Of a DNA stretch of 64,000 bases, positions 1 to 64,000 are shown in pieces. This stretch comes from Spirochaetia bacterium (GTDB lineage: Bacteria; Spirochaetota; Spirochaetia; SZUA-6; Bin103), in the NCBI GenBank assembly GCA_965208575.1, contig CBDBOV010000004.1, positions 544,001-608,000 on the forward strand, written 5' to 3'. The notes beneath the pieces were generated by a model that was given only the letters and a program-made list of their open reading frames with translations, was not told the origin of the DNA and did not search any database. Within the stretch, counting starts at the first letter, position 1, and every line of letters starts with the position of its first letter. The translations under genes and the position numbers were made by a program.

Positions 1-606
1 CTGCCCGTTGGCATCTACTCGGCGATTCGCCAGGATACTGCCGCCGACTACCTGGGGCGCTCCATCGCCATCCTCGGCCTGGCAACACCTAACTTCTGGC
101 TGGGAATTATGGTCATGATCTTCCCGGCAATCTGGTGGGGCTGGGCGCCACCGCTGGAGCTGGTTGCATTCACCGAAGACCCGCTGGGGAATCTGGCGGT
201 GTTCCTCATTCCCAGCCTGATTCTGGGTACGGCCGGTGCTGCCGCCACCATGCGGATGACGCGCACCATGATGCTGGAGGTGCTCAGGCAGGACTATATC
301 AGGACGGCCTGGGCCAAGGGTCTCAAGGAGAGGGTCGTCGTTCTGAGACACGCCGTCAAGAACGCCCTCATCCCGGTAATCACCCTGATAGGCCTGCAGT
401 TGCCCCTGCTGGTAGGTGGCTCCGTTATCATGGAGAACATATTCAACCTGCCGGGGCTAGGTCGTCTTTTGCTTAAGGCACTCGATGAGAGAGACTACCC
501 GGTGGTCTCCGGAATAAACCTGTTTTTCGCCACGGCGGTTGTGGGGATCAATCTGCTCATCGACCTGATCTACGCGGTCTTGGACCCGAGGGTCCGCTAT
601 GACTGA
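1..606 (+). CDS. Peptide/nickel ABC transporter permease (DppB/OppB type), 5'-truncated by window edge
   Basis: Open from base 1; ATPNFW and EAA-loop 'MLEVLRQDYIRTAWAKGL'; ends DPRVRYD; paralog of 11150-12118. Confidence 0.92.
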   Translation: MPVGIYSAIRQDTAADYLGRSIAILGLATPNFWLGIMVMIFPAIWWGWAPPLELVAFTEDPLGNLAVFLIPSLILGTAGAAATMRMTRTMMLEVLRQDYIRTAWAKGLKERVVVLRHAVKNALIPVITLIGLQLPLLVGGSVIMENIFNLPGLGRLLLKALDERDYPVVSGINLFFATAVVGINLLIDLIYAVLDPRVRYD

Positions 607-747
607 GTTTGTTTCGCAGACTGGTCAGGGACAAGCCGTTGAGCATCATCGTTGGGGTCGTCATCGATGCCAGGGAGCGCTATGACTGATTTCTTGCGCA
701 GGCTGGTCAAGGAGAAGCCACTGAGCATCATCGCCGGGGTCGTCATC
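595..747 (+). repeat. Degenerate tandem duplication (~70 bp) of the DppB-stop/DppC-start junction
   Basis: cgctatgactgagtttgtttcgcagactggtcagggacaagccgttgagcatcatc (from 595) vs cgctatgactgatttcttgcgcaggctggtcaaggagaagccactgagcatcatc (from 678). Confidence 0.8.
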
Positions 748-1689
748 CTGCTGTTGATTCTTGTGGCGATCTTTGCCGATATTCTGGCGCCCTTTCCGCA
801 TGATGAAGTCAACATCGTACACCGGATGCAGGCCCCTTCCGACCGGTATCTGTTGGGGACCGATCAGTTGGGGCGAGACCTGCTGAGCCGCCTTCTCTTC
901 GGGGCTCAGATTTCGCTGACCGTCGGTCTGGCGGCGACCGCTATCAACGTCGTGGTGGCGGTGCTGATCGGCGGACCTTCAGGATTCTTCGGCGGTAGAT
1001 TCGACCTGGCGGCGCAGAGATTCGTTGACGCCTGGATGGCGTTCCCGGGGCTGCTGCTGTTGCTCACCATCATGTCGCTGGTGGGGCGGGGTTTGCCGCA
1101 GATCATCGTGGTGCTGAGGGTAACCGGTGGCATCGGCGGCTCGCGCGTAATCCGCGGCGCGGTAATTGGGGTAAAGGAGAACGTCTACTTTCAGGCGGCA
1201 GAGGCGATCGGCAGCACAAGGTGGCGCACGCTCGTCCGCCACGTTCTGCCCAATATCGGCGCTCCGATCATCATCGTGTTCACCATCAACGTCGGGGCGG
1301 TGATCATCAGCGAGGCAGCGCTGAGCTTCCTGGGGTTCGGTCTGCCGATTTCGGTGCCCAGCTGGGGCGGGATGCTGAGCCGGGAGGGGCGTGAGTTCAT
1401 GGACGTGGCGCCGCGGCTGGCGCTGTGGCCAGGGCTGTGCCTGACGATTGTCGTCTACTGCCTGAACATGTTCGGCGACGCTGTGCGGGATCTGCTCGAC
1501 CCGCGGTTGCGGGGCGGTGGCGGGCGCCTGGGTGCCGCTGCCGCCAGGGCCGTCTGGTGTCACGCCGGATGCGCCCACCCGTGGCTCCGTCCTGGCCCCA
1601 TGGGTGTGCATGCGCCGTCGGCTACTCCGGAGTCGCGCCCGCAACGCGCCCGACCAGGTCCACGAGCGTCGGGCTGGGTATGGGCGTGA
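682..1689 (+). CDS. Peptide/nickel ABC transporter permease (DppC/OppC type) with aberrant read-through C-terminal tail
   Basis: LLGTDQLGRD, RHVLPN, GDAVRDLLDPR; sequence after ~1545 is not homologous to paralogs; likely start ATG 682. Confidence 0.88.
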   Translation: MTDFLRRLVKEKPLSIIAGVVILLLILVAIFADILAPFPHDEVNIVHRMQAPSDRYLLGTDQLGRDLLSRLLFGAQISLTVGLAATAINVVVAVLIGGPSGFFGGRFDLAAQRFVDAWMAFPGLLLLLTIMSLVGRGLPQIIVVLRVTGGIGGSRVIRGAVIGVKENVYFQAAEAIGSTRWRTLVRHVLPNIGAPIIIVFTINVGAVIISEAALSFLGFGLPISVPSWGGMLSREGREFMDVAPRLALWPGLCLTIVVYCLNMFGDAVRDLLDPRLRGGGGRLGAAAARAVWCHAGCAHPWLRPGPMGVHAPSATPESRPQRARPGPRASGWVWA

Positions 1690-1738
1690 GCTCACCCGTC
1701 AGCCCGAAGCAGCGCCTGGGCACCCGCGTCGCGGGGGT
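1615..1738 (-). ncRNA. Orphan divergent copy of the structured SBP leader motif
   Basis: Minus strand cccgcgacgcg...cgcgttgcgggcgcga...gtagcc, shared with 8631-8788 and 19637-19797. Confidence 0.4.
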
Positions 1739-1761
1739 GGCGCGCTTCGACTACGCCTAGG

Positions 1762-2127
1762 CGGTCCGCAACTCCTGCTGCAGTCGTTCCTGCAACGGAT
1801 CGTGAACAGCGGCGGGCGCATCGAGCGCGAGTACGGCCTGGGGCGGGGGCGCACCGATCTGCTGATTATCTGGCCGCACCCAGGTGGCGCGGGGACCGCA
1901 CGCGGCGGGCAGATTCGTGATCGAGCGCAAGGTGCTGCACGGGAGCCTGGAGCGCACGATACGCGAGGGGCTGCTGCAGACCGCCGAATACAGGGACCGG
2001 TGCGCGGCGCAGGCGGGCCACCTGGTCAATCTGCGACCGCGGCGCAGGCAAGCGGTGGGAGGACAAGATCTTCCGCCGCGACGAACGCACCGATGACCGG
2101 CACCGGATCACGGTGTGGGGGATGTGA
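1762..2127 (+). pseudogene. C-terminal remnant of AAA-ATPase-associated PD-(D/E)XK nuclease domain protein
   Basis: Frameshifted pieces GPQLLLQSFLQRIVNSGGRIEREYGLGRGRTDLLI / RFVIERKVL..EGLLQTAEY / WEDKIFRR..ITVWGM*. Confidence 0.7.
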
Positions 2128-2281
2128 GCAGTATTCGACCGGCAGCCGCCGACGTTCGTCTGACAGTCTCACCCGGCAATATGGGCATTGCTGAGAGTAC
2201 GAGCCTCCTCCCTCGTTCCCGGTGACCCACGCATGTGTTGGAGGTCCATGCCGGTGCGACGATTATACTTGAAATGCAACA

Positions 2282-2373
2282 CGTGCCTTCAAGGGGCACG
2301 AACGAACGTCAGAAGATAGTTTCCACTTGACGGAGTTCTATCCTCGACTGAGAACGTGTCCCTGAAGGGCACG
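2282..2373 (+). promoter_or_regulatory. Two 19-bp inverted-repeat operators and a -35 box upstream of abiEi
   Basis: cgtgccttcaaggggcacg (2282-2300) and cgtgtccctgaagggcacg (2355-2373) flank TTGACG (2327-2332). Confidence 0.65.
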
Positions 2374-2375
2374 AA

Positions 2376-3395
2376 ATGCTCATGAACAGTACACCGCTCA
2401 AGACCCTGGGGCCCCAGGCGGCGAAGTTGTTGACGGCGCTCCACGAACGGAGCCGTGCTGTTTTCCGCCTCGAGGATGTCCGGGACATCACGGGTCTCTC
2501 CGAAACCTCCGCGAGGAGCTTCGCCCGCAAGCTCGTGGACCGGGGTGTGGCGGCCCGGCTCAAGTCCGGTCTCTACGTACTGGTCCCCTTCGAGCTGGGA
2601 AGGGAGCGGCACTACCTGGGAAACCCTCTCGTCGTCGCCCGGGAGATCATGCACGGGGAGGACTACTACCTCTCGCACGCCACCGCCATGGAGATCCACG
2701 GCATGACGACCCAGCCCCAACTGGTAGTCAAGGTCAGCACCCTGAAGCCCCGGCGATCCCTGACCGCGCTGGGCGTGGAATTCCGGTTCGTTTGCTGCCG
2801 GCACAAGCACCTCTTCGGGCTCACTGACCACTGGGCGACCAAGCAGGAGAAAGTGCGCGTGAGCGACCTGGAGAGGACGATTATCGACGGACTCAAGCAG
2901 CCCGAGCATTGCGGCGGGCTGACCGAGGTCGCCAAGGGCCTTTGGATGCGGCGCGAGGACGTGAAGGTCGACCGGCTTATCCAGTACGCCAAGCGGATCG
3001 GTGTCGGCGCCGTCGTGCGCCGGCTGGGGTTCCTGCTGGAGACCTACGAGATAGCGGCGCCGCCGGATCTGGACGGTGTTCGCGCCGGCTTGACGGCGAC
3101 CTACGTCCGCCTCGACCCGGTCCTTCCGGCCGAGGGGAAACACCTGCGCCGCTGGCGCCTTCAACTCAACGTCGACCCCCAAGAGCTCCGCGCCGTCGTG
3201 AGGACCTTATCCATGATCGCGCAGCGCGATCTCTCGCTTCTTTCCAACCGACTCGCCCAGCGGGGAGGCCGGCGTATCCCGGAGACCGTCCTGGAGCGCG
3301 ACTACTGCCTCTCGTGGCTTCTGGTCGGGCTGTCCCGCAACCCGCTGCGGGAGCGCCTGGCGTTCAAGGGCGGGACCGCGCTCAAGGCCACGTGA
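2376..3395 (+). CDS. Type IV TA antitoxin AbiEi, fused in frame to the N-terminus of AbiEii
   Basis: RLKSGLY, YYLSHATAM, SDLERTIIDGL..PEHCGG, VRRLGFLLE; TTA at 3207 where a stop is expected. Confidence 0.85.
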   Translation: MLMNSTPLKTLGPQAAKLLTALHERSRAVFRLEDVRDITGLSETSARSFARKLVDRGVAARLKSGLYVLVPFELGRERHYLGNPLVVAREIMHGEDYYLSHATAMEIHGMTTQPQLVVKVSTLKPRRSLTALGVEFRFVCCRHKHLFGLTDHWATKQEKVRVSDLERTIIDGLKQPEHCGGLTEVAKGLWMRREDVKVDRLIQYAKRIGVGAVVRRLGFLLETYEIAAPPDLDGVRAGLTATYVRLDPVLPAEGKHLRRWRLQLNVDPQELRAVVRTLSMIAQRDLSLLSNRLAQRGGRRIPETVLERDYCLSWLLVGLSRNPLRERLAFKGGTALKAT

Positions 3396-3607
3396 ATCTG
3401 TCCGACTTGGTCAATCCCGTGGCGCGGAAGCTGGAGTTCCGGGGGTTGACACTGGCGCAGGTGGGCAAAGAGTTCACCGCCAAGGAGGAAAGCTACAAGA
3501 AGCTGTGGCAGGTCCGCCTCGCGGCGCAGATGGCCGAGCTCCCCGAGTTCAACGCGGTCTACCGCGAGGTCCGGCGCGCCCTCCGGCAGGGAGGCCTCAG
3601 CGGATAA
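3213..3607 (+). pseudogene. AbiEii nucleotidyltransferase toxin, internally deleted
   Basis: LERDYCLSWLL...LAFKGGTALK jumps directly to the C-terminal helix region (..LPEFNAVYREVRRALR) in another frame; no S-x-D-x-D core. Confidence 0.8.
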
Positions 3608-3684
3608 CCGAGTCGGCCCACCGTCGGGGTGGCTGTCTCCGGGGCTGTGACGGCGTCGATTCAGCCGATGCCCGGCGGGGATCG

Positions 3685-3850
3685 CGTCAGCTCGTCCCCC
3701 ACTCCGCCCACTTGTCCGGGTCCGCCCACTGCTGACCCACCTCGACGAAGCCGCGCGGACCGCGGACGCCGTGCTCGAGCGGATCGCCGGTGGCCTCCAT
3801 CCAGCGGTGCAGGCGCTGCTCCATCTCCTGCACCACCGGGCGCGCGGCCG
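3685..3850 (-). pseudogene. 3' fragment of a sulfatase paralog
   Basis: Near-identical to 21175-21340 (..MEQRLHRWMEATGDP..GPRGFVEVGQQWA.PDKWAEWGTS*). Confidence 0.85.
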
Positions 3851-4590
3851 GCGAGGGGTTCGGCCCCCACGTTTACGGGCTGGTGCGCGGCCGCGACCCG
3901 GAGACGTTCCGGCGCACGTTCACTCCCGACCCGGAACAGCGCTTCGAGGTGCGCTTTTTCGTGCGCGCCGAGGAGTATCGGCTGTGGGGGCTGTTCAAGA
4001 GCGACCTCCACCTGTTCGGGTCGGACGACGGCCCGGTGCTGCTGTTCGGCGCCGACCGCCTCGGCCGCGACGTGTTCAGCCGCGTCCTGTACGGGGCGCG
4101 CATCTCGCTGTCGGTGGGCTGGTGGGGATCTTCTTCACCTTCGTGTTCGGCATGATCCTGGGCGGGCTGTCAGGCTACCTGGGCGGCATCGTGGACGCGA
4201 TCATCCAGCGGCTGGTGGACCTGCTGATCTCCATTCCCACCATTCCGCTGTGGATGGCGCTGGCGGCGGCGCTGCCGCGCGACTGGCCGCCGGTGAGGAT
4301 CTACTTCGCCATCGTGATCATCTTCTCGATGATCGGCTGGACCGGGCTGGCGCGGGTAATCCGTGGCAAGCTGCTGGCCCTGCGCGAGGAGGACTTCGTG
4401 ATGGCGGGGCGCATCGCCGGCGCCACGCAGGGCGCCATCATCGCAAAGCACCTGCTGCCCTCGTTCGCCAGCTACATCATCGTGTCGCTGACGCTGGCCA
4501 TCCCGCAGACGATCCTGGGCAAGACGGCGCTGAGCTTCCTCGGCCTCGGGCAGCCGCCGGTGGTGAGCTGGGGCGTGCTGCTGCAAGACG
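3851..4590 (+). pseudogene. OppC-type ABC permease fragment, frameshifted
   Basis: LFGADRLGRDVFSRVLYGARISL, shift near 4120, then WTGLARVIRGKLLALREEDFV..KHLLP. Confidence 0.85.
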
Positions 4591-4608
4591 CCGGCGGCGG
4601 TACCGCCG

Positions 4609-5395
4609 GTGCGCGCCGTCCAGGAGGTGGCTCCCGTGTCGATCTGGCGCGCGCCCTCCGGCGAGACCCTCGTCGACTTCGGCCAGAACCTGGTGGGCCG
4701 CGTGCGCATTCGCCTGGCGGCAGAGCCGGGCACCGAGGTGCCGGCGGGCACTGAAGTGACCGTGCGCCACGCCGAGGTGCTGGAGAACGGCGAGCTGGGG
4801 GTGCGCCCGCTGCGCTCCGCCCAGGCCACCGACCGCTACCTTGCCCATGGTGGCGGCCCCGAGGAGTGGGAGCCGCGCTTCACGTTCCACGGCTTCCGCT
4901 ACGCCGGCGTGCGCGGCTGGCCGGGCGAGTTGCGGCCCGACGACATCACCGCCGTGGTGCTGCACTCCGACATGGTGCGCACCGGCTGGTTCGAGTGCTC
5001 CGAGCCGCAAGTCAACCAATCCACGAGAACATCGTGTGGGCATGCGCGGCAACTTCCTGGACGTGCCGACCGACTGCCCGCAGCGCGACGAGCGGCTCGG
5101 CTGGACCGGCGACATCCGGGTGTTCGCCGCCACCGCCACCCTGCTCTACGACAACGCCGCGCTGCTGAACTCGTGGCTGATCGACCTGGCTGCCGAGCAG
5201 GAACCGAACGGCAACGTACCGTTCGTCATCCCCTCCAATCTGCCGTCGTCGTTCACCGCGGCCGGCTGGGGCGCCGCCGCCACAGTGGTGCCGATGACGC
5301 TCGGCGAGCGCTATGGCGACCTGGAGCTGCTGCGCCGCCAGTACCCCTCCATGAAGGCGTGGGTCGAGCACGTGAAGGGCATCTGCGACGAGCGC
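4609..5395 (+). pseudogene. GH78 alpha-L-rhamnosidase internal fragment
   Basis: VDFGQNLVG, PRFTFHGFRY, GNFLDVPTDCPQRDERLGWTGD; frameshift near 5020; both ends missing. Confidence 0.85.
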
Positions 5396-5584
5396 CGCGT
5401 GTGGGAGTTGCAATCCGCTTACGGTCTGCTCACCATCGACTCCGTGATACTCGCCACGGCCCTGCGTGTCCGCGCCGATCACCTGGTGACCACCGATTCT
5501 GGCTTCGAAGGAATCGACGAATTGAGTGTAGTCATGGTCGACGACGTAGACGTCCCGGCCACGGTTCAACACCGGTCCCCGTGA
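5396..5584 (+). pseudogene. C-terminal PIN/VapC toxin fragment fused to the rhamnosidase relic
   Basis: YGLLTIDSVILATAL..LVTTDSGF. Confidence 0.65.
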
Positions 5585-5987
5585 CGGTAGCAGGCGTGGT
5601 GGCGTGGCGCTTCACGCGGGCGTGAGGCACGTTGGGACTGGCGGGATCGACCGTGAGCTGCCGGCGGCCGGGGTTCACGACCAGGTCCATGTCTTCCATG
5701 GGAACGGACCCCAACAACACTTCGTCGCCGATCACCAGCGCGCCGACGTAGCAGAACCGCTTTCCGAAGGCGACCTTCAGCGGCCCGACGTAGGGCACGG
5801 TCGCCGTCCTGCCGTCCGCGACCGATACCTCCCGCACCGACTCCGTTTCCAGGTCGAGCTGCCGTGCCACGTGCTCCGGAATGCACAGCATCAGGGCCCC
5901 CGTATCAACCAGCGCGTCCACCTGCACCGGTACGAAGTCGGGGCGCCGGGGATTGCTCAATTCCAGTTCCGCAAATACGTGGCCCAC
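5532..5987 (-). CDS. Clan AA (retropepsin-like) aspartic protease
   Basis: ALVDTGA catalytic motif and EVLLG..PMEDMDL; tail after HARVK probably read-through. Confidence 0.85.
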   Translation of the reverse strand: MGHVFAELELSNPRRPDFVPVQVDALVDTGALMLCIPEHVARQLDLETESVREVSVADGRTATVPYVGPLKVAFGKRFCYVGALVIGDEVLLGSVPMEDMDLVVNPGRRQLTVDPASPNVPHARVKRHATTPATVTGTGVEPWPGRLRRRP

Positions 5988-6742
5988 GCGTCCTTCCCCA
6001 CTCCCGCAATCATATCATCTCGTTCCCGTGGTTACCTGACTCCCCTGTCGAACGGCCGCGCCGTCATGCGCAACGCTCCCGGTACGCCGCGCAACGACTG
6101 GGCGCGGCCTGGCATCGTAGTGTCGGCGCATCATCGGGCGCCGCAGACCGAGTCGGCGGAGTGCACAGGTAACTCATCACACGACTGACGTGTCGTCCGT
6201 TCGTGGGCCCCGTCCATGGGGCCCAACACAGGCGTTCCCGCGCCATGGAGGGCGCGGGCGATTGGGCGCGTCCGGAGTCACGTGCACCATCACGCTCACC
6301 AGCGACGGCCATGGAACCCGCTGACCGAACCGGTCAGTCTGAAAGCAGCGACTGGCATCGCAGGGTCTGTGCATCATCGTGGCGAAGGTCGGAGGCCACC
6401 ACCCGGCAGTAGCCGGCGGCTGGGAGGCCACGACGAAGATTGGCTGATGTCGCGGGCGCACCGCTAGTGACAGTTGGGCGGTGGTGCGTGCGCGGATCAC
6501 GGTGGCGTCGCCGCATCATCGGCCGCGACATAGTCCGTAACCGGTGACCTCCACCCGTGGCGCCCTCCCTGGCGCGACGGGTGGCATACGGCCCACAGAC
6601 CACGACACGAGGTCGGGGGCGGTGGGCTGCTTCTTGGTCCGGAGGGGGGCCCGGAAGGCGACCGAGCAGGTCGGCGAGCGCCGGGCTGTGCATGGGCGTG
6701 GCCTTGCCGGTCAGCGGGAAGCCGATGCTCCGATCTGGACCC

Positions 6743-7020
6743 TCAGTACTCGTCGTCGCAGAGGCCGTCGCGGAAGGTGTGCGGCACCACCCAGTAGCCG
6801 TCGACCGTGGCGAAGAGGTCGGCGGCCGCCACCCGACAGAACGCCGGAGCGACAGGCGGCCGTGAGGCCACCACGAAGGTCGGCCTGAGGTGGTAGAGCG
6901 CCGAGCGATAGGCAAGCCGCGAGCCCGGACCCCACTGCCGGTCGGCAGGCCGCTCGGGGAACAGCACCACCAGCGAGCTGCGCTTGGCCAGCCACAGGGT
7001 GCGCCGCGCCAGCGCCGCCC
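6743..7020 (-). pseudogene. C-terminal fragment of an unidentified protein (possibly SLOG/DprA-like)
   Basis: Protein-like ALARRTLWLAKRSSLVVLFP..WGPGSRLAYRSAL..PTFVV fused to the RT relic. Confidence 0.3.
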
Positions 7021-7024
7021 GGGG

Positions 7025-7612
7025 CGGCGCCTGCCTTTCTGACTCCGACGCCGGAGCGCGCGCAGCCATGCGCACGCTACCAGCTGACGAAACCGGGACA
7101 GCGCTCGAAAGTTGCCTGGCACTGCGTGGTAGTTGAAGTACCCACGCACGACACTTCGGATCCACCTGCCCTGCTGGGGCACGGGGGCATGCAGTCTCCG
7201 CTTCAGCTCCCTGGTGACTGCAAGGACTTTCGTCCTGAGCCGCTTGGCGAGGGTTTTCCTCAGAACGGTATAGCGCCCGTCCGTGCGACGGCGCGCGCAG
7301 ATGTGGGTGAAACCCAAGAAGGCGAACTTCTCCGGCTTCCCCTCGCCCCGCTTCGCCCGGTTTTCCATGGCAAAGCGGCCGAACTCTATCAGGCGGGTCT
7401 TCTCGGTGTTCAGCTCCAGCGCGAACTTCCGCATACGTTGCGCCAGCGCGTGGCGAAACGCCTTGGCGTCGCTCAGGTACTGAAACGCCGTTATGTATAT
7501 CGTCGGCGTAGCGCACGATATAGACCTCGCCGCGGGCATGGCGCTTGCGCCACGCTTCCACCCATAGATCCAGCACATAGTGCAGGTAGACGTTCGCCAG
7601 CAGCGGCGAAAG
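7025..7612 (-). mobile_element. Group II intron reverse transcriptase/maturase fragment
   Basis: SPLLANVYLHYVLDLW..RYADD, frameshift, EKTRLIEFGRFA..FLGFTH..VRGYFNYHAVPGN..LRRRSQK; no intron ends seen. Confidence 0.88.
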
Positions 7613-7615
7613 CTA

Positions 7616-8150
7616 TGCTACATCACGTCACTCGATACCAAAGAGGACGCCCTCGAGGTCGTCGGCGGCAAGGGCCGCTCGTTGGCCAAGTTGGCGAACG
7701 CCGGCTTCCCGGTGCCTGGCGAGTTTCAGGTAACCACCGCGGCGTATCGCAGCTTTGTCGCTGACAACGAGCTGCAGGCACGCATCGTCGCGTTGGCCAG
7801 GCCGGCGGTCGTCGCTGGAAGAGCCTCGTTTGAGCAGTCGTCGGCCGCCATCGGGCAGTTGTTTGCCGACACCGAGATCTCGGCCGAGATGAGCGCTGCG
7901 ATTCGCGAGGCCTATGGCGCCCTGGAGGGCGGCGCCGTGGCGGGCACGCCGGCACTGGCGGTGCGCTCGTCGGCGAACGCCGAAGACCTGCCGGGTCTTT
8001 CCTTCGCTGGCCAGCAGGAGACGTTTCTCAACGTCACCGGCGCCGAGGCCGTGGTGGCTGCCGTCAAGAACTGCTGGGCCTCGCTGTGGACCGCGCAGGC
8101 CATCAGCTACCGGCATCAGAACGGGATCGGCCAGGAGTCCGTGGCTATGG
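7616..8150 (+). pseudogene. PEP/pyruvate-binding (PPDK N-terminal) domain fragment
   Basis: VGGKGRSL, AVRSSANAEDL..SFAGQQETFLNV, CWASLW; truncated at the repeat starting 8150. Confidence 0.85.
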
Positions 8151-8350
8151 CCTGGGGTTCGACGGATCGATGATGACGCGCCATGACGACAGTCAGCGCA
8201 GTGGTGGCCGGTGATGTTCGGTGACGTCCGAGTCGTTGACAGGCTGGTCGCGCCCACGCTAGCATGCCTCGCCTGGGGCGACGGATGCCGATGAAGCGCC
8301 ATGATGACAGTCAGCGCAGTGGCCGGTTGGCGGTGACGCAACGCGGTGGG
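8150..8350 (+). repeat. Two tandem copies of the dispersed promoter/leader repeat
   Basis: gcctgggg(tt)cgacggat..gcgccatga(c/t)gacagtcagcgcagtgg twice; TTGACA(8236)-18-TAGCAT(8260) before the second. Confidence 0.8.
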
Positions 8351-8420
8351 TCGCGCTTGACACGGATTTGGGCCGGCCTCTACACTCGTCCGCAAATGGG
8401 CACCGACAGTATCCAGCCCG

Positions 8421-8446
8421 CTACCGACTACCGACTACCGACTACC
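8421..8446. repeat. Heptamer tandem repeat (ctaccga)x3.7
   Basis: Directly visible. Confidence 0.85.
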
Positions 8447-8630
8447 TAACCGCGCGGAAGCCAGCCGCTCGGCACCGGTGCTGACCGCGGCACCATTGAT
8501 CCGCGCGGCACACAGCCGTGCGTGTGGCGGCGGACCGCGTCGGCCGCAACCTCCACCGGTCTACATCAACCGGCGTTGCCGGGACTTCAGAAGAGAGGGG
8601 CACATCTGCGCCCGACCGAGGGGGTGCAAA

Positions 8631-8788
8631 ATGATACTCAAAGAGCCGCACGCGCGCGCGGCGTGAGCCCGGGTGAACCCGGATGAGTCACACGCCCCGC
8701 GCTTTCAGTATTCGACTCAGGCTGGCCGTCCGCGTTGCGGGCGCGATTGTAGCCAGGGAGCGGCAAGTCGCTCCGCAATACTCTCAAA
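8631..8788 (+). ncRNA. Conserved structured 5' leader of the SBP gene (candidate cis-regulatory RNA)
   Basis: Homologous to 19637-19797; stems ggcgtg/cacgcc, ccggg/cccgg, ggagcggc/g(t/c)cgctcc. Confidence 0.55.
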
Positions 8789-8809
8789 AAAACGTTCAAG
8801 GAAGAAACG

Positions 8810-10597
8810 ATGAAAATACTATTCACAAGGACCTTCGCGGTTGCGTTGGTCCTGATTCTGAGCGCGACCGGCCTCTGGGCCGCTGCCGCAGAAGAGGAGC
8901 CGGCAGCCGCTGCCGACAAGAAGTATGTGACCGACCCCAGCACCGGCAAGGTGGTGGTGGCACCACAGTATGGCGGGACAATCAGCATGGTGATGTCTAC
9001 GATCCCTCCGAATATTGACCCCTATATCGTGTACAACGCGGGATCGGTTATCTCGGGCGTTAATGAGAAGCTAGGCGTGACGGACTGGGCATTAGATAGG
9101 GACGTATTTGGCTATAAAACAATTTACACCCCTGAATTTGCCATAAGAGGGCATCTGGCTGAAAGCTGGGAGCAACCCGACCCACTAACTGGTATCGTCC
9201 ACATCCGCAAGGGCGTTTACTGGCATAATAAGGCACCGATGAACGGTCGGGAACTGACTGCCGATGATATCGTATATAGCTTTGAGCGTGTATTGGGACT
9301 GGGCGACTTCACCGAAGCTGGCCCTGGCGCAGCTGTTAACCCCGTAATCCGTAATGTTGAATCGGTAGAAGCCGCCGACAAGTATACGTTGGTAATTAAG
9401 CTGAAGGAGCTCAGCCTCGATACGCTGAAGCAAATCCTCATTGATGCTCGCGCTTATATATTGGCCCCCGAGGTAATCGAGCAATACGGCGACGTTACGG
9501 ATTGGAGGAATGTGGTCGGCACCGGGCCGTTTGAGCTGACTGACTGGGTCGAGGGCAGCTCCTATACCTATGTCAAGAATCCTGACTACTGGGGCTACGA
9601 CGAAAAATACCCGGAGAACCGCCTGCCCTATGTTGACGAGTTTAGGAAACTGATTTCGAAGGAAAAAGCGACAATTCTGGCGTTACTTCGCTCCGGTAAG
9701 GCTGATTACATCGGTAATGCGGGCGGCTCTCAACTAACTAGTGTCGACGCGGCAATGAGCCTCCAGCGGACCAACCCCGAGATCAACCTGTGGCCATATT
9801 CAACCGCGGCCAGAACGGCTTTTACTTTTAACGTACAGATACCACCCTGGAACGACATCAGGGTGCGCCACGCACTGCAGATGGCACTGGACCTTGAGAC
9901 AATTAACGCGACCTACTTCCAGGGTTGGGCAGATCCACGACCTGGGGGGCGTCAAGGGATAGGGCTTATCGGGTATCGCTTCCCGTATGAAGAGTGGCCC
10001 GAAGAGATCAAGCAATACTACAGGTATGACCCGGAAGGGGCCGAGAAGCTCCTTGACGAGGCTGGATACCCGCGCGGCGCCGACGGCATTCGATTCAAGA
10101 CCCTCTATGAGCACTACGAGGCCGCCGATTTAGACTATTACCAGATAGCGATGGAATACTTGCGTGCCATTGGCATTGATGTAGAGGTGAAGGTAATTGA
10201 CCGAGCTACTGCAATCGCTTATATACACGAACATAAGCAGCAAGGTATGATACACGCCGATAACAACTCCGACTATGCAAGTCCCTTCGCACTATGGGCC
10301 GCTCACTCGACCAATCTATGGGGCTTCGCCAACGTCCAGGACCCGGTTTTTGACGCCATGTATGACGCCGTCGTAGCCGCTACCACCGTTGAGGAGCAGA
10401 TGAGGCTGGCTATAGAGGCTGATAAGTACACCATAGAGAAGCACTGGTACATCGGGGGTCCGCGAGCTCCACATTTTAATGTGTCGCAGCCGTGGATCAT
10501 AGGTTATAACGGTGAAATTGACGGAAACATAGACGGGATTCAAAAATTCGCCCGCCTCTGGATTGACCATGAGCTGAAGGAAGCAATGGGTTATTAG
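8810..10597 (+). CDS. Family-5 ABC substrate-binding protein
   Basis: Signal peptide; LAESWE, VGTGPF, VRHALQMALD, AEKLLDEAGY. Confidence 0.93.
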   Translation: MKILFTRTFAVALVLILSATGLWAAAAEEEPAAAADKKYVTDPSTGKVVVAPQYGGTISMVMSTIPPNIDPYIVYNAGSVISGVNEKLGVTDWALDRDVFGYKTIYTPEFAIRGHLAESWEQPDPLTGIVHIRKGVYWHNKAPMNGRELTADDIVYSFERVLGLGDFTEAGPGAAVNPVIRNVESVEAADKYTLVIKLKELSLDTLKQILIDARAYILAPEVIEQYGDVTDWRNVVGTGPFELTDWVEGSSYTYVKNPDYWGYDEKYPENRLPYVDEFRKLISKEKATILALLRSGKADYIGNAGGSQLTSVDAAMSLQRTNPEINLWPYSTAARTAFTFNVQIPPWNDIRVRHALQMALDLETINATYFQGWADPRPGGRQGIGLIGYRFPYEEWPEEIKQYYRYDPEGAEKLLDEAGYPRGADGIRFKTLYEHYEAADLDYYQIAMEYLRAIGIDVEVKVIDRATAIAYIHEHKQQGMIHADNNSDYASPFALWAAHSTNLWGFANVQDPVFDAMYDAVVAATTVEEQMRLAIEADKYTIEKHWYIGGPRAPHFNVSQPWIIGYNGEIDGNIDGIQKFARLWIDHELKEAMGY

Positions 10598-10639
10598 GGG
10601 TTTCACCCCTTGTGGCTTGTGACCTTAGGGAAGGAAAAA

Positions 10640-10671
10640 GGGAGCTGGGGGGTTCAAACCTCCCAGTTCCC
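10640..10671 (+). terminator. Intercistronic stem-loop after the SBP gene
   Basis: gggagctgggggg-ttcaaa-cctcccagttccc; homologs at 17699-17730 and 63253-63285. Confidence 0.6.
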
Positions 10672-10799
10672 GATACTCCTCAAATAGTGGGCTCTTCAGG
10701 AAATCGTGTGGGTAACTCCCTGGCGGGCGCCGTCAGAATCGGATCGTGGGTGACGGGGTGGATGTCCCATTCGGGGGCCCAGTCGTAAATCTGTACCCT

Positions 10800-11135
10800 T
10801 AATGACGGGGGGAATCAAGGGGGACACCCCCTTGAACCCCCGTTTCAAAGGGGTTTCACCCCTCTGGACTCCCCAAAACGGTGAGAGGCCAGTTTTTTTG
10901 GCAGGGGTCATTCGCACCTTAGAGAGTGCCGCGCCCTTCAACTTCGTTCCCTTCAACTACGTTCAGGGTAAACAGGACAAGCCCTTCAGTGGAAGGCCGG
11001 AAAGACGTGGAAGGTGGATTCCGGCTTTCGCCGGAATGACGGGTGAAAGAGGGCAACGGGATTGCCACGGTCGTCCAAAGGCGACCTCGCAATGACAAAA
11101 GAGGGTTGGCAATGACGGAGGAAATCGCAATGACA
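10800..11135. repeat. Cluster of REP-like palindromes
   Basis: ggattccggctttcgccggaatgac; gattgccacg..ctcgcaatgac; cccttcaactacgttcagggtaaac; repeated gcaatgac. Confidence 0.65.
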
Positions 11136-11149
11136 AGGAGTAATGTCAC

Positions 11150-12118
11150 ATGAGAGCCTATATCGTCAGGCGGTTATTGCTGTTAATCCCCACCTTGTTT
11201 ATATTGACCATCCTGGTCTTTCTCTCGGTCCGCTTCATCCCGGGCGATGTAATAGACGCAATGGTGGCTGAGATGGCAATGACAGGGTTCGCAGGACCGG
11301 GGGCGATTGACCGTGAAGCTCTTGAGCGTGCGCTGGGATTAGACGTGCCGGTTCACGTGCAGTATGGACGCTGGTTGGGAGGTATCTTACTACACGGCAC
11401 CCTTGGCGACTCACTGCTTGGCCAATGGTCGGTGGAGGAGAGGATAATAGGTAGATTGCCGGTGACCATTGAGCTTGGTTTGTTGTCAATCGTAATAGGG
11501 CTCCTGATAGCGCTGCCAGTCGGCATCTACTCGGCGATTCGCCAGGATGCAATCGCCGACTACCTGGGGCGCTCCATCGCCATCATCGGCCTGGCAACGC
11601 CTAACTTCTGGCTGGCACTTATGGTCATGCTCTTCCCGGCAATCTGGTGGGGCTGGTCGCCACCGCTGGAGCTGGTTCCTTTCACGGAAGACCCGCTGGG
11701 GAATCTCGGGGTGTTCATCATTCCCAGCCTGATTCTGGGGACGGCCATGGCTGCAGCCACAATGCGAATGACGCGCACCACGATGCTGGAGGTGCTCAGG
11801 CAGGACTATATCAGGACGGCCTGGTCAAAGGGTCTCAAGGAGAGGGTGGTTATTATGAGACACGCTATCAAAAATGCCCTCATCCCAGTAGTTACCCTGG
11901 TAGGCCTGCAGTTGCCTCTCCTGGTAGGCGGCTCGGTTATCATGGAGAACATATTTAACCTGCCGGGGGTAGGTCGTCTCATGCTGCTTGCCCTCGATGA
12001 CAGAGACTATCCGGTGGTCTCCGGAATAAACCTGATTTTTGCCACCGCGGTTATCGGGGGCAATCTAATGATAGACCTGATTTATCCTTATTTGGACGCC
12101 AGGGTCCGCTATGGATAA
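11150..12118 (+). CDS. Peptide/nickel ABC permease (DppB type)
   Basis: MRAYIVRRLL..PGD, GRLPVTIEL, QDYIRTAWSKGL. Confidence 0.94.
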   Translation: MRAYIVRRLLLLIPTLFILTILVFLSVRFIPGDVIDAMVAEMAMTGFAGPGAIDREALERALGLDVPVHVQYGRWLGGILLHGTLGDSLLGQWSVEERIIGRLPVTIELGLLSIVIGLLIALPVGIYSAIRQDAIADYLGRSIAIIGLATPNFWLALMVMLFPAIWWGWSPPLELVPFTEDPLGNLGVFIIPSLILGTAMAAATMRMTRTTMLEVLRQDYIRTAWSKGLKERVVIMRHAIKNALIPVVTLVGLQLPLLVGGSVIMENIFNLPGVGRLMLLALDDRDYPVVSGINLIFATAVIGGNLMIDLIYPYLDARVRYG

Positions 12119-12131
12119 GGGGGGGGGGGGG
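12119..12131. repeat. G13 homopolymer between the DppB stop and the DppC RBS/start
   Basis: taa followed by 13 G; the paralogous spacer (16457-16474) has only 4. Confidence 0.8.
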
Positions 12132-12142
12132 AAATTGGGAAT

Positions 12143-13123
12143 ATGAGTGATGCTATACGGATACCATCAGCAGTAAGTGAGCCAAAGAGACGTGCCGGGC
12201 TGGCTGATTTCTTTGTCAGGCTGTGGACGGAGAAGCCACTAGGTACTATCAGCGGGATTATAGTGTTGATATTGATTTTGGTGGCTATCTTCGCCGATGT
12301 TCTGGCCCCCTATGGCTATACTGAAATGCACCTGGTAGACAGGCTGCAGGGCGCATCAGCCCGGTATCTCCTGGGTACCGACCAGATAGGGCGAGACTTC
12401 TTGAGCCGCCTTATCTTCGGGGCTCGTCTTTCCATACTTGTCGGTCTGGCGGCGACCGCTCTCAATGTTGTGGTGGCTGTCCTGATAGGCGGCATTTCAG
12501 GATTCCTTGGCGGCAAATTGGACCTGGCTGTGCAGAGATTTGTCGATGCCTGGATGGCTTTCCCGGGACTGCTGCTGTTGTTAACCATAATGTCCATAGT
12601 GGGGCAGGGTGTTTTACAGATAATACTGGTCCTGGGGATAACCGGAGGCGTCGTCGGCTCAAGAGTAATCAGAGGCGCCGTTATCGGCATTAAAGAGAAT
12701 GTATATTTTCAGGCGGCAGAGGCGATTGGCTGCGCAAAATGGAGAACGCTTATCCGACATGTCCTGCCCAATATTATGCCTATCGTAATCATCATATTCA
12801 GCATCAACATCGGGGGGGTGATTATGAGTGAGGCCTCTCTGAACTTCCTGGGATTCGGTCTGTCCCCGGACATTCCTAGCTGGGGTACTCTGCTCAGCTG
12901 GGAAGGACGTCTGTACATGGAGATGGCGCCATGGCTGGCTCTCTGGCCTGGTCTTTGCCTGACTATTGTAGTTTACAGTCTAAACATGTTCGGCGACGCC
13001 GTGCGCGACCTTCTTGACCCCAGGCTGAAGGGCGGTGTGGGGCATCCCGGTGCTTATGGCGCGAAGTCTGTTAAGAAAGCCAGGAAGAAGCTGGAGGCCA
13101 GGGCTAATAAGCAATTTTTCTGA
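12143..13123 (+). CDS. Peptide/nickel ABC permease (DppC type)
   Basis: LLGTDQIGRD, RHVLPN, GDAVRDLLDP. Confidence 0.94.
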   Translation: MSDAIRIPSAVSEPKRRAGLADFFVRLWTEKPLGTISGIIVLILILVAIFADVLAPYGYTEMHLVDRLQGASARYLLGTDQIGRDFLSRLIFGARLSILVGLAATALNVVVAVLIGGISGFLGGKLDLAVQRFVDAWMAFPGLLLLLTIMSIVGQGVLQIILVLGITGGVVGSRVIRGAVIGIKENVYFQAAEAIGCAKWRTLIRHVLPNIMPIVIIIFSINIGGVIMSEASLNFLGFGLSPDIPSWGTLLSWEGRLYMEMAPWLALWPGLCLTIVVYSLNMFGDAVRDLLDPRLKGGVGHPGAYGAKSVKKARKKLEARANKQFF

Positions 13124-13199
13124 TGACGGTGCCTATTGTGCTTACAAATTCGGAGTGACCTGATTCACCGGGATGACTGCTATCGAGGGTCGTTTACGC

Positions 13200-13360
13200 G
13201 GCGTGAAGGCCCGGGACCGGCTGACACGAAGATGCGACGCGATTTCCACAAAGATGATCTGTCAAAGCTGGCGCAGCCTGAAGACGTGGCCGACATGGTC
13301 ATACCTGTGGTTACGCAGTCGCCGAAAATCCATACAACAGTTTTATCTCTCTTTACGGCC
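13200..13360 (+). pseudogene. Short-chain dehydrogenase C-terminal remnant
   Basis: PGPADTKMRRDFH....LAQPEDVADMV; counterpart at ~15365-15430 minus (GVEATLIEPRPADTKM). Confidence 0.55.
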
Positions 13361-13399
13361 ACAAACCCGGAGCGAACCCGAGCACCCTCCAGCTCGCGT

Positions 13400-13835
13400 C
13401 GACTGACCTTTGCAAGACGGCATTGGTGCTGATGGCCAGCGCCGCCGCTGCCGCCTTCAGCGAGAGACATCCGTCGGTCTGCTCGGTGGGCTTGAGCTTG
13501 CTGATGTCCTGCTCGGTGACAACAATCCTCCAGGGTGCACCCGAGGTGGCCTGTGCACCGCGTAGCAAGCCGGCTTCCACCCAGCGAATGACGGTGCTGT
13601 TGGTCACGCCCAGCAGCTCTGCGGCCCGCTCGGCGGTATAGACATCTTGCCCGTGTAACGGCACCCGTGGGCCCGGCGCGATACCGTGTTTGAGGCGCAC
13701 GTTGGCCACGTGATAGGCCATAAAGGAGTGGCCCTTGGGTGTCAGCAGTTTCTTGCGCCGCAGGATCCTCGCGATCTGGGCGTCAGTGAACTCACCTGCC
13801 AGCTTCCTGATGACCCTTGACACCATAAAGGACAT
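13400..13835 (-). pseudogene. C-terminal fragment of a large serine-recombinase-type protein (tandem HTH region)
   Basis: DAQIARIL..LLTPKG..VANVR; AAELLGVTNSTVIRWVEAGLL..Q....APWRI. Confidence 0.6.
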
Positions 13836-13901
13836 TCGGTATCACTGACATCGGAATTTGCCGATATAGACCTTTTTAATCTGATCAACCGAGGTGTCGA
13901 T

Positions 13902-15203
13902 ATGCTTGATAATAACACCGCAACAGAGATCCTGGAAGCTGTAGATAAGAACTTTGATGAACAGATCGATTTTACCGCCGAGCTGGTAAAATTCCCGTCT
14001 GTCAGGGGGCAGGAGCACACCGCCCAGGATTTCATGGCGCGGGAAATGGCCGCCAGAGGCCTGGCCGTGGACCGGTGGAAAATCAAGGTCGGTGATATTG
14101 AAAACATGACGGGGTATTCACCGGTCAATGTCTCCTACGAGAAGGCCTACAATGTGGTGGGGACGCATCGCTCCTCGACATCCAGGGGACGGTCGCTGAT
14201 CCTCAACGGCCACATCGATGTGGTTCCCACCGGCCCTGTTTCCGGGTGGAAATATCCCCCCTTTGAACCTGTCATTGACGACGGGTGGATGTACGGTCGC
14301 GGCGCGGGTGATATGAAAGCCGGACTGGTCTCCTGCCTGTTTGCTCTCGAGGCGTTAAAACGAGCCGGGCTGGCGCCCGGAGCAGACGTATTCCTTCAAT
14401 CCGTTATCGAGGAGGAGCCTACCGGAAACGGGACCCTGGCCTGCCTGCAGCGCGGCTATCGGGCAGACGCCTTTCTGGACACCGAACCGATGGGTGAAAC
14501 CCTGCTGCGGGCTCACATGGGCATCATGTGGTTTCAGGTCCAGATAAGCGGCGATCCACAACACGCATCCATTGCCCAGACCGGCGGCGCGAATGCCATT
14601 GAGAATGCTTTTTACCTGGTTGGCGAGCTTAAGAAACTGGAAAAATCCTGGAACGAATCCAAGAGTAATTATCCGGAATTCGCAGATCATCCTCATCCCG
14701 TTCACTTCAATCTCGGGAAAATCGAGGGCGGAGATTGGGTTTCCAGCGTGCCGGCCTGGTGCAATTTCGACATGCGTATCGGATTTTATCCCGGCTGGGA
14801 CCTGGGCCAGATCCGTTCCGACATCGAATCCTGCGTGCAGGAGGCTGCTCAAAAGCATCCGTTTCTCAAGGACCATCCGCCCCGGGTCGTGTTCCACGGA
14901 CACCAGACCGAGGGGTATGTCCTGAAAAACGCCCGGGAAGCCGAGACCGTGCTGGGCAGAAGCCACAAGCGGGTATTCGAAAAGGACCTGGTTGAAATCT
15001 GCATCCCCGGGGCTACGGATGCGCGGATATATGCTTTATACGCGGACACGCCCTCGCTGGTTTACGGCCCGAGAAGCCGCTCCATCCACGGCTTCGATGA
15101 AGCGGTGGAGATCGAATCCATCAGAAAAACCACCGGGGCCATTGCGCTCTTCATCGCCGACTGGTGCGGTGTGGAGGAAAAAAATATGGTGACAGGCACC
15201 TGA
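13902..15203 (+). CDS. M20 family ArgE/DapE-type deacylase/peptidase
   Basis: LNGHIDVVP, GRGAGDMKAG, EEE, HGFDE. Confidence 0.92.
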   Translation: MLDNNTATEILEAVDKNFDEQIDFTAELVKFPSVRGQEHTAQDFMAREMAARGLAVDRWKIKVGDIENMTGYSPVNVSYEKAYNVVGTHRSSTSRGRSLILNGHIDVVPTGPVSGWKYPPFEPVIDDGWMYGRGAGDMKAGLVSCLFALEALKRAGLAPGADVFLQSVIEEEPTGNGTLACLQRGYRADAFLDTEPMGETLLRAHMGIMWFQVQISGDPQHASIAQTGGANAIENAFYLVGELKKLEKSWNESKSNYPEFADHPHPVHFNLGKIEGGDWVSSVPAWCNFDMRIGFYPGWDLGQIRSDIESCVQEAAQKHPFLKDHPPRVVFHGHQTEGYVLKNAREAETVLGRSHKRVFEKDLVEICIPGATDARIYALYADTPSLVYGPRSRSIHGFDEAVEIESIRKTTGAIALFIADWCGVEEKNMVTGT

Positions 15204-15256
15204 TTTTTCGCTTGAAGCGAAAAAAGCCGCTGCAATCGGCAGGGTTGCGGCGGCCT
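15204..15256. terminator. Tandem hairpins between convergent units
   Basis: tttttcgct-tga-agcgaaaaa then gccgctgcaatc..ggttgcggcggc. Confidence 0.55.
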
Positions 15257-15496
15257 GGTTTGCCACCCATAACGTTGACGGGCCGTGTTAACACTATAAG
15301 GCCCAGATACGCATTCATCTTTCTTTAACGTAGAATGAGCGGCGTCACGGCGATTTATGTTTTTCTTAAGCATCTTTGTGTCAGCCGGTCTCGGTTCGAT
15401 AAGGGTCGCTTCCACGCCATATGAACTACCCTCCTCGTTTGTCACCCGGTCACTCCGAATTTGTAAGCACAATAGGCACCGTCATTAGAAAACTTA

Positions 15497-16456
15497 TTAG
15501 CCCTTGGCCTCCAGTTTCTTCCTGGCTTTCTCAACCGACTTTGCGCCATAGGCACCCATTCGCCCCACACCACCCCTCAGCCTCGGGTCTAGCAAGTCCC
15601 TCAGCGCGTCGCCGAACATGTTTAGACTGTAAATCACAATAGTCAGGCAAAGACCGGGCCAGAGAGCCAGCCGTGGCGCCGTCTCCATGAATTCGCGCCC
15701 TTCCCGGCTGAGCAGACCTCCCCATTCAGGAATCTTGTATGGCAGACCGTATCCGAGAAAGCTCAGAGAAGCAATACTCAGGATCGTGCCTCCTATGTTT
15801 ACGCTGAATATGATGATTACGACAGGCGCAATATTGGGCACGACATGTCGGATAAGTGTTCTCCATCTTGAGGAGCCAATCGCCTCCGCCGTCTGAAAAT
15901 ACACATTCTCTTTAATGCCAATAACGGCACCTCTAACTACTCTTGAGCCGCCGATGCCTCCGGCGATCCCCAGGACCAGTACTATCTGTAACACACCCCG
16001 TCCCACTATGGACATTAACGTTAACAACAGGAGCAGTCCTGGGAAACACATCCAGGCATCGACAAATCTCTGCACAAGTAGGTCGAATTTACCACCAAGG
16101 AATCCTGAGGTGCCACCTATCAGGGTACTGACCACAACATTGAGAGCAGTCGTGGCCAGACCGACAAGTAACGAACTACGAGCCGCGAAGATAAGGCGGC
16201 TCAAGAAGTCTCGCCCTATGTGGTCGGTACCCAGCAGATACTGGGCTGATGGGCCCTTCATTATGTCATACATGTGTGCTTCATCATATGGATAAGGAGT
16301 CAGAACATCGGCGAAGATAGCCACAAAAATCAATAGCAATATGATAATCCCGCAGGCAGTACCCAGCGGCTTCTCCTTGACCATCCTGATGAATAAATCA
16401 GCCAGATCGGCACGTCTCTTTGGCTCACTTACAGCCGACGGTATCTCGTCACTCAT
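15497..16456 (-). CDS. Peptide/nickel ABC permease (DppC type)
   Basis: Close paralog of 12143-13123, including the KARKKLEA tail. Confidence 0.94.
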   Translation of the reverse strand: MSDEIPSAVSEPKRRADLADLFIRMVKEKPLGTACGIIILLLIFVAIFADVLTPYPYDEAHMYDIMKGPSAQYLLGTDHIGRDFLSRLIFAARSSLLVGLATTALNVVVSTLIGGTSGFLGGKFDLLVQRFVDAWMCFPGLLLLLTLMSIVGRGVLQIVLVLGIAGGIGGSRVVRGAVIGIKENVYFQTAEAIGSSRWRTLIRHVVPNIAPVVIIIFSVNIGGTILSIASLSFLGYGLPYKIPEWGGLLSREGREFMETAPRLALWPGLCLTIVIYSLNMFGDALRDLLDPRLRGGVGRMGAYGAKSVEKARKKLEAKG

Positions 16457-16474
16457 GTTCTTGATTGTCCCCCT

Positions 16475-17485
16475 TTATCTATAACGGACCCTGGGGTCAA
16501 AAAAAGGATACATCAGGTCGATCACTAGATTGATCCCCATAACCGCGGTGCCGAAAAACAGGTTTATTCCGGAGACCACCGGGTAGTCTCGGTCATTGAG
16601 GGCGTTCACCATGAGACGACCTAGCCCCGGCAGGGCAAATATGTTCTCCATGATAACCGAGCCACCTACCAGGAGAGGCAACTGCATGCCAATGAGGGTA
16701 ACTACCGGGATGAATGCATTCTTGAGGACGTGTCTCATAACAACCACCCTCTCCTTCAGACCTTTGGACCATGCCGTCCTGATATAGTCCTGCCTGAGCA
16801 CCTCCAGCATCGCGGTACGCGTCAGCCGCATTGTGGCTGCAGAATAGGCCGTCCCCAGAATCAGGCTGGGAATGATGAACATCCCCAGATTCCCCAGCGG
16901 GTCTTCCGTGAAAGAAATCAGCTCCATCGGGGGCGCCCAGCCCCACCAGATTGCCGGGAAAATCATGACCATCAGGGCCAGCCAGAAGTTAGGCGTTGCC
17001 AGGCCGATGATGGCGATGGAGCGCCCGGCGTAGTCGGCGGCCGTATCCTGGCGAATCGCCGAGTAGATGCCGACGGGCAGCGCTATCACTAGCCCGATTA
17101 CGATTGCCATGGCGCCAAGCTGAACGGTTACCGGCAATCTACCTAATATCTCCTCCTCTATCGGCAAAGCGCTGCCCCACATTGATTCGCCAAGGGTGCC
17201 GTGCAGGAGACCTTTAAAGTGGGACTCACCGGTAACCCAGTCAGGGGTCGGCAACACTCCTATCCAGCGTCCATATTGCACGTGAACAGGCACATCTAGT
17301 CCCAGATAACGCTCAAGAGCTTCACGGTTTATATTGCCATAGCCAAAAACAGACGTTTCTAGCCTCATCACCATTAAGTCTATTGTATCGCCCGGGATGA
17401 AGCGGACGGTGAGAAAGACCAGGAGCGTCAAAATCCACAAGGTGGGGATTATCAGCAATAACCGCCTGATGATATAGGCTCTCAT
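16475..17485 (-). CDS. Peptide/nickel ABC permease (DppB type)
   Basis: Paralog of 11150-12118 with a 13-aa insertion (PTPDWVTGESHFK region). Confidence 0.94.
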   Translation of the reverse strand: MRAYIIRRLLLIIPTLWILTLLVFLTVRFIPGDTIDLMVMRLETSVFGYGNINREALERYLGLDVPVHVQYGRWIGVLPTPDWVTGESHFKGLLHGTLGESMWGSALPIEEEILGRLPVTVQLGAMAIVIGLVIALPVGIYSAIRQDTAADYAGRSIAIIGLATPNFWLALMVMIFPAIWWGWAPPMELISFTEDPLGNLGMFIIPSLILGTAYSAATMRLTRTAMLEVLRQDYIRTAWSKGLKERVVVMRHVLKNAFIPVVTLIGMQLPLLVGGSVIMENIFALPGLGRLMVNALNDRDYPVVSGINLFFGTAVMGINLVIDLMYPFFDPRVRYR

Positions 17486-17509
17486 GTGATACTCCTCATT
17501 TCACTTTCC

Positions 17510-17690
17510 CCCGTGATTACCACCCCTCTCTCGTCATTCCCATTTCCCCCGTCATTCCCGCGAATGCGGGAATCCACCTCCCCCGTCATTCCGCCGGAAG
17601 GCGGAATCCAGAGTAATTTCAAATGGTTGCGTTTTCTGGATTCCGGGTCTCCGCCCGGAATGACAGTAAGAAAGCGCCTCGCAATAACAT
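17510..17690. repeat. Cluster of REP-like palindromes
   Basis: gtcattcccgcgaatgcgggaatcca; gtcattccgccggaaggcggaatcca; tggattccgg..ccggaatgac. Confidence 0.7.
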
Positions 17691-17698
17691 CGTGTGTG

Positions 17699-17730
17699 GG
17701 GAGCCGGGAGGCTTGAGCCCCCCAGCTCCC
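17699..17730 (-). terminator. Intercistronic stem-loop after the SBP gene
   Basis: Homolog of 10640-10671. Confidence 0.6.
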
Positions 17731-17765
17731 TCTTTCCCTGAGCTAAGCCACAAGGGGTGAAACCC

Positions 17766-19613
17766 CTAATGACCCATTGCTTCCTTCAGCTCCTGGTCGA
17801 TCCAGAGGCGGGCGGCGATGGTATATTCAACTTGGTTAGGGAACAGTCTCAATTCTCCGTTATAACCTTTGACCCACGGCTGGGTCACGCTCGTCCACGG
17901 TGTTACATTACCAGCAAATACGACCCAGTGCCTCTCTATTGCGTACATATTCAGCTCTCTCACCAAAAGCAATTGCTCTTCTTCCGTGCTTACCTTTTCG
18001 GCGGCTGCCAACATGGCGTCATAAACCGGATCGTTCACATTGGCGGAGTTAACATCAGCACCAGTCTTGTACGTAGCCATCATGTTCCAAGGCGGGAACG
18101 TCCCCGTGTCGGCTATTAGGGGGGACCAAATCATGTCATGATCTCTAGCTTTCCTTCTACTAACCACCTCATCACTTGTCACTACATCAACCTCTACATC
18201 AACGCCAATGTCACGATAGTATGTAGCGGCTAGTAATTCTATATAGTCCGGATCGAATCTATCACCCCAGGTCACTGAGGCCTTGAACCTGATGCCGTCG
18301 GCCCCGCGCGGATACCCCGCCTCATCAAGGAGCTTCTCGGCCCCTGCCGGGTCATACCTATAGCCTTTCTTGACCTCGTCGGGCCATTCTTCGAATGGGG
18401 TGCCAGCCAGTGGGACATCGTTGGCAATCAGTCCCTGAGGTCCCGACATTCCCCACCCTTTGAAGTAGGTCTCGTTCAGTGTCTCAAGGTCCAGTGCCAT
18501 CTGCATTGCCTTGCGCACCCGGATGTCATCAAAGGGTGGCCTCTGCGTGTTCATGCCAATACCACGGTCCCCCCGTACAATATGCTCCCATATCACGATT
18601 TCGGGGTTGGTCCGCTGCATGCTCTCCACCTTGTCGATACTGTTGAGCGGCGGAGGATAGGAGAGCACGGTGCCGCTGTAATCGATCTTACCCGTGCGCA
18701 GTGCCGCGATTAGTGTTGCTGGGTCTGGCAAAACCTTGACCCTTAACTCGTCAACATAGGGCAAGCGGTTGCCCGGATATTTTTCGTCGTCGCTCCAGTA
18801 GTCAGGATTCTTGGTAAGGGTCATAGAGCTGTCCTCGACAAAGTCAGTCAGCATCCAGGGTCCGGTGCCGACCACGTTCCTCCAATCCTTCATGTCACCG
18901 TATTCCTCGATTACCTCCCGTGCAACAATATAGTGAACTACATTGCCGATGATAGACCGCAGCGCACGGGCGTCTGGCCGCGTCAGCTTAAAAACAACCG
19001 TCCATTTGTCCGTTGCTGTTATCGATTCGATCGGCATCGTATCCCACCCATCATACCAGAGGCCGGGGGTAGGTTCGGCTTCACTGAACTCGGTCCCTGT
19101 CAATACATTTCCCAAATTGCGGTGAAAGGTATATTCTACATCATCGGCAGTCAGCTCCCGACCGTTCACCGGTGGTTTATCGTGGAAGTGAACGCCCTGG
19201 CGGATGTGGATGGTATAGGTGAGGCCGTCCTCGGAAAAGTCCCAGCTTTCCGCCAGCGCCCCTCTTAAGCCAAATAGAGGAGAGGCAAAATTTGACCAGT
19301 CAAATTCGTCCCTATCTATTGCCCAGTCGCCGATGCTTAGCGGCTCTAGAACACCATGGAGTATGGTGAGGGTGGCCCAGGCACTGGCAAAATACGGGTC
19401 AGCATTCGGAGGAAAGCCATGCTGCTTGGATATGGTCAATGTCCCGCCATACTCTGGCGCGGACACTGCCTTACCGGTAGTGGGGTCGGTCACATACTTC
19501 TTGTCGGCAGCGGCTGCCGGCGCGTCTTCGTCTGCCCCAGTGGCCCACAGGCCGGTTGCGCTCAGAATCACGACCAACGCAATCGCGAAGGTCCTTGCAA
19601 AAATGATTTTCAT
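17766..19613 (-). CDS. Family-5 ABC substrate-binding protein
   Basis: Same N-terminus as 8810 (ILSATGLWA..AAADKKYVTDP.TGK); LAESW, VGTGPW, VRKAMQMALD. Confidence 0.93.
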   Translation of the reverse strand: MKIIFARTFAIALVVILSATGLWATGADEDAPAAAADKKYVTDPTTGKAVSAPEYGGTLTISKQHGFPPNADPYFASAWATLTILHGVLEPLSIGDWAIDRDEFDWSNFASPLFGLRGALAESWDFSEDGLTYTIHIRQGVHFHDKPPVNGRELTADDVEYTFHRNLGNVLTGTEFSEAEPTPGLWYDGWDTMPIESITATDKWTVVFKLTRPDARALRSIIGNVVHYIVAREVIEEYGDMKDWRNVVGTGPWMLTDFVEDSSMTLTKNPDYWSDDEKYPGNRLPYVDELRVKVLPDPATLIAALRTGKIDYSGTVLSYPPPLNSIDKVESMQRTNPEIVIWEHIVRGDRGIGMNTQRPPFDDIRVRKAMQMALDLETLNETYFKGWGMSGPQGLIANDVPLAGTPFEEWPDEVKKGYRYDPAGAEKLLDEAGYPRGADGIRFKASVTWGDRFDPDYIELLAATYYRDIGVDVEVDVVTSDEVVSRRKARDHDMIWSPLIADTGTFPPWNMMATYKTGADVNSANVNDPVYDAMLAAAEKVSTEEEQLLLVRELNMYAIERHWVVFAGNVTPWTSVTQPWVKGYNGELRLFPNQVEYTIAARLWIDQELKEAMGH

Positions 19614-19636
19614 TGTTTTTGTCCATCATTTTGATC

Positions 19637-19797
19637 TTGAGAGTATTACGGAGCGGCCTGCCGCTCCCTGGCTACTCTCGCGCCCGCAACGCAGACGGCC
19701 GGCCAGACAGAGTCAGATTTGTGAAGCGCGCGGCGTGTGACTCACCGGGTTCACCCCGGCTCACGCCGCGCGCGCGTGCGGTTCTTTGAGTATCATT
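19637..19797 (-). ncRNA. Second copy of the structured SBP leader
   Basis: Reverse complement aligns to 8631-8788 with stems preserved. Confidence 0.55.
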
Positions 19798-19807
19798 CGA
19801 ACCTCTT

Positions 19808-20320
19808 GTGCGCCGGCACAAACCGGCAGGGTGTTGTGAATGAAGGAGTCATACGTCGAAGGGCTAGCGACCCACGGCGGCCCCGAGTCATGCGCCGTCG
19901 CTCGTAAGGGCGGGGGTGAAGCGTTGACAGGGGTACGTGCGGGCCGGGTATCGAGCCGCGAAAGGAATTACTTTGGGGTGCCGACGCCGTAGGAGGATGC
20001 GGGACATCCGTGGGTTCTTCGATGCCATCGACCACGGTTGGCTGGTGAAGACCGAGCTTCGGCGGCGCCTGCACGATCCGGTCCCGGAGGTGGGAAGCTG
20101 GCTGCGCTCGGTTGTGGGTGGGCACCTGCGCTACTACGGGGTGCCCAGGAACTCCCGCGCACTCCGCCTGTTCCGCCTCCGGGTTGGTCGGCTCTGGTAT
20201 CGGTCGATGCGGCGGCGCAGTCAGAAAACCCGGCTTACCTGGGAGCGGATGAGCCGTCTGCTCGACCACTGGTTGCCGCCGCCCCGAGTGTGCCATCCCT
20301 ATCCCTTGCACCGCCTTGGC
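19808..20320 (+). mobile_element. Internally deleted group II intron (5' end plus RT/maturase scraps)
   Basis: GTGCG 5' boundary and domain-I-like sequence; DIRGFFDAIDHGWL joined to ..GHLRYYGVPRN..RRRSQK..W..CHPYP; no domain V/VI. Confidence 0.8.
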
Positions 20321-20489
20321 GGGACGGTTGCGGTCGCCTGGAAGGACGAGGGCGGCCAGCATGCCGGTTCGGCGATGGACCGAGCGGGCGCCACCGATAG
20401 CTACGGCGGTGGTGAAGGCGACGGTGTGCGCGGGGGCGCCTACGGGGCGCTCAGACTGAGCGGTTAATGCTTTTTCTGATAAAGAGTTG

Positions 20490-20800
20490 CGGGGGGGGGG
20501 TATGATGCACCGGTCGCGTCACAGCGAACCGGTCACTGCGCTGACTGTCATCAAGGCGCTTCATCGGCATCCGTCGACCCCAAGCCAAGTATGATAGCGT
20601 GGGCGCGGCGCACTGTCAACGACTCGGAACTCACCAAATCCGGCCGTTCCGGACGCCCGCCAGCGTCGCCGCCACCGGAGGTGGTGACGTTGAGGTGACC
20701 GCCAACGGGCGACTGCGCTGACGGTTATCATGGCGCGTCATCATCGATCCGTCGAACCCCAGGCGAGGCAAGCTTGCTGTGGGCGCGGGCACCCTGTCAT
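20490..20800 (-). repeat. Two tandem copies of the promoter/leader repeat with a C10 tract
   Basis: Reverse complement of the 8150-8350 units; TTGACA(20619)-17-TATCAT; G10 at 20491-20500. Confidence 0.8.
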
Positions 20801-20886
20801 TTGGGCCGACCCGTGGGACCCGTACGTGCGCGGCGGACCGGCACCGGATCACGGTGTGGGGGATGTGAGCCGCCGGGGGATCAGAA

Positions 20887-21087
20887 CTATGTGGTTGTGA
20901 ATTCGACCGACGCCAACTCGTTCTCCGGGGCACGCTTGGAGACATCCAGAAACTCCACGCCCACGACTTGGTCGTCGTCGTCGTAATCGAGGATGACTCC
21001 CGGCCGGATCTCCTCCGATTCCACGATCCGGCTGTCGTCAAGACGGAAGTAGAGGGCATCAACCCGCTTATCCACTCTTACTCTCAC
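20887..21087 (-). CDS. DUF2283-type small protein (putative antitoxin)
   Basis: VDALYFRL..ESEEI.PGVILDYD...VVGVEFL; upstream relic ..VTAFFDRR of a partner toxin. Confidence 0.8.
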   Translation of the reverse strand: MRVRVDKRVDALYFRLDDSRIVESEEIRPGVILDYDDDDQVVGVEFLDVSKRAPENELASVEFTTT

Positions 21088-21176
21088 GGCTTACCCTCCT
21101 GTCGAAGAAAGCGGTTACCTTTCTGTTCGCCTGGACGTTCACAACCACTCTCAGCCAGCGCCCGCCAAACGCCGCG

Positions 21177-22595
21177 TCAGCTTGTCCCCCACTCCGCCCA
21201 CTTGTCCGGGTTGGCCCACTGCTGGCCCACCTCGACGAAGCCGCGCGGACCGCGGACGCCGTGTTCGAACGGGTCGCCGGTGGCCTCCATCCAGCGGTGC
21301 AAGCGCTGCTCCATCTCCTGCACGACCGGACGCGCGGCCGCCGAATACGCCAGGTTGTTCATTTCCAGCGGGTCTTCCTGCCGGTCGAACAGCCAGGGGC
21401 TGCGCTCGTTGGCGTACCAGCGGGCGTAGGTGTAGCGCGCGGTGCGCACGGCGCGCCAGCGCCCCACCCAGCCGTAGCGGTTGGGCCAGCCGTTGGCCAT
21501 GTTCATCAGGTACACCGACTCGCTTGCCCCCGGGGCGTGCGGCGGGTCGGCGGGCACCGGCTGCCCGCGCCACACCGGCGACAGGTCGCGGCCCTGCAGG
21601 CCGGCCGGCAATGGCACGCCGCAGGCGCCGAGCAGGCTCGGCACGATGTCTATGGCGCCCATGAAGGCGTCGCTGCGCGTGCCCGCCGGGGTGTTGCCCG
21701 GCCAGCGGATCACGAACGGCACGTGCGCGGAGTCCTCGTACGGGGTGGCCTTGGAGGCGCGCCGGGTGTGGTGCAGCCAGGTCTCGTTGGGCTTGCCGTA
21801 GCCGTGGGCGCGGATGTGGTCGCCGTGGTCCGAGCTGTAGCACACGATGGTGTCGTCGGCGACCTGCAAGCGGTCGAGCGCCGCCAGCAGGCGACCCATC
21901 TCCACGTCGAGCCCGGTGCAGCAGGCGTAGTAGTCGGCCAGCTCGCGGCGGGCGTGGTCGGCCAGGGCGTCGGGTACGTTGGCCGGCAGATCGACCGCCG
22001 CCGGATCGTAGCGCTCGATGGAATCGGGAAACTGCTCGTACGGCCAGTGCGGCGGCCGCCACGACAGGAACAGGGCAAACGGATCGTCGGGCCGCTCCGC
22101 GCGGTGGCGCTCCAGGTAGCGGATCGCCAGGTCGGTCTCGACAGTCGGCCCCCAGCCCGGAAAGGCGGTCGGCCCGTGCTCGTTCTCGTAGTAGGGCTGG
22201 TCGAAGTAGCCGCGGCCGGGGCCGACCGCGGCCAGGTAGTCGATCCCGTACCTGCCCTCCTCGGTATACGGTCCCTTGCCGAGGTGGAAGGTACCGACGT
22301 GGGCGGTCCCGTAGCCGTGCTCGCGCAAGGTTCCCGGCAAGGTCGGGATATCGCGCCGCGGCCGATACTCGTTGTCGATCACGCCATTGCGCCAGCCGAA
22401 CCGACCGGTGAGGAGAATCGCCCGGTACGGCGAGCACAGGGGGTGGTTGGAGAACATGTTGTCGCAGACCATGCCCTCGGCCGCCATCCGGTCGAGCACG
22501 GGGGTGCGTACCACGCGGTTGCCATTGGCGCCGAGGGCGCTGTAGCGCTGCTGGTCCGAGAACACGAACACGATGTTGGGTCGCCTGCTGCTCAT
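21177..22595 (-). CDS. Cys-type sulfatase
   Basis: PNIVFVFSDQ, CSPYRAILLTG, SSDHG. Confidence 0.93.
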   Translation of the reverse strand: MSSRRPNIVFVFSDQQRYSALGANGNRVVRTPVLDRMAAEGMVCDNMFSNHPLCSPYRAILLTGRFGWRNGVIDNEYRPRRDIPTLPGTLREHGYGTAHVGTFHLGKGPYTEEGRYGIDYLAAVGPGRGYFDQPYYENEHGPTAFPGWGPTVETDLAIRYLERHRAERPDDPFALFLSWRPPHWPYEQFPDSIERYDPAAVDLPANVPDALADHARRELADYYACCTGLDVEMGRLLAALDRLQVADDTIVCYSSDHGDHIRAHGYGKPNETWLHHTRRASKATPYEDSAHVPFVIRWPGNTPAGTRSDAFMGAIDIVPSLLGACGVPLPAGLQGRDLSPVWRGQPVPADPPHAPGASESVYLMNMANGWPNRYGWVGRWRAVRTARYTYARWYANERSPWLFDRQEDPLEMNNLAYSAAARPVVQEMEQRLHRWMEATGDPFEHGVRGPRGFVEVGQQWANPDKWAEWGTS

Positions 22596-22821
22596 GCCCG
22601 CAGCCTACCCGCAACAGCACCGGCGATGATACCGGGCCACCGATCGCGCGGGAGTCGTACCCCGGCGTCGAGCAGCACCCTCACTCGATGATCGTCAGGG
22701 CCCTCAGTTTGTCAATGCCGTCGGTTGAGATCTCAAGGTACGACTCGACCTGCCACCTCTCGACGGTGGGAAAGTCCCGCAGGAATTCGTCAATGGAGTG
22801 ATCGCTCCTGAGAAACAACAA

Positions 22822-24210
22822 TCAGGCGGCCTCCGGGACAAGCTCATAACCGAGTGCGTGTGCCTGCCTTCGGAGCCGGCGTTCAAAGCGGCGCCGGTCC
22901 TGGCGCTCCTCGGCGGCGAGGATGCTGTCATCGTAGGCCACGCGATGCGTGATCAGATGGTAGATGATCCGAGCCAGTTTATGCGCGACTGCAGTGGTCG
23001 CTTCGGGAGTACCCAGACGCGCCCGCATGCGGCGGAAGTGCTGGCCCAGGGCCGATGGGCTGCGGTACAACGACTGGGTCGCCCAGTGCAGCGCCTGGGC
23101 GGCCCGATTGGTGCCCCGACCGGTGTGCGAGCTGATGATCTTGCCGCCGGTGATCTGGTTGTGGGGGCACAGGTGCAGCCAGGAGGCGAATTGCGGTGCG
23201 GTCGGAAAGCGGGACAGTTCCGGGCCGAGTTCGGTGAACAGAACCAGCGCCGTACTTTCGCCGATGCCGGGAATCAGCGTCAGGTCAGTGCCGAACAGGT
23301 GCGTAAGGTGGCCGCGCAGGTCGAACCGCTTGGCCGGTGACTCGGTTGGCGCCTCGGGCTCCGCATCGATTCCCTCATCCGGTGGGTCGTCGCCCACCGC
23401 GCCGGGTGGCTCGCTGCTGGCTTCGAACGCGCGGATGCCGGCTTCGATTTCCTGATCGCACTCCGTGATGAGTTGTTGGTAGTGGGCATAGGTCGCTCGC
23501 GCGTGCCGCAACGCCAACAGGTGCTCGGCGCGCCAGTCGCCCTGCAGCGCCTTGATCAAGGTCTCGCGGCTGGCTTTGATCCGCCGGTCGGCCAGAGCGG
23601 CCAACCGCGCCGGATCCCGCTCACCCGCCAGGATAGCGTCCGTAATGGCCAGACCGGTCGTCCCCGTCAGGTCAGAGATGGCATGGTGCAGATGCACGTT
23701 CATCTGGCTGTACGCCTTCTGCATGTGCAACACGCTGCGCGACGCCATCTTGATCAAGGTGTCGCGATGGCGCAGCACCGAGCGCAGTGCACACACCTCG
23801 TCGGCAGGGCGGAATGAGCCGCGCAGCAATCCCACCGAGTGCAGGTAGCGCAACCACTCGCAGTCGGCCACGTCGGACTTCCGACCGGGTACCGAGTGCA
23901 CGTGACGCGCATTCACCAGCACCACGTCGAAGCCGTGTGCCTCCAGGATCTGATACACCGGAATCCAGTACACACCGGTGGACTCCATCGCCACCGTGGT
24001 GACCTCGCATTCCTTGAGCCAGTCGGCCAAGGCGTGCAGGTCCGCGGTGAACGTAGCAAAGTTCCGGATCGGGTCCGGGTCGCGCTCCGGGCGCACAGCC
24101 GCGTACACCTCGGTAGCGCCTATGTCCAAGCCGGCAGCGTCCGGGTGCATCACCTTTGGTTGCGCTGTGCGACTGCCCTTGCCCTTGCGTCTGTGTCTGC
24201 GTCGTGCCAT
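22822..24210 (-). CDS. IS110 DEDD recombinase/transposase
   Basis: GLDIG, MESTGVYW, KSDVAD, IPGIG, AVAHKLARIIY. Confidence 0.95.
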   Translation of the reverse strand: MARRRHRRKGKGSRTAQPKVMHPDAAGLDIGATEVYAAVRPERDPDPIRNFATFTADLHALADWLKECEVTTVAMESTGVYWIPVYQILEAHGFDVVLVNARHVHSVPGRKSDVADCEWLRYLHSVGLLRGSFRPADEVCALRSVLRHRDTLIKMASRSVLHMQKAYSQMNVHLHHAISDLTGTTGLAITDAILAGERDPARLAALADRRIKASRETLIKALQGDWRAEHLLALRHARATYAHYQQLITECDQEIEAGIRAFEASSEPPGAVGDDPPDEGIDAEPEAPTESPAKRFDLRGHLTHLFGTDLTLIPGIGESTALVLFTELGPELSRFPTAPQFASWLHLCPHNQITGGKIISSHTGRGTNRAAQALHWATQSLYRSPSALGQHFRRMRARLGTPEATTAVAHKLARIIYHLITHRVAYDDSILAAEERQDRRRFERRLRRQAHALGYELVPEAA

Positions 24211-24229
24211 GAAACCTCCGCTACGACTG

Positions 24230-24420
24230 AGTGGTGCGGCCAAGGCGTGTGTAGCAGGTATTCTCCTGAACGGGATGATCGCCACCCGGCCGCGCCGGCT
24301 GACAACCTCACCAATGACTACGCCACCCGCCCCGGGGCCAAGCTCTTGAACGGGTTCGCAGAACGTAACGCCAGTGACGCGCCGGCCTACTTTCGCGCTC
24401 CACCCAGAACTCTGCCCACA
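24230..24420 (-). ncRNA. Putative IS110 bridge RNA
   Basis: Non-coding left end contains cccgtTCAAGAGC (= target flank) and cccgtTCAGGAG (= IS right end); RNA boundaries approximate. Confidence 0.65.
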
Positions 24421-24729
24421 CTATAGCTCACCCTTGTTTCTTTCATGACTGCGCCGGCCCAGGGGCCGGTGGGATAGCTCTTGAGATAGTCGACAAGCGT
24501 TTCGACAGGCACGCGAGTCGCCGCGAACACCAAATCCCCACTGTGAATTTCGGGGTTACGAGAAACCACTCTGCCAAGTTCTACAGAACCATCGCCCGCT
24601 TCACTCATGGAATGCCCTCGACCGGATCGTAGTCCGGATGCACAGCATCGTTCAAGCTGGGCATTGGCGCGCCGCATCGGTGCGGTCATACTTCGCCGAT
24701 CCCGGCGCACCCAACCTTGGAGGAGTTAC

Positions 24730-26676
24730 ATGACCACTACGACCGGTATACGAATGAGGCGCGTTGATGCTGGCTCGTTCCTGATGGGGAACGACCGCCC
24801 ACTGCCCGACGCACTGCTGTCTCCCTCCTGCTTCCGCCACGGCGATTTCGACGAGGTGCCCGTGCACCGCGTTACCATCACCAGGCCGTTCCACTTGGCG
24901 GAGTGCCAAGTAACCAACGCCCAGTACGAGTTGTTCGACCCGGCGCACCGGGAACTGCGCGGCAAGCTGGGGTTCTCCGGGGATGACGACGAAGCCGTGG
25001 TGTTCGTGAGCTGGCATGACGCCGCCGCCTACTGCCGCTGGCTGTCCGAGCGCGAGGGAGCCGAGTTCCGCCTGCCCACCGAGGCGGAGTGGGAATACGC
25101 GTGCCGGGCCGGCTCCTCGACACCGTTCTGGAGCGGAGATGCGCCGCCGCCGGGGGTGGCTAAGAACCAGCGCCGTACCTGGTTTCCCGACCCGTCGCGC
25201 AGCACCGGCGACAACGTCGCCCCGCTGCACGTCGGTCGTACGCCCGCCAACCCGTGGGGCCTGTTCGACATGCACGGCAACGTCGAAGAGTGGTGCCTGG
25301 ACTGGTACGGCCCCTACCTCGAGCGCGACGCGAGCGACCCCGTCGGCGTCCCCGAAGGCGATTTCCGAGTCACCCGCGGCGGCAGCCACTCGACCGAAAC
25401 CTACTACCTCAGGTCGGCCAACCGGGCGGCAGCCCTGCCGCAGGAACGCAACTGGCTGATCGGGTTCCGTGTCGTGTGCGCCGACTGCCCGACGCCGCCG
25501 GGACCGGCCCGCAAGGCGCCGGTGAAACTGCACGGCAGCAATGTGCTGCAGACTACCGCCGCGGAGAAGTCAGCTTCGGACGATGATCCTTTCTTCCGCG
25601 GGCCGGTCCGCTACGTCCACATTCCTCCCCGTTCTTACGGACCCCTGTTCAGCACGCACAATCACGACCCGGCGATCTGCCAGTGCCCCAACGGCGACCT
25701 GCTGGCCATCTGGTACAGTTGCGTCGAGGAACCGGGCCGGGAACTGGGCATACTGGCCAGCCGTCTGCGTGCCGGAGCCGATTCCTGGGAGCCGGCGTCG
25801 GTGTTCTGGGACGCCCCCGACCGCAACGACCACGCGCCCGCCCTGCTGTGCGACGGCGGGCGGGTGTACCACTTCAACGGCATGTCGGCGGCTGCCACCT
25901 GGGGACCGCTGAGGACGGTCCTGCGCACTTCCAACGACAGCGGCGCCACCTGGAGCCGGGCCAGGTTCATCAGCGGCGAGCACGGCCCGCGCCAGATGCC
26001 GATCGCATCGGCGTTCACGCTGCGCGACGGAACCCTGGTGCTGCCGTGCGACGCGGTCAGCATCGGCCACGGCGGCACCGCCCTGTGGATGAGCGCCGAC
26101 GGCGGCGAGACGTGGCGCGACGCCGGCGGCACCATCGCCGGAATCCACGCATCGGCGGTGGAACTCGGCGACGGACGGCTGCTGGCCTTCGGGCGCGGCG
26201 ACGAGGTGGACGGCACCCTGACAATGAGCGTATCCGCCGACCGCGGCACGACCTGGCAGTACTCGGCCAGTCCGTTTCCCCCCATCGGCGGCTCGCAGCG
26301 CCTGGTACTGCAACGGGTTCGCGGTACCTGCAGCGCGGGCGCCGATCCGATTCTGCTCATCTCCTTCGCCAACGCGCCCGCCGAAGCCGACGACGCCTTC
26401 ACCATCGAGGACGCCGGCGGCCGCCGGGGAGTCTCCGGCATGTTCTGCGCCCTGTCCTTCGACGACAGCGAGACCTGGCCGTTCCGCCGCCTGGTCAGCG
26501 ACGGCGGACCGGCCCGCGTCATCGAAGCGATGGATGGATTCCCGTGCCTCATGGGAACCCGGCACGCCGAGGCGAACGGCTACCTCACCGCCTGCCAGTC
26601 CGCGGACGGCCGCGTCCACCTGATCAGCAGCAGCAACCACTACTCGTTCAACCTGGCCTGGCTCGTGGATCGCTGA
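24730..26676 (+). CDS. FGE/SUMF1-like domain fused to a BNR/Asp-box sialidase-like propeller
   Basis: RLPTEAEWEYACR, GLFDMHGNVEEW, RGGS; Asp-boxes SNDSGATW, SADGGETW, SADRGTTW, SFDDSETW. Confidence 0.88.
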   Translation: MTTTTGIRMRRVDAGSFLMGNDRPLPDALLSPSCFRHGDFDEVPVHRVTITRPFHLAECQVTNAQYELFDPAHRELRGKLGFSGDDDEAVVFVSWHDAAAYCRWLSEREGAEFRLPTEAEWEYACRAGSSTPFWSGDAPPPGVAKNQRRTWFPDPSRSTGDNVAPLHVGRTPANPWGLFDMHGNVEEWCLDWYGPYLERDASDPVGVPEGDFRVTRGGSHSTETYYLRSANRAAALPQERNWLIGFRVVCADCPTPPGPARKAPVKLHGSNVLQTTAAEKSASDDDPFFRGPVRYVHIPPRSYGPLFSTHNHDPAICQCPNGDLLAIWYSCVEEPGRELGILASRLRAGADSWEPASVFWDAPDRNDHAPALLCDGGRVYHFNGMSAAATWGPLRTVLRTSNDSGATWSRARFISGEHGPRQMPIASAFTLRDGTLVLPCDAVSIGHGGTALWMSADGGETWRDAGGTIAGIHASAVELGDGRLLAFGRGDEVDGTLTMSVSADRGTTWQYSASPFPPIGGSQRLVLQRVRGTCSAGADPILLISFANAPAEADDAFTIEDAGGRRGVSGMFCALSFDDSETWPFRRLVSDGGPARVIEAMDGFPCLMGTRHAEANGYLTACQSADGRVHLISSSNHYSFNLAWLVDR

Positions 26677-26699
26677 GAGGATTGCCGGGGGCTGGCTTA

Positions 26700-26800
26700 A
26701 TCAGGCGGCGCAGTACTTGCGGCTCAATGGGGCTGCGATACCAGCACGCGCAGCGTGTGGGTAACCTGGTTCAACGGTTGGCGGACGGTGGACATGGTTC
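26700..26800 (-). pseudogene. 5' remnant of a desaturase-like paralog of 33864-35039
   Basis: MSTVRQPLNQVTHTLRV / WYRSPIEPQVLRRL vs MPVDRPPLNEVTRTKRVRWYRSPIEPQALRRL. Confidence 0.7.
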
Positions 26801-26898
26801 CAACCACCAACTCTGCCGGAACCCACTGGAGCAGCGCACGGTCGGCCGAGCCACTGACGCTCAGCAAAGTGCCGAACGGTGGGTGGCCGTCCTGTCGG

Positions 26899-27213
26899 TC
26901 AGCCGAGATCAAGCGCGAAGCGCACGGCGGTCGCGACCTGCTCCATCAGACGCGGGGAGAGCGTCGTGATCAGGGCACCGAGTTTGCCCCGTTGCACCGT
27001 CTGGACGTGGTCGCAGTTCACGGCGCACTCTCGCGGCATGCCGTCCTCCAGGGAGAGGAGCACCTCGCTCGGGATGTCGCGAATTCGCGTCGTGACGGGT
27101 GCTACCGTCACCTCCCCCAAGTACGGAATGATCGAGTCACGCGTCAGGACCAGAACGGGTCTCCGCTTGTCCGGTGACGCGAATCGATACCAGCGGATCT
27201 CGGCGCGTTTCAC
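26899..27213 (-). CDS. PemK/MazF toxin
   Basis: KRRPVLVLT, VAPVTT, NCDHVQTV; GTG start. Confidence 0.88.
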   Translation of the reverse strand: MKRAEIRWYRFASPDKRRPVLVLTRDSIIPYLGEVTVAPVTTRIRDIPSEVLLSLEDGMPRECAVNCDHVQTVQRGKLGALITTLSPRLMEQVATAVRFALDLG

Positions 27214-27235
27214 CGGCGATGTCCCACGCCCCCGG

Positions 27236-27487
27236 TCAAGCGCCGTCGTCCCAGGCCTCGCCACCCCACGCCCGGTCTCCCTCGGGAACGTCGAACTCCG
27301 CGCGTGACGGCGGGTGCTTCCGGTAGCCGGCGACGTGGCGCGCCTCAAGTTCGGCTTCCTCGTGCCGCTGCAGTGCGGCACGGAGCGCGTCGCGAGTGAA
27401 GGAGGACCTGGTGATACTGAGCTTCCTGGCGACCTGGTCGACCTTGGCAAGCAACTCGGGATCCATCGTCATCTGTACGGTCGGCAT
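27236..27487 (-). CDS. Ribbon-helix-helix (CopG-type) antitoxin
   Basis: VQMTMDPELL..VD..A......RS.F.R.AL; palindrome tagctacaattttagcta (27487-27504) at the start. Confidence 0.85.
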   Translation of the reverse strand: MPTVQMTMDPELLAKVDQVARKLSITRSSFTRDALRAALQRHEEAELEARHVAGYRKHPPSRAEFDVPEGDRAWGGEAWDDGA

Positions 27488-27524
27488 AGCTACAATTTTA
27501 GCTACGAACATGTCTGTGCCACAA

Positions 27525-27629
27525 GGCACACTCGTGGGCTTCATCCACTCCGACCGGCACCTGTTCGGTGTTGCCGAGGGCGGTGTCTACCTCCTTGGCA
27601 CCGATCGGCTGGGCTCCATCAAGGGATGA
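27525..27629 (+). pseudogene. Tiny chimeric ABC permease relic
   Basis: GFIHSDRHLFGVAEGGVYLLGTDRLG (OppC-like) ending GSIKG* (sugar-permease-like tail). Confidence 0.55.
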
Positions 27630-27665
27630 TACTACTGACGGCGAGGTGAGGCTTCCGCGCCCGGC

Positions 27666-28631
27666 TCAGGCGCATCCGGGCGCGTCGGAGGTCCAGCGTT
27701 CGTAGATGGGATCGGGCTGCCCGGCCAAGGTGGCGCGGGTTTGGTGCCAGAGAGCGGCCCACTCTTCGGGGTCGCGGATCTCGGTTTCCGGGCGCGCCCG
27801 GCTGCGTGCGATGAAGCCCGGCTGCACCTCGCGGCCGCTCGGCTGGTCGGCCGGGTTGTAGCGCAGATCGAAACTCCAGCGAACGGTGCCGCTGTGGTTG
27901 GGAAGCGGGCCGTGATGCATCAGGCGGTGCATCAGCAGCACCCCTCCCCGCGGCATCGGCACCGGCACGGCCTCCGCGCCGCGGGTGAGTTGCGACGGGA
28001 TCGTCACGCCGGGACTGCAGTGCAGCATGAGCCCGTCTCGATGGCTGAACGGAACCACCGCGAGGCAGCCGTTTTCCACGCCCGCGTCGGCGAGGGGAAG
28101 CCACACGGTGACCATCTCGGTAGCGTCGGCCTCGGGCATCATGAACGCGTTGTCCTGGTGAAACCAGTCCGGGGCGACCGCGGCGCTGTCCGCCGCCGGC
28201 GCGCCGGACGCGCCGCCGACCGGCTGCTTGAGCCGGACGTGTTGAATCGGGTTGGCGAAGATCTCGGGGCCGATGAGCGACTCGACGATGTCGAGCAGCG
28301 TTTCGTTGCGAAGCAGGCCGAAGACCGCCGGACCGACGGAAATCGGGGTCTGTTCCGCGACACTCCGCTTGGGCAGTGCGATATCGAAATGCTGGTGGTA
28401 GCTTTCGCCGGTTTCGAACTGGATCCTGGTGAGCCGTTCGGCAAACGGCAGTTCCGACCAGGTGGACGAGATCTTGCCGGCGGCGAACAGGTCTGTTGCC
28501 ACCTGCTCCAGGATGACCGTGTACTCTTCGACCACTGGATCTAGGTCCGCTCTGGGGTCAAGCACTTCTTCGAGCACCAAGTACCCTTCGTCGGTGAACT
28601 GAGCGATCTGACTCTCCGTGAGACCTGGCAT
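27666..28631 (-). CDS. Phytanoyl-CoA dioxygenase family Fe(II)/2OG oxygenase
   Basis: QFTDEGYLV, WFHQD, VWLPL..ENGCL, H..PN.S...R.S.D.RY. Confidence 0.9.
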   Translation of the reverse strand: MPGLTESQIAQFTDEGYLVLEEVLDPRADLDPVVEEYTVILEQVATDLFAAGKISSTWSELPFAERLTRIQFETGESYHQHFDIALPKRSVAEQTPISVGPAVFGLLRNETLLDIVESLIGPEIFANPIQHVRLKQPVGGASGAPAADSAAVAPDWFHQDNAFMMPEADATEMVTVWLPLADAGVENGCLAVVPFSHRDGLMLHCSPGVTIPSQLTRGAEAVPVPMPRGGVLLMHRLMHHGPLPNHSGTVRWSFDLRYNPADQPSGREVQPGFIARSRARPETEIRDPEEWAALWHQTRATLAGQPDPIYERWTSDAPGCA

Positions 28632-28768
28632 GGGGCTGCTCCTTACCGTAGCGGCAGCACAGCACTTCCACCTGCCAGAGTCAACCCCTTGCCGTCGAGA
28701 CGTCGAGACCGTCGAGGACTCTCGACCTGCTCGAACGCTGCAGGTAGTGTACCGGCGGACACTACCTG

Positions 28769-29821
28769 ATGAAGAAGAACGTAGCGCTGCTCGGCGCGAG
28801 CCACATTCACACCCGCGGGTTCGCCGACGTGCTGGCCGGCCACACCGACGTGTCGGTGGCGGCAGTCTGGGATCCCGATCCGGCCATCGCCGGCAAGTAC
28901 GCGGCGAAGTTTCAATGCCGTACGGCGCCCGATGCGGCATCGGTGCTCGGCATGCCGGATCTGGACGCCGTGATCGTGCTGTCGCAGACCAATCGCCACG
29001 AGGAACTGGTGGGGCAGGTTGCCCGTGCCGGCAAGCACTGCTTCGTCGAGAAGCCGCTGGGCATGGGACTGGCCGACGCCAGGAACATGATGCGGGCGCT
29101 GGAAGGCGCCGGGATGATTTTCCACATGGGGTACTTCAACCGCACCATCCCGGCGCACCGGTTGCTGCGGCGCCTGATCGCCGAGCAGGCGTTCGGCGAG
29201 GTCAGCCGCATGCGGCTGGTGTTCGGCACGCCGGCGGCGATCAACGGCGCATTCCGCTCCGACTGGGAGTGGATGGCCGACCCGAAGCAGGCAGGCGTCG
29301 GCGCATTCGGCGACCTCGGTACTCACAAGCTGGACCTGCTGCTGTACCTGATCGGCGACACCGCCCGCCTGGAGGCGGTCACCGCCAGCTTCTCGCGGCC
29401 CCTCGGGCGCTACGCGGAGGGCGAAGAGTGCGGCGAGGCGATCCTGCGCTTCGACAACGGCACCATCGCCACCCTGGCGGCGAGCTGGGTGGACCTGGTG
29501 GAGCCGTCATCGCTGCTGATCACCGGGACCAAGGGCCACGCGGTGATCCGCAACGCGCCCGGCATGCCGCACAACGACTGGAACAACGAGCTGTTCCTGC
29601 TCACCGACGCCGTCGACGGCGCCACCGGCAAGGACCCGTGGACCGAGCTGCCGGAGGCACTGCCGCGGCCGCTCGAGCAGTTCATCGCCGCCGTCGTACA
29701 CGGCGAACGCGACCACCTGGTGAGCGTGCGCGAGGCGGCGTACAGCAGCTACGTCATGGAGATGATATCGAGAGCGGCCGCCGAACGGCGCTGGCTGCCG
29801 ATCGACCCCGCAGCCCTGTAA
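28769..29821 (+). CDS. Gfo/Idh/MocA oxidoreductase
   Basis: AGKHCFVEKP, GAFGDLGTH. Confidence 0.92.
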   Translation: MKKNVALLGASHIHTRGFADVLAGHTDVSVAAVWDPDPAIAGKYAAKFQCRTAPDAASVLGMPDLDAVIVLSQTNRHEELVGQVARAGKHCFVEKPLGMGLADARNMMRALEGAGMIFHMGYFNRTIPAHRLLRRLIAEQAFGEVSRMRLVFGTPAAINGAFRSDWEWMADPKQAGVGAFGDLGTHKLDLLLYLIGDTARLEAVTASFSRPLGRYAEGEECGEAILRFDNGTIATLAASWVDLVEPSSLLITGTKGHAVIRNAPGMPHNDWNNELFLLTDAVDGATGKDPWTELPEALPRPLEQFIAAVVHGERDHLVSVREAAYSSYVMEMISRAAAERRWLPIDPAAL

Positions 29822-29936
29822 CGCCGGTTTCGGACGGTTTACGCCCGGACCAGGCGAGGGGCGATCGGCAACGGGAGTCTTGACAGCACGCGCGGCAATC
29901 GGCACGGTCGCGAAGTGGATTTCTGTCTGAGCGGGT

Positions 29937-31199
29937 GTGTACTTGGCCGCTGAACGGGTAGAACTCAACGGGGTCAGGTACCGGGTTCCGGACGCTCCGG
30001 TTGTGGTGGTGTGCGTCGACGGCGGCGACCCGGAATACTTCGCGGCGGCACGGGCGGCCGGGTGCATTCCCACCGTCTCCCGCTTCATGGACACCGGATT
30101 CAGCGCGGTAGCGCACTGCGGCATCCCCAGTTTCACCTGCCCCAACAACATGTCGATCGCCACCGGGGCGCCGCCGAACGTGCACGGCATCTCCGGGAAC
30201 TTCTATCTCGACCGCGCCACCGGCCAGGCGGTGGTCATGACCGGCCCCGAGTTGATGCGCTCGCGCACGGTGTTCGACGTGCTGTCGAAGGCCGGCGCCC
30301 GGACCGTGGTGATCACCGCCAAGGACAAGCTCCGCACCCAGCTCGGCAAGGGCCTGGACGTCGCCGCCGGCAACGTGTGCTTCTCCTCCCAGCACGCCGA
30401 CCGCTGCACCGCCGCCGAGAACGGCATTACCGACGCACTCGGCTTCGTGGGACAGCCGCTCCCCGACATGTACTCCGAGGAACTGTCGCTGTTCGTGCTC
30501 GATGCCGGTATCCGGTTCCTGGAGCAGGACGATCCACCGGCGCTGCTGTACCTGTCGCTGACCGACTACGTGCAGCACAAGTACGCTCCCGACCATGCCG
30601 CCGCCCTCGCCTTCCACGCGGCGCTGGATGAGCGCTTCGCGCGCCTGCAGGAGCTGGGCGCGACCGTGGCCCTGACCGCCGATCACGGCATGAAGGACAA
30701 GTGCGGCGCGGACGGCAGCTACCACATCGTCTACCTGCAGGATCTGCTGGACGAGCGCTTCGGCGTGGGCCGCACCCGGGTGATCTGCCCGATCACCGAC
30801 GCGTTCGTCGGCCACCACGGATCGCTCGGCGGATTCGTGCGGGTCTATTGCTTCGGCGGCGTGGAGCCGCGCGACGCAGCCGATTTCATCCGCCCGCTCC
30901 AGGGCATCGAAGAGGTGCTGGAGCGCGAGGATGCGGCCCAGCGGTTCGATCTTCCCGCCGACCTGGAGGGAGACGTGGCGGTGATCTCCACCGCGGACTA
31001 CTGTGTCGGCATGGGGCGCGCCGACCACGACCTGGCCGACCTGCACGGCGAACGCCTGCGTACCCACGGTGGAATCTCCGAGCAGGACGTGCCGTTCATC
31101 GTCAGCCGGCCGCTGAACGCCGCCTACCGCGCACGGGCGCGGTCGGAGCAACTGCTGAACCACCAGATCTTCGACTACGCCATCAACGGCACCGCCTGA
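29937..31199 (+). CDS. phnA: Phosphonoacetate hydrolase
   Basis: VVVCVDG, PSFTCPNNMSIATG..HGISGN, YLSLTDYVQHK, TADHGM, CPITDAFVGHHGSLG, RTHGG. Confidence 0.9.
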   Translation: MYLAAERVELNGVRYRVPDAPVVVVCVDGGDPEYFAAARAAGCIPTVSRFMDTGFSAVAHCGIPSFTCPNNMSIATGAPPNVHGISGNFYLDRATGQAVVMTGPELMRSRTVFDVLSKAGARTVVITAKDKLRTQLGKGLDVAAGNVCFSSQHADRCTAAENGITDALGFVGQPLPDMYSEELSLFVLDAGIRFLEQDDPPALLYLSLTDYVQHKYAPDHAAALAFHAALDERFARLQELGATVALTADHGMKDKCGADGSYHIVYLQDLLDERFGVGRTRVICPITDAFVGHHGSLGGFVRVYCFGGVEPRDAADFIRPLQGIEEVLEREDAAQRFDLPADLEGDVAVISTADYCVGMGRADHDLADLHGERLRTHGGISEQDVPFIVSRPLNAAYRARARSEQLLNHQIFDYAINGTA

Positions 31200-31220
31200 G
31201 GGCGCACTGAGCAGCAGCCC

Positions 31221-32318
31221 GTGGCACCGCGTACGGCCCGCGCCGCCGTCTACGACGCACCCAATACGCCGTTCGTCATCCGCCGCTATCCGTTGCGCGA
31301 CGCGCGCCGCGACGAGGTCCTGGTACGGGTCACGATGTCGACCATCTGCCGCTCCGACATCCACTCCTACCACGGCCATCGCCCCAACCCGTGCCCGGGG
31401 ATCCTCGGCCACGAGATCATCGGCGTCATCGATCAGCTCGGGGCGGACATCGAGACCGATATGCGCGGCGATCCGGTGGCGGTCGGCGACCGCATCACCT
31501 GGACCGAGTACTTCCACCACGGCCCGTCCTACTACCGGGAGGTTCACGACCTGCCGCAGAAGTCGGTGGGCGTAAGAAAATACGGGCACGACCTGGTGGC
31601 CGACGACCCGCACTTCCTGGGCGGCTTCGCCGAGTACTGCTACGTCCTGCCCGGCACCGGCATCCTGAGGCTCCCCGACGAGCTGAGCGACGAGGAGGCC
31701 ACCCCGATCAACTGCGGCGTCGCCACCGTCGTCGCGATCACGGAGGCGACGCGGATCGGGCTGGGCGACGTCGTGGCCGTCCAGGGACTGGGCCTGCTGG
31801 GCCTGTACGCGTGCGCCATCGCCAAGGCGCGCGGCGCCCGGCGCGTGGTCGGCATCGACAGCGTGGGCGACCGCCTCGCGGCGGCCCGCAAGTTCGGCGC
31901 GGATGCCGTGATCGACGTGTCCGGCCGCGGCTCGCACGACGTGGTGGCCGCGGTGCGCGAGCTGGCGCCGCCCGACGGCGTCGACGCGGTAATCGAGGTG
32001 TGCGGCAATGCCGCCGTGATTCCGGACGGGCTGGAGATGCTGCGCATCGGCGGCCGCTATACCCTGGGCGGCATCGTCACCCCGGACGCCGACGTCACCA
32101 TCGACGCCAACGTGCTCGTGAAGAAGTGGATCACGCTGCGCGGCGTCCACAACTACCACCCGCGGCACCTGGTCCAGGCGCTGGATTTCGTGGTGGCCAA
32201 CCGCGACCGGTTTCCGTTCCGGGAGATCGTCGACGCCCGGTTCACGCTTGACCAGATCGACGAAGCGTTTCAGCGGGCGGCCGAGCGCACAGTCCTGCGT
32301 GCCGCTATCGTTCCCTGA
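31221..32318 (+). CDS. Zinc-dependent (MDR) alcohol dehydrogenase
   Basis: CRSDIH, GHE, NCG, GLGLLG. Confidence 0.9.
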   Translation: MAPRTARAAVYDAPNTPFVIRRYPLRDARRDEVLVRVTMSTICRSDIHSYHGHRPNPCPGILGHEIIGVIDQLGADIETDMRGDPVAVGDRITWTEYFHHGPSYYREVHDLPQKSVGVRKYGHDLVADDPHFLGGFAEYCYVLPGTGILRLPDELSDEEATPINCGVATVVAITEATRIGLGDVVAVQGLGLLGLYACAIAKARGARRVVGIDSVGDRLAAARKFGADAVIDVSGRGSHDVVAAVRELAPPDGVDAVIEVCGNAAVIPDGLEMLRIGGRYTLGGIVTPDADVTIDANVLVKKWITLRGVHNYHPRHLVQALDFVVANRDRFPFREIVDARFTLDQIDEAFQRAAERTVLRAAIVP

Positions 32319-32333
32319 GGAGCACCGACCGAG

Positions 32334-33791
32334 ATGACCCCGGCGACACCTGACCTGGCATTCGAACCGCGCGGACTGTTCATCGGCGGCGAATGGGTAG
32401 CCGCCCAGGCCGGAGGTACCATCACCAGCATCAATCCGGCAAACGGCGAGCTGCTGGGAGCGGTGCCGCTGGCCGACGAGCACGACGTGGAGCGGGCGGT
32501 CGCCGCCGCCAAGGCCGCGTTCCCGGCGTGGGCGGCGCTGCCGGTGACGCGGCGCGCCGACTACCTGCGCCGGCTCGCCGATGCCGTCGAGCGCAACGCC
32601 GACTGCCTGGCGCTGATGGACGCGGTGGACAGCGGCAATGCGATCTCCGGCATGCGCGGGGACATGACCTGGACCGCCGACGCGCTACGCTACTTTGCCG
32701 CGCTGGTCACCGAGATGAAGGGCGAGACCATGTCGCGCGAGCAGGGGCATCTCAACCTGACCCTGCGCCAGCCCTACGGCGTGGTCGCCAGGATCAACCC
32801 GTTCAACCACCCGTTCCGCTTCTGCGCCGAGAAGGCGGCGTCCGCGCTTGCCGCCGGCAACACCGTGGTGATCAAGGGACCGGAGCAGGCGCCGCTGTCG
32901 AGCCTCAGGCTGGGCGAGCTGTGCGCGGAGATCTTTCCACCGGGAGTGGTGAACATCGTGACCGGCGACGGCGCCACCGGATCGGCCATGGTGCGCCATC
33001 CGGACGTGGCGCGGGTCGGCTTCGTCGGCTCGGTGGAGACCGGCCGCCGCGTCGCCCGCGAAGCTGCCGAGAGCCTCAAGGAGGTGACCCTGGAGCTGGG
33101 CGGCAAGAACCCGATCGTCATCTTCCCCGACGCCGACCCGGCCAAGGCCGCGGCCCAGGCGGTAGCGGCGATGAACATGAACCGCCAGGGGCAGTCCTGC
33201 TCGTCCACCTCGCGGGTACTGGTGCACCGGTCGCTGCACGAGCGCGTGCGCGCCGAGCTGGTCAAGGCCGCGGCCGCCATCCCGATCGGCCTGCCCTGGC
33301 TGGAGGATGCCGAGATGGGGCCGATCGTGTCGCGGCCGCAGTACGAGCGGGTGCTCGGCTACGTCGCCTCCGGCCGCGACGAGGGCGCCGAGCTGCTCAC
33401 CGGCGGCGGCCCGCCGCCCGCTCCGGAACTCGCCGCGGGCTTCTTCATCGAGCCCACCGTGTTTGACCGCGTGCGGCCCGAGATGCGTATCGGCAGCGAG
33501 GAGATCTTCGGACCGGTGATGGCGATCATGAGCTGGTCCGACTTCGACGAGATGATCGAAGTCGCCAACGGCGTGATGTACGGGCTGACGGCGTCGCTGG
33601 TGACCAACGACTTCGGCGCCGCGATGCGCGCCGCCGAGCGGTTGCAGGCGGGCTACGTGTGGATCAACTCCTCGGGCCGCTACCTCGGCGCGCCCTATGG
33701 CGGCTGGAAGCAGAGCGGGATCGGCAAGGAGGAGTCGTTCGAGGAGCTGCTGAGCTTCACCCGGGTCAAGAACATCAACATGCGTTGGTAG
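32334..33791 (+). CDS. Aldehyde dehydrogenase
   Basis: PFNHP, LELGGKNP, GQSCSSTSR, EEIFGP. Confidence 0.93.
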   Translation: MTPATPDLAFEPRGLFIGGEWVAAQAGGTITSINPANGELLGAVPLADEHDVERAVAAAKAAFPAWAALPVTRRADYLRRLADAVERNADCLALMDAVDSGNAISGMRGDMTWTADALRYFAALVTEMKGETMSREQGHLNLTLRQPYGVVARINPFNHPFRFCAEKAASALAAGNTVVIKGPEQAPLSSLRLGELCAEIFPPGVVNIVTGDGATGSAMVRHPDVARVGFVGSVETGRRVAREAAESLKEVTLELGGKNPIVIFPDADPAKAAAQAVAAMNMNRQGQSCSSTSRVLVHRSLHERVRAELVKAAAAIPIGLPWLEDAEMGPIVSRPQYERVLGYVASGRDEGAELLTGGGPPPAPELAAGFFIEPTVFDRVRPEMRIGSEEIFGPVMAIMSWSDFDEMIEVANGVMYGLTASLVTNDFGAAMRAAERLQAGYVWINSSGRYLGAPYGGWKQSGIGKEESFEELLSFTRVKNINMRW

Positions 33792-33863
33792 CTGCTTGAA
33801 GGGCCAACGCCGGTGGGACGGGATGGGCCAAAAGCGTCGCCGGCAAGCGGCGGTTTTGGGGCG

Positions 33864-35039
33864 CTATCGCCCGAGTACGGCCGGGGCCAAGTCGCCGATC
33901 GAGCCGCCGAGCGCGTCGTCGCTGCGCGCATCGGACGCGGCCAGTGCCTGCGCCGCGGTCGGCACCGGCGTGTCGTACTGGTAGCCGGGCTGCACGCGCT
34001 GTCGCTTCCAGGCGGTGCGCATTTCGCGCCAGGCGCCGACCAGGGTGCGCGGCGGCGGGCAGTCGGCGGCGATGGCGCGGCTGAGCTTGCGCAGGTTGTA
34101 GCATGGCACGCCGGCGTACATGTGGTGCTCCATGTGCCAGTTCATGCGCCAGTACAGGAACGACGACAGCGGGTCGATTCGGATGCTGCGCACGCACTTG
34201 CGGAAGTCGGCGATGTTGTCGCGCAGGCCGCAGTGCATCGGCATGAACACCAGGTAGCGCCACCAGTTGGCTGCCGCCACCGGCAGGCTGATCAGCACCG
34301 GCAGCAGCCACAGCCCGGAGGCCACCGCCACCACCAGCACCGAGCCGTGGAACAGCAGCAGGATCCGCGCCCAGCGAATCGACTTGCGCCGTTCTTCCGG
34401 GTGCGCCTCGTACAGCGCGACGATCCACTCCTGGGCGCGCACCCCGACCGGCTCGGTGTCGCCGACCGTGTCCGCCCGCATCGGCAGTCCGAGCGCCGCG
34501 GTCACGGTGTAGCGCAGGAGCGGCCACAACCCGCGGCACATCGGCCCGCCGGTGATGTTGACGGTCAGCAGTTGCAGCACGTACAGCCAGCGCAGCGTCG
34601 GCGACTGCGGCAGCACCACCTCGCGGTCGCCGTCCGGGTGCAGCGTGTAGCGGTGGTGGTAGGTGTGGCTCAGCGCGTAGTCGTGGTGGTTGAACCACGC
34701 CAGCGGCGCGAAGATGCGCAGGAAGACCCGGTTGAGCCGCTTGGTCTTGAACACCGTGCCGTGGTCCAGCTCGTGGCACGCCGCGGACAGGAAGCTGCCG
34801 AATGTGCAGTGCAGGTAAAGCGCCAGTGCGAAGCCGACCCATGCCTGCTGCAGGAACAGGTAGTACGTAATCGTCGCGGTGGCGGCAAACAGGGCCAAGT
34901 TGCCCCCGGCCTGCAGCCACCCCTGCAGGTCGCTGCGCTGCATCAGCCGGCGCAACGCCTGCGGCTCGATCGGGCTGCGATACCAGCGCACGCGCTTGGT
35001 GCGGGTAACCTCGTTCAGCGGCGGGCGATCAACTGGCAT
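33864..35039 (-). CDS. Membrane di-iron fatty-acid-desaturase-like oxygenase
   Basis: His boxes HELDH, HTYHH, HMEHH. Confidence 0.88.
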   Translation of the reverse strand: MPVDRPPLNEVTRTKRVRWYRSPIEPQALRRLMQRSDLQGWLQAGGNLALFAATATITYYLFLQQAWVGFALALYLHCTFGSFLSAACHELDHGTVFKTKRLNRVFLRIFAPLAWFNHHDYALSHTYHHRYTLHPDGDREVVLPQSPTLRWLYVLQLLTVNITGGPMCRGLWPLLRYTVTAALGLPMRADTVGDTEPVGVRAQEWIVALYEAHPEERRKSIRWARILLLFHGSVLVVAVASGLWLLPVLISLPVAAANWWRYLVFMPMHCGLRDNIADFRKCVRSIRIDPLSSFLYWRMNWHMEHHMYAGVPCYNLRKLSRAIAADCPPPRTLVGAWREMRTAWKRQRVQPGYQYDTPVPTAAQALAASDARSDDALGGSIGDLAPAVLGR

Positions 35040-35076
35040 GGTTCTCAGGGATGAACCATACAGGAACACCGTGTAA

Positions 35077-35150
35077 CGGGCAATGCGGGATTCGAACCCA
35101 CGACCTCTGGCTCCGGAGGCCAGCGCTCTATCCAGCTGAGCTAATTGCCC
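35077..35150 (-). tRNA. tRNA-Arg (CCG)
   Basis: GGGCAAT/ATTGCCC acceptor stem, D arm, ctggc-CT CCG GA-gccag anticodon arm, GGTTCGAATCC; CCA not encoded. Confidence 0.95.
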
Positions 35151-35273
35151 TCTTGGTCGGTCCGGCGACCCAGGCCCAACCTACCCCACTACTCCTCGCC
35201 GATGCAAGCGGATCCGTTCGTTCCTTCGTCGGACGCCAAGAATCCGCTCGCCATGCGGCGCGCGGAGCCGGCG

Positions 35274-35900
35274 TCAAGCGCCCGGCTCCGGGGCGTCAAA
35301 CACGTCGGCAACGGTGATGCGGAAGCCGTCGAGCAGCGGCGATGTCGCGACCCCGCCGCGGGCGTATGCTCCATCCTCCACATAGCCGTCGGGCCCTAGC
35401 GTGAGGACGGTAATGAGCTCGTCGCGCGGGTCGACGATCCAATACTCACCGATCCCCGCCTCGGCATAGTCTTCCTTCTTGTCGACCAGATCCCGGTCCG
35501 GCCGATCCGGGCTCACCACCTCCACGACCAGGTCGGCTCCCAGCCAGAAGCGATCCTGGTAGCGCGAGTCGGAACTGTCGCACAGCACCAGAAGGTCGGG
35601 CTCCCGGAACTTGCCCTCACGCACACGCAACCGAAGCGCCGAGAACAGGACCACGCCGCCACGCGGCCCAAGCCACGCGTGAAACAGGCGATAGAGCAAC
35701 GCGAGGATAACCTGGTGGGAGGAAGTCGGCATGGGCAACTCCTGGACGTAGCCGTCGGTGAACTCGATCAAGCGGCGGCTGCGATCGGTGAGCCACAGGT
35801 ACTCTTCGTCGGTCCAGGCTCCCTGGCGAGGCACGGCCTCGCACAGTATGGCGTTCAACTCATTCTGCGAGGTGGACACCGATGGAGTGGACCCAGCCAT
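35274..35900 (-). CDS. Uma2 family endonuclease
   Basis: EPDL, LVVEVVSP, K..DYAEAGIGEYWIVDP. Confidence 0.92.
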   Translation of the reverse strand: MAGSTPSVSTSQNELNAILCEAVPRQGAWTDEEYLWLTDRSRRLIEFTDGYVQELPMPTSSHQVILALLYRLFHAWLGPRGGVVLFSALRLRVREGKFREPDLLVLCDSSDSRYQDRFWLGADLVVEVVSPDRPDRDLVDKKEDYAEAGIGEYWIVDPRDELITVLTLGPDGYVEDGAYARGGVATSPLLDGFRITVADVFDAPEPGA

Positions 35901-35955
35901 ATGGGGCCCATGGTTTCACGAGCACCCGAAGGGCGTCAACCAAATCGATCACTAC

Positions 35956-37393
35956 GGGTGCGAACGCCGAAAGCGGTAGCAAATCATTGACTCTGAGGCG
36001 GAAAAAAGGTCTACCTACCCCACGACACCACACCATGGGGAGGTAGACCATGAATACGGAAGGACTTATAACGGCCGCCGAGGGCCTTGTCAAGGAGTTG
36101 CAAGGGCGCATCAACGGCGGCCGGATGGATCTCCAGGAGGCGGAAGCCAAGATCCTTGAGATGGTGAACTGGATCGGCGACGAGATGGTGCAGGAAGTGG
36201 TAGCCGGACTCGCGGAGCCGACATCCGCCAACCAGATCACGGTTGGCGGTGAGGTGGCAGTGTTCGAGCGGGTGCGTAACCTGCGGTTCATCAACCGCTT
36301 CGGCGAAGAAGTGGTGCACCCGCGGCGCTGCTACCGGTACCGGCACCGGAGCGGAGGCGTGGCGCCGCTGGATGTGAAGCTGGGGATCGACGGGTGCTTC
36401 GGATTCTCACCGCTGATGACGTACCTGATCTGCATGCTGGGCGCGGATGAGTCGTATGCCGGTGCAGCGGCAAAACTGGAGGCGATGCTCGGGTTCAAGG
36501 TGAGCTCGACGGCGGTGCAGCGCACTACCGAGAAGACGGGAGAGCGGATACCCGATACCCCCGACGATCTAATTGATGAGCAGCGTCAGCGGCAGCCATG
36601 TTCCCTGATGGTGGTCGAGGTAGACGGAACGACGAGCCCGCAGATCACGGAGCAGGAAGGGATTACTGGTCTTGCCAGCCTCCGGGCGCCGACCTGTTAC
36701 AAGGAGTGCAACCTGATAGTCATCGAGAAGCACGATGATGGCAAGGTGATCGACCGCTGGACCGGAGGACGCTATGGACCACGCGGTGAGTTTGCCGGCT
36801 ACGCCGAGCAGGCTGGACTGCGAATGGGCTTCCTGGACGCTCCACGAACGCTGTTCCTCGGTGATGGTGCACACCACAACTGGGAACTGCAGCAGACCCA
36901 CTTCCCCGGCGCGATACCGATCCTGGACTACTACCACGCGGCTGAGCACCTCGCCGATTACTGCAAGCTGCTGTCTGCTACGCTACGCGATGCCGTCGAG
37001 CGCAGCTTGTCCACGATGATGTGGGAAGGCGAGGTGCTGCAGATGATCCACGAGATGAAGCGTTCACTGTCGAAGGTCACCGATACTGACGAAGCGTGGA
37101 AGCAGATCAACTACTTCACGAACAACCAGGACCGTATGGACTATGCCCGTTACCGCGATCTCGGGTGGCCGATCGGCAGTGGCTTGGTCGAAGGGCAGTG
37201 CAAATTGGTTGTCGGTCGACGCTTCAAGGGCAACGGGATGAGATGGCGACCGCACGACAACCGCTGCGTGCTACGCACCCGTCTGGCTCTGCTCAACGGC
37301 GACCTCAAGCGCTATTTCAGTCCTCCTGACGACTGCGAGATCAAAGCGGCCTGATCGTGTCAACCCCTGTTACCGCTTTTGGCATTGGCACCC
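35956..37393 (+). mobile_element. Mutator-like IS (ISKra4/ISLre2-type), copy 1, 1438 bp
   Basis: TIRs GGGTGCGAACGCCGAAAGCGGTAGCA / TGTTACCGCTTTTGGCATTGGCACCC; 9-bp TSD gatcactac. Confidence 0.9.
36050..37354 (+). CDS. DDE transposase (Mutator-like)
   Basis: EVDG, LGDGA, LDYYHA, PIGSGLVEG, RFK..GMRW. Confidence 0.92.
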   Translation: MNTEGLITAAEGLVKELQGRINGGRMDLQEAEAKILEMVNWIGDEMVQEVVAGLAEPTSANQITVGGEVAVFERVRNLRFINRFGEEVVHPRRCYRYRHRSGGVAPLDVKLGIDGCFGFSPLMTYLICMLGADESYAGAAAKLEAMLGFKVSSTAVQRTTEKTGERIPDTPDDLIDEQRQRQPCSLMVVEVDGTTSPQITEQEGITGLASLRAPTCYKECNLIVIEKHDDGKVIDRWTGGRYGPRGEFAGYAEQAGLRMGFLDAPRTLFLGDGAHHNWELQQTHFPGAIPILDYYHAAEHLADYCKLLSATLRDAVERSLSTMMWEGEVLQMIHEMKRSLSKVTDTDEAWKQINYFTNNQDRMDYARYRDLGWPIGSGLVEGQCKLVVGRRFKGNGMRWRPHDNRCVLRTRLALLNGDLKRYFSPPDDCEIKAA

Positions 37394-37421
37394 GATCACT
37401 ACGATTCCGGTACATGGCGCG

Positions 37422-38327
37422 TTACACACGGATCGGGTTGGTCCAGGCGCGGCGTCCGCGTTTGTCGAACACGGTGAGCCGTGCGTACGGGCCCTTGATC
37501 CCGGCCAGGTCGAGTTCGGCGGCGGTGATGTCCGCGGTGCCCACTACCGTGGACGACGAGGAACTGCGGCCGGTCAGCCGCATGGCGCGCACCGGCGAGG
37601 TGCGCACGGAGAGCTTGCCGCCGCGCTCCGGAGCGACGCCGAGGATCTCCGGACCCTGGCTCGCGTAGAAGCTGCCGGCGTGCAGCGCCTCGACCAGGGC
37701 GTCCGGGTGCAGGTGCTCGCAGCGTACCATCACCCAGTTCTTGCCCCAATCGGGCATCGCGGGCTTGAAGTGCGCGTCATCGGTGGCGATGGCGTGGTAG
37801 TAGTGGCCCTGGCTGAGCAGCCTATCGAGGTAGCCGCTGCTGTCGCCCTTGCCGTTGGCCACCGTGCAGGTGGTATTGACGATCTCGATGGCGCCAGCCG
37901 CCTTCAGGGACAGAACGTCGGCGTCGGTCAGGTCGTACCAGGCCGGATGGGCGGCCGCCACGTAGGCGCCGGCCGCCTTGGCGCGGGCGGCGAGCTGCGG
38001 GCCGGTTTCGTCGGCTCCGGTTGCCGTGAAGTCGAGCGGCAGCCCGACCGCCAGGATGTGCCAAGCCTCGCCCAGGCTGGTCGGGGGGGCGTGCAGCTCG
38101 GCGCCGATGACGGTAGTGAACCGGTCGCTCCGATACGGTGTCGTGTCGGAGACCGGAAACCCGTACTTGGCGAGAAAGTGGTCGGTCAGGCTGATGAAGT
38201 GGTAGCCGCGGCGCCGGTAGTGGGCGCACACGTCGGGCGGCGTCTTCAAACCGTCCGAGTTGGTGGAATGGGTGTGCAGGTTGCCGCGGTACCAGTGACC
38301 GGGCTTGGCGAACGGCAGCGTGTCCAT
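37422..38327 (-). CDS. PHP-fold metallohydrolase (CehA/McbA-like)
   Basis: GNLHTHSTNSDG, LTDH, AHP, TDDAH. Confidence 0.88.
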   Translation of the reverse strand: MDTLPFAKPGHWYRGNLHTHSTNSDGLKTPPDVCAHYRRRGYHFISLTDHFLAKYGFPVSDTTPYRSDRFTTVIGAELHAPPTSLGEAWHILAVGLPLDFTATGADETGPQLAARAKAAGAYVAAAHPAWYDLTDADVLSLKAAGAIEIVNTTCTVANGKGDSSGYLDRLLSQGHYYHAIATDDAHFKPAMPDWGKNWVMVRCEHLHPDALVEALHAGSFYASQGPEILGVAPERGGKLSVRTSPVRAMRLTGRSSSSSTVVGTADITAAELDLAGIKGPYARLTVFDKRGRRAWTNPIRV

Positions 38328-38343
38328 CGAATCGTCTCCTTGT

Positions 38344-38394
38344 CAGTCGGGATCAGTCAGGATCGGTAGGGATCAATCGGGATCGGTCAGGATC
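38344..38394. repeat. Five degenerate 10-bp tandem repeats (cRRtMRggat)
   Basis: cagtcgggat cagtcaggat cggtagggat caatcgggat cggtcaggat. Confidence 0.75.
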
Positions 38395-38464
38395 ATTCGA
38401 GCCGCCGGAGAGGGCGCCACCGGTGGCAGGCCCTCTCCGCGGCAGATGGCGACTGCCGCCGCCG

Positions 38465-40084
38465 CTACAGGTTGGCGTCGGCGTAGTCCTGGTAGGCCTG
38501 GCGGAACTCTTCGTAGCCGTTGTCCTTCAGGCCCTGCAGGTACTCCGCCCACAGCGCTTCGACTTCCGCCTCGGAGTCGGCGATCAGCATCTTCGCGAAC
38601 AGCGGCGCGCGCACGTTCTCGTCCAGGTTCACGCGGATGTCCTCGACCTCGGCCAACGTGACCAGGTCCATCGGGTTGGGCCGCACCAGCGGCTTGGCCT
38701 CGTTGATGCGCTGCACGGCGCTGCCGCCGGCCTCGTAGTCTTCGCGGTTCGCCCACACCTCGACGTTGGCCATCGCCTCCTCGAAGGTGGGATAGTCGTT
38801 GATCGGGATGTAGCCGTGCACGGTGCTGAAGAACCCCCACCAGCGCGGCCACGACTTGTTCACCAGTTCGACGTCGTAGTCCTGCTGCCACTGCTCGAAG
38901 TCGAGGTCGTAGATGCCGTCCACCATGTTGCTCCAGTGGCGGTCCTCGATGCCGGCCACGAACAACTGGCGGCCCTCGCGGCTGTTTGCGAACTCGATCA
39001 CCTCCAGCGACTTGTCGATGTACTTGGAGTCGGCGGAGACGCCGAGCAGCAGCCACCACGATACGCCGGCTCCGTTCAGCTTGTAGCCGGGCGCCACCAC
39101 GGGCGGATCGGGCGAGTCGAACGCCGCCTCAGGCACCCCGATGCGCTCCACCCGGTTGGGCGTGACGTACGCGACCGGCGCAAAGAAGGCGCCGCCGCGA
39201 TTGGAATAGATCCACGCGTTGGAGGCTTCCTCGTTGTTGGGGTGATTGATGAAGTCGGTGTTCAGGGCGCCTTCACGGTACAGCCGGTTGCCGAATTTGA
39301 GCGCCTCCAGGGTACCCTGGTGGGTGGCCAGCGATATCACCGTGCCATCCTCCTGCACCTCCATGTCCTTGATGTTGGCGCTGGCGTTGAAGGCCATGAA
39401 GATCGGCGCTCCCACGCCGGTCGCGGCGCTGGTCACGAAGCCGGTGGTGTCGTCCTTGCCGTTGCCGTCCGGATCGTCATCGCTGAACGCCTTGAGCACC
39501 TCGTACAACTCGTCGGGCGTGTGCGGCATCGCCAGGCCCAGGTTGTCCAGCCAGTCCTGGCGAATGTGGAACTGCCAGTCGTAGCCGTGGTGGGTGCCGG
39601 GCACGTAGTAGTGGCCGCCATCGATCGTCAGTGGCTTGAACATGTCCGCCGTCATCACCTTGTGGATGAACGGATACTTCTCCGGCGTGACGTGGTCGTC
39701 GAGATTCGCGATCAGCCCCTCCTCGGCCCATTGCTGCCAGGGGTTCTGGCCCTGGTTGGACACGTGCATGATGTCCAGCGGGTCTCCCGAGGCCATCATC
39801 AGGTTGAGCTTCGACCACACCTGGTCCCAGGGCCCGCCCACGATCTGCAGGTCGATGTTCAGCCGGCGCTCCATCTCATTGATGCTGAGATCGGTGTCCT
39901 GGTCCATGCGCAACGGCCCCGGCACGAACACCTTGATCGGCACGATCTCGGCGGCCGCGCCCTCTTCGCCCTCGGCAGCGGCCCACACCGTGGCGCTCAT
40001 GGTGCACAGCAAGGCGATACAGGCACCGGCCGCGACGCAGAATCGGGTGCGGCTGCCTGCCCTGAAAAAGATTTTGGATGTCAT
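38465..40084 (-). CDS. Carbohydrate ABC extracellular solute-binding protein
   Basis: Signal peptide; IRQDWLDNLGL..P.TPDEL..VLKAF...DPDGNGKDDT. Confidence 0.9.
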   Translation of the reverse strand: MTSKIFFRAGSRTRFCVAAGACIALLCTMSATVWAAAEGEEGAAAEIVPIKVFVPGPLRMDQDTDLSINEMERRLNIDLQIVGGPWDQVWSKLNLMMASGDPLDIMHVSNQGQNPWQQWAEEGLIANLDDHVTPEKYPFIHKVMTADMFKPLTIDGGHYYVPGTHHGYDWQFHIRQDWLDNLGLAMPHTPDELYEVLKAFSDDDPDGNGKDDTTGFVTSAATGVGAPIFMAFNASANIKDMEVQEDGTVISLATHQGTLEALKFGNRLYREGALNTDFINHPNNEEASNAWIYSNRGGAFFAPVAYVTPNRVERIGVPEAAFDSPDPPVVAPGYKLNGAGVSWWLLLGVSADSKYIDKSLEVIEFANSREGRQLFVAGIEDRHWSNMVDGIYDLDFEQWQQDYDVELVNKSWPRWWGFFSTVHGYIPINDYPTFEEAMANVEVWANREDYEAGGSAVQRINEAKPLVRPNPMDLVTLAEVEDIRVNLDENVRAPLFAKMLIADSEAEVEALWAEYLQGLKDNGYEEFRQAYQDYADANL

Positions 40085-40136
40085 TCGACACCTCCTTGAA
40101 TTGGTGGAATCTGCAGCAAACGCTGCGCGAATTGAC

Positions 40137-40988
40137 TCACTCCTTGATGGCTCCGAGCATGATGCCCTTGACGAAGTGCTTCTGGATGAACGGGTACACC
40201 ATCATGATCGGGATGATGCTGATCGCGATCACCGCCGCCTTCAACATCTGCGGCACCACGTCGGTCGGCACGAACACGCTCGACGCACTCACGACCAGGT
40301 TGCGCATCACCATCGACAGTGGATACAGCTTGGCGTCGGAGATGAACAGCATCGGGAAAAACCAGTCGTTCCAGAAGTACACCGAGTAGAACAGCCCGAT
40401 GGTCGCCACGATCGGCATCGAGGTCGGCAGCACGATCAGGAACAGGATCTGGATCTCGTTGTAGCCGTCGATTCGGGCCGAGTCCTCCAGGCTCTGCGGC
40501 ACCGCGGTGGCGAAGTAGTTCTTCATCAGGATCAGGTTGAAGGTGTTGATGGCGTTGGGCACGAACAGCACCAGCAGCGAGTTGCGCATGCCCAACGAGG
40601 TGAGCAGGATGTACAGCGGAATCAGGCCGCCGGAGAAGAACATGGTGAAGATGATCAGCCGGAAGAAGAAGTTCCTGCCCGGCAGGTCGTTCTTGGACAG
40701 CACGTAGGCGCCCATCGAGGTAAGCAGCAGGCTGAGCGCGGTGCCGGCGGTGGTCACCAGCACGCTGACGAAGAAGGCGACGTACACCAGCGGGCGCGAC
40801 AGCGCGGTCTGGAAGCTCGCCAGGGTGAAGCTCTTGGGGATGATGTGGTAGTAGTCGGCGAAGAAGCCGCGCTCGGTGGCGGTGGCGACCACCAGGATGT
40901 ACCAGAACGGGTACAGCGTGACCGCCGTGGCCACCAGCAGCAGGAAGTAGTTGAAGAAGTCGAACGGCTGCATGCGCTGGCGAGCCAT
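40137..40988 (-). CDS. Carbohydrate ABC permease
   Basis: FSGGLIP, SLEDSARIDG, YPFIQKHFVKG. Confidence 0.92.
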   Translation of the reverse strand: MARQRMQPFDFFNYFLLLVATAVTLYPFWYILVVATATERGFFADYYHIIPKSFTLASFQTALSRPLVYVAFFVSVLVTTAGTALSLLLTSMGAYVLSKNDLPGRNFFFRLIIFTMFFSGGLIPLYILLTSLGMRNSLLVLFVPNAINTFNLILMKNYFATAVPQSLEDSARIDGYNEIQILFLIVLPTSMPIVATIGLFYSVYFWNDWFFPMLFISDAKLYPLSMVMRNLVVSASSVFVPTDVVPQMLKAAVIAISIIPIMMVYPFIQKHFVKGIMLGAIKE

Positions 40989-40990
40989 GA

Positions 40991-41968
40991 TCAGCGTACC
41001 GTCCCGACGTTGCTCTGCGACCCGTAAATGCCTTCCACGCCGAACAGCTTGCAGGCGTTGTTGGCCGCGATCAGCAGGCCCAGCCCCACCACCGACTTGA
41101 TGATGCTGGCCGCCGACAGCAGCCCGAACTTCGGGTTCTGCTGCAGGTTCCTGACGATGTAGGTGTCCAGGATGTCGGCGGTTTCGTATACCACCGGGTT
41201 GTACAGGTTGAATATCTGGTCGAAGCCGATCGCCAGGATGTTGCCGAGAAAGAGGATCGCCATGATCGCCACCGTGTTGGAGATGCTCGGCAGCGTGATG
41301 TACCACGCCATCTGGCGCCGCTTGGCGCCCTCCACCTGCGCGCACTCGTACAGCGCCGGGTCGATGCCGGCGATCGCCGCCAGGTAGATGATCGAGGTCC
41401 AGCCGGTCTCCTTCCACAGCTCGGTGGAGATCAGCACCCAGCGGAAGTAGCGGTTGTCGATCAGGAAGCCCACCTGCTCGAAGCCGAGCGCCTGCAACAG
41501 CACGTTGACCGCGCCGGTGTCCCTGACCAGCAGGGTGTTGATGATGCCGGCGAGCGCCACCCAGGAGACGAAGTGCGGCAGGTAGGTCACGGTCTGCACC
41601 ACCCGCTTGTAGCCGGAATGGAACACCTCGTTGAGCAGCAGCGCGAACAGCACCGGCGCCGGCACTCCGAAGATGAAGCGCAGCACGTTGATCACGATGG
41701 TGTTGCGGAACGCGAGCTGGAAGTTCTTGTCGGTAAACAGGCGAACGAAGTTGTCGAAACCCACGAACGGGCTGGCGAAGCCGCGCGAGAAGCGGAAGTC
41801 CTGGAACGCCAGCACGATGCCGTACATCGGCGCGTACTGGAACACGAGGTACCAGGCCAGCACCGGCACCATCATCAGGTACAGGTAGCGCTTCTTGATC
41901 AGTAACTTGATGAACCGCTGGCGCGGAGACGCTACCGCGATGGCGGCGGCCTCGACCCGGTTGGCCAT
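40991..41968 (-). CDS. Carbohydrate ABC permease (LplB type)
   Basis: YLPHFVSWV, WKETGW..IIYLAAIAGID..LYE. Confidence 0.92.
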   Translation of the reverse strand: MANRVEAAAIAVASPRQRFIKLLIKKRYLYLMMVPVLAWYLVFQYAPMYGIVLAFQDFRFSRGFASPFVGFDNFVRLFTDKNFQLAFRNTIVINVLRFIFGVPAPVLFALLLNEVFHSGYKRVVQTVTYLPHFVSWVALAGIINTLLVRDTGAVNVLLQALGFEQVGFLIDNRYFRWVLISTELWKETGWTSIIYLAAIAGIDPALYECAQVEGAKRRQMAWYITLPSISNTVAIMAILFLGNILAIGFDQIFNLYNPVVYETADILDTYIVRNLQQNPKFGLLSAASIIKSVVGLGLLIAANNACKLFGVEGIYGSQSNVGTVR

Positions 41969-42046
41969 GGCGCGAATCGTACGGTTGGGCTACAACATGC
42001 GTCAAGCAACAGCGTCGGCGCGCCCGCGCGGTGCATCGGGAGGGGG

Positions 42047-42919
42047 GTGACCATGAACGTGCTGATAACCGGAGGCAGCGGCCGGCTCGCGGGCTACGTG
42101 GCGCGGGAGCTTGCCGAACACCGTCTGGTGCTGACCGACGTCCGGCCGCCGCCCGGCGACCGCGCCCACCTGCCGTTCGTGACCGCCGACCTGACCGAGT
42201 TCGCCGACTGCCGCCGCGTGATCGCCGCGAGCGAGCCGGAGGTGATCGTGGCGCTCGGAGCCATTCCGTACGCCACCGACAAGGCCGGACGCGACGGCGG
42301 CGGACCGCCGTTCGACACTACCATGCGGGTCAACGTGCTCGGCCTCTACTACCTGCTGATGGCGGCGGCCGAGGCGGGCGTCAAGAAGGTGGTGCAGACC
42401 AGCTCGGTGGTCGCCATCAAGGGCGGCGCCACCACCTACCGCTACCTGCCGATTGACGACGACCACCCCGGCTGCGTGACCGAGTCCTACATCTTCTCCA
42501 AGATGGCGGGCGAAATGATGCTGCAGTGGTTCTGGCGTGCGCACGGCATCCACTCGGTGGCGTGCCGGCCGGCCTGGATCTGGACTCCGGAGCAGTTGCA
42601 GGAGCACGCCCGCACCATCGCGCCGACCACCGCGTGGGAGCCGGGGCTGTGGCACTGCGTGGACATCCGCGACGTGGCCCGCGCCCACCGCCTGCTGTTC
42701 GACGCCCTCGACCGGCTGCCGCCGGCCGCGTGCTTCTACGCCGGCGCGGCCGACCACCGCGCCCCGGAAGAGTCACGCGAACTGATCGAGCGCCTGCGTC
42801 CGGAGCTGGTCGGCGCCATCCCGATCGACCTCACCGGCCGGCAGGCGTTCGTCAGCTACGCCAAGGCCGAGGCCGCCGTCGGCTACCAGCCCCGCCACTC
42901 CTGGACCGACTGGCGCTGA
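42047..42919 (+). CDS. NAD-dependent epimerase/dehydratase
   Basis: ITGGSGRLA, YIFSK. Confidence 0.88.
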   Translation: MTMNVLITGGSGRLAGYVARELAEHRLVLTDVRPPPGDRAHLPFVTADLTEFADCRRVIAASEPEVIVALGAIPYATDKAGRDGGGPPFDTTMRVNVLGLYYLLMAAAEAGVKKVVQTSSVVAIKGGATTYRYLPIDDDHPGCVTESYIFSKMAGEMMLQWFWRAHGIHSVACRPAWIWTPEQLQEHARTIAPTTAWEPGLWHCVDIRDVARAHRLLFDALDRLPPAACFYAGAADHRAPEESRELIERLRPELVGAIPIDLTGRQAFVSYAKAEAAVGYQPRHSWTDWR

Positions 42920-43232
42920 CGCACGCGCGTCGAGCGGGTCCACCACCCGCGGTCGCCCACCTCGGCCCGCCGACGCGCCCTTGGTTCATTGACATCGCCC
43001 GGTTGATCGGCGGGCGTCGATCAGTAGGCAATGCTTGTGAAACAGGTTGCTACCACCGTAAGACGGGCGGATGTCAGTCGCTGCCCTGCTGTGCCGACCG
43101 TTCCGGCTGTCGAGGCTTGTCGAGGCTTGTCGATCAGCCCCACCTCCATATCAAGTTCACGCTTCGTTCTTTCGGTCGGCGGGTCCGGACGCCGAAAGCT
43201 GCGATCCGCGGCCGTGGCGCGAGCCATTCGTG

Positions 43233-43622
43233 TCAGGAACTTGTGCGTTCCTGGCGCGCTGCGATGTCGACCGTTCGCCGAGGGTCGATGACCAGGCGGA
43301 TGCCGCGGAGGACGTCGGTCACGTGCTCTCCGCCGAGCCGTCCGATGCGCTCGGTCAGTTCGCCCTTGTCGATGGTGAACAGTTGCGTCACGTTGACGAC
43401 ACTGTCGCGCGGCAGGTTGCCTTCACCCTTCGGTAGCAGCACGTTGCCCGGAGCTTCGGCACGGCTCAGGTTGGACGTCAGCGCGCACACTACAACGGTG
43501 GCCAGCCGGCTGTGGTTGAACAAGTCGTTCTGAATCACCACGAACGGTCGCCGCAACGCCGGCCGCGAACCGGACGACTGGCCCAGGTCCACCCAATACA
43601 GATCCCCCTGCCTGATCACCAC
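43233..43622 (-). CDS. PemK/MazF toxin
   Basis: RQGDLYWVDL, RRPFVVIQND, CALTSN; overlaps the antitoxin stop. Confidence 0.9.
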   Translation of the reverse strand: MVIRQGDLYWVDLGQSSGSRPALRRPFVVIQNDLFNHSRLATVVVCALTSNLSRAEAPGNVLLPKGEGNLPRDSVVNVTQLFTIDKGELTERIGRLGGEHVTDVLRGIRLVIDPRRTVDIAARQERTSS

Positions 43623-43867
43623 CTGTCGGCGGACCGCCGTTGCAGAGGGCGGATTCCCAGCAGGGTGGCCGACTCTTCGTCGTCGGGAAAGTCGGCGTAA
43701 GCAGCGTTCAGACCCTCGAGGAGAACCCGATTCTCCGCCCTCGCCAGAAACTCCTCCAGCGCCAGCGCGTACAGGCGGCTGCGTGGCGTACCCCACCTGC
43801 GCGCCACCTCGTCCACGCGCTGCGCCAACGCCCGCTCAACCGAAACCGCAACCCGGATCTTCGCCAT
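43616..43867 (-). CDS. RHH-type antitoxin
   Basis: VAVSV...L...VD..A..W...RSRLYALALEEFL..LNAAY. Confidence 0.82.
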   Translation of the reverse strand: MAKIRVAVSVERALAQRVDEVARRWGTPRSRLYALALEEFLARAENRVLLEGLNAAYADFPDDEESATLLGIRPLQRRSADRW

Positions 43868-43930
43868 TTCATACTGTCCTTCTGAAAAGAAGTATGACAC
43901 TTCCACCGCCGGCGTCAAGCCGACCGCCGG

Positions 43931-44036
43931 CTATGTCTCGCGGATCGAACGAGCAACACGCACCGGCTCCGTGGCGACACTTGCTGCCATCGCCAAGGCC
44001 CTGGACGTGGAACTCGACGACTTGATCAACGGCTGA
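43931..44036 (+). pseudogene. 3' remnant of an HTH antitoxin paralog of 52159-52542
   Basis: Nucleotide match to 52437-52542 (..TGSVATLAAIAKALDVELDDLI). Confidence 0.8.
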
Positions 44037-44051
44037 TCGACAAACCCGTGC

Positions 44052-45872
44052 CTACCAGCCCATCGCGTAGGCGATGTTGTTCCGGGCGGTGGCGGCACCG
44101 AGAATCAGGCCGCGGTCGGCGTGGCAGTGGATCGCCAGCGGCTTGCCGTTGCTCCAACCGTCGATCGGCCGGACATCGTGACCGCGCCGGCGCAGGCCCG
44201 CGAGCGTCTCCTCGGGGATGCGCGACTCGGCTTCCACCCGGCCCGGATAGGCGCTGCGCGGGTAGAACGACGAGGGAAAGTGCGTCGTGTGCACGGTGGG
44301 CGCGTCGAGCGACTGTTGCAGGTCCATGCCGAATTCCACGTAGTTCAGGAAGAACTGCAGCGTCCACTGGTCCTGGCCGTCGCCGCCGGGGGTGCCGAAC
44401 GCCAGGAACGGCGCACCGTCGCGGGTGACGATGGTGGGCGTCAGCGTCGCGCGCGGCCGCTTGCGCGGCTGCAGGGCATTCGGTCGGCGCGGATTGAGGT
44501 AGAACATCTGGCCGCGCGTGCCGAGCGGGAAGCCCAGCCCGGCGATCACCGGCGACGAGCCGATCCAGCCGCCGCTCGGGGTAGCCGCCACCATGTTGCC
44601 GTCGGCGTCCACCGCGTCGAGATGGGTGGTGTCGCCGCGATGCGTTGCATCCGCCGGCACGGCACGGCTACCGGCGCCTTCGGCCAGACTCCGATGCCCC
44701 GCCGCAAGTCCCAGGGCACGCCGATTGTCATCCAGCACGCTGCGAGCCGCGTAATCGGGCACACCCGTGCCGAGGTCGCCGGGCCGCGACTCATGGGAGG
44801 CGGCCGGCCCGATCTGGGCGGCACGCCGTTCGCCGTAGCCGGCGGACAGCAGCACGTCGAACGGGACCGTGTCGAAGCCGGGATCGCCGTAGTACGCTTC
44901 GCGGTCGGCGAACGCCAGCTTGGCGCACTCGATCCATGCGTGCAGGTAGTCGGCGGAGTTGTGGCCCAGCGCCTTGATGTCCAGGTGCTGCAGGATTGCG
45001 AGCTGCTGCAGGAACACCGGCCCCTGGGTCCACGACGAGCACTTGAACACGTCCATGCCGCGATAGTTCACCGTCACCGGCTCCTCCACCCCGGCGTGCC
45101 AGTCGGCGAAGTCCTCAAGCGAAAGGAGACCGGTGTGGGCGGCGCCGCTGGCATCCGTCACCGGGTGGTCGCCGATGAAGCGCACGATCCGCTCCGCGAT
45201 CTGGCCGCGGTAGAAGGCATCGCAGGCGGCCTCGATGCCGGCCACCCGGCCGCGGCCCTTGGCGCCCTCCTCGGCCCGGCACATGATGCGCAGCATGGCG
45301 CCGAAGTCGGGGTTGCGCAGCACCTCGCCCACCGCGGGCGCGCCGCCGCCGGCCAGGTAGACGGCGCCGGTGGTCGGATAGCGCTCGGTGTAGGTCCTCC
45401 GCTCCTGGTGCAGGTGGCGGCTCAGCGCCTCGTACACCGGGAAGCCCTGCTCGGCGAGCTCGATGGCGGGCTGCAGGATCTCGGCGAAGCTCATCGTCCC
45501 GAACCGGGCCAGCGCGGTGGCCCAGGTTCCCACCACCGCCGGCACGCACGCCGGCAGGTAGCCGTCGCCGGGAATGAGGTCGATGCCGCGCTCACGGCAC
45601 CAGTCGATGGTGAACGCCGCCGGCGACCAGCCCATGCCGGAGATGGCGTACGTCTTGCGCTCGCGAGCCGAGTAGATCAGCGTCGGCACCTCGCCACCGA
45701 TGCCGCACAGGTGCGGCTCCAGCAGCGTCAGGCAGACGCCCATCGCGGCGGCCGCGTCGATGGCGTTGCCGCCGGCGGTCATGATCCGCAGCCCCGCGGA
45801 CGCAGCCAGGTAGTGGCCGGCGGTCACCACGCCGCGGCGGCCCATGATTACCGGTCGTGTTCTGAATCCCAT
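44052..45872 (-). CDS. Gamma-glutamyltransferase family protein
   Basis: GGNAIDAA, GIGG, DTTHLDAVD, GTPGGD. Confidence 0.92.
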   Translation of the reverse strand: MGFRTRPVIMGRRGVVTAGHYLAASAGLRIMTAGGNAIDAAAAMGVCLTLLEPHLCGIGGEVPTLIYSARERKTYAISGMGWSPAAFTIDWCRERGIDLIPGDGYLPACVPAVVGTWATALARFGTMSFAEILQPAIELAEQGFPVYEALSRHLHQERRTYTERYPTTGAVYLAGGGAPAVGEVLRNPDFGAMLRIMCRAEEGAKGRGRVAGIEAACDAFYRGQIAERIVRFIGDHPVTDASGAAHTGLLSLEDFADWHAGVEEPVTVNYRGMDVFKCSSWTQGPVFLQQLAILQHLDIKALGHNSADYLHAWIECAKLAFADREAYYGDPGFDTVPFDVLLSAGYGERRAAQIGPAASHESRPGDLGTGVPDYAARSVLDDNRRALGLAAGHRSLAEGAGSRAVPADATHRGDTTHLDAVDADGNMVAATPSGGWIGSSPVIAGLGFPLGTRGQMFYLNPRRPNALQPRKRPRATLTPTIVTRDGAPFLAFGTPGGDGQDQWTLQFFLNYVEFGMDLQQSLDAPTVHTTHFPSSFYPRSAYPGRVEAESRIPEETLAGLRRRGHDVRPIDGWSNGKPLAIHCHADRGLILGAATARNNIAYAMGW

Positions 45873-46039
45873 TCGTGTGGCCCCGATCCTACACCGATTC
45901 GGCGACCGCGTCGGCCCGCCGCGGCGGGTGGGTGCGAACGCCAGAAGCAGCAAAAGTCGCATGGCCGGGATCGACGACGGCTTGCAGGGGCGCACGGCGG
46001 GCGGCCAATCCCGAACGCGGCCACGGCGAGGAAGTCGCG

Positions 46040-48499
46040 CTACCTCCCCGGCTCCGCAGCCGGCGCCGGTCCGTAGCCGTGGCACATGCGGTGGTGGGCA
46101 AAGCACGATAAAACGAGGTTCTCCGGCTCCGGGCCGCCTCCCTCGGCAACCGGCAGCAGGTGGTGGATCTGTAGCAGGTGGGGGGAATTGCAGCGGCGCC
46201 CGGTGAGCGGATCCCGAAAGCGGCAGCGTCCCCCGTCGCGCAGCCAGACGTGACGCCGGACCGCCGCCGGAATGGGGCGCCGCACCGGCGACCGGCGGGG
46301 GCCGCGCCTCGCACCGCGGGTGAACTGCGGCGATGCTCCCGTCGGCGCACCGCCGGCTCCACATGCCGGCGACACGCCGCCTGCCAACTCCGGCGCCGGA
46401 GGAGCGCCGGGTGAGACCGGCTCCGGGTCGGTACCGGCCGCCGCGGCGCCGCTGGTGGACTGCGGCGGCGAAGAAGTGGCCGGCGGGGACGGCGCGGCGT
46501 CGTAGCCGGCCGCTGGGCCGCTCCTGGCGAACTTCGGCGCCGCAGCCGCTTCCGGCGCGCCCGACGGCCCGGCCCGGCGGGCGGAATCTGCCGGCGCGGT
46601 GGTGGGCACGGCCAAGCGCGGAGCAGCGGACGCGGGCCCCCTTGCGGCCGTGCACGGCACTCGGAAGCCGGTGCTCCGACCCTCCGGCGCCACGGCAGCG
46701 GCAGGCGTGGCCGAAGCCGGCTCAGGCGCCGATCCTGTCGGGTGGGACTCGACAACCGGCGCCACCGTAGCGGCGGGCGCGGCCGAAGCAGCGCGACGGG
46801 AGTAGGTGCCGGGCACCACTGCACCGGCTGCCATCGCGGCTGGTGGTGCAGTGGGTGCCGCGCTACGCACCGGGGCAGCGTTGGGCGATATCGCGGCCCG
46901 GGGCTGCTCTCTGACGGCGACGGTCTCTCCCTGCGGCGCCGGCGCATCGCCGCTCCCACCCCCAGCCGGTGCGGGCGCCGGAGCGTCGGGTGTCGTGGTC
47001 CCCTCCGGCCGCGACGATGCTGGCGTGCCGCCCGCACGCCTCCGCCGGCGCCCGCCGCCGCCGGGATCGTGCCGCGCCAGCGCCTCGCACACCAGGCGCG
47101 CCACCAGGTCGCCCCACGACATGCGCGGGTCCACGTGCGACAGCAGGTTCTTCAGTTGGCGCAGTCCCTGCTCGCACTCCTGGTCGATGCTCACCTTCAA
47201 GGTGAAGCGGTCCGGCGCCGCGGCGCGCAGCGTGTCGCGCGGCGGCACCACCTCGGGAGCCGCGCTCGCCAGCAGGCCGGCGACCTGGCGGGTGGTCATG
47301 CCGGCGGCCTGCTCGATCAGCTCGCGCTGGCGCCGCGGGTGCAGCAACGGGGCGGCGGACACCGGGCCGGCAGACCGCCGGCTCATCGGATCACCCCGGG
47401 ACGGCTCCGGTGCGGGCGCCGCCGTGGGCCGCGGCTCCGATGGGGCCACGACCGGCAACGGTCCCGGCGCCGCGCGACTCGCGGGCGGCAGAAGCGGAGC
47501 AGCAAGGAGCTGGTCCGAGGAAGGTGCGGCAGGACCGGGAGCGCGCGGGGATGCGGGAGCGTGCGAGGCGGCACCGCCCGACTCCAGCAGCGCCGGCAGC
47601 GCATCGGCATGCCCGCCGCCGCGGTGCTGCGCGGCGGCGTGGCTCGCGCCCGGCACTACCGGCGTGTCTGCCGGCCCATCGCCCGCGCGGCCGGTACGCA
47701 GCGCATGCCCCGGCGCCGCCCGCGGTGGCGCGTACACGGTTGCGGTAGTCGAATCCGGGACACCGACCGGCTGCGAACCTGCCGCTCCCGGACGGGCATC
47801 GACTGTCGCCGATTCGTCGGAAAGTCGTCTGCCACGGTCGCTCCCGGTATGCCGGTCTTCACGCTCTCGGGAGTCACGCGGCGACTGCGCCGCCAATTCG
47901 TCCGACGATCGTGTGCCGCGGTCGCTTCCGGTGCGCCGGTCTTCGTGGCCTTCGATGTCACGGCGCCACCGCGCCTCCTGGTCGCCGGCGGCCACGCCGT
48001 GCGCGGCGGGCGCAGTCATCGCCGCGGCATTGGCCGCTCCCGCTCCCGCTCCGCACGCATCGGCTTCCCGGGCACCCGCTGCACTTGGCGTCGCAGGCAG
48101 GCCAGGCAGATCGTGGCAGCACTCCTGACCGGCGTTCGCGCTCGCTCTCCGGGATTGGCGCTCGGCGGCGGCAAAGGCGGTCTCCAACTGCGCCGCCGCG
48201 GTCAGGGTCAACTCACCGTTGTGCAGCTTGGCCCGTACCCAGCCGTGGCGCCGGCACAGCCGCATGGTCTGGATACGGCGTTGCGCCGCCGCATCGGTGA
48301 AGCGCAACTCCCGCACCGCGTAGTCGAACAGGCTCGAGAACCCGCGCCGCAGCGCCAGGCCGCGCCGGTCGATCTCGTCGAGGTGGTCCAGGATGTGCAC
48401 TTCGAGGCCCCGCTGATTGGCCGCGAGGCGCCTGGTCTGGTCGAGGAGCTGCTGATCGCCGAGCGTGCTGAAGGGTCGTGTGCCGGTGCCGCTTGTCAT
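46040..48499 (-). CDS. HNH endonuclease with DUF222-like N-terminus and long low-complexity linkers
   Basis: N-terminal HLDEIDRR.L...GFSSLFDY; C-terminal IPAAVRRHVWLRDGGRC...C...LQIHH..P...GG....NL...C..HH. Confidence 0.8.
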   Translation of the reverse strand: MTSGTGTRPFSTLGDQQLLDQTRRLAANQRGLEVHILDHLDEIDRRGLALRRGFSSLFDYAVRELRFTDAAAQRRIQTMRLCRRHGWVRAKLHNGELTLTAAAQLETAFAAAERQSRRASANAGQECCHDLPGLPATPSAAGAREADACGAGAGAANAAAMTAPAAHGVAAGDQEARWRRDIEGHEDRRTGSDRGTRSSDELAAQSPRDSREREDRHTGSDRGRRLSDESATVDARPGAAGSQPVGVPDSTTATVYAPPRAAPGHALRTGRAGDGPADTPVVPGASHAAAQHRGGGHADALPALLESGGAASHAPASPRAPGPAAPSSDQLLAAPLLPPASRAAPGPLPVVAPSEPRPTAAPAPEPSRGDPMSRRSAGPVSAAPLLHPRRQRELIEQAAGMTTRQVAGLLASAAPEVVPPRDTLRAAAPDRFTLKVSIDQECEQGLRQLKNLLSHVDPRMSWGDLVARLVCEALARHDPGGGGRRRRRAGGTPASSRPEGTTTPDAPAPAPAGGGSGDAPAPQGETVAVREQPRAAISPNAAPVRSAAPTAPPAAMAAGAVVPGTYSRRAASAAPAATVAPVVESHPTGSAPEPASATPAAAVAPEGRSTGFRVPCTAARGPASAAPRLAVPTTAPADSARRAGPSGAPEAAAAPKFARSGPAAGYDAAPSPPATSSPPQSTSGAAAAGTDPEPVSPGAPPAPELAGGVSPACGAGGAPTGASPQFTRGARRGPRRSPVRRPIPAAVRRHVWLRDGGRCRFRDPLTGRRCNSPHLLQIHHLLPVAEGGGPEPENLVLSCFAHHRMCHGYGPAPAAEPGR

Positions 48500-48822
48500 A
48501 CTGTAAGTATACTACTGGCCTTTAGATAGCACGTTTACTTCGGGTCTCAGACCCGGTGCCGGCAGCGCCTGTGGGGCGCGAAATGGCGCCTGCAGGGGCA
48601 CGCGGTCAGGCACTTGGCGGTTGCGGACCATTGCCGGGCTTCCAGGCGCACCAGGGGCCTTCAGCGGCAGCGAAAACTGCGTCAACCCCTGTCGGCGATT
48701 TCTGCAAGATTTTTCGGCGCAGGCGGCTTGCCGAGCCGGCCATGGTGTAGGCTTCCGCGATCCGCGCGAGTGTCGCGGGTCGCTGCATCGACAGTCGACA
48801 TCAATCAACAAGGAGCCCGACG

Positions 48823-49869
48823 ATGCCCACGATCCGAGACGACGCGAGAATCGACCCGCGCATCAGGAAAGTCTTCGGCGCCTTCCCCGCGCCGGTGAAT
48901 CCGGGCGATGCGACCAGCCGGGAGCAGCTTGTCGAGGAGGCCGGCTCCGAGGAAGCCGCCGCGATGCGCCGGCGGTGGGATGCATTCCTGGAGCGGAACG
49001 ACACGGAGGGAATCGCGCCCTCGGCGGGGCTGGCCATCACCACTCGGACGCTCGCCTCGGAGCCCGACGGCAACATGATCAACATCCGGCTCATCCGGCC
49101 CGACGGCAACGAGGCGGTGCCGTGCGTGTATTACATTCACGGCGGCGGGATGCAGTCGGGGTCCTTTCTGCAGGGCAACTACCGCGCCTGGGGCAAGATC
49201 ATCGCCGCCCGCGGCGTGGCGGTCGCCATGGTGGACTTCCGCAACGCGCTGACGCCGTCCTCGGTGCCCGAGATCGAGCCGTTTCCCGCCGGTCTCAACG
49301 ACTGCATCTCGGGCTTGAAGTGGGTCGCCGGGAACGCCGCCGGACTCGGCATCGATGCGTCCCGCCTCATTGTCGCCGGGGACAGCGGCGGCGGGAACCT
49401 GACCCTCGCCACGGGTCTCAAGCTGTTGCGCGACGGCGACATCGGGCTGGTCCAGGGCCTCTATGCGCTGTGCCCGTACATCGCCGGCAGGTGGCCGCTC
49501 GCCAAGCACCCGTCGTCGACCGAGAACAACGGCATCCTGCTGGAACTGCACAACAACCGCGGCACGATGGCCTACGGCATCAAGCAGTTGGAAGCCGGCA
49601 ACCCGCTGGCCTGGCCCGGATTCGCGGCCATCAAGGACGTGCGGGGCCTGCCGGCGACCGTCATCAGCGTGAACGAGTGCGATCCGCTGCGCGACGAGGG
49701 CATCGAATTCTATCGGCTGCTGCTCGCCGCGGGTGTCCCGGCACAGTGCCGGCAAGTCATGGGGACGATCCACGCCACGGAGATCTTTCCGATCGCCGCG
49801 CCCGAGGTGAGCCGGGAGACCGCGCGCAGCATCGCCGACTTCTGCCGCGGCACCACGCGCAGGGAATAG
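48823..49869 (+). CDS. Alpha/beta hydrolase (HSL-family esterase)
   Basis: HGGG, GDSGGG, DPLRDEG, H. Confidence 0.92.
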   Translation: MPTIRDDARIDPRIRKVFGAFPAPVNPGDATSREQLVEEAGSEEAAAMRRRWDAFLERNDTEGIAPSAGLAITTRTLASEPDGNMINIRLIRPDGNEAVPCVYYIHGGGMQSGSFLQGNYRAWGKIIAARGVAVAMVDFRNALTPSSVPEIEPFPAGLNDCISGLKWVAGNAAGLGIDASRLIVAGDSGGGNLTLATGLKLLRDGDIGLVQGLYALCPYIAGRWPLAKHPSSTENNGILLELHNNRGTMAYGIKQLEAGNPLAWPGFAAIKDVRGLPATVISVNECDPLRDEGIEFYRLLLAAGVPAQCRQVMGTIHATEIFPIAAPEVSRETARSIADFCRGTTRRE

Positions 49870-50070
49870 CGCCGGTACACGCGCTGATTGGTGACGGCGC
49901 GCGGCGGATAGGTCGATGCATGGTCCGAAAGTGCCAGCCGACGGACGATGCCAGTGCATCGATTTTCATCGTCTTCCATGTCACGGAGTGACCGTACAGA
50001 CTCATGCCAATCCGAGTCGTATGAGGTGGCCGACCGTGGAGGCACATCATTCCGGTGAATCTGGCACCGT
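49865..50070 (-). pseudogene. Scrambled 3' remnant of the duplicated secreted protein
   Basis: ASTYPPRAVTNQRVYRRY and YDSDWH match the C-terminus of 50863-51798. Confidence 0.65.
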
Positions 50071-50076
50071 GGGCGA

Positions 50077-50481
50077 CTAAGCAGGCGCCATGACCGTTAG
50101 TTCGCTGAAGTAGTCGCGCAGGTAACCACGATCGCGGGCCAACAGACGGTCGGCGCAGATCTGAGCATGCGCGCCTATGAGAAAGTCCGGCACGACCCGC
50201 CCGGCGGTTCCTCCGCGCTCCAGATACCGCGCAAAGTGCTGTCCAGCCAACGCCGCGCTGGCCGCATTGCCAGGCACGAACTCGATGCCGAGATCTTGCA
50301 GCATCTCCGTCAGCTCCGTGTTCGACTGCAGCGCGGGTCTGGTTTCCGCCACTACGCATTCGCACACGATGAGGCGCCCCTCCTGACGGGCGCGCCGCAA
50401 GGCGTCAACCGAAGCACTGGCGTGCAACGCATCGTCGGTAATCACATCCAGCACGACCGAGGTATCTACCGCCGTAGTCAC
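50077..50481 (-). CDS. PIN/VapC toxin
   Basis: AVDTSV, DFLIGAHA, LLARD. Confidence 0.9.
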   Translation of the reverse strand: MTTAVDTSVVLDVITDDALHASASVDALRRARQEGRLIVCECVVAETRPALQSNTELTEMLQDLGIEFVPGNAASAALAGQHFARYLERGGTAGRVVPDFLIGAHAQICADRLLARDRGYLRDYFSELTVMAPA

Positions 50482-50718
50482 TTACTTGCGAATACGCGCC
50501 AGGTACACGTCTACCGTCTCGCCGCGCGGTAACCGGCCGCGGCCGCGCCACTTGAGCAACGGGTCTTCGGCTTCCCGTTTCTGTGCGATCAGTTCTCCGC
50601 GCACTGCCGTGACCTCGAGCACGGTCCCGGGGCGGATGCCAAGCGTTTCTCTGAGTGCCTTGGGAATTGTGATCTGGCCCTTCTCCGAAACGGTAGTACG
50701 GTGACGCCTGCCAATCAT
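50482..50718 (-). CDS. AbrB/MazE-type antitoxin
   Basis: VSEKGQITIPKALRETLGIRPG. Confidence 0.9.
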   Translation of the reverse strand: MIGRRHRTTVSEKGQITIPKALRETLGIRPGTVLEVTAVRGELIAQKREAEDPLLKWRGRGRLPRGETVDVYLARIRK

Positions 50719-50862
50719 ACTGCGAGTGTAGCTATTCTTACCACTATGGTAAACCAGTTGGCCGGATCGGGACGCCCACCGAGGTTGAGCAACGTATCCA
50801 CCGGGAGCGACAAGCAATGACCGGCGTCACTACACGATCTACTCGTTATATCGTTGCCTCCG

Positions 50863-51798
50863 CTATGGCACCTGCAGCCGGCACAGCACCAGGTTGTCCT
50901 GGTCCAGATTGTGTGACCAGATGAAGTCGGCGCGCCGAAAGTTGCGGCGGTAGTCCCGGTACGCGCGCTGGTTGGTTACCGCGCGCGGCGGGTAGGTGGA
51001 TGCCTGGTGCCACTCCGAGTCGTCGTACTCCGGTGATGCCCAGTCATCGGGCACCGGGAAGTGCAGCGCCCGGCACGAAGCCGGATCCCGCTCCACGCAG
51101 GGCGGCCGCTCGGGACAGGCCGACGAGTCGGGGCCCGGGCCGACGCAGGACCGGTCCTCGATCGGGCTGATGTAGTAGGCCCGGCACTTCCAATCCGCGC
51201 CGGTCCCGGTACCGTCGCTGAACCGTGCAATGAAGCCTCCATCACCCACGTTCCAGCGGTCGTACTCCATGCCGACCCCGAGGTGCGTGCCCCAGTCCAC
51301 CAGCTTGACGGCGTAGGTCAACGGCTGCTTGGCCCTGAAACGGACGACCCCCGAGTTGAAAGGCACAAAGCCCACGGGGTCCCGTGCGACGATGGTTCCG
51401 TTGACGTAGAGCTCGTAGTAGTTGTCGCCGAACAGGTACCCGGTGACCTCCTCCCCGTCGGAATCGATCACGACGGTCTCGAGGTCGTCGAGATGCGCCG
51501 GGTTGTGGCCGAGACCGGTGCAACTGTTGTACAGGTCGGTCGGATCCGGCCCGTCCGCCGGCACCACGGGCACCTGCAGGTGCGTTCCGTCCGGCGTCGT
51601 CACGATCCCGCAGCGCGCCTCGATGAAGCGGCGCGCGCTCCCGGTGCAGGCCGTGGCAAGGTTCCCGCACGAGAAGGTCTCGGTCGCCAACCCCTGGGTG
51701 ACAATCCCCCCGTCGGGAGACTCCTGAGCGGACACGGCGCCCGCCAACATGAGTGCGGCGAGTATGCAGGCACCAGACCGGCGTGGGTTCACATTCAC
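50863..51798 (-). CDS. Secreted Cys-rich hypothetical protein, copy 1
   Basis: Signal peptide; DNYYELYVNG, GDGGFIARF, FIWSHNL..DNLVLCR. Confidence 0.8.
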   Translation of the reverse strand: MNVNPRRSGACILAALMLAGAVSAQESPDGGIVTQGLATETFSCGNLATACTGSARRFIEARCGIVTTPDGTHLQVPVVPADGPDPTDLYNSCTGLGHNPAHLDDLETVVIDSDGEEVTGYLFGDNYYELYVNGTIVARDPVGFVPFNSGVVRFRAKQPLTYAVKLVDWGTHLGVGMEYDRWNVGDGGFIARFSDGTGTGADWKCRAYYISPIEDRSCVGPGPDSSACPERPPCVERDPASCRALHFPVPDDWASPEYDDSEWHQASTYPPRAVTNQRAYRDYRRNFRRADFIWSHNLDQDNLVLCRLQVP

Positions 51799-51957
51799 GG
51801 CGCGGAAAGGTAGGCGGAAGCGGGAGGCTAGTCAATAGCTGACCGATTGACTTTTGTAGTGCTCTGTGCTTCAATGTGCGGGTTGGATGCATCCATATCA
51901 ACCGACCGTTCGTGTCCAAGCGGCAAAGGCGATCCGCAAGATGCCGAGGGCTGAGCG
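50865..51957. repeat. ~1.1 kb direct repeat (partner 59940-61028)
   Basis: Covers the gene, the divergent promoter region and the start of relE. Confidence 0.9.
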
Positions 51958-52153
51958 TGACCGCGTCCGGACGGCGTTGAGGACCCTCGCACAGAACCCC
52001 GACTCTGCCGATCTGGACGTGCGACGTTTGCATGGTCGAACCGGTTACCGCCTGCGTGTCGGGGATCGACGATTGATCTACGAGCGAGACGATGCAGCCA
52101 GCACCATCGACGTACTGCGCATCGGCAGTCGGGGCGACGTGTACAAGCGATAG
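51887..52153 (+). CDS. RelE/ParE family toxin
   Basis: DVRRLHGRTGYRLRVGDRRLIY..RGDVYK. Confidence 0.88.
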   Translation: MHPYQPTVRVQAAKAIRKMPRAERDRVRTALRTLAQNPDSADLDVRRLHGRTGYRLRVGDRRLIYERDDAASTIDVLRIGSRGDVYKR

Positions 52154-52158
52154 GGGGA

Positions 52159-52542
52159 GTGATGGCCGACCCGCAAGTGATCCGTGATGATGCAGGGCGC
52201 CCCGCCTTTGCCGTGATTCGTTGGCAGGACTACCAGCGGCTCACCGGTGGCAAGGTTGCCGACGATGACCTGTCTGATGAAACGCTTTTCGATCGAGCGG
52301 TCGACGAGAACGAGGAGTCGTTTCCGATCGCCGTCGTTGACCGAATCGTTGCCGGCGAGAGTCCGATTCGCGTGTACCGGGAACACCGGCGCATGACGCA
52401 GAAGGAGGTGGCAGAGGCCGCCGGCATCAGCCCGCTCTATCTCTCGCAGATCGAACGAGCGACGCGCACGGGTTCCGTTGCGACACTGGCGGCGATCGCC
52501 AAGGCGCTGGACGTGGAACTCGACGACTTGATTGGTGACTGA
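52159..52542 (+). CDS. XRE-family HTH antitoxin
   Basis: REHRRMTQKEVAEAAGIS..YLSQIE. Confidence 0.88.
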   Translation: MMADPQVIRDDAGRPAFAVIRWQDYQRLTGGKVADDDLSDETLFDRAVDENEESFPIAVVDRIVAGESPIRVYREHRRMTQKEVAEAAGISPLYLSQIERATRTGSVATLAAIAKALDVELDDLIGD

Positions 52543-52657
52543 CCGACGAACCGGCCTCTTCCAGCCGATGGCGCAGGCGTTGCAGTTCCTGACGGTTGCC
52601 GCTCCGGCCATCAGATCGGTCGCAACGCCATGAGCCGGGGCGCCGAGGGGCGGCTGG

Positions 52658-53662
52658 CTAAGCGGCGGGGCGGCGCGGCGTGCGGCGTGGGCGGCGCCCG
52701 CCCCCGTAGCGGCCGGCGGCGCCGCGCAGGCGCGGGTCCAGCAGGTCGCGCAGCGCGTCGCCGAACAGGTTGAGGGCGTAGACCGTCACCGTCAGGCACA
52801 GGCCCGGCCACAGCGCCAGCCGCGGCGCAATCTCCATGTACTGGCGGCCCTCGCGGCTCAGCATGCCGCCCCAGCTCGGAACGGTCGCCGGCAGCCCGAA
52901 GCCCAGGAAGCTCAGCGACGCCTCGGCGATGATCACGCCGCCGACGTTGATGCTGAACACGACGATCAGCGGCGCCGCGATGTTGGGCAGCACGTGACGG
53001 ACGAGCGTGCGCAGCGTGCGGGCGCCGATCGCCTGCGCGGCCTGGAAGTAGGCGTTCTCCTTGACCCCGATCACCGCGCCGCGCACCACCCGTGACGCGG
53101 GAATGCCGCCGGCCACCCCGAGCACGACGATGATCTGCACCACGCCGCGGCCGGCGATCGACATGATGGTGAGCAGCAACAGCAGCCCCGGAAACGACAT
53201 CCACGCGTCCACGAACCGTTGCGCGTAGATGTCCAACCGCCCGCCGATGAAGCCGGTGGTGCCGCCGATCAGCAACGCGACCATCACGTTCAGCGACGTT
53301 GCCGCCAGCCCGACCGTGATCGACAGGCGCGCGCCGATGATGAGGCGGCTCAGGAAGTCGCGGCCGACGTGGTCGGTGCCCAGCAGGTGCGCGGCCGACG
53401 GACCCTGCATCCGGTCCTGCACCCGGCCGCGGTCGAATTCGTAGGGCGCGAGCTGCGCGGCGAAGATGGTGATGAACACCAGTGCCACGACGATGAGGCC
53501 GCCAATGGCTCCCAGCGGCTGTTCCTTCAGCAGCCGCGAGAGGAAGCTGGCCGCCGGTCGCCGACGCGCCGGTGCAGGAGCGCCCGCCGCGGAGGGTCCG
53601 GCGCCCGCGCCTCCGCGTGCGCGGCTGGCTCCGGCCGCGTCGCCCGGCGCCGGCTCACTCAT
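52658..53662 (-). CDS. Peptide/nickel ABC permease (DppC type)
   Basis: LLGTDHVGRD, RHVLPN, GDALRDLLDPR. Confidence 0.93.
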   Translation of the reverse strand: MSEPAPGDAAGASRARGGAGAGPSAAGAPAPARRRPAASFLSRLLKEQPLGAIGGLIVVALVFITIFAAQLAPYEFDRGRVQDRMQGPSAAHLLGTDHVGRDFLSRLIIGARLSITVGLAATSLNVMVALLIGGTTGFIGGRLDIYAQRFVDAWMSFPGLLLLLTIMSIAGRGVVQIIVVLGVAGGIPASRVVRGAVIGVKENAYFQAAQAIGARTLRTLVRHVLPNIAAPLIVVFSINVGGVIIAEASLSFLGFGLPATVPSWGGMLSREGRQYMEIAPRLALWPGLCLTVTVYALNLFGDALRDLLDPRLRGAAGRYGGGRRPRRTPRRPAA

Positions 53663-54626
53663 AGCGCACCCGCGGATCCAGCAGGGCGTAGGTCAGGTCG
53701 GTGCCGAGGTTGATCACCACCACCACCGAGGCGAACAGCAGGTTGATGGCGGAAACCACCGGGTAGTCGCGCTCGTTGAGGGCAGTCAGCATCAGGCGGC
53801 CGAGCCCCGGCAGATTGAAGATGTTCTCGATGATGACCGAGCCACCGGCGATGATGGGCAGCTGCAGCGCCACCAGGGTCACCACCGGGATGAGGGCGTT
53901 CTTCACCGCGTGGCGGAGCACCACCCTCCGCTCCCCCACGCCCTTGGCCCAGGCGGTCCTGACATAGTCCTGGCGCAGCACCTCCAGCATCATCGTGCGC
54001 GTCATGCGCATCGTGCTCGCCGCCAGGTAGGTCCCCAGAATCAGCGCGGGGATGATCAGAATGCCGAGATTGCCCCAGGGGTCTTCGGTGAAACGGACGT
54101 GGGTCAGCGGCGGCGTCCAGCCCCACCAGATGGCGGGGTAGATCATCACCATCAGTCCCAGCCAGAAGTTGGGGGTCGCCAGACCGAAGATAGCGACCGC
54201 CCGGCCGGCGTAGTCGGCCACCGTGTACTGGCGAATCGCCGAGTAGATGCCGATCGGTGCGGCGATGATGAGCCCGGTGAGGATCGCCAGCAGCCCCAGC
54301 TCCACCGTCACCCCGGCCCTGCCGGCGAGCTTCTCCTCCACCGTGGCGCCGGCCGACGAGCCGCTGTACAGCGAGTGGCCGAGGGTGCCGCGCAGGACGA
54401 TGTCACCGATCCACTTCGCGTATTGCACGTAGACGGGTTTATCGAGCCCGAGCCGTCTCTTCAGAGCCTCCTCATCGATGGTGCCGCTCCCGCTGAAGGT
54501 CATCCGGGCGGCCATCACGTCGATGATGTCGCCGGGGATGAAGCGCACCGACAGGAACACCAGGAGGGTGACGATGAACAGGGTCGGGATCACCAGCAGT
54601 ACCCGCCTGATCACATACGCCCGCAC
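53655..54626 (-). CDS. Peptide/nickel ABC permease (DppB type)
   Basis: RAYVIRR, QDYVRTAWAKG. Confidence 0.93.
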   Translation of the reverse strand: MRAYVIRRVLLVIPTLFIVTLLVFLSVRFIPGDIIDVMAARMTFSGSGTIDEEALKRRLGLDKPVYVQYAKWIGDIVLRGTLGHSLYSGSSAGATVEEKLAGRAGVTVELGLLAILTGLIIAAPIGIYSAIRQYTVADYAGRAVAIFGLATPNFWLGLMVMIYPAIWWGWTPPLTHVRFTEDPWGNLGILIIPALILGTYLAASTMRMTRTMMLEVLRQDYVRTAWAKGVGERRVVLRHAVKNALIPVVTLVALQLPIIAGGSVIIENIFNLPGLGRLMLTALNERDYPVVSAINLLFASVVVVINLGTDLTYALLDPRVRYE

Positions 54627-54722
54627 CTCGGCTCACCTCCTTTACGAAAGGGGTGGCAGGTTGCGCCCGCCACCCCGTGATCGCACGTCAAACGCTGGCG
54701 CTAGATGCCAGCGCAGCTCGCG

Positions 54723-56525
54723 TCAGAACCCCATTTCGGCCTTCAGGTCCCGGTCGAGCCAGAGCCGGGCAAAAACCTGGACATCTCCTTGGTCCAGCAG
54801 GAACGACTCGCCGTTCCAGCCCTTGATCCACGGCTGGGCCACCTGGTATGTGGGGTACTTGAATCCGAATACCTGAAAATGCTGAGAGAGGAGGTGCTGG
54901 TCGAACTCTTTCGCGATTCGTATCTGCTCCGACTCTTCGGTCGTGGCGTTGAACGCATTGTAGAGCCGAATAAGCGTGGCGTCGGGAACGCCGCCCATAA
55001 ACTCTTTCAAATGATTCTTCTCTCCTTCCACGGCATAACGGTACCAGCTGAACATCGTGCTGATTTCCTGATCAAAGCCTGCGTAGCCGGTGGTCATATC
55101 GTAGAGCCCGTCGTCGCGGCGAGTGACCCAGGTGGGGGTGTCCACGGTGTTGATCTCCACCTCCACGCCGATCTCCTTCCAGTAGCCGGCGCCGATCTCG
55201 ACGTAGCCTAAGTCCCCGATGTCGCGGAAGTCGTAGGTGACCTTGAAGCGCACCCCGTCCGCGCCGCGCTGGTAGCCGGCCTCGTCGAGCAATTGCTCGG
55301 CCTTCTCCGGGTTGTAGCTGTATGCGTCCTGGAGCTCCTTTGGCCACTCGTCAAATGGGGTGTAAGCGGGCTTATTAGCGTTTCCGATGAAGCCTGAAGG
55401 GTTCCGTTGCGCGTGCCCGCCATAGTAGCTGTCGTTGATCGCATCGCGGTCGAGGGCCATCTGCATTGCCCGGCGCACGCGGATGTCGTCGAACGGCGGC
55501 TTACGGATGTTCAAGCCGGACACTGCGAACGCACTCTGGAAGTAGGGGCCCACTTGAATGTCGGGATTGGTGCCCAGCAAAGAATTGAGCACCTCGAGGT
55601 TAGGGATCAAGCCGCCGGCGAAACGGTGAAGTATGTCGACCTGGCCGGTGCGCATAGCGGCGATGCGGGTCGCTTCCTCCGCCATGAACAGGCCCTTCAC
55701 CTCGTCGACGTAGGGCAGCTGGTTGTCCGGATACTTCTCGTCGAAGCCGTGGAAGTCGGGATTACGCGTCCTGGTCATCGAGACTTCCTCGACGTGCTCA
55801 GTAAGCATGAGCGGCCCGGTGCCGACTACGTTTCGCCAGTCGGTGTAGTCACCGCGCTGCTCGATGACCTCGCGCGGCAGTATCCACGCGGCGCCCTCAG
55901 CGAGGATCGCCCGAGCCATAGTCAGGCGCGGCTCGGTCAGCTTGAACACGACCGTGTACTTGTCGCTGGCCTCGATGGACTCCCACGGCAACCCGAAGAG
56001 CTGGCCGGTGTACTCGGGCTTCCAGTCGAGCAGGCCGCTAGGGCGGCGGTATGCCCAGGCGACGTCCTCTGCGGTCAGTTCGCGCCCATTCATCGGCGCC
56101 TTGTCGTGCCACTGAATGCCCGGTTTGATCTTGACGATGAACGTGCGGTCGTCCGGTTGCTCCCAGCTCTCGGCCAGGTTACCGCGGAAGGTCGAGGTCG
56201 GCACGTAGTACCCGGTGAAGCTAAACTCGTCTCGGGGAAGGCCCCAGTCTCCCTGCACGAGCTGCTCGTTGACCCCGGAAAGCTGAAAGCCAGCCCAGCC
56301 TCCCGTGATCGACGGGTCGGTGTTCTCACCGAAGAATCTGTACGCGTAGGTGAGCGTGCCGCCGTACTCGGGGGCGGTGACCTGCATCCCGGTCGTCGGG
56401 TCGGTGACCATCGGCTTGTCCGCAGCCGCGGCCGCTTCCTCGCCGGCGGGCGCCGCCGACGCGTCGGTCGCGGCCAGGACGAACCCGATCAGTGCCGCAA
56501 CCCATAGTCTACAATTATGTATCAT
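54723..56525 (-). CDS. Family-5 ABC substrate-binding protein
   Basis: GGAGG RBS then MIHNCRLW signal peptide; AAADKPMVTDPTTG..APEYGGT; LAESWE, VGTGP. Confidence 0.92.
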   Translation of the reverse strand: MIHNCRLWVAALIGFVLAATDASAAPAGEEAAAAADKPMVTDPTTGMQVTAPEYGGTLTYAYRFFGENTDPSITGGWAGFQLSGVNEQLVQGDWGLPRDEFSFTGYYVPTSTFRGNLAESWEQPDDRTFIVKIKPGIQWHDKAPMNGRELTAEDVAWAYRRPSGLLDWKPEYTGQLFGLPWESIEASDKYTVVFKLTEPRLTMARAILAEGAAWILPREVIEQRGDYTDWRNVVGTGPLMLTEHVEEVSMTRTRNPDFHGFDEKYPDNQLPYVDEVKGLFMAEEATRIAAMRTGQVDILHRFAGGLIPNLEVLNSLLGTNPDIQVGPYFQSAFAVSGLNIRKPPFDDIRVRRAMQMALDRDAINDSYYGGHAQRNPSGFIGNANKPAYTPFDEWPKELQDAYSYNPEKAEQLLDEAGYQRGADGVRFKVTYDFRDIGDLGYVEIGAGYWKEIGVEVEINTVDTPTWVTRRDDGLYDMTTGYAGFDQEISTMFSWYRYAVEGEKNHLKEFMGGVPDATLIRLYNAFNATTEESEQIRIAKEFDQHLLSQHFQVFGFKYPTYQVAQPWIKGWNGESFLLDQGDVQVFARLWLDRDLKAEMGF

Positions 56526-56849
56526 GAGGTTTCCTCCAAACCTTCGTTGCTTCGAGAGTGGTGAATTCAGTGCCGGCCCGCGCCGACTCTCGCGGTATGC
56601 CTGCGATTCGCAGGGACCGAACAGCGAAGGCGGCACCCTCGACCACGAGCAGTGCCTGGGGGCGCCGGCGGGTGGACCGCGGGCGAGCGGCCCGTTGCCG
56701 GGAGTTCCCGCCTGGTGAGGTGACCGGCCGACGACGAATCGGCCGCGAGGCAGCGCCGCGGTCAGCGGACCGCGCAGGCTGCGCAGAAGGTAGCGGTCGC
56801 GCCCGGCTAACTCGTTAGTGTTTCTGAGGTTGTATGGAAATGGCCCCGG

Positions 56850-57007
56850 TGGTGGGGGGGGGTACAGAGGGCGTAGAGCGGCGGTAGAGCGCACCGGTTG
56901 CGCTTTCTGGAACCGGCGGCGGCGCTGGGTACTGTCGTCACGCGTCATTTGCATCCGTTCCACCCGAAGCCCGCAGCCATCATTGCACACGCACGGCATA
57001 CCGTCAA
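56850..57007 (-). promoter_or_regulatory. Divergent copy of the promoter/leader repeat with a C9 tract
   Basis: TTGACG(57007)-17-AATGAT; acggatgc..atgacgcgtgacgacagt..cagcgc..gccggtt..cgcaaccggtgc..taccccccccc. Confidence 0.65.
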
Positions 57008-57022
57008 ATGGCCGCGGGGACG

Positions 57023-58460
57023 GGGTGCGAACGCCGAAAGCGGTAGCAAATCATTGACTCTGAGGCGGAAAAAAGGTCTACCTACCCCACGACACCACAC
57101 CATGGGGAGGTAGACCATGAATACGGAAGGACTTATAACGGCCGCCGAGGGCCTTGTCAAGGAGTTGCAAGGGCGCATCAACGGCGGCCGGATGGATCTC
57201 CAGGAGGCGGAAGCCAAGATCCTTGAGATGGTGAACTGGATCGGCGACGAGATGGTGCAGGAAGTGGTAGCCGGACTCGCGGAGCCGACATCCGCCAACC
57301 AGATCACGGTTGGCGGTGAGGTGGCAGTGTTCGAGCGGGTGCGTAACCTGCGGTTCATCAACCGCTTCGGCGAAGAAGTGGTGCACCCGCGGCGCTGCTA
57401 CCGGTACCGGCACCGGAGCGGAGGCGTGGCGCCGCTGGATGTGAAGCTGGGGATCGACGGGTGCTTCGGATTCTCACCGCTGATGACGTACCTGATCTGC
57501 ATGCTGGGCGCGGATGAGTCGTATGCCGGTGCAGCGGCAAAACTGGAGGCGATGCTCGGGTTCAAGGTGAGCTCGACGGCGGTGCAGCGCACTACCGAGA
57601 AGACGGGAGAGCGGATACCCGATACCCCCGACGATCTAATTGATGAGCAGCGTCAGCGGCAGCCATGTTCCCTGATGGTGGTCGAGGTAGACGGAACGAC
57701 GAGCCCGCAGATCACGGAGCAGGAAGGGATTACTGGTCTTGCCAGCCTCCGGGCGCCGACCTGTTACAAGGAGTGCAACCTGATAGTCATCGAGAAGCAC
57801 GATGATGGCAAGGTGATCGACCGCTGGACCGGAGGACGCTATGGACCACGCGGTGAGTTTGCCGGCTACGCCGAGCAGGCTGGACTGCGAATGGGCTTCC
57901 TGGACGCTCCACGAACGCTGTTCCTCGGTGATGGTGCACACCACAACTGGGAACTGCAGCAGACCCACTTCCCCGGCGCGATACCGATCCTGGACTACTA
58001 CCACGCGGCTGAGCACCTCGCCGATTACTGCAAGCTGCTGTCTGCTACGCTACGCGATGCCGTCGAGCGCAGCTTGTCCACGATGATGTGGGAAGGCGAG
58101 GTGCTGCAGATGATCCACGAGATGAAGCGTTCACTGTCGAAGGTCACCGATACTGACGAAGCGTGGAAGCAGATCAACTACTTCACGAACAACCAGGACC
58201 GTATGGACTATGCCCGTTACCGCGATCTCGGGTGGCCGATCGGCAGTGGCTTGGTCGAAGGGCAGTGCAAATTGGTTGTCGGTCGACGCTTCAAGGGCAA
58301 CGGGATGAGATGGCGACCGCACGACAACCGCTGCGTGCTACGCACCCGTCTGGCTCTGCTCAACGGCGACCTCAAGCGCTATTTCAGTCCTCCTGACGAC
58401 TGCGAGATCAAAGCGGCCTGATCGTGTCAACCCCTGTTACCGCTTTTGGCATTGGCACCC
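57023..58460 (+). mobile_element. Mutator-like IS, copy 2, 1438 bp
   Basis: Same TIRs and protein as copy 1; 8-bp TSD cggggacg. Confidence 0.9.
57117..58421 (+). CDS. DDE transposase (Mutator-like)
   Basis: Translation identical to 36050-37354. Confidence 0.92.
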   Translation: MNTEGLITAAEGLVKELQGRINGGRMDLQEAEAKILEMVNWIGDEMVQEVVAGLAEPTSANQITVGGEVAVFERVRNLRFINRFGEEVVHPRRCYRYRHRSGGVAPLDVKLGIDGCFGFSPLMTYLICMLGADESYAGAAAKLEAMLGFKVSSTAVQRTTEKTGERIPDTPDDLIDEQRQRQPCSLMVVEVDGTTSPQITEQEGITGLASLRAPTCYKECNLIVIEKHDDGKVIDRWTGGRYGPRGEFAGYAEQAGLRMGFLDAPRTLFLGDGAHHNWELQQTHFPGAIPILDYYHAAEHLADYCKLLSATLRDAVERSLSTMMWEGEVLQMIHEMKRSLSKVTDTDEAWKQINYFTNNQDRMDYARYRDLGWPIGSGLVEGQCKLVVGRRFKGNGMRWRPHDNRCVLRTRLALLNGDLKRYFSPPDDCEIKAA

Positions 58461-58562
58461 CGGGGACGAGGGGGACGAGGGCACGGTCAAGCCCCAGGAT
58501 GGCCGCGGGGCGCCGGGGCATTGGCCTAGGCCAGTCCACTGGATAGTCTTTACGCCGCCCTA

Positions 58563-58796
58563 CTAGGAAGAAGAGCTCGCCTCCAGTTGCTGCTTGAGCC
58601 GGCCAAATGTGGCCTCGTCGATTCCGGTGGCCGCCTCTATCGTGGCCCACGGAACATCCCGGTCCAGCAATCCTTCGATGGTGCTTACCTGAGTCATGAG
58701 TACCCCTTCCTGGCGGCCCTCCCTAAGGCCCTTCTGACGGGCTTCCTGCTGTATCACCTCGCCGTAGATCTCAAGCATCTCCTGCGTCTTGTTCAT
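58563..58796 (-). CDS. Putative in-frame internal small protein (RpnS-like antitoxin), 77 aa
   Basis: GGAGGT (58811-58806) 9 nt before the in-frame ATG of MNKTQEM..EARQKGLREGRQEG. Confidence 0.6.
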   Translation of the reverse strand: MNKTQEMLEIYGEVIQQEARQKGLREGRQEGVLMTQVSTIEGLLDRDVPWATIEAATGIDEATFGRLKQQLEASSSS

Positions 58797-59537
58797 CAGT
58801 TCTGCACCTCCCGGTACGTGTCGCCGTACCGCATCCGCGAATCTGTCCCAGCGCTCCGGTTCCCTCGTCGTGGCCGCCATGTACACGACGATCTGCCTCA
58901 GTTCGTCGGTTCCCCCGACCTGCACCAGCTCCGCCAGAAGCGGCACCAACCGCCGCATCACCGGCCAACTTGCCCGGTACGCCGCCATCAGCGCCAGTTG
59001 CGCGATGCGACCGCGCAACTCACCGCGCAACTCACTTGGCCCCACCTTCGTCTGGTCGACCAAGAGGTGCGCGTAGCGCGGCACTCCCGGCCAGCCTCGA
59101 ACTTCCGGGACGAACAACTCCGAGAACTCGCGCGCGGGGCTCCAGCCGTGCCGCCCCTGGTACAACACCAGCGGCACTATCGGGCGCAGGTGCTGCTCAT
59201 CGGGGTACTGCTTCCGATCCCGTTCCCAGATCCTGATACTGTACTTCAGCAGCCGCAGCCGCAACCAGGGGTCCGGCGTCGACTGGTGCTCCAGCAACAC
59301 GTACAGCCACACCGGTTCGTCATCAGCCTTGCGCTGAACCGCGTACAGCAGGTCCGATTCGCTGTCGCGTAACCGGTCGTCGATGAAGCTGACCTCCTGC
59401 CCCTTGAGGCTCGACCACAGCAACTCGTTGTTGACCGCCTCCGGCAGGTGCGCCCGCAGCAGGCCGGCCGCCTCGGCCTCCTCTCGGAACACAGATCGGA
59501 ACAGGTGATCGTGGGGCTTGGAGACCTCGCCGGCCAT
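58563..59537 (-). CDS. Rpn/YhgA-like PD-(D/E)XK nuclease
   Basis: PHDHLFR, SFID..L...ESDLLY, YVLLEHQS, PIVPLVLYQG. Confidence 0.9.
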   Translation of the reverse strand: MAGEVSKPHDHLFRSVFREEAEAAGLLRAHLPEAVNNELLWSSLKGQEVSFIDDRLRDSESDLLYAVQRKADDEPVWLYVLLEHQSTPDPWLRLRLLKYSIRIWERDRKQYPDEQHLRPIVPLVLYQGRHGWSPAREFSELFVPEVRGWPGVPRYAHLLVDQTKVGPSELRGELRGRIAQLALMAAYRASWPVMRRLVPLLAELVQVGGTDELRQIVVYMAATTREPERWDRFADAVRRHVPGGAELMNKTQEMLEIYGEVIQQEARQKGLREGRQEGVLMTQVSTIEGLLDRDVPWATIEAATGIDEATFGRLKQQLEASSSS

Positions 59538-59936
59538 GACGACGGCGGCACGGTATTGCCTTCCGCGACGCGCTGTCAACGGCCCCAACCGGCCCGGGCC
59601 GAGTTGGCCACCACGGCGCCGACCGTGCCCGAGGTCGCGGTCGCCACCACCGTGTCCCCGGCCAAAGGTATCGCGGGGTTTGACGCCGCTACTTCGGGCT
59701 GAGCAACGAGGTGACCCGGCAATCGGCGAGATTGGTCGCCACGACCCTCGAGCTAGAGCGGTGGCGCCCGATCACCGAGGGCGCCAGTCTGCTTCTCCGT
59801 ACACCAACCATGCATCCACCCGACGGCCGTCCCAGTGATAGCAGAGGTGTCTGCCAGGGACGGGAAGGCCCGCCACGGCGGCTGACTTCTGCCGCGGCAC
59901 CACGCGCGCGGGATAGTCCTCGCTACACGACCCTCG

Positions 59937-60872
59937 TCACGGCACGTGCAGCCGGCACAGCACCAGGTTGTCCTGGTCCAGGTTGTGCGACCAGATGAAG
60001 TCGGCGCGCCGAAAGTGGCGTCGATAGTCCCGGTACGCACGCTGGTTGGTCACGGCGCGCGGCGGGAAGGTGGATGCCTGGTGCCACTCCGAGTCGTCGT
60101 ACTCCGGCGAGGCCCAGTCGTCGGGCACCGGGAAGTGCAGCGCCCGGCACGAAGCCGGGTCCCGCTCCACGCAGGGCGGCCGCTCGGGACAGGCCGACGA
60201 GTCGGGGCCCGGGCCGACGCAGGACCGGTCCTCAAGAGGACTGATGTAGTAGGCGCGGCACTTCCAATCCGCGCCGGTCCCGGTGCCGTCGCTGAACCGC
60301 GCAATGAAGCCTCCATCACCCACGTTCCAGCGGTCGTACTCCATGCCGACCCCGAGGTGCGTGCCCCAGTCCACCAGCTTGACGGCGTAGGTCAACGGCT
60401 GCCTGGCCCTGAAGCGGACGACCCCCGAGTTGAAGGGCACAAAGCCCACAGGGTCCCGGGCGACGATGGTTCCGTTGACGTAGAGCTCGTAGTAGTTGTC
60501 GCCGAACAGGTACCCGGTGACCTCCTCCCCGTCGGCATCGATCACGACAGTCTCGAGGTCGTCGAGATGCGCCGGGTTGTGGCCGGGACCGGTGCAACTG
60601 TTGTACAGGTCGGTCGGATCCGGCCCGTCCGCCGGCACCACGGGCACCTGCAGGTGGGTTCCGTCCGGCGTCGTCACGATCCCGCAGCGCGCCTCGATGA
60701 AGCGGCGCGCGCTCCCGGTGCAGGCCGTGGCAAGGTTCCCGCACGAGAAGGTCTCGGTCGCCAACCCCTGGGTGACAATCCCCCCGTCGGGAGACTCCTG
60801 AGCGAACACGGCGCCCGCCAACATGAGTGCGGCGAGTATGCAGGCACCAGACCGGCGTGGGTTCACATTCAC
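59937..60872 (-). CDS. Secreted Cys-rich hypothetical protein, copy 2
   Basis: 8 amino-acid differences from copy 1 by my reading. Confidence 0.8.
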   Translation of the reverse strand: MNVNPRRSGACILAALMLAGAVFAQESPDGGIVTQGLATETFSCGNLATACTGSARRFIEARCGIVTTPDGTHLQVPVVPADGPDPTDLYNSCTGPGHNPAHLDDLETVVIDADGEEVTGYLFGDNYYELYVNGTIVARDPVGFVPFNSGVVRFRARQPLTYAVKLVDWGTHLGVGMEYDRWNVGDGGFIARFSDGTGTGADWKCRAYYISPLEDRSCVGPGPDSSACPERPPCVERDPASCRALHFPVPDDWASPEYDDSEWHQASTFPPRAVTNQRAYRDYRRHFRRADFIWSHNLDQDNLVLCRLHVP

Positions 60873-60960
60873 GGCGCGGAAAGGTAGGCGGAAGCGGGAG
60901 GCTAGTCAATAGCTGACCGATTGACTTTCGTAGTGCTCTGTGCTTCAATGTGCGGGTTGG

Positions 60961-61047
60961 ATGCAACCATATCAACTGACCGTTCGTGCCCAAGCGGCAA
61001 AGGCGATCCGCAAGATGCCGAGGGCTGAACAGGTTACTCGGCGCTGA
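60961..61047 (+). pseudogene. Truncated relE start
   Basis: MQPYQLTVRAQAAKAIRKMPRAE, then homology to 51887 ends at 61028. Confidence 0.75.
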
Positions 61048-61229
61048 GTCGAACTGCCGCTCGGATTGCGCCGGCGGTTCCACCCAGGACTAGATGCGCC
61101 CGCACGCGCACGCCGCAGTCTTCATCGAGCCTCATCCCAGCCCCTGTACACCGCGTTCTCACCGGCACGCGTCTGCGTCAACCCTCGTTTCCGCTGCCAC
61201 GGCCACCCGCTCGCCGTCGTGCTAACCAG

Positions 61230-62219
61230 TCACGACCCCGCTGCAGCTCCCGGTGCTTTACGCTCGTTCGGTTCTCGATTACTCTTCCTATCATTACGTG
61301 GCGCCGTCGCACCCAGACGCCCCCCACCACCCCTGAGCCGCGGGTCGAGCAGGTCGCGCACCGCGTCGCCGAACATGTTCAAACAGTAAACGACAATGGT
61401 CAGGCAAACACCAGGCCAGATCGCCAGCCAGGGGGCCACCTCCATGTATTTGCGCCCTTCCCTGCTGAGCATACCTCCCCAGCTGGGAATCTGGACCGGC
61501 AGTCCGAATCCCAGGAAGCTCAGAGAGGCCTCGGAAATAATCACCCCCCCGATGTTGATGCTGAAGATGATGATGACAGTCGCCATAATATTGGGTAGCA
61601 CATGGCGCAACAGGATTTGGGGCGTGGGGGTGCCAACCGCCCTGGCTGCCAGGAAATAGTCATTGTCTTTAACACCGATAACGGCGCTTCTGACTATTCT
61701 CGATGCGGCGATACCTCCGAGGATCCCCAGGACCACGATGATCTGCGGCAAACCCCGCCCCACGATAGACATGACGGTCAACAAGATGAGCAGTCCCGGG
61801 AAGGCCATCCAGGTATCGACAAACCGCTGCACCACCAGGTCCAGTTTGCCGCCAATAAACCCTGAAATGCCGCCTATCAAGACAGCAACGACGACAATGA
61901 GCATAGTCGCTGACAGACCGACGACCAACGATAGACGAGCCCCGACGATAAGGCGGCTCAATAGGTCTCGCCCCAACTGGTCGGTCCCCAGGAGATACCG
62001 GGCTGATGGGCCAGTCAGCTTGTCTGCCAAGTGTCGCTCACTATATACGTAGGGTGATAGAACGTCTCCAAAGATAGCGACAATGATCAAGATCAAGATG
62101 ATCATCCCGCTGACAGCACCTAGTGGCTTCTCTTTGACCATCCTGATAAAGAAATCGGCCACCCCGCTACCTCTCATTGGCTCGATTGCTGGTGATGGCA
62201 TCCCGGTGGCGTCACTCAT
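61230..62219 (-). CDS. Peptide/nickel ABC permease (DppC type)
   Basis: LLGTDQLGRD, RHVLPN, GDAVRDLLDPR. Confidence 0.93.
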   Translation of the reverse strand: MSDATGMPSPAIEPMRGSGVADFFIRMVKEKPLGAVSGMIILILIIVAIFGDVLSPYVYSERHLADKLTGPSARYLLGTDQLGRDLLSRLIVGARLSLVVGLSATMLIVVVAVLIGGISGFIGGKLDLVVQRFVDTWMAFPGLLILLTVMSIVGRGLPQIIVVLGILGGIAASRIVRSAVIGVKDNDYFLAARAVGTPTPQILLRHVLPNIMATVIIIFSINIGGVIISEASLSFLGFGLPVQIPSWGGMLSREGRKYMEVAPWLAIWPGVCLTIVVYCLNMFGDAVRDLLDPRLRGGGGRLGATAPRNDRKSNREPNERKAPGAAAGS

Positions 62220-63180
62220 ATCGGACCCTGGGGTCCAGGTACGGATAAATCAGATCGATAAGCAGATTGGCGCCTACAACCATGGTGGCGAAAACCAGAT
62301 TCACTCCAGAGACCACCGGGTAGTCTCGTTCCTCGAGTGCACTCACCATAAGACGACCTAACCCCGGCAGAACGAAAATTTGCTCCAAGATAACCGAGCC
62401 ACCTATCAGGAGGGGGAGCTGCAGGCCTACGAGCGTGACTACCGGGATGAGGGCATTCTTGACGGCGTGTCGGATCACCACAGCCCGCTCCCTGAGCCCC
62501 TTGGACCAGGCCGTCCTGATATAGTCCTGCCGGAGCACCTCCAGCATCATGGTGCGGGTCATGCGCATTGTGCTTGCAGCCAGGGCCGTACCCAGAATCA
62601 GGCTGGGAATGAGGAACATTCCGAGATTCCCCAGCGGGTCTTCGCTGAACGTGATCAGCCGCATCGGCGGCGACCAGCCCCACCAGATCGCCGGGAAAAT
62701 CATGACCATGGTTCCCAGCCAGAAGTTGGGCGTGGCCAGGCCGATGATGGCAATAGAGCGCCCCGCGTAGTCAGCGGCAGTATCCTGGCGAATCGCCGAG
62801 TAGATGCCGACCGGCAGGGCTATCAAGAGCCCGATGACGATCGCCATGAGGCCAAGCTCGATAGTCACTGGCAATCTTTCAAGTATCTGGTCCTCTACCG
62901 AAAAGGTGCCAAACAGTGATTCGCCGAGGGTGCCGCGGAAAAGAATGCCGCTCATCCAGCGTCCATACTGCACCCACACAGGTACGTCTAATCCAAGTGC
63001 ACGCATGAGAGCTTCACGGTCTATCTCGAGTGTAGAACCAGGGGCCTGGACTTCCATCCGAGCTTCTATCATGTCTATTACGTCGCCCGGAAGGAACCGG
63101 ACCAAGAGAAAAACGAAGATGGTCAGCAAGAACAAGGTGGGGACTATGAGCAATAGCCGCCTGACCACATAGGCTCTCAT
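62212..63180 (-). CDS. Peptide/nickel ABC permease (DppB type)
   Basis: MRAYVVRRLL, QDYIRTAWSKGL. Confidence 0.93.
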   Translation of the reverse strand: MRAYVVRRLLLIVPTLFLLTIFVFLLVRFLPGDVIDMIEARMEVQAPGSTLEIDREALMRALGLDVPVWVQYGRWMSGILFRGTLGESLFGTFSVEDQILERLPVTIELGLMAIVIGLLIALPVGIYSAIRQDTAADYAGRSIAIIGLATPNFWLGTMVMIFPAIWWGWSPPMRLITFSEDPLGNLGMFLIPSLILGTALAASTMRMTRTMMLEVLRQDYIRTAWSKGLRERAVVIRHAVKNALIPVVTLVGLQLPLLIGGSVILEQIFVLPGLGRLMVSALEERDYPVVSGVNLVFATMVVGANLLIDLIYPYLDPRVRYE

Positions 63181-63252
63181 GAGCTACACCTCATTGTCGT
63201 CATCGCCGCCCGTCTCTTGTCATCGCGACACCCGATAGCCCAAAATAAGTGA

Positions 63253-63285
63253 GGGAGCTGGGAAGCCTGTGCCTCCGCAGCTCCC
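63253..63285 (-). terminator. Intercistronic stem-loop after the SBP gene
   Basis: gggagctggga..ccgcagctccc, homolog of 10640-10671. Confidence 0.55.
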
Positions 63286-63319
63286 TTTTCCATGAGATCA
63301 GCTACAAAGGGTCAAACGC

Positions 63320-64000
63320 CTAATAGCCCATGGCTCTCTTCAGTTCACTATCAATCCAGAGGCGGGAGAAGACCACCATGTTTTGCATTCCTCCAAAGCC
63401 GCCTTCGCCGTTATAGCCGATCACCCACGGCCAGTGAACGCTAAAGGCTGGCGCCAAAGGCCCCCAGATAGCCCAGAACTGCTCTATAATGCGCCAGTCC
63501 ATCTGTCTAAACAGCGCCTTCTGTTCCTCGATGGTGGTAGCCACTTGGGCGGCCTCATACAGGGCGTCATATTCCGGGTCCGAGACTCCAGTGTTTCCGG
63601 GATTGCCGCTCCAATAAAGATGCATATTGATGCTTGGATCAGCCTTGATGCCCAGGACCTGAGGCCCAATCTCCCAGTCGCCAGCACGTCTTCTCGCGTT
63701 AGATTCTGCCATGCTAGGCGTCTCAATGTCCACGACAACGCCAATGTCACGCCAGTACTCTGCGACTAATTCTGCCCAGCTCACCTCAATCTGCGGAAAG
63801 TGCATGTACGTGGTCTTGAATCTCATGCCGTCCGCGCCACGGGGAAGCCCAGCCTCATCAAGCAGCTTCTCTGCCCCCGCCGGATCATACCTGTGGTATC
63901 GCTTGATTTCTTCCGGCCACTCTTCAAATGGGACGTGATAGCCCTTGAATTCCAGGGCGACTATGCCCCGAGGAATCGTATCTGCAGCACCCTTGTAGAA
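63320..64000 (-). CDS. Family-5 ABC substrate-binding protein, 5' part beyond the window
   Basis: AEKLLDEAG.PRGADG.RFK..GYNGE..RLWIDSELKRAMGY. Confidence 0.9.
   Translation of the reverse strand, partial: FYKGAADTIPRGIVALEFKGYHVPFEEWPEEIKRYHRYDPAGAEKLLDEAGLPRGADGMRFKTTYMHFPQIEVSWAELVAEYWRDIGVVVDIETPSMAESNARRRAGDWEIGPQVLGIKADPSINMHLYWSGNPGNTGVSDPEYDALYEAAQVATTIEEQKALFRQMDWRIIEQFWAIWGPLAPAFSVHWPWVIGYNGEGGFGGMQNMVVFSRLWIDSELKRAMGY

Follow-up and report, generated by a model that had tools for sequence, protein, structure and literature searches.

The window, a 64,000-nucleotide stretch of a Spirochaetia genome, contains three consecutive reading frames on the forward strand, all of them open throughout, which encode a predicted phosphonoacetate hydrolase (PhnA), a medium-chain zinc alcohol dehydrogenase (ADH), and an aldehyde dehydrogenase (ALDH) (Table 1). 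The intergenic gaps of 21 bp (31200-31220) and 15 bp (32319-32333) in the ORF list agree exactly with the first-pass annotation, which had described three co-oriented genes with this spacing, and in profile searches the family matches of all three products are far above chance. The trio probably forms one co-transcribed operon. As a consensus scan of positions 29600-34200 found neither a sigma-70-like promoter nor a terminator-like site, the spacer upstream of phnA can only be presumed to hold the promoter. An antisense ORF of 909 aa (29754-32483, minus strand) that overlaps phnA and the ADH gene matches no Pfam family and was taken as a high-GC artefact. The GC content of the trio (69.4% vs. 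67.3% for the genome) gives no signal of a foreign origin.

Table 1. Features at and upstream of the phosphonate locus, with positions in the window.
Feature	Position	Strand	Basis
PhyH gene, upstream	27666-28940		
GFO/IDH/MocA oxidoreductase gene, upstream of phnA	28769-29821		
115-bp spacer from the GFO/IDH/MocA stop to phnA; putative promoter region for the three genes	29822-29936	+	sequence read
phnA, phosphonoacetate hydrolase, 420 aa, GTG start	29937-31199	+	TIGR02335 equivalog
PbfG-like zinc ADH, 365 aa, GTG start; proposed 2-hydroxyethylphosphonate (HEP) dehydrogenase	31221-32318	+	PF08240 + PF00107; TIGR03366 best family
ALDH of a distinct clade, 485 aa, ATG start; proposed phosphonoacetaldehyde dehydrogenase replacing PhnY	32334-33791	+	PF00171

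Four RNA libraries contain contigs that cover the trio (90-99% likeness), and at least three contigs span the phnA-ADH junction; among the matches listed, no contig bridges the ADH-ALDH junction. These contigs stem from relatives that are about 90-99% alike and possibly from contaminating DNA, and their depth cannot rank the genes. As support for this reading of the trio, the coverage is weak.

The family identity of PhnA is clear from its sequence. It scores 532.9 bits on the phosphonoacetate hydrolase model TIGR02335 (equivalog cut-off 407.55), covers model positions 1-407 of 408, and also matches PF01663, the core of the alkaline phosphatase superfamily. Compared with solved phosphonoacetate hydrolases, it reaches 358-390 bits, including 389.7 bits against 3szy, presumably the Sinorhizobium meliloti enzyme. 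The alignment shows that the stretches SFT.PNN, TDYVQHKY, TADHGM, and HGG are identical to those of 3szy; we take these to be the metal-ligand and nucleophile motifs.

The ADH consists of an ADH_N (PF08240, 59.9 bits) and an ADH_zinc_N domain (PF00107, 93.7 bits), as is typical of medium-chain zinc dehydrogenases. Its best family is TIGR03366, titled 'putative phosphonate catabolism associated alcohol dehydrogenase' in NCBIfam, on which it scores 287.6 bits, below the cut-off of 328.1 (next family, 124), and four further ADHs of the same clade also remain below it (282-296). A pf00107 zinc ADH, PbfG, has been described as a HEP dehydrogenase, the activity being demonstrated for one representative from Cellulosimicrobium protaetiae (Piazza et al. 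2026, Protein Sci, September 2026, PMC13576164). Table S2 of that paper names the Chondrinema litorale protein WP_284687237 as PbfG, and this protein scores 359.6 on TIGR03366, above the cut-off, which ties the family model to PbfG. Between the window ADH and the Chondrinema PbfG, the identity is 37%, which falls in the range of 27.9-40.7% published for identities inside the PbfG family (PMC13576164).

In the characterised PbfG, the catalytic zinc is held by Cys45, His66, and Cys166, and HEP is bound by Ser47, Arg56, His124, and Asn298 (PMC13576164). We found the putative counterparts, C43, S45, R54, H64, H123, C165, and N311, to be invariant in all seven sequences compared (the window ADH and five other members of its clade, as well as the Chondrinema PbfG), where the mapping to the C. 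protaetiae numbering was inferred from offsets of one to two residues for six positions and, for the asparagine, from the HNY motif. The model of C. protaetiae PbfG also contains a structural zinc site made of four cysteines (PMC13576164), which is absent from the window ADH, in which the stretch between residues 66 and 139 is free of cysteine. This site is also missing from the Chondrinema PbfG and therefore does not define the family. In the ADH tree, the 18 window-type rows all join the Chondrinema PbfG in a 19-row clade with support of 100/99, although the PbfG branch is long (3.5) and represents a single listed PbfG. Two ADHs of non-phosphonate ADH+ALDH clusters and seven paralogues from the same genome fall outside this clade. 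The zinc ADHs (about 35% identical) from such non-phosphonate clusters, on Cnuibacter and Caballeronia plasmids, were therefore rejected as relatives. Judged by sequence, the ADH is thus a divergent relative of PbfG that keeps the named zinc- and HEP-binding residues, and its predicted substrate is HEP, with NAD+ as the likely cofactor.

The third protein is a clear member of the Aldedh family (PF00171, 513.9 bits) with N158, E254, and C289, the catalytic residues, invariant across all 124 aligned sequences. The first-pass annotation had noted that it keeps PFNHP (residues 156-160), carries GQSCSSTSR (286-294), and looks PhdK-like rather than like a canonical PhnY. Both motifs are present, and the protein is indeed no canonical PhnY: it scores 235.9 on TIGR03250 against a cut-off of 635.65, shares only 29-30% identity with canonical PhnY, and does not have the arginine of the canonical GQRC motif. 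TIGR03250 is the marker used for PhnY by Lockwood et al. (2022). The best curated profile is betaine-aldehyde dehydrogenase (TIGR01804, 455.2, below the cut-off of 668.6; NF009725, 442.5 vs. 593), and the closest solved relatives are also betaine-aldehyde dehydrogenases, with 2wme the closest; in contrast to these, the gene context is phosphonate, not choline. Members of the clade are labelled betaine-aldehyde dehydrogenase by JGI, and a 79% identical protein carries the name '2-formylbenzoate dehydrogenase' in one source. The ALDH clade is monophyletic in the tree (support 99), with identities of at least 58% inside and no more than 50% with the other aligned ALDHs, while the best full-length database representative outside the clade is 52% identical.

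PhnY reportedly binds the phosphonate via Arg108, His159, Arg290, and Arg447 (Agarwal et al. 2014); chain 4i3t confirms the residue types at these numbers. In the window ALDH, His159 is kept, Arg290 is replaced by Ser288, Arg108 aligns with Trp113, and Arg449 is at most one alignment column away from Arg447. H159, S288, and an R108-like residue are also common among the nearest relatives outside the clade (36/65, 39/65, and 37/65, respectively), so part of this pocket signature is not specific. The clade has invariant residues of its own, W113, R162, E166, and R284, and its basic residues are H159 (56/56), R162 (56/56), R284 (55/56), and R449 (56/56), at or beside what we assume to be substrate-channel positions. 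At the positions of R162, E166, R284, and R449, hydrophobic or aromatic residues predominate among the relatives. The phosphonate would be bound by H159, R162, R284, and R449, perhaps with H139, instead of the PhnY set of R108, H159, R290, and R447, and the predicted substrate of the clade is phosphonoacetaldehyde, probably with NAD(P)+ as cofactor.

Neighbourhood conservation, proposed as a check in the first-pass annotation, was examined in the best 80 of 315 genome stretches that encode relatives of the ADH. With phnA upstream and a window-type ALDH downstream of the ADH in 61 of these 80 loci (56 under stricter criteria), and in all 11 loci examined among relatives of the window genome, the gene order is kept across many phyla. 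Carriers are mostly labelled Pseudomonadota, but Spirochaetia, Latescibacterota, Nitrospiraceae, and Methylomirabilota are also found. In 61-64 of the 80 loci, a gap of 10-30 bp separates the ADH from a window-type ALDH behind it. Canonical PhnY takes this slot in four (L064, L085, L091, and L094), compared to 64 with the window-type enzyme, and none of the 80 has both. These PhnY calls require at least 54% identity to the PhnY of L094, and the three that were scored on TIGR03250 (L064, L091, and L094) reach 741-845 bits. Thus, either the ALDH clade or canonical PhnY stands behind the same ADH in a mutually exclusive manner. Since the clade fills the PhnY slot and the two never occur together, the pattern points to a non-orthologous replacement of PhnY, of which we found no published description.

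Four families, PhnD, PhnC, PhnE, and LysR, are found in 23 or more of the 80 loci, with no aminotransferase or amine oxidase among them; a PhnD-type phosphonate-binding protein is encoded in 45, and in nine the ADH stands without phnA or ALDH within 8 kb. Other neighbours of the trio were rejected as parts of the module: the GFO/IDH/MocA and PhyH genes have no match in the 80 loci under the stricter criteria, the closest relatives have a different GFO-family gene upstream, and the downstream fatty-acid desaturase recurs only in locus L023 and one same-genus genome.

In the window genome (6.5-Mb assembly, 95% complete), neither a phosphonate transporter nor a LysR regulator is found near the trio, and no PhnD exceeds the cut-off anywhere in the assembly. 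The absence of PhnW noted in the first-pass annotation extends to the whole assembly, which contains no PhnW-like match. None of phnW, phnX, phnJ, canonical phnY, or the PEP mutase gene reaches its cut-off, which leaves the trio as the only route for phosphonates that is recognisable in this genome.

Taken together, we consider it probable that the trio is an operon for the hydrolytic, C-P-lyase-independent catabolism of HEP, with putative roles for the ADH and the ALDH. The ADH would oxidise HEP with NAD+ to phosphonoacetaldehyde, the ALDH would oxidise this with NAD(P)+ to phosphonoacetate and thereby pull the unfavourable first step forward, and PhnA would hydrolyse phosphonoacetate to acetate and phosphate. 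The same sequence of two NAD-dependent oxidations and a hydrolysis, independent of PhnW, C-P lyase, and O2, had been proposed in the first-pass annotation, and it agrees with all computational tests of this analysis, among them the grouping of the ADH with PbfG and the conserved order of the trio. We further think it somewhat more probable than its opposite that the ALDH represents a second, independently recruited lineage of phosphonoacetaldehyde dehydrogenases, which binds the phosphonate with other basic residues and is the usual partner of the ADH and PhnA.

The alternative that survives best, although we regard it as unlikely, is that the trio degrades a hydroxyalkylphosphonate other than HEP, such as a methyl-branched or substituted one, with PhnA cleaving a substituted phosphonocarboxylate. 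The position of the ADH clade below the TIGR03366 cut-off, the identity of only 37% to the listed PbfG, an ALDH pocket in which two of the reported phosphonate-binding positions of PhnY are changed, and the ALDH clade's own invariant W113, R162, E166, and R284 would fit such a substrate. However, PhnA passes the phosphonoacetate hydrolase equivalog model, the ADH keeps all published HEP-binding residues, and in 4 of the 80 loci the partner of the same ADH clade is canonical PhnY, an enzyme curated as acting on phosphonoacetaldehyde.

Rather less probable still is that the ALDH is a general or betaine-type enzyme and merely a neighbour, with phosphonoacetaldehyde handled otherwise and PhnA serving only imported phosphonoacetate. 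The best curated profiles (betaine-aldehyde dehydrogenase at 455 bits and other non-phosphonate ALDHs), the best solved relatives, and the JGI names of the clade agree with this, but every non-phosphonate profile score is below its cut-off, and the tight, monophyletic clade keeps its place 10-30 bp behind the ADH in 61-64 of 80 loci, in mutual exclusion with PhnY. In addition, neither PhnX nor PhnY is encoded in the genome to process what the ADH makes, and the clade has Glu166 where 13 of 65 relatives have tryptophan, presumably a feature of betaine-aldehyde dehydrogenases. Hardly probable is a supply of phosphonoacetaldehyde from 2-aminoethylphosphonate by an unlinked, unrecognised enzyme, with the ADH acting mainly as a phosphonoacetaldehyde reductase that buffers or detoxifies the aldehyde: the published PbfG catalyses the reduction faster than the oxidation, the equilibrium favours HEP, and some published pbfG clusters also contain phnW or pbfD (PMC13576164), but the assembly has no PhnW-like match, aminotransferases and amine oxidases are missing from the families shared by 23 or more of the 80 loci, and a reductase between phnA and the ALDH gene would compete with the pathway, as argued in the same paper.

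HEP catabolism by the operon proposed here resembles several known systems. The first-pass annotation had regarded the route as uncharacterised, but the HEP dehydrogenase activity of PbfG and pbfG-phnY-phnA clusters without phnW are already reported in PMC13576164; the pathway from HEP via phosphonoacetaldehyde and phosphonoacetate to acetate and phosphate is thus well supported but not new. The gene roles in the window are the same (zinc ADH, ALDH, and PhnA, with neither phnW nor pbfD), the ADH retains the published catalytic-zinc and HEP-binding residues and groups with a PbfG of Table S2, and its gene is flanked by phnA and an ALDH gene, in line with the clustering of pbfG with phnX or phnY-phnA. 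In contrast to those clusters, the window ALDH is not a TIGR03250 PhnY, and the window ADH clade lies below the TIGR03366 cut-off that the listed Chondrinema PbfG exceeds. That paper tested PbfG together with PhnX rather than an ALDH plus PhnA, and its PbfG list includes none of the carrier labels named above. The PhnW-PhnY-PhnA pathway of the S. meliloti type (PhnY 4i3t) shares the last two steps, from phosphonoacetaldehyde via phosphonoacetate to acetate and phosphate, but in the window locus, which lacks PhnW, the ADH would supply the aldehyde. PhpC-type (pf00465) HEP dehydrogenases/phosphonoacetaldehyde reductases are described for the same reaction in the same kind of degradative clusters, but their fold is unrelated to the medium-chain (GroES-like and Rossmann) fold of the window ADH.

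In the sea, HEP is one of the building blocks of dissolved organic phosphorus, and until 2026 its only documented fate, to our knowledge, was C-P lyase. The locus and the 315 related stretches suggest that a hydrolytic, phosphate-insensitive route for HEP is common, and that most cases use an ALDH named 'betaine-aldehyde dehydrogenase' in databases. This route would reach phyla and classes absent from the list of the first paper (PMC13576164). If the ALDH clade is indeed a second phosphonoacetaldehyde dehydrogenase lineage, surveys of phnY that rely on TIGR03250 or on similarity to the S. meliloti PhnY miss most of the route, and HEP mineralisation via phosphonoacetate is far wider than published, including Alphaproteobacteria and symbiont-like genomes without C-P lyase. 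Recognising the clade would then change gene-based estimates of phosphonate turnover and would offer enzymologists a natural second solution for phosphonate binding in an ALDH pocket.

The first-pass annotation had described three co-oriented genes with 21- and 15-bp gaps, and the ORF listing reproduces this arrangement exactly. The product of the first gene scores 532.9 bits on TIGR02335 (cut-off 407.55), matches the solved enzymes 3szy and 1ei6 with 358-390 bits and is, judged from its sequence, the phosphonoacetate hydrolase PhnA. The second gene encodes a medium-chain zinc alcohol dehydrogenase (ADH; Pfam PF08240 and PF00107) whose best curated family, TIGR03366 ([quoted passage not shown]), gives 287.6 bits, below its cut-off of 328.1; the runner-up family, threonine dehydrogenase, scores far lower (124 bits). 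The third product is a full-length aldehyde dehydrogenase (ALDH; PF00171, 513.9 bits), with betaine-aldehyde dehydrogenases as its best profiles (455 and 442 bits, all below their cut-offs) and as its closest solved structures, and with PhnY (4i3t) absent among the 60 best solved-structure matches. Its score of 235.9 on the PhnY model TIGR03250 (cut-off 635.65) bears out the earlier remark that it is not a canonical PhnY. On the opposite strand, a 909-aa ORF (29754-32483) without a match to any Pfam family was taken as the usual antisense artefact of the 67-70% G+C DNA.

Features of the phnA-ADH-ALDH trio and its surroundings (window coordinates)
Feature	Position	Strand	Remarks
phnA, 420 aa	29937-31199	+	ORF listing, no internal stops
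Zinc ADH, 365 aa	31221-32318	+	ORF listing, no internal stops
ALDH, 485 aa	32334-33791	+	ORF listing, no internal stops
AbiEi antitoxin-like ORF	2376-3395	+	
Two opposed Opp/Dpp-type ABC cassettes	8000-20000		SBP_bac_5 at 8810-10597 and 17766-19613
Sulfatase gene	21177-22595	-	near the FGE-sulfatase/BNR fusion
IS110-family element	22822-24285		
689-aa protein, FGE-sulfatase domain fused to BNR (sialidase-like) domain	24607-26676	+	Pfam
MazF/PemK-like toxin ORFs	26899-27450, 43233-43796	-	
ISKra4-family element, two identical 1438-bp copies	~35956-37393, 57023-58460		

The ADH resembles PbfG, the 2-hydroxyethylphosphonate (HEP) dehydrogenase. In Piazza et al. (Protein Sci 2026, PMC13576164), PbfG of Cellulosimicrobium protaetiae (WP_154797266) is a pf00107 zinc enzyme that converts HEP to phosphonoacetaldehyde (kcat/KM 88,500 M-1 s-1) and, together with PhnX, releases phosphate. 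A plasmid search recovered Chondrinema litorale WP_284687237, a PbfG entry in Table S2 of that paper, which scores 359.6 bits on TIGR03366; TIGR03366 and PbfG are therefore the same family. The window ADH is 37% identical to this protein, and identity inside the PbfG family is given as 40.7% on average, with a minimum of 27.9% (PMC13576164). The zinc ligands Cys45, His66, and Cys166 and the HEP-binding residues Ser47, Arg56, His124, and Asn298 listed there for PbfG have equivalents in the window ADH (C43, H64, and C165; S45, R54, H123, and N311), both sets being invariant in 7/7 aligned sequences. In contrast, the four-cysteine structural zinc site modelled for C. protaetiae PbfG (PMC13576164) is absent from both the window ADH and Chondrinema PbfG. 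In a maximum-likelihood tree of 28 rows, with Chondrinema as the one paper-listed PbfG, the latter groups with all 18 window-type rows in a clade with 100/99 support; outside it fall two ~35%-identical ADHs of non-phosphonate ADH+ALDH clusters and seven own-genome paralogues. The alignment also has an invariant Asp213 where the second Rossmann strand ends, which we take to be a marker of NAD+ use. As the PbfG branch is long, its placement is uncertain in detail, and we read the window ADH, under the curated cut-off, either as a divergent member of the PbfG family or as belonging to a clade sister to it. The two ~35%-identical zinc ADHs come from Cnuibacter and Caballeronia plasmids (L111:4962-7538 and L112:3476-6101), where each is paired with an ALDH and the context is not a phosphonate one; such pairs look like an ADH+ALDH module that recurs for other anionic alcohols.

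Scanning species-representative genomes yielded 315 stretches with ADH relatives, of which the best 80 (62-91% identity) were kept, their genes called by ORF and tblastn scripts and the loci classed by tblastn. Conservation of the trio, the check proposed with the original annotation, is borne out: phnA lies just upstream and a window-type ALDH just downstream of the ADH in 61 of these 80 loci. Stricter criteria leave 56/80 intact trios, the difference being due to partial genes at contig ends. In three more loci with a window-type ALDH, phnA is cut off or was not seen, and in another three a contig end cuts the ALDH side. Canonical PhnY occupies the ALDH slot in four loci (L064, L085, L091, and L094; phnA is cut off by a contig end in one), with at least 54% identity to the L094 protein and, for three of the four, 741-845 bits on TIGR03250. 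None of the 80 loci has both ALDH types together.

The window ALDH and 55 ALDHs of the related loci form a clade with at least 58% identity inside it (62-95% to the window protein). Against an outgroup made of the 65 closest full-length database representatives, identity is 38-50%, and against canonical PhnY it is 29-30%; an exhaustive profile search brought up no full-length representative above 52% identity. In a FastTree phylogeny of 20/56 clade members, 40/65 outgroup proteins, and three PhnY sequences, a branch with support 99 splits the clade from all other rows, and another, with support 100, does so for PhnY. The catalytic residues N158, E254, and C289 are invariant in all aligned ALDHs. 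PhnY reportedly holds the phosphonate by Arg108, His159, Arg290, and Arg447, a result attributed to Agarwal et al. 2014, and in chain 4i3t the residue types match these numbers once a three-residue tag is allowed for. Compared with PhnY, the window clade keeps His159 and has an invariant Arg449 within one column of Arg447, whereas Ser288 replaces Arg290 and Trp113 replaces Arg108. His159 and Ser288 are not clade-specific, since they occur in 36/65 and 39/65 outgroup proteins, respectively. A blind search that required at least 95% conservation among clade members and sharing by at most 10% of the outgroup returned 20 positions, including W113, T114, H139, R162, C164, E166, M282, and R284; several adjoin the oxyanion Asn or the catalytic Cys and presumably line the substrate channel known from ALDH structures. 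Given the mutual exclusivity with PhnY in a fixed slot, the intact catalytic set, and the many invariant basic residues of the pocket, the window-clade ALDH is most economically read as a putative phosphonoacetaldehyde dehydrogenase. The source names of clade members are "betaine-aldehyde dehydrogenase", "aldehyde dehydrogenase family protein", and "2-formylbenzoate dehydrogenase", and none of the 120 members listed is called "phosphonoacetaldehyde dehydrogenase".

A PhnD-type binding protein flanks the ADH in 45/80 best loci, and PhnC, two PhnE permeases, and a divergent LysR regulator are further recurrent flanking families. Nine of the 80 loci encode no phnA or ALDH partner within 8 kb of the ADH; seven of the nine gave a match to a PhnD-type binding protein, and in those with Pfam-scanned ORFs the ADH comes after or next to a PhnD/PhnC/PhnE transporter cassette. 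Such a cassette beside a window-type ADH, with no phnA or ALDH within 8 kb, is seen in L073, L076, L077, L078, L035, and L092: in the first three, the ADH closes a LysR + PhnD-PhnC-PhnE-PhnE operon, L078 looks alike, and the cassette is downstream of the ADH in L035 (from the same MAG as L073) and divergent in L092. Two MAG loci (L056:6585-7970 and L070:6585-7970) encode a 461-aa sulfatase-family protein (PF00884 and weak PF01663) directly upstream of the ADH, in the usual phnA slot, and this protein may serve as a different hydrolase partner; before it comes a DUF3604 protein and, in L056, also TctA/TctC transporter genes. In one close relative, a full trio is preceded by an additional fragment of phnA (L016:3758-4255), and one ALDH frame as called contains a stop codon (L087:9122-10564), which may reflect a pseudogene or a coordinate slip. 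Record titles name Alpha-, Beta-, and Gammaproteobacteria, Gemmatimonadetes, Latescibacterota, Nitrospiraceae, Methylomirabilota, Verrucomicrobiales, and "Spirochaetia". The ADH tree topology is discordant with this taxonomy, which suggests horizontal spread.

The host assembly (6.5 Mb, 6 contigs, 95% complete) contains one copy of PhnA. A whole-assembly search returned no PhnW-like match, extending the earlier statement that PhnW is absent, and no PhnX, PhnJ, PEP mutase, canonical PhnY, or PhnD above cut-off; by these profile searches, the trio is thus the only recognisable phosphonate system of the assembly. It lies in an IS-rich stretch, surrounded by genes for a GFO/IDH/MocA oxidoreductase, a PhyH-family dioxygenase, a fatty-acid desaturase, Uma2, and a MazF-like toxin and by IS110- and ISKra4-family elements (15 copies and 10 copies >1 kb in the genome, respectively). 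The trio keeps none of these neighbours across the 80 best loci and close relatives compared. In the closest relatives, BNR, PhyH, and GFO-family genes likewise flank the trio. The region at 8000-20000, which also encodes an M20 peptidase, has a G+C content of 53-59% versus 67% for the genome.

Among 40 related genomes, the ALDH was found in 12/23 of the same family and 0/17 of other families of the order, and in all 11 relatives' loci examined (a twelfth match, in genome G007, is outside this count) the ADH and the phnA 3' end lie directly upstream. Runs labelled as sponge metagenomes contain 26-40% of the sampled words. RNA libraries (four runs, three studies) yield contigs of at least 90% likeness over 25-28 of 30 bins of 28700-35100, and three of the contigs listed span the junction between phnA and the ADH (X20 record 10, 30459-31816; X22 record 26; X19 record 4). 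This is a weak hint that the relatives' trio copies are transcribed, as such libraries may contain DNA and contig depth cannot rank genes.

Together, the PhnA score above cut-off, the grouping of the ADH with PbfG, and the conserved trio support the originally proposed pathway from HEP via phosphonoacetaldehyde and phosphonoacetate to acetate and Pi. HEP would first enter the cell by a carrier; a PhnDCE system is encoded beside the trio in most related loci. The ADH would coordinate the HEP hydroxyl to the catalytic zinc (C43, H64, C165), grip the phosphonate by R54, H123, N311, and S45, and pass a hydride to NAD+. Because the HEP/phosphonoacetaldehyde equilibrium favours HEP (PMC13576164), irreversible oxidation to phosphonoacetate by the ALDH would pull this step forward, and PhnA would then release acetate and phosphate. 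The net yield would be two reduced nicotinamide cofactors, acetate, and Pi, with neither O2 nor C-P lyase involved.

The annotation had presented this route as one not known to be characterised, a view that no longer holds, as the pathway is already in print in outline (Piazza et al., PMC13576164). In that paper, the degradative clusters that hold pbfG also contain phnX or phnY-phnA and often lack phnW and pbfD, and the PbfG-ALDH-PhnA branch was deduced from gene clusters rather than by assay. The pbfG-phnY-phnA clusters of Table S2 include ones from Gemmatimonadota, Verrucomicrobiota, Caulifigura, and Spiractinospora. With pathway class and ADH family published, the core of the finding is known. 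The term "aldehyde dehydrogenase" does not occur in a term search of the Piazza et al. text, and full-text literature searching found no paper distinguishing two ALDH lineages in this role. Lockwood et al. 2022 added phnY sequences by synteny, and that set and the "phnY" column of Table S2 (PMC13576164) may already include the window ALDH clade. The window-type ALDH is also carried by a Gemmatimonadetes (L021) and a Verrucomicrobiales (L055) locus. The new points are an ALDH lineage in place of PhnY, the wide spread of this operon type beyond the phyla listed in the paper, and its position as the sole recognisable phosphonate route in the genome.
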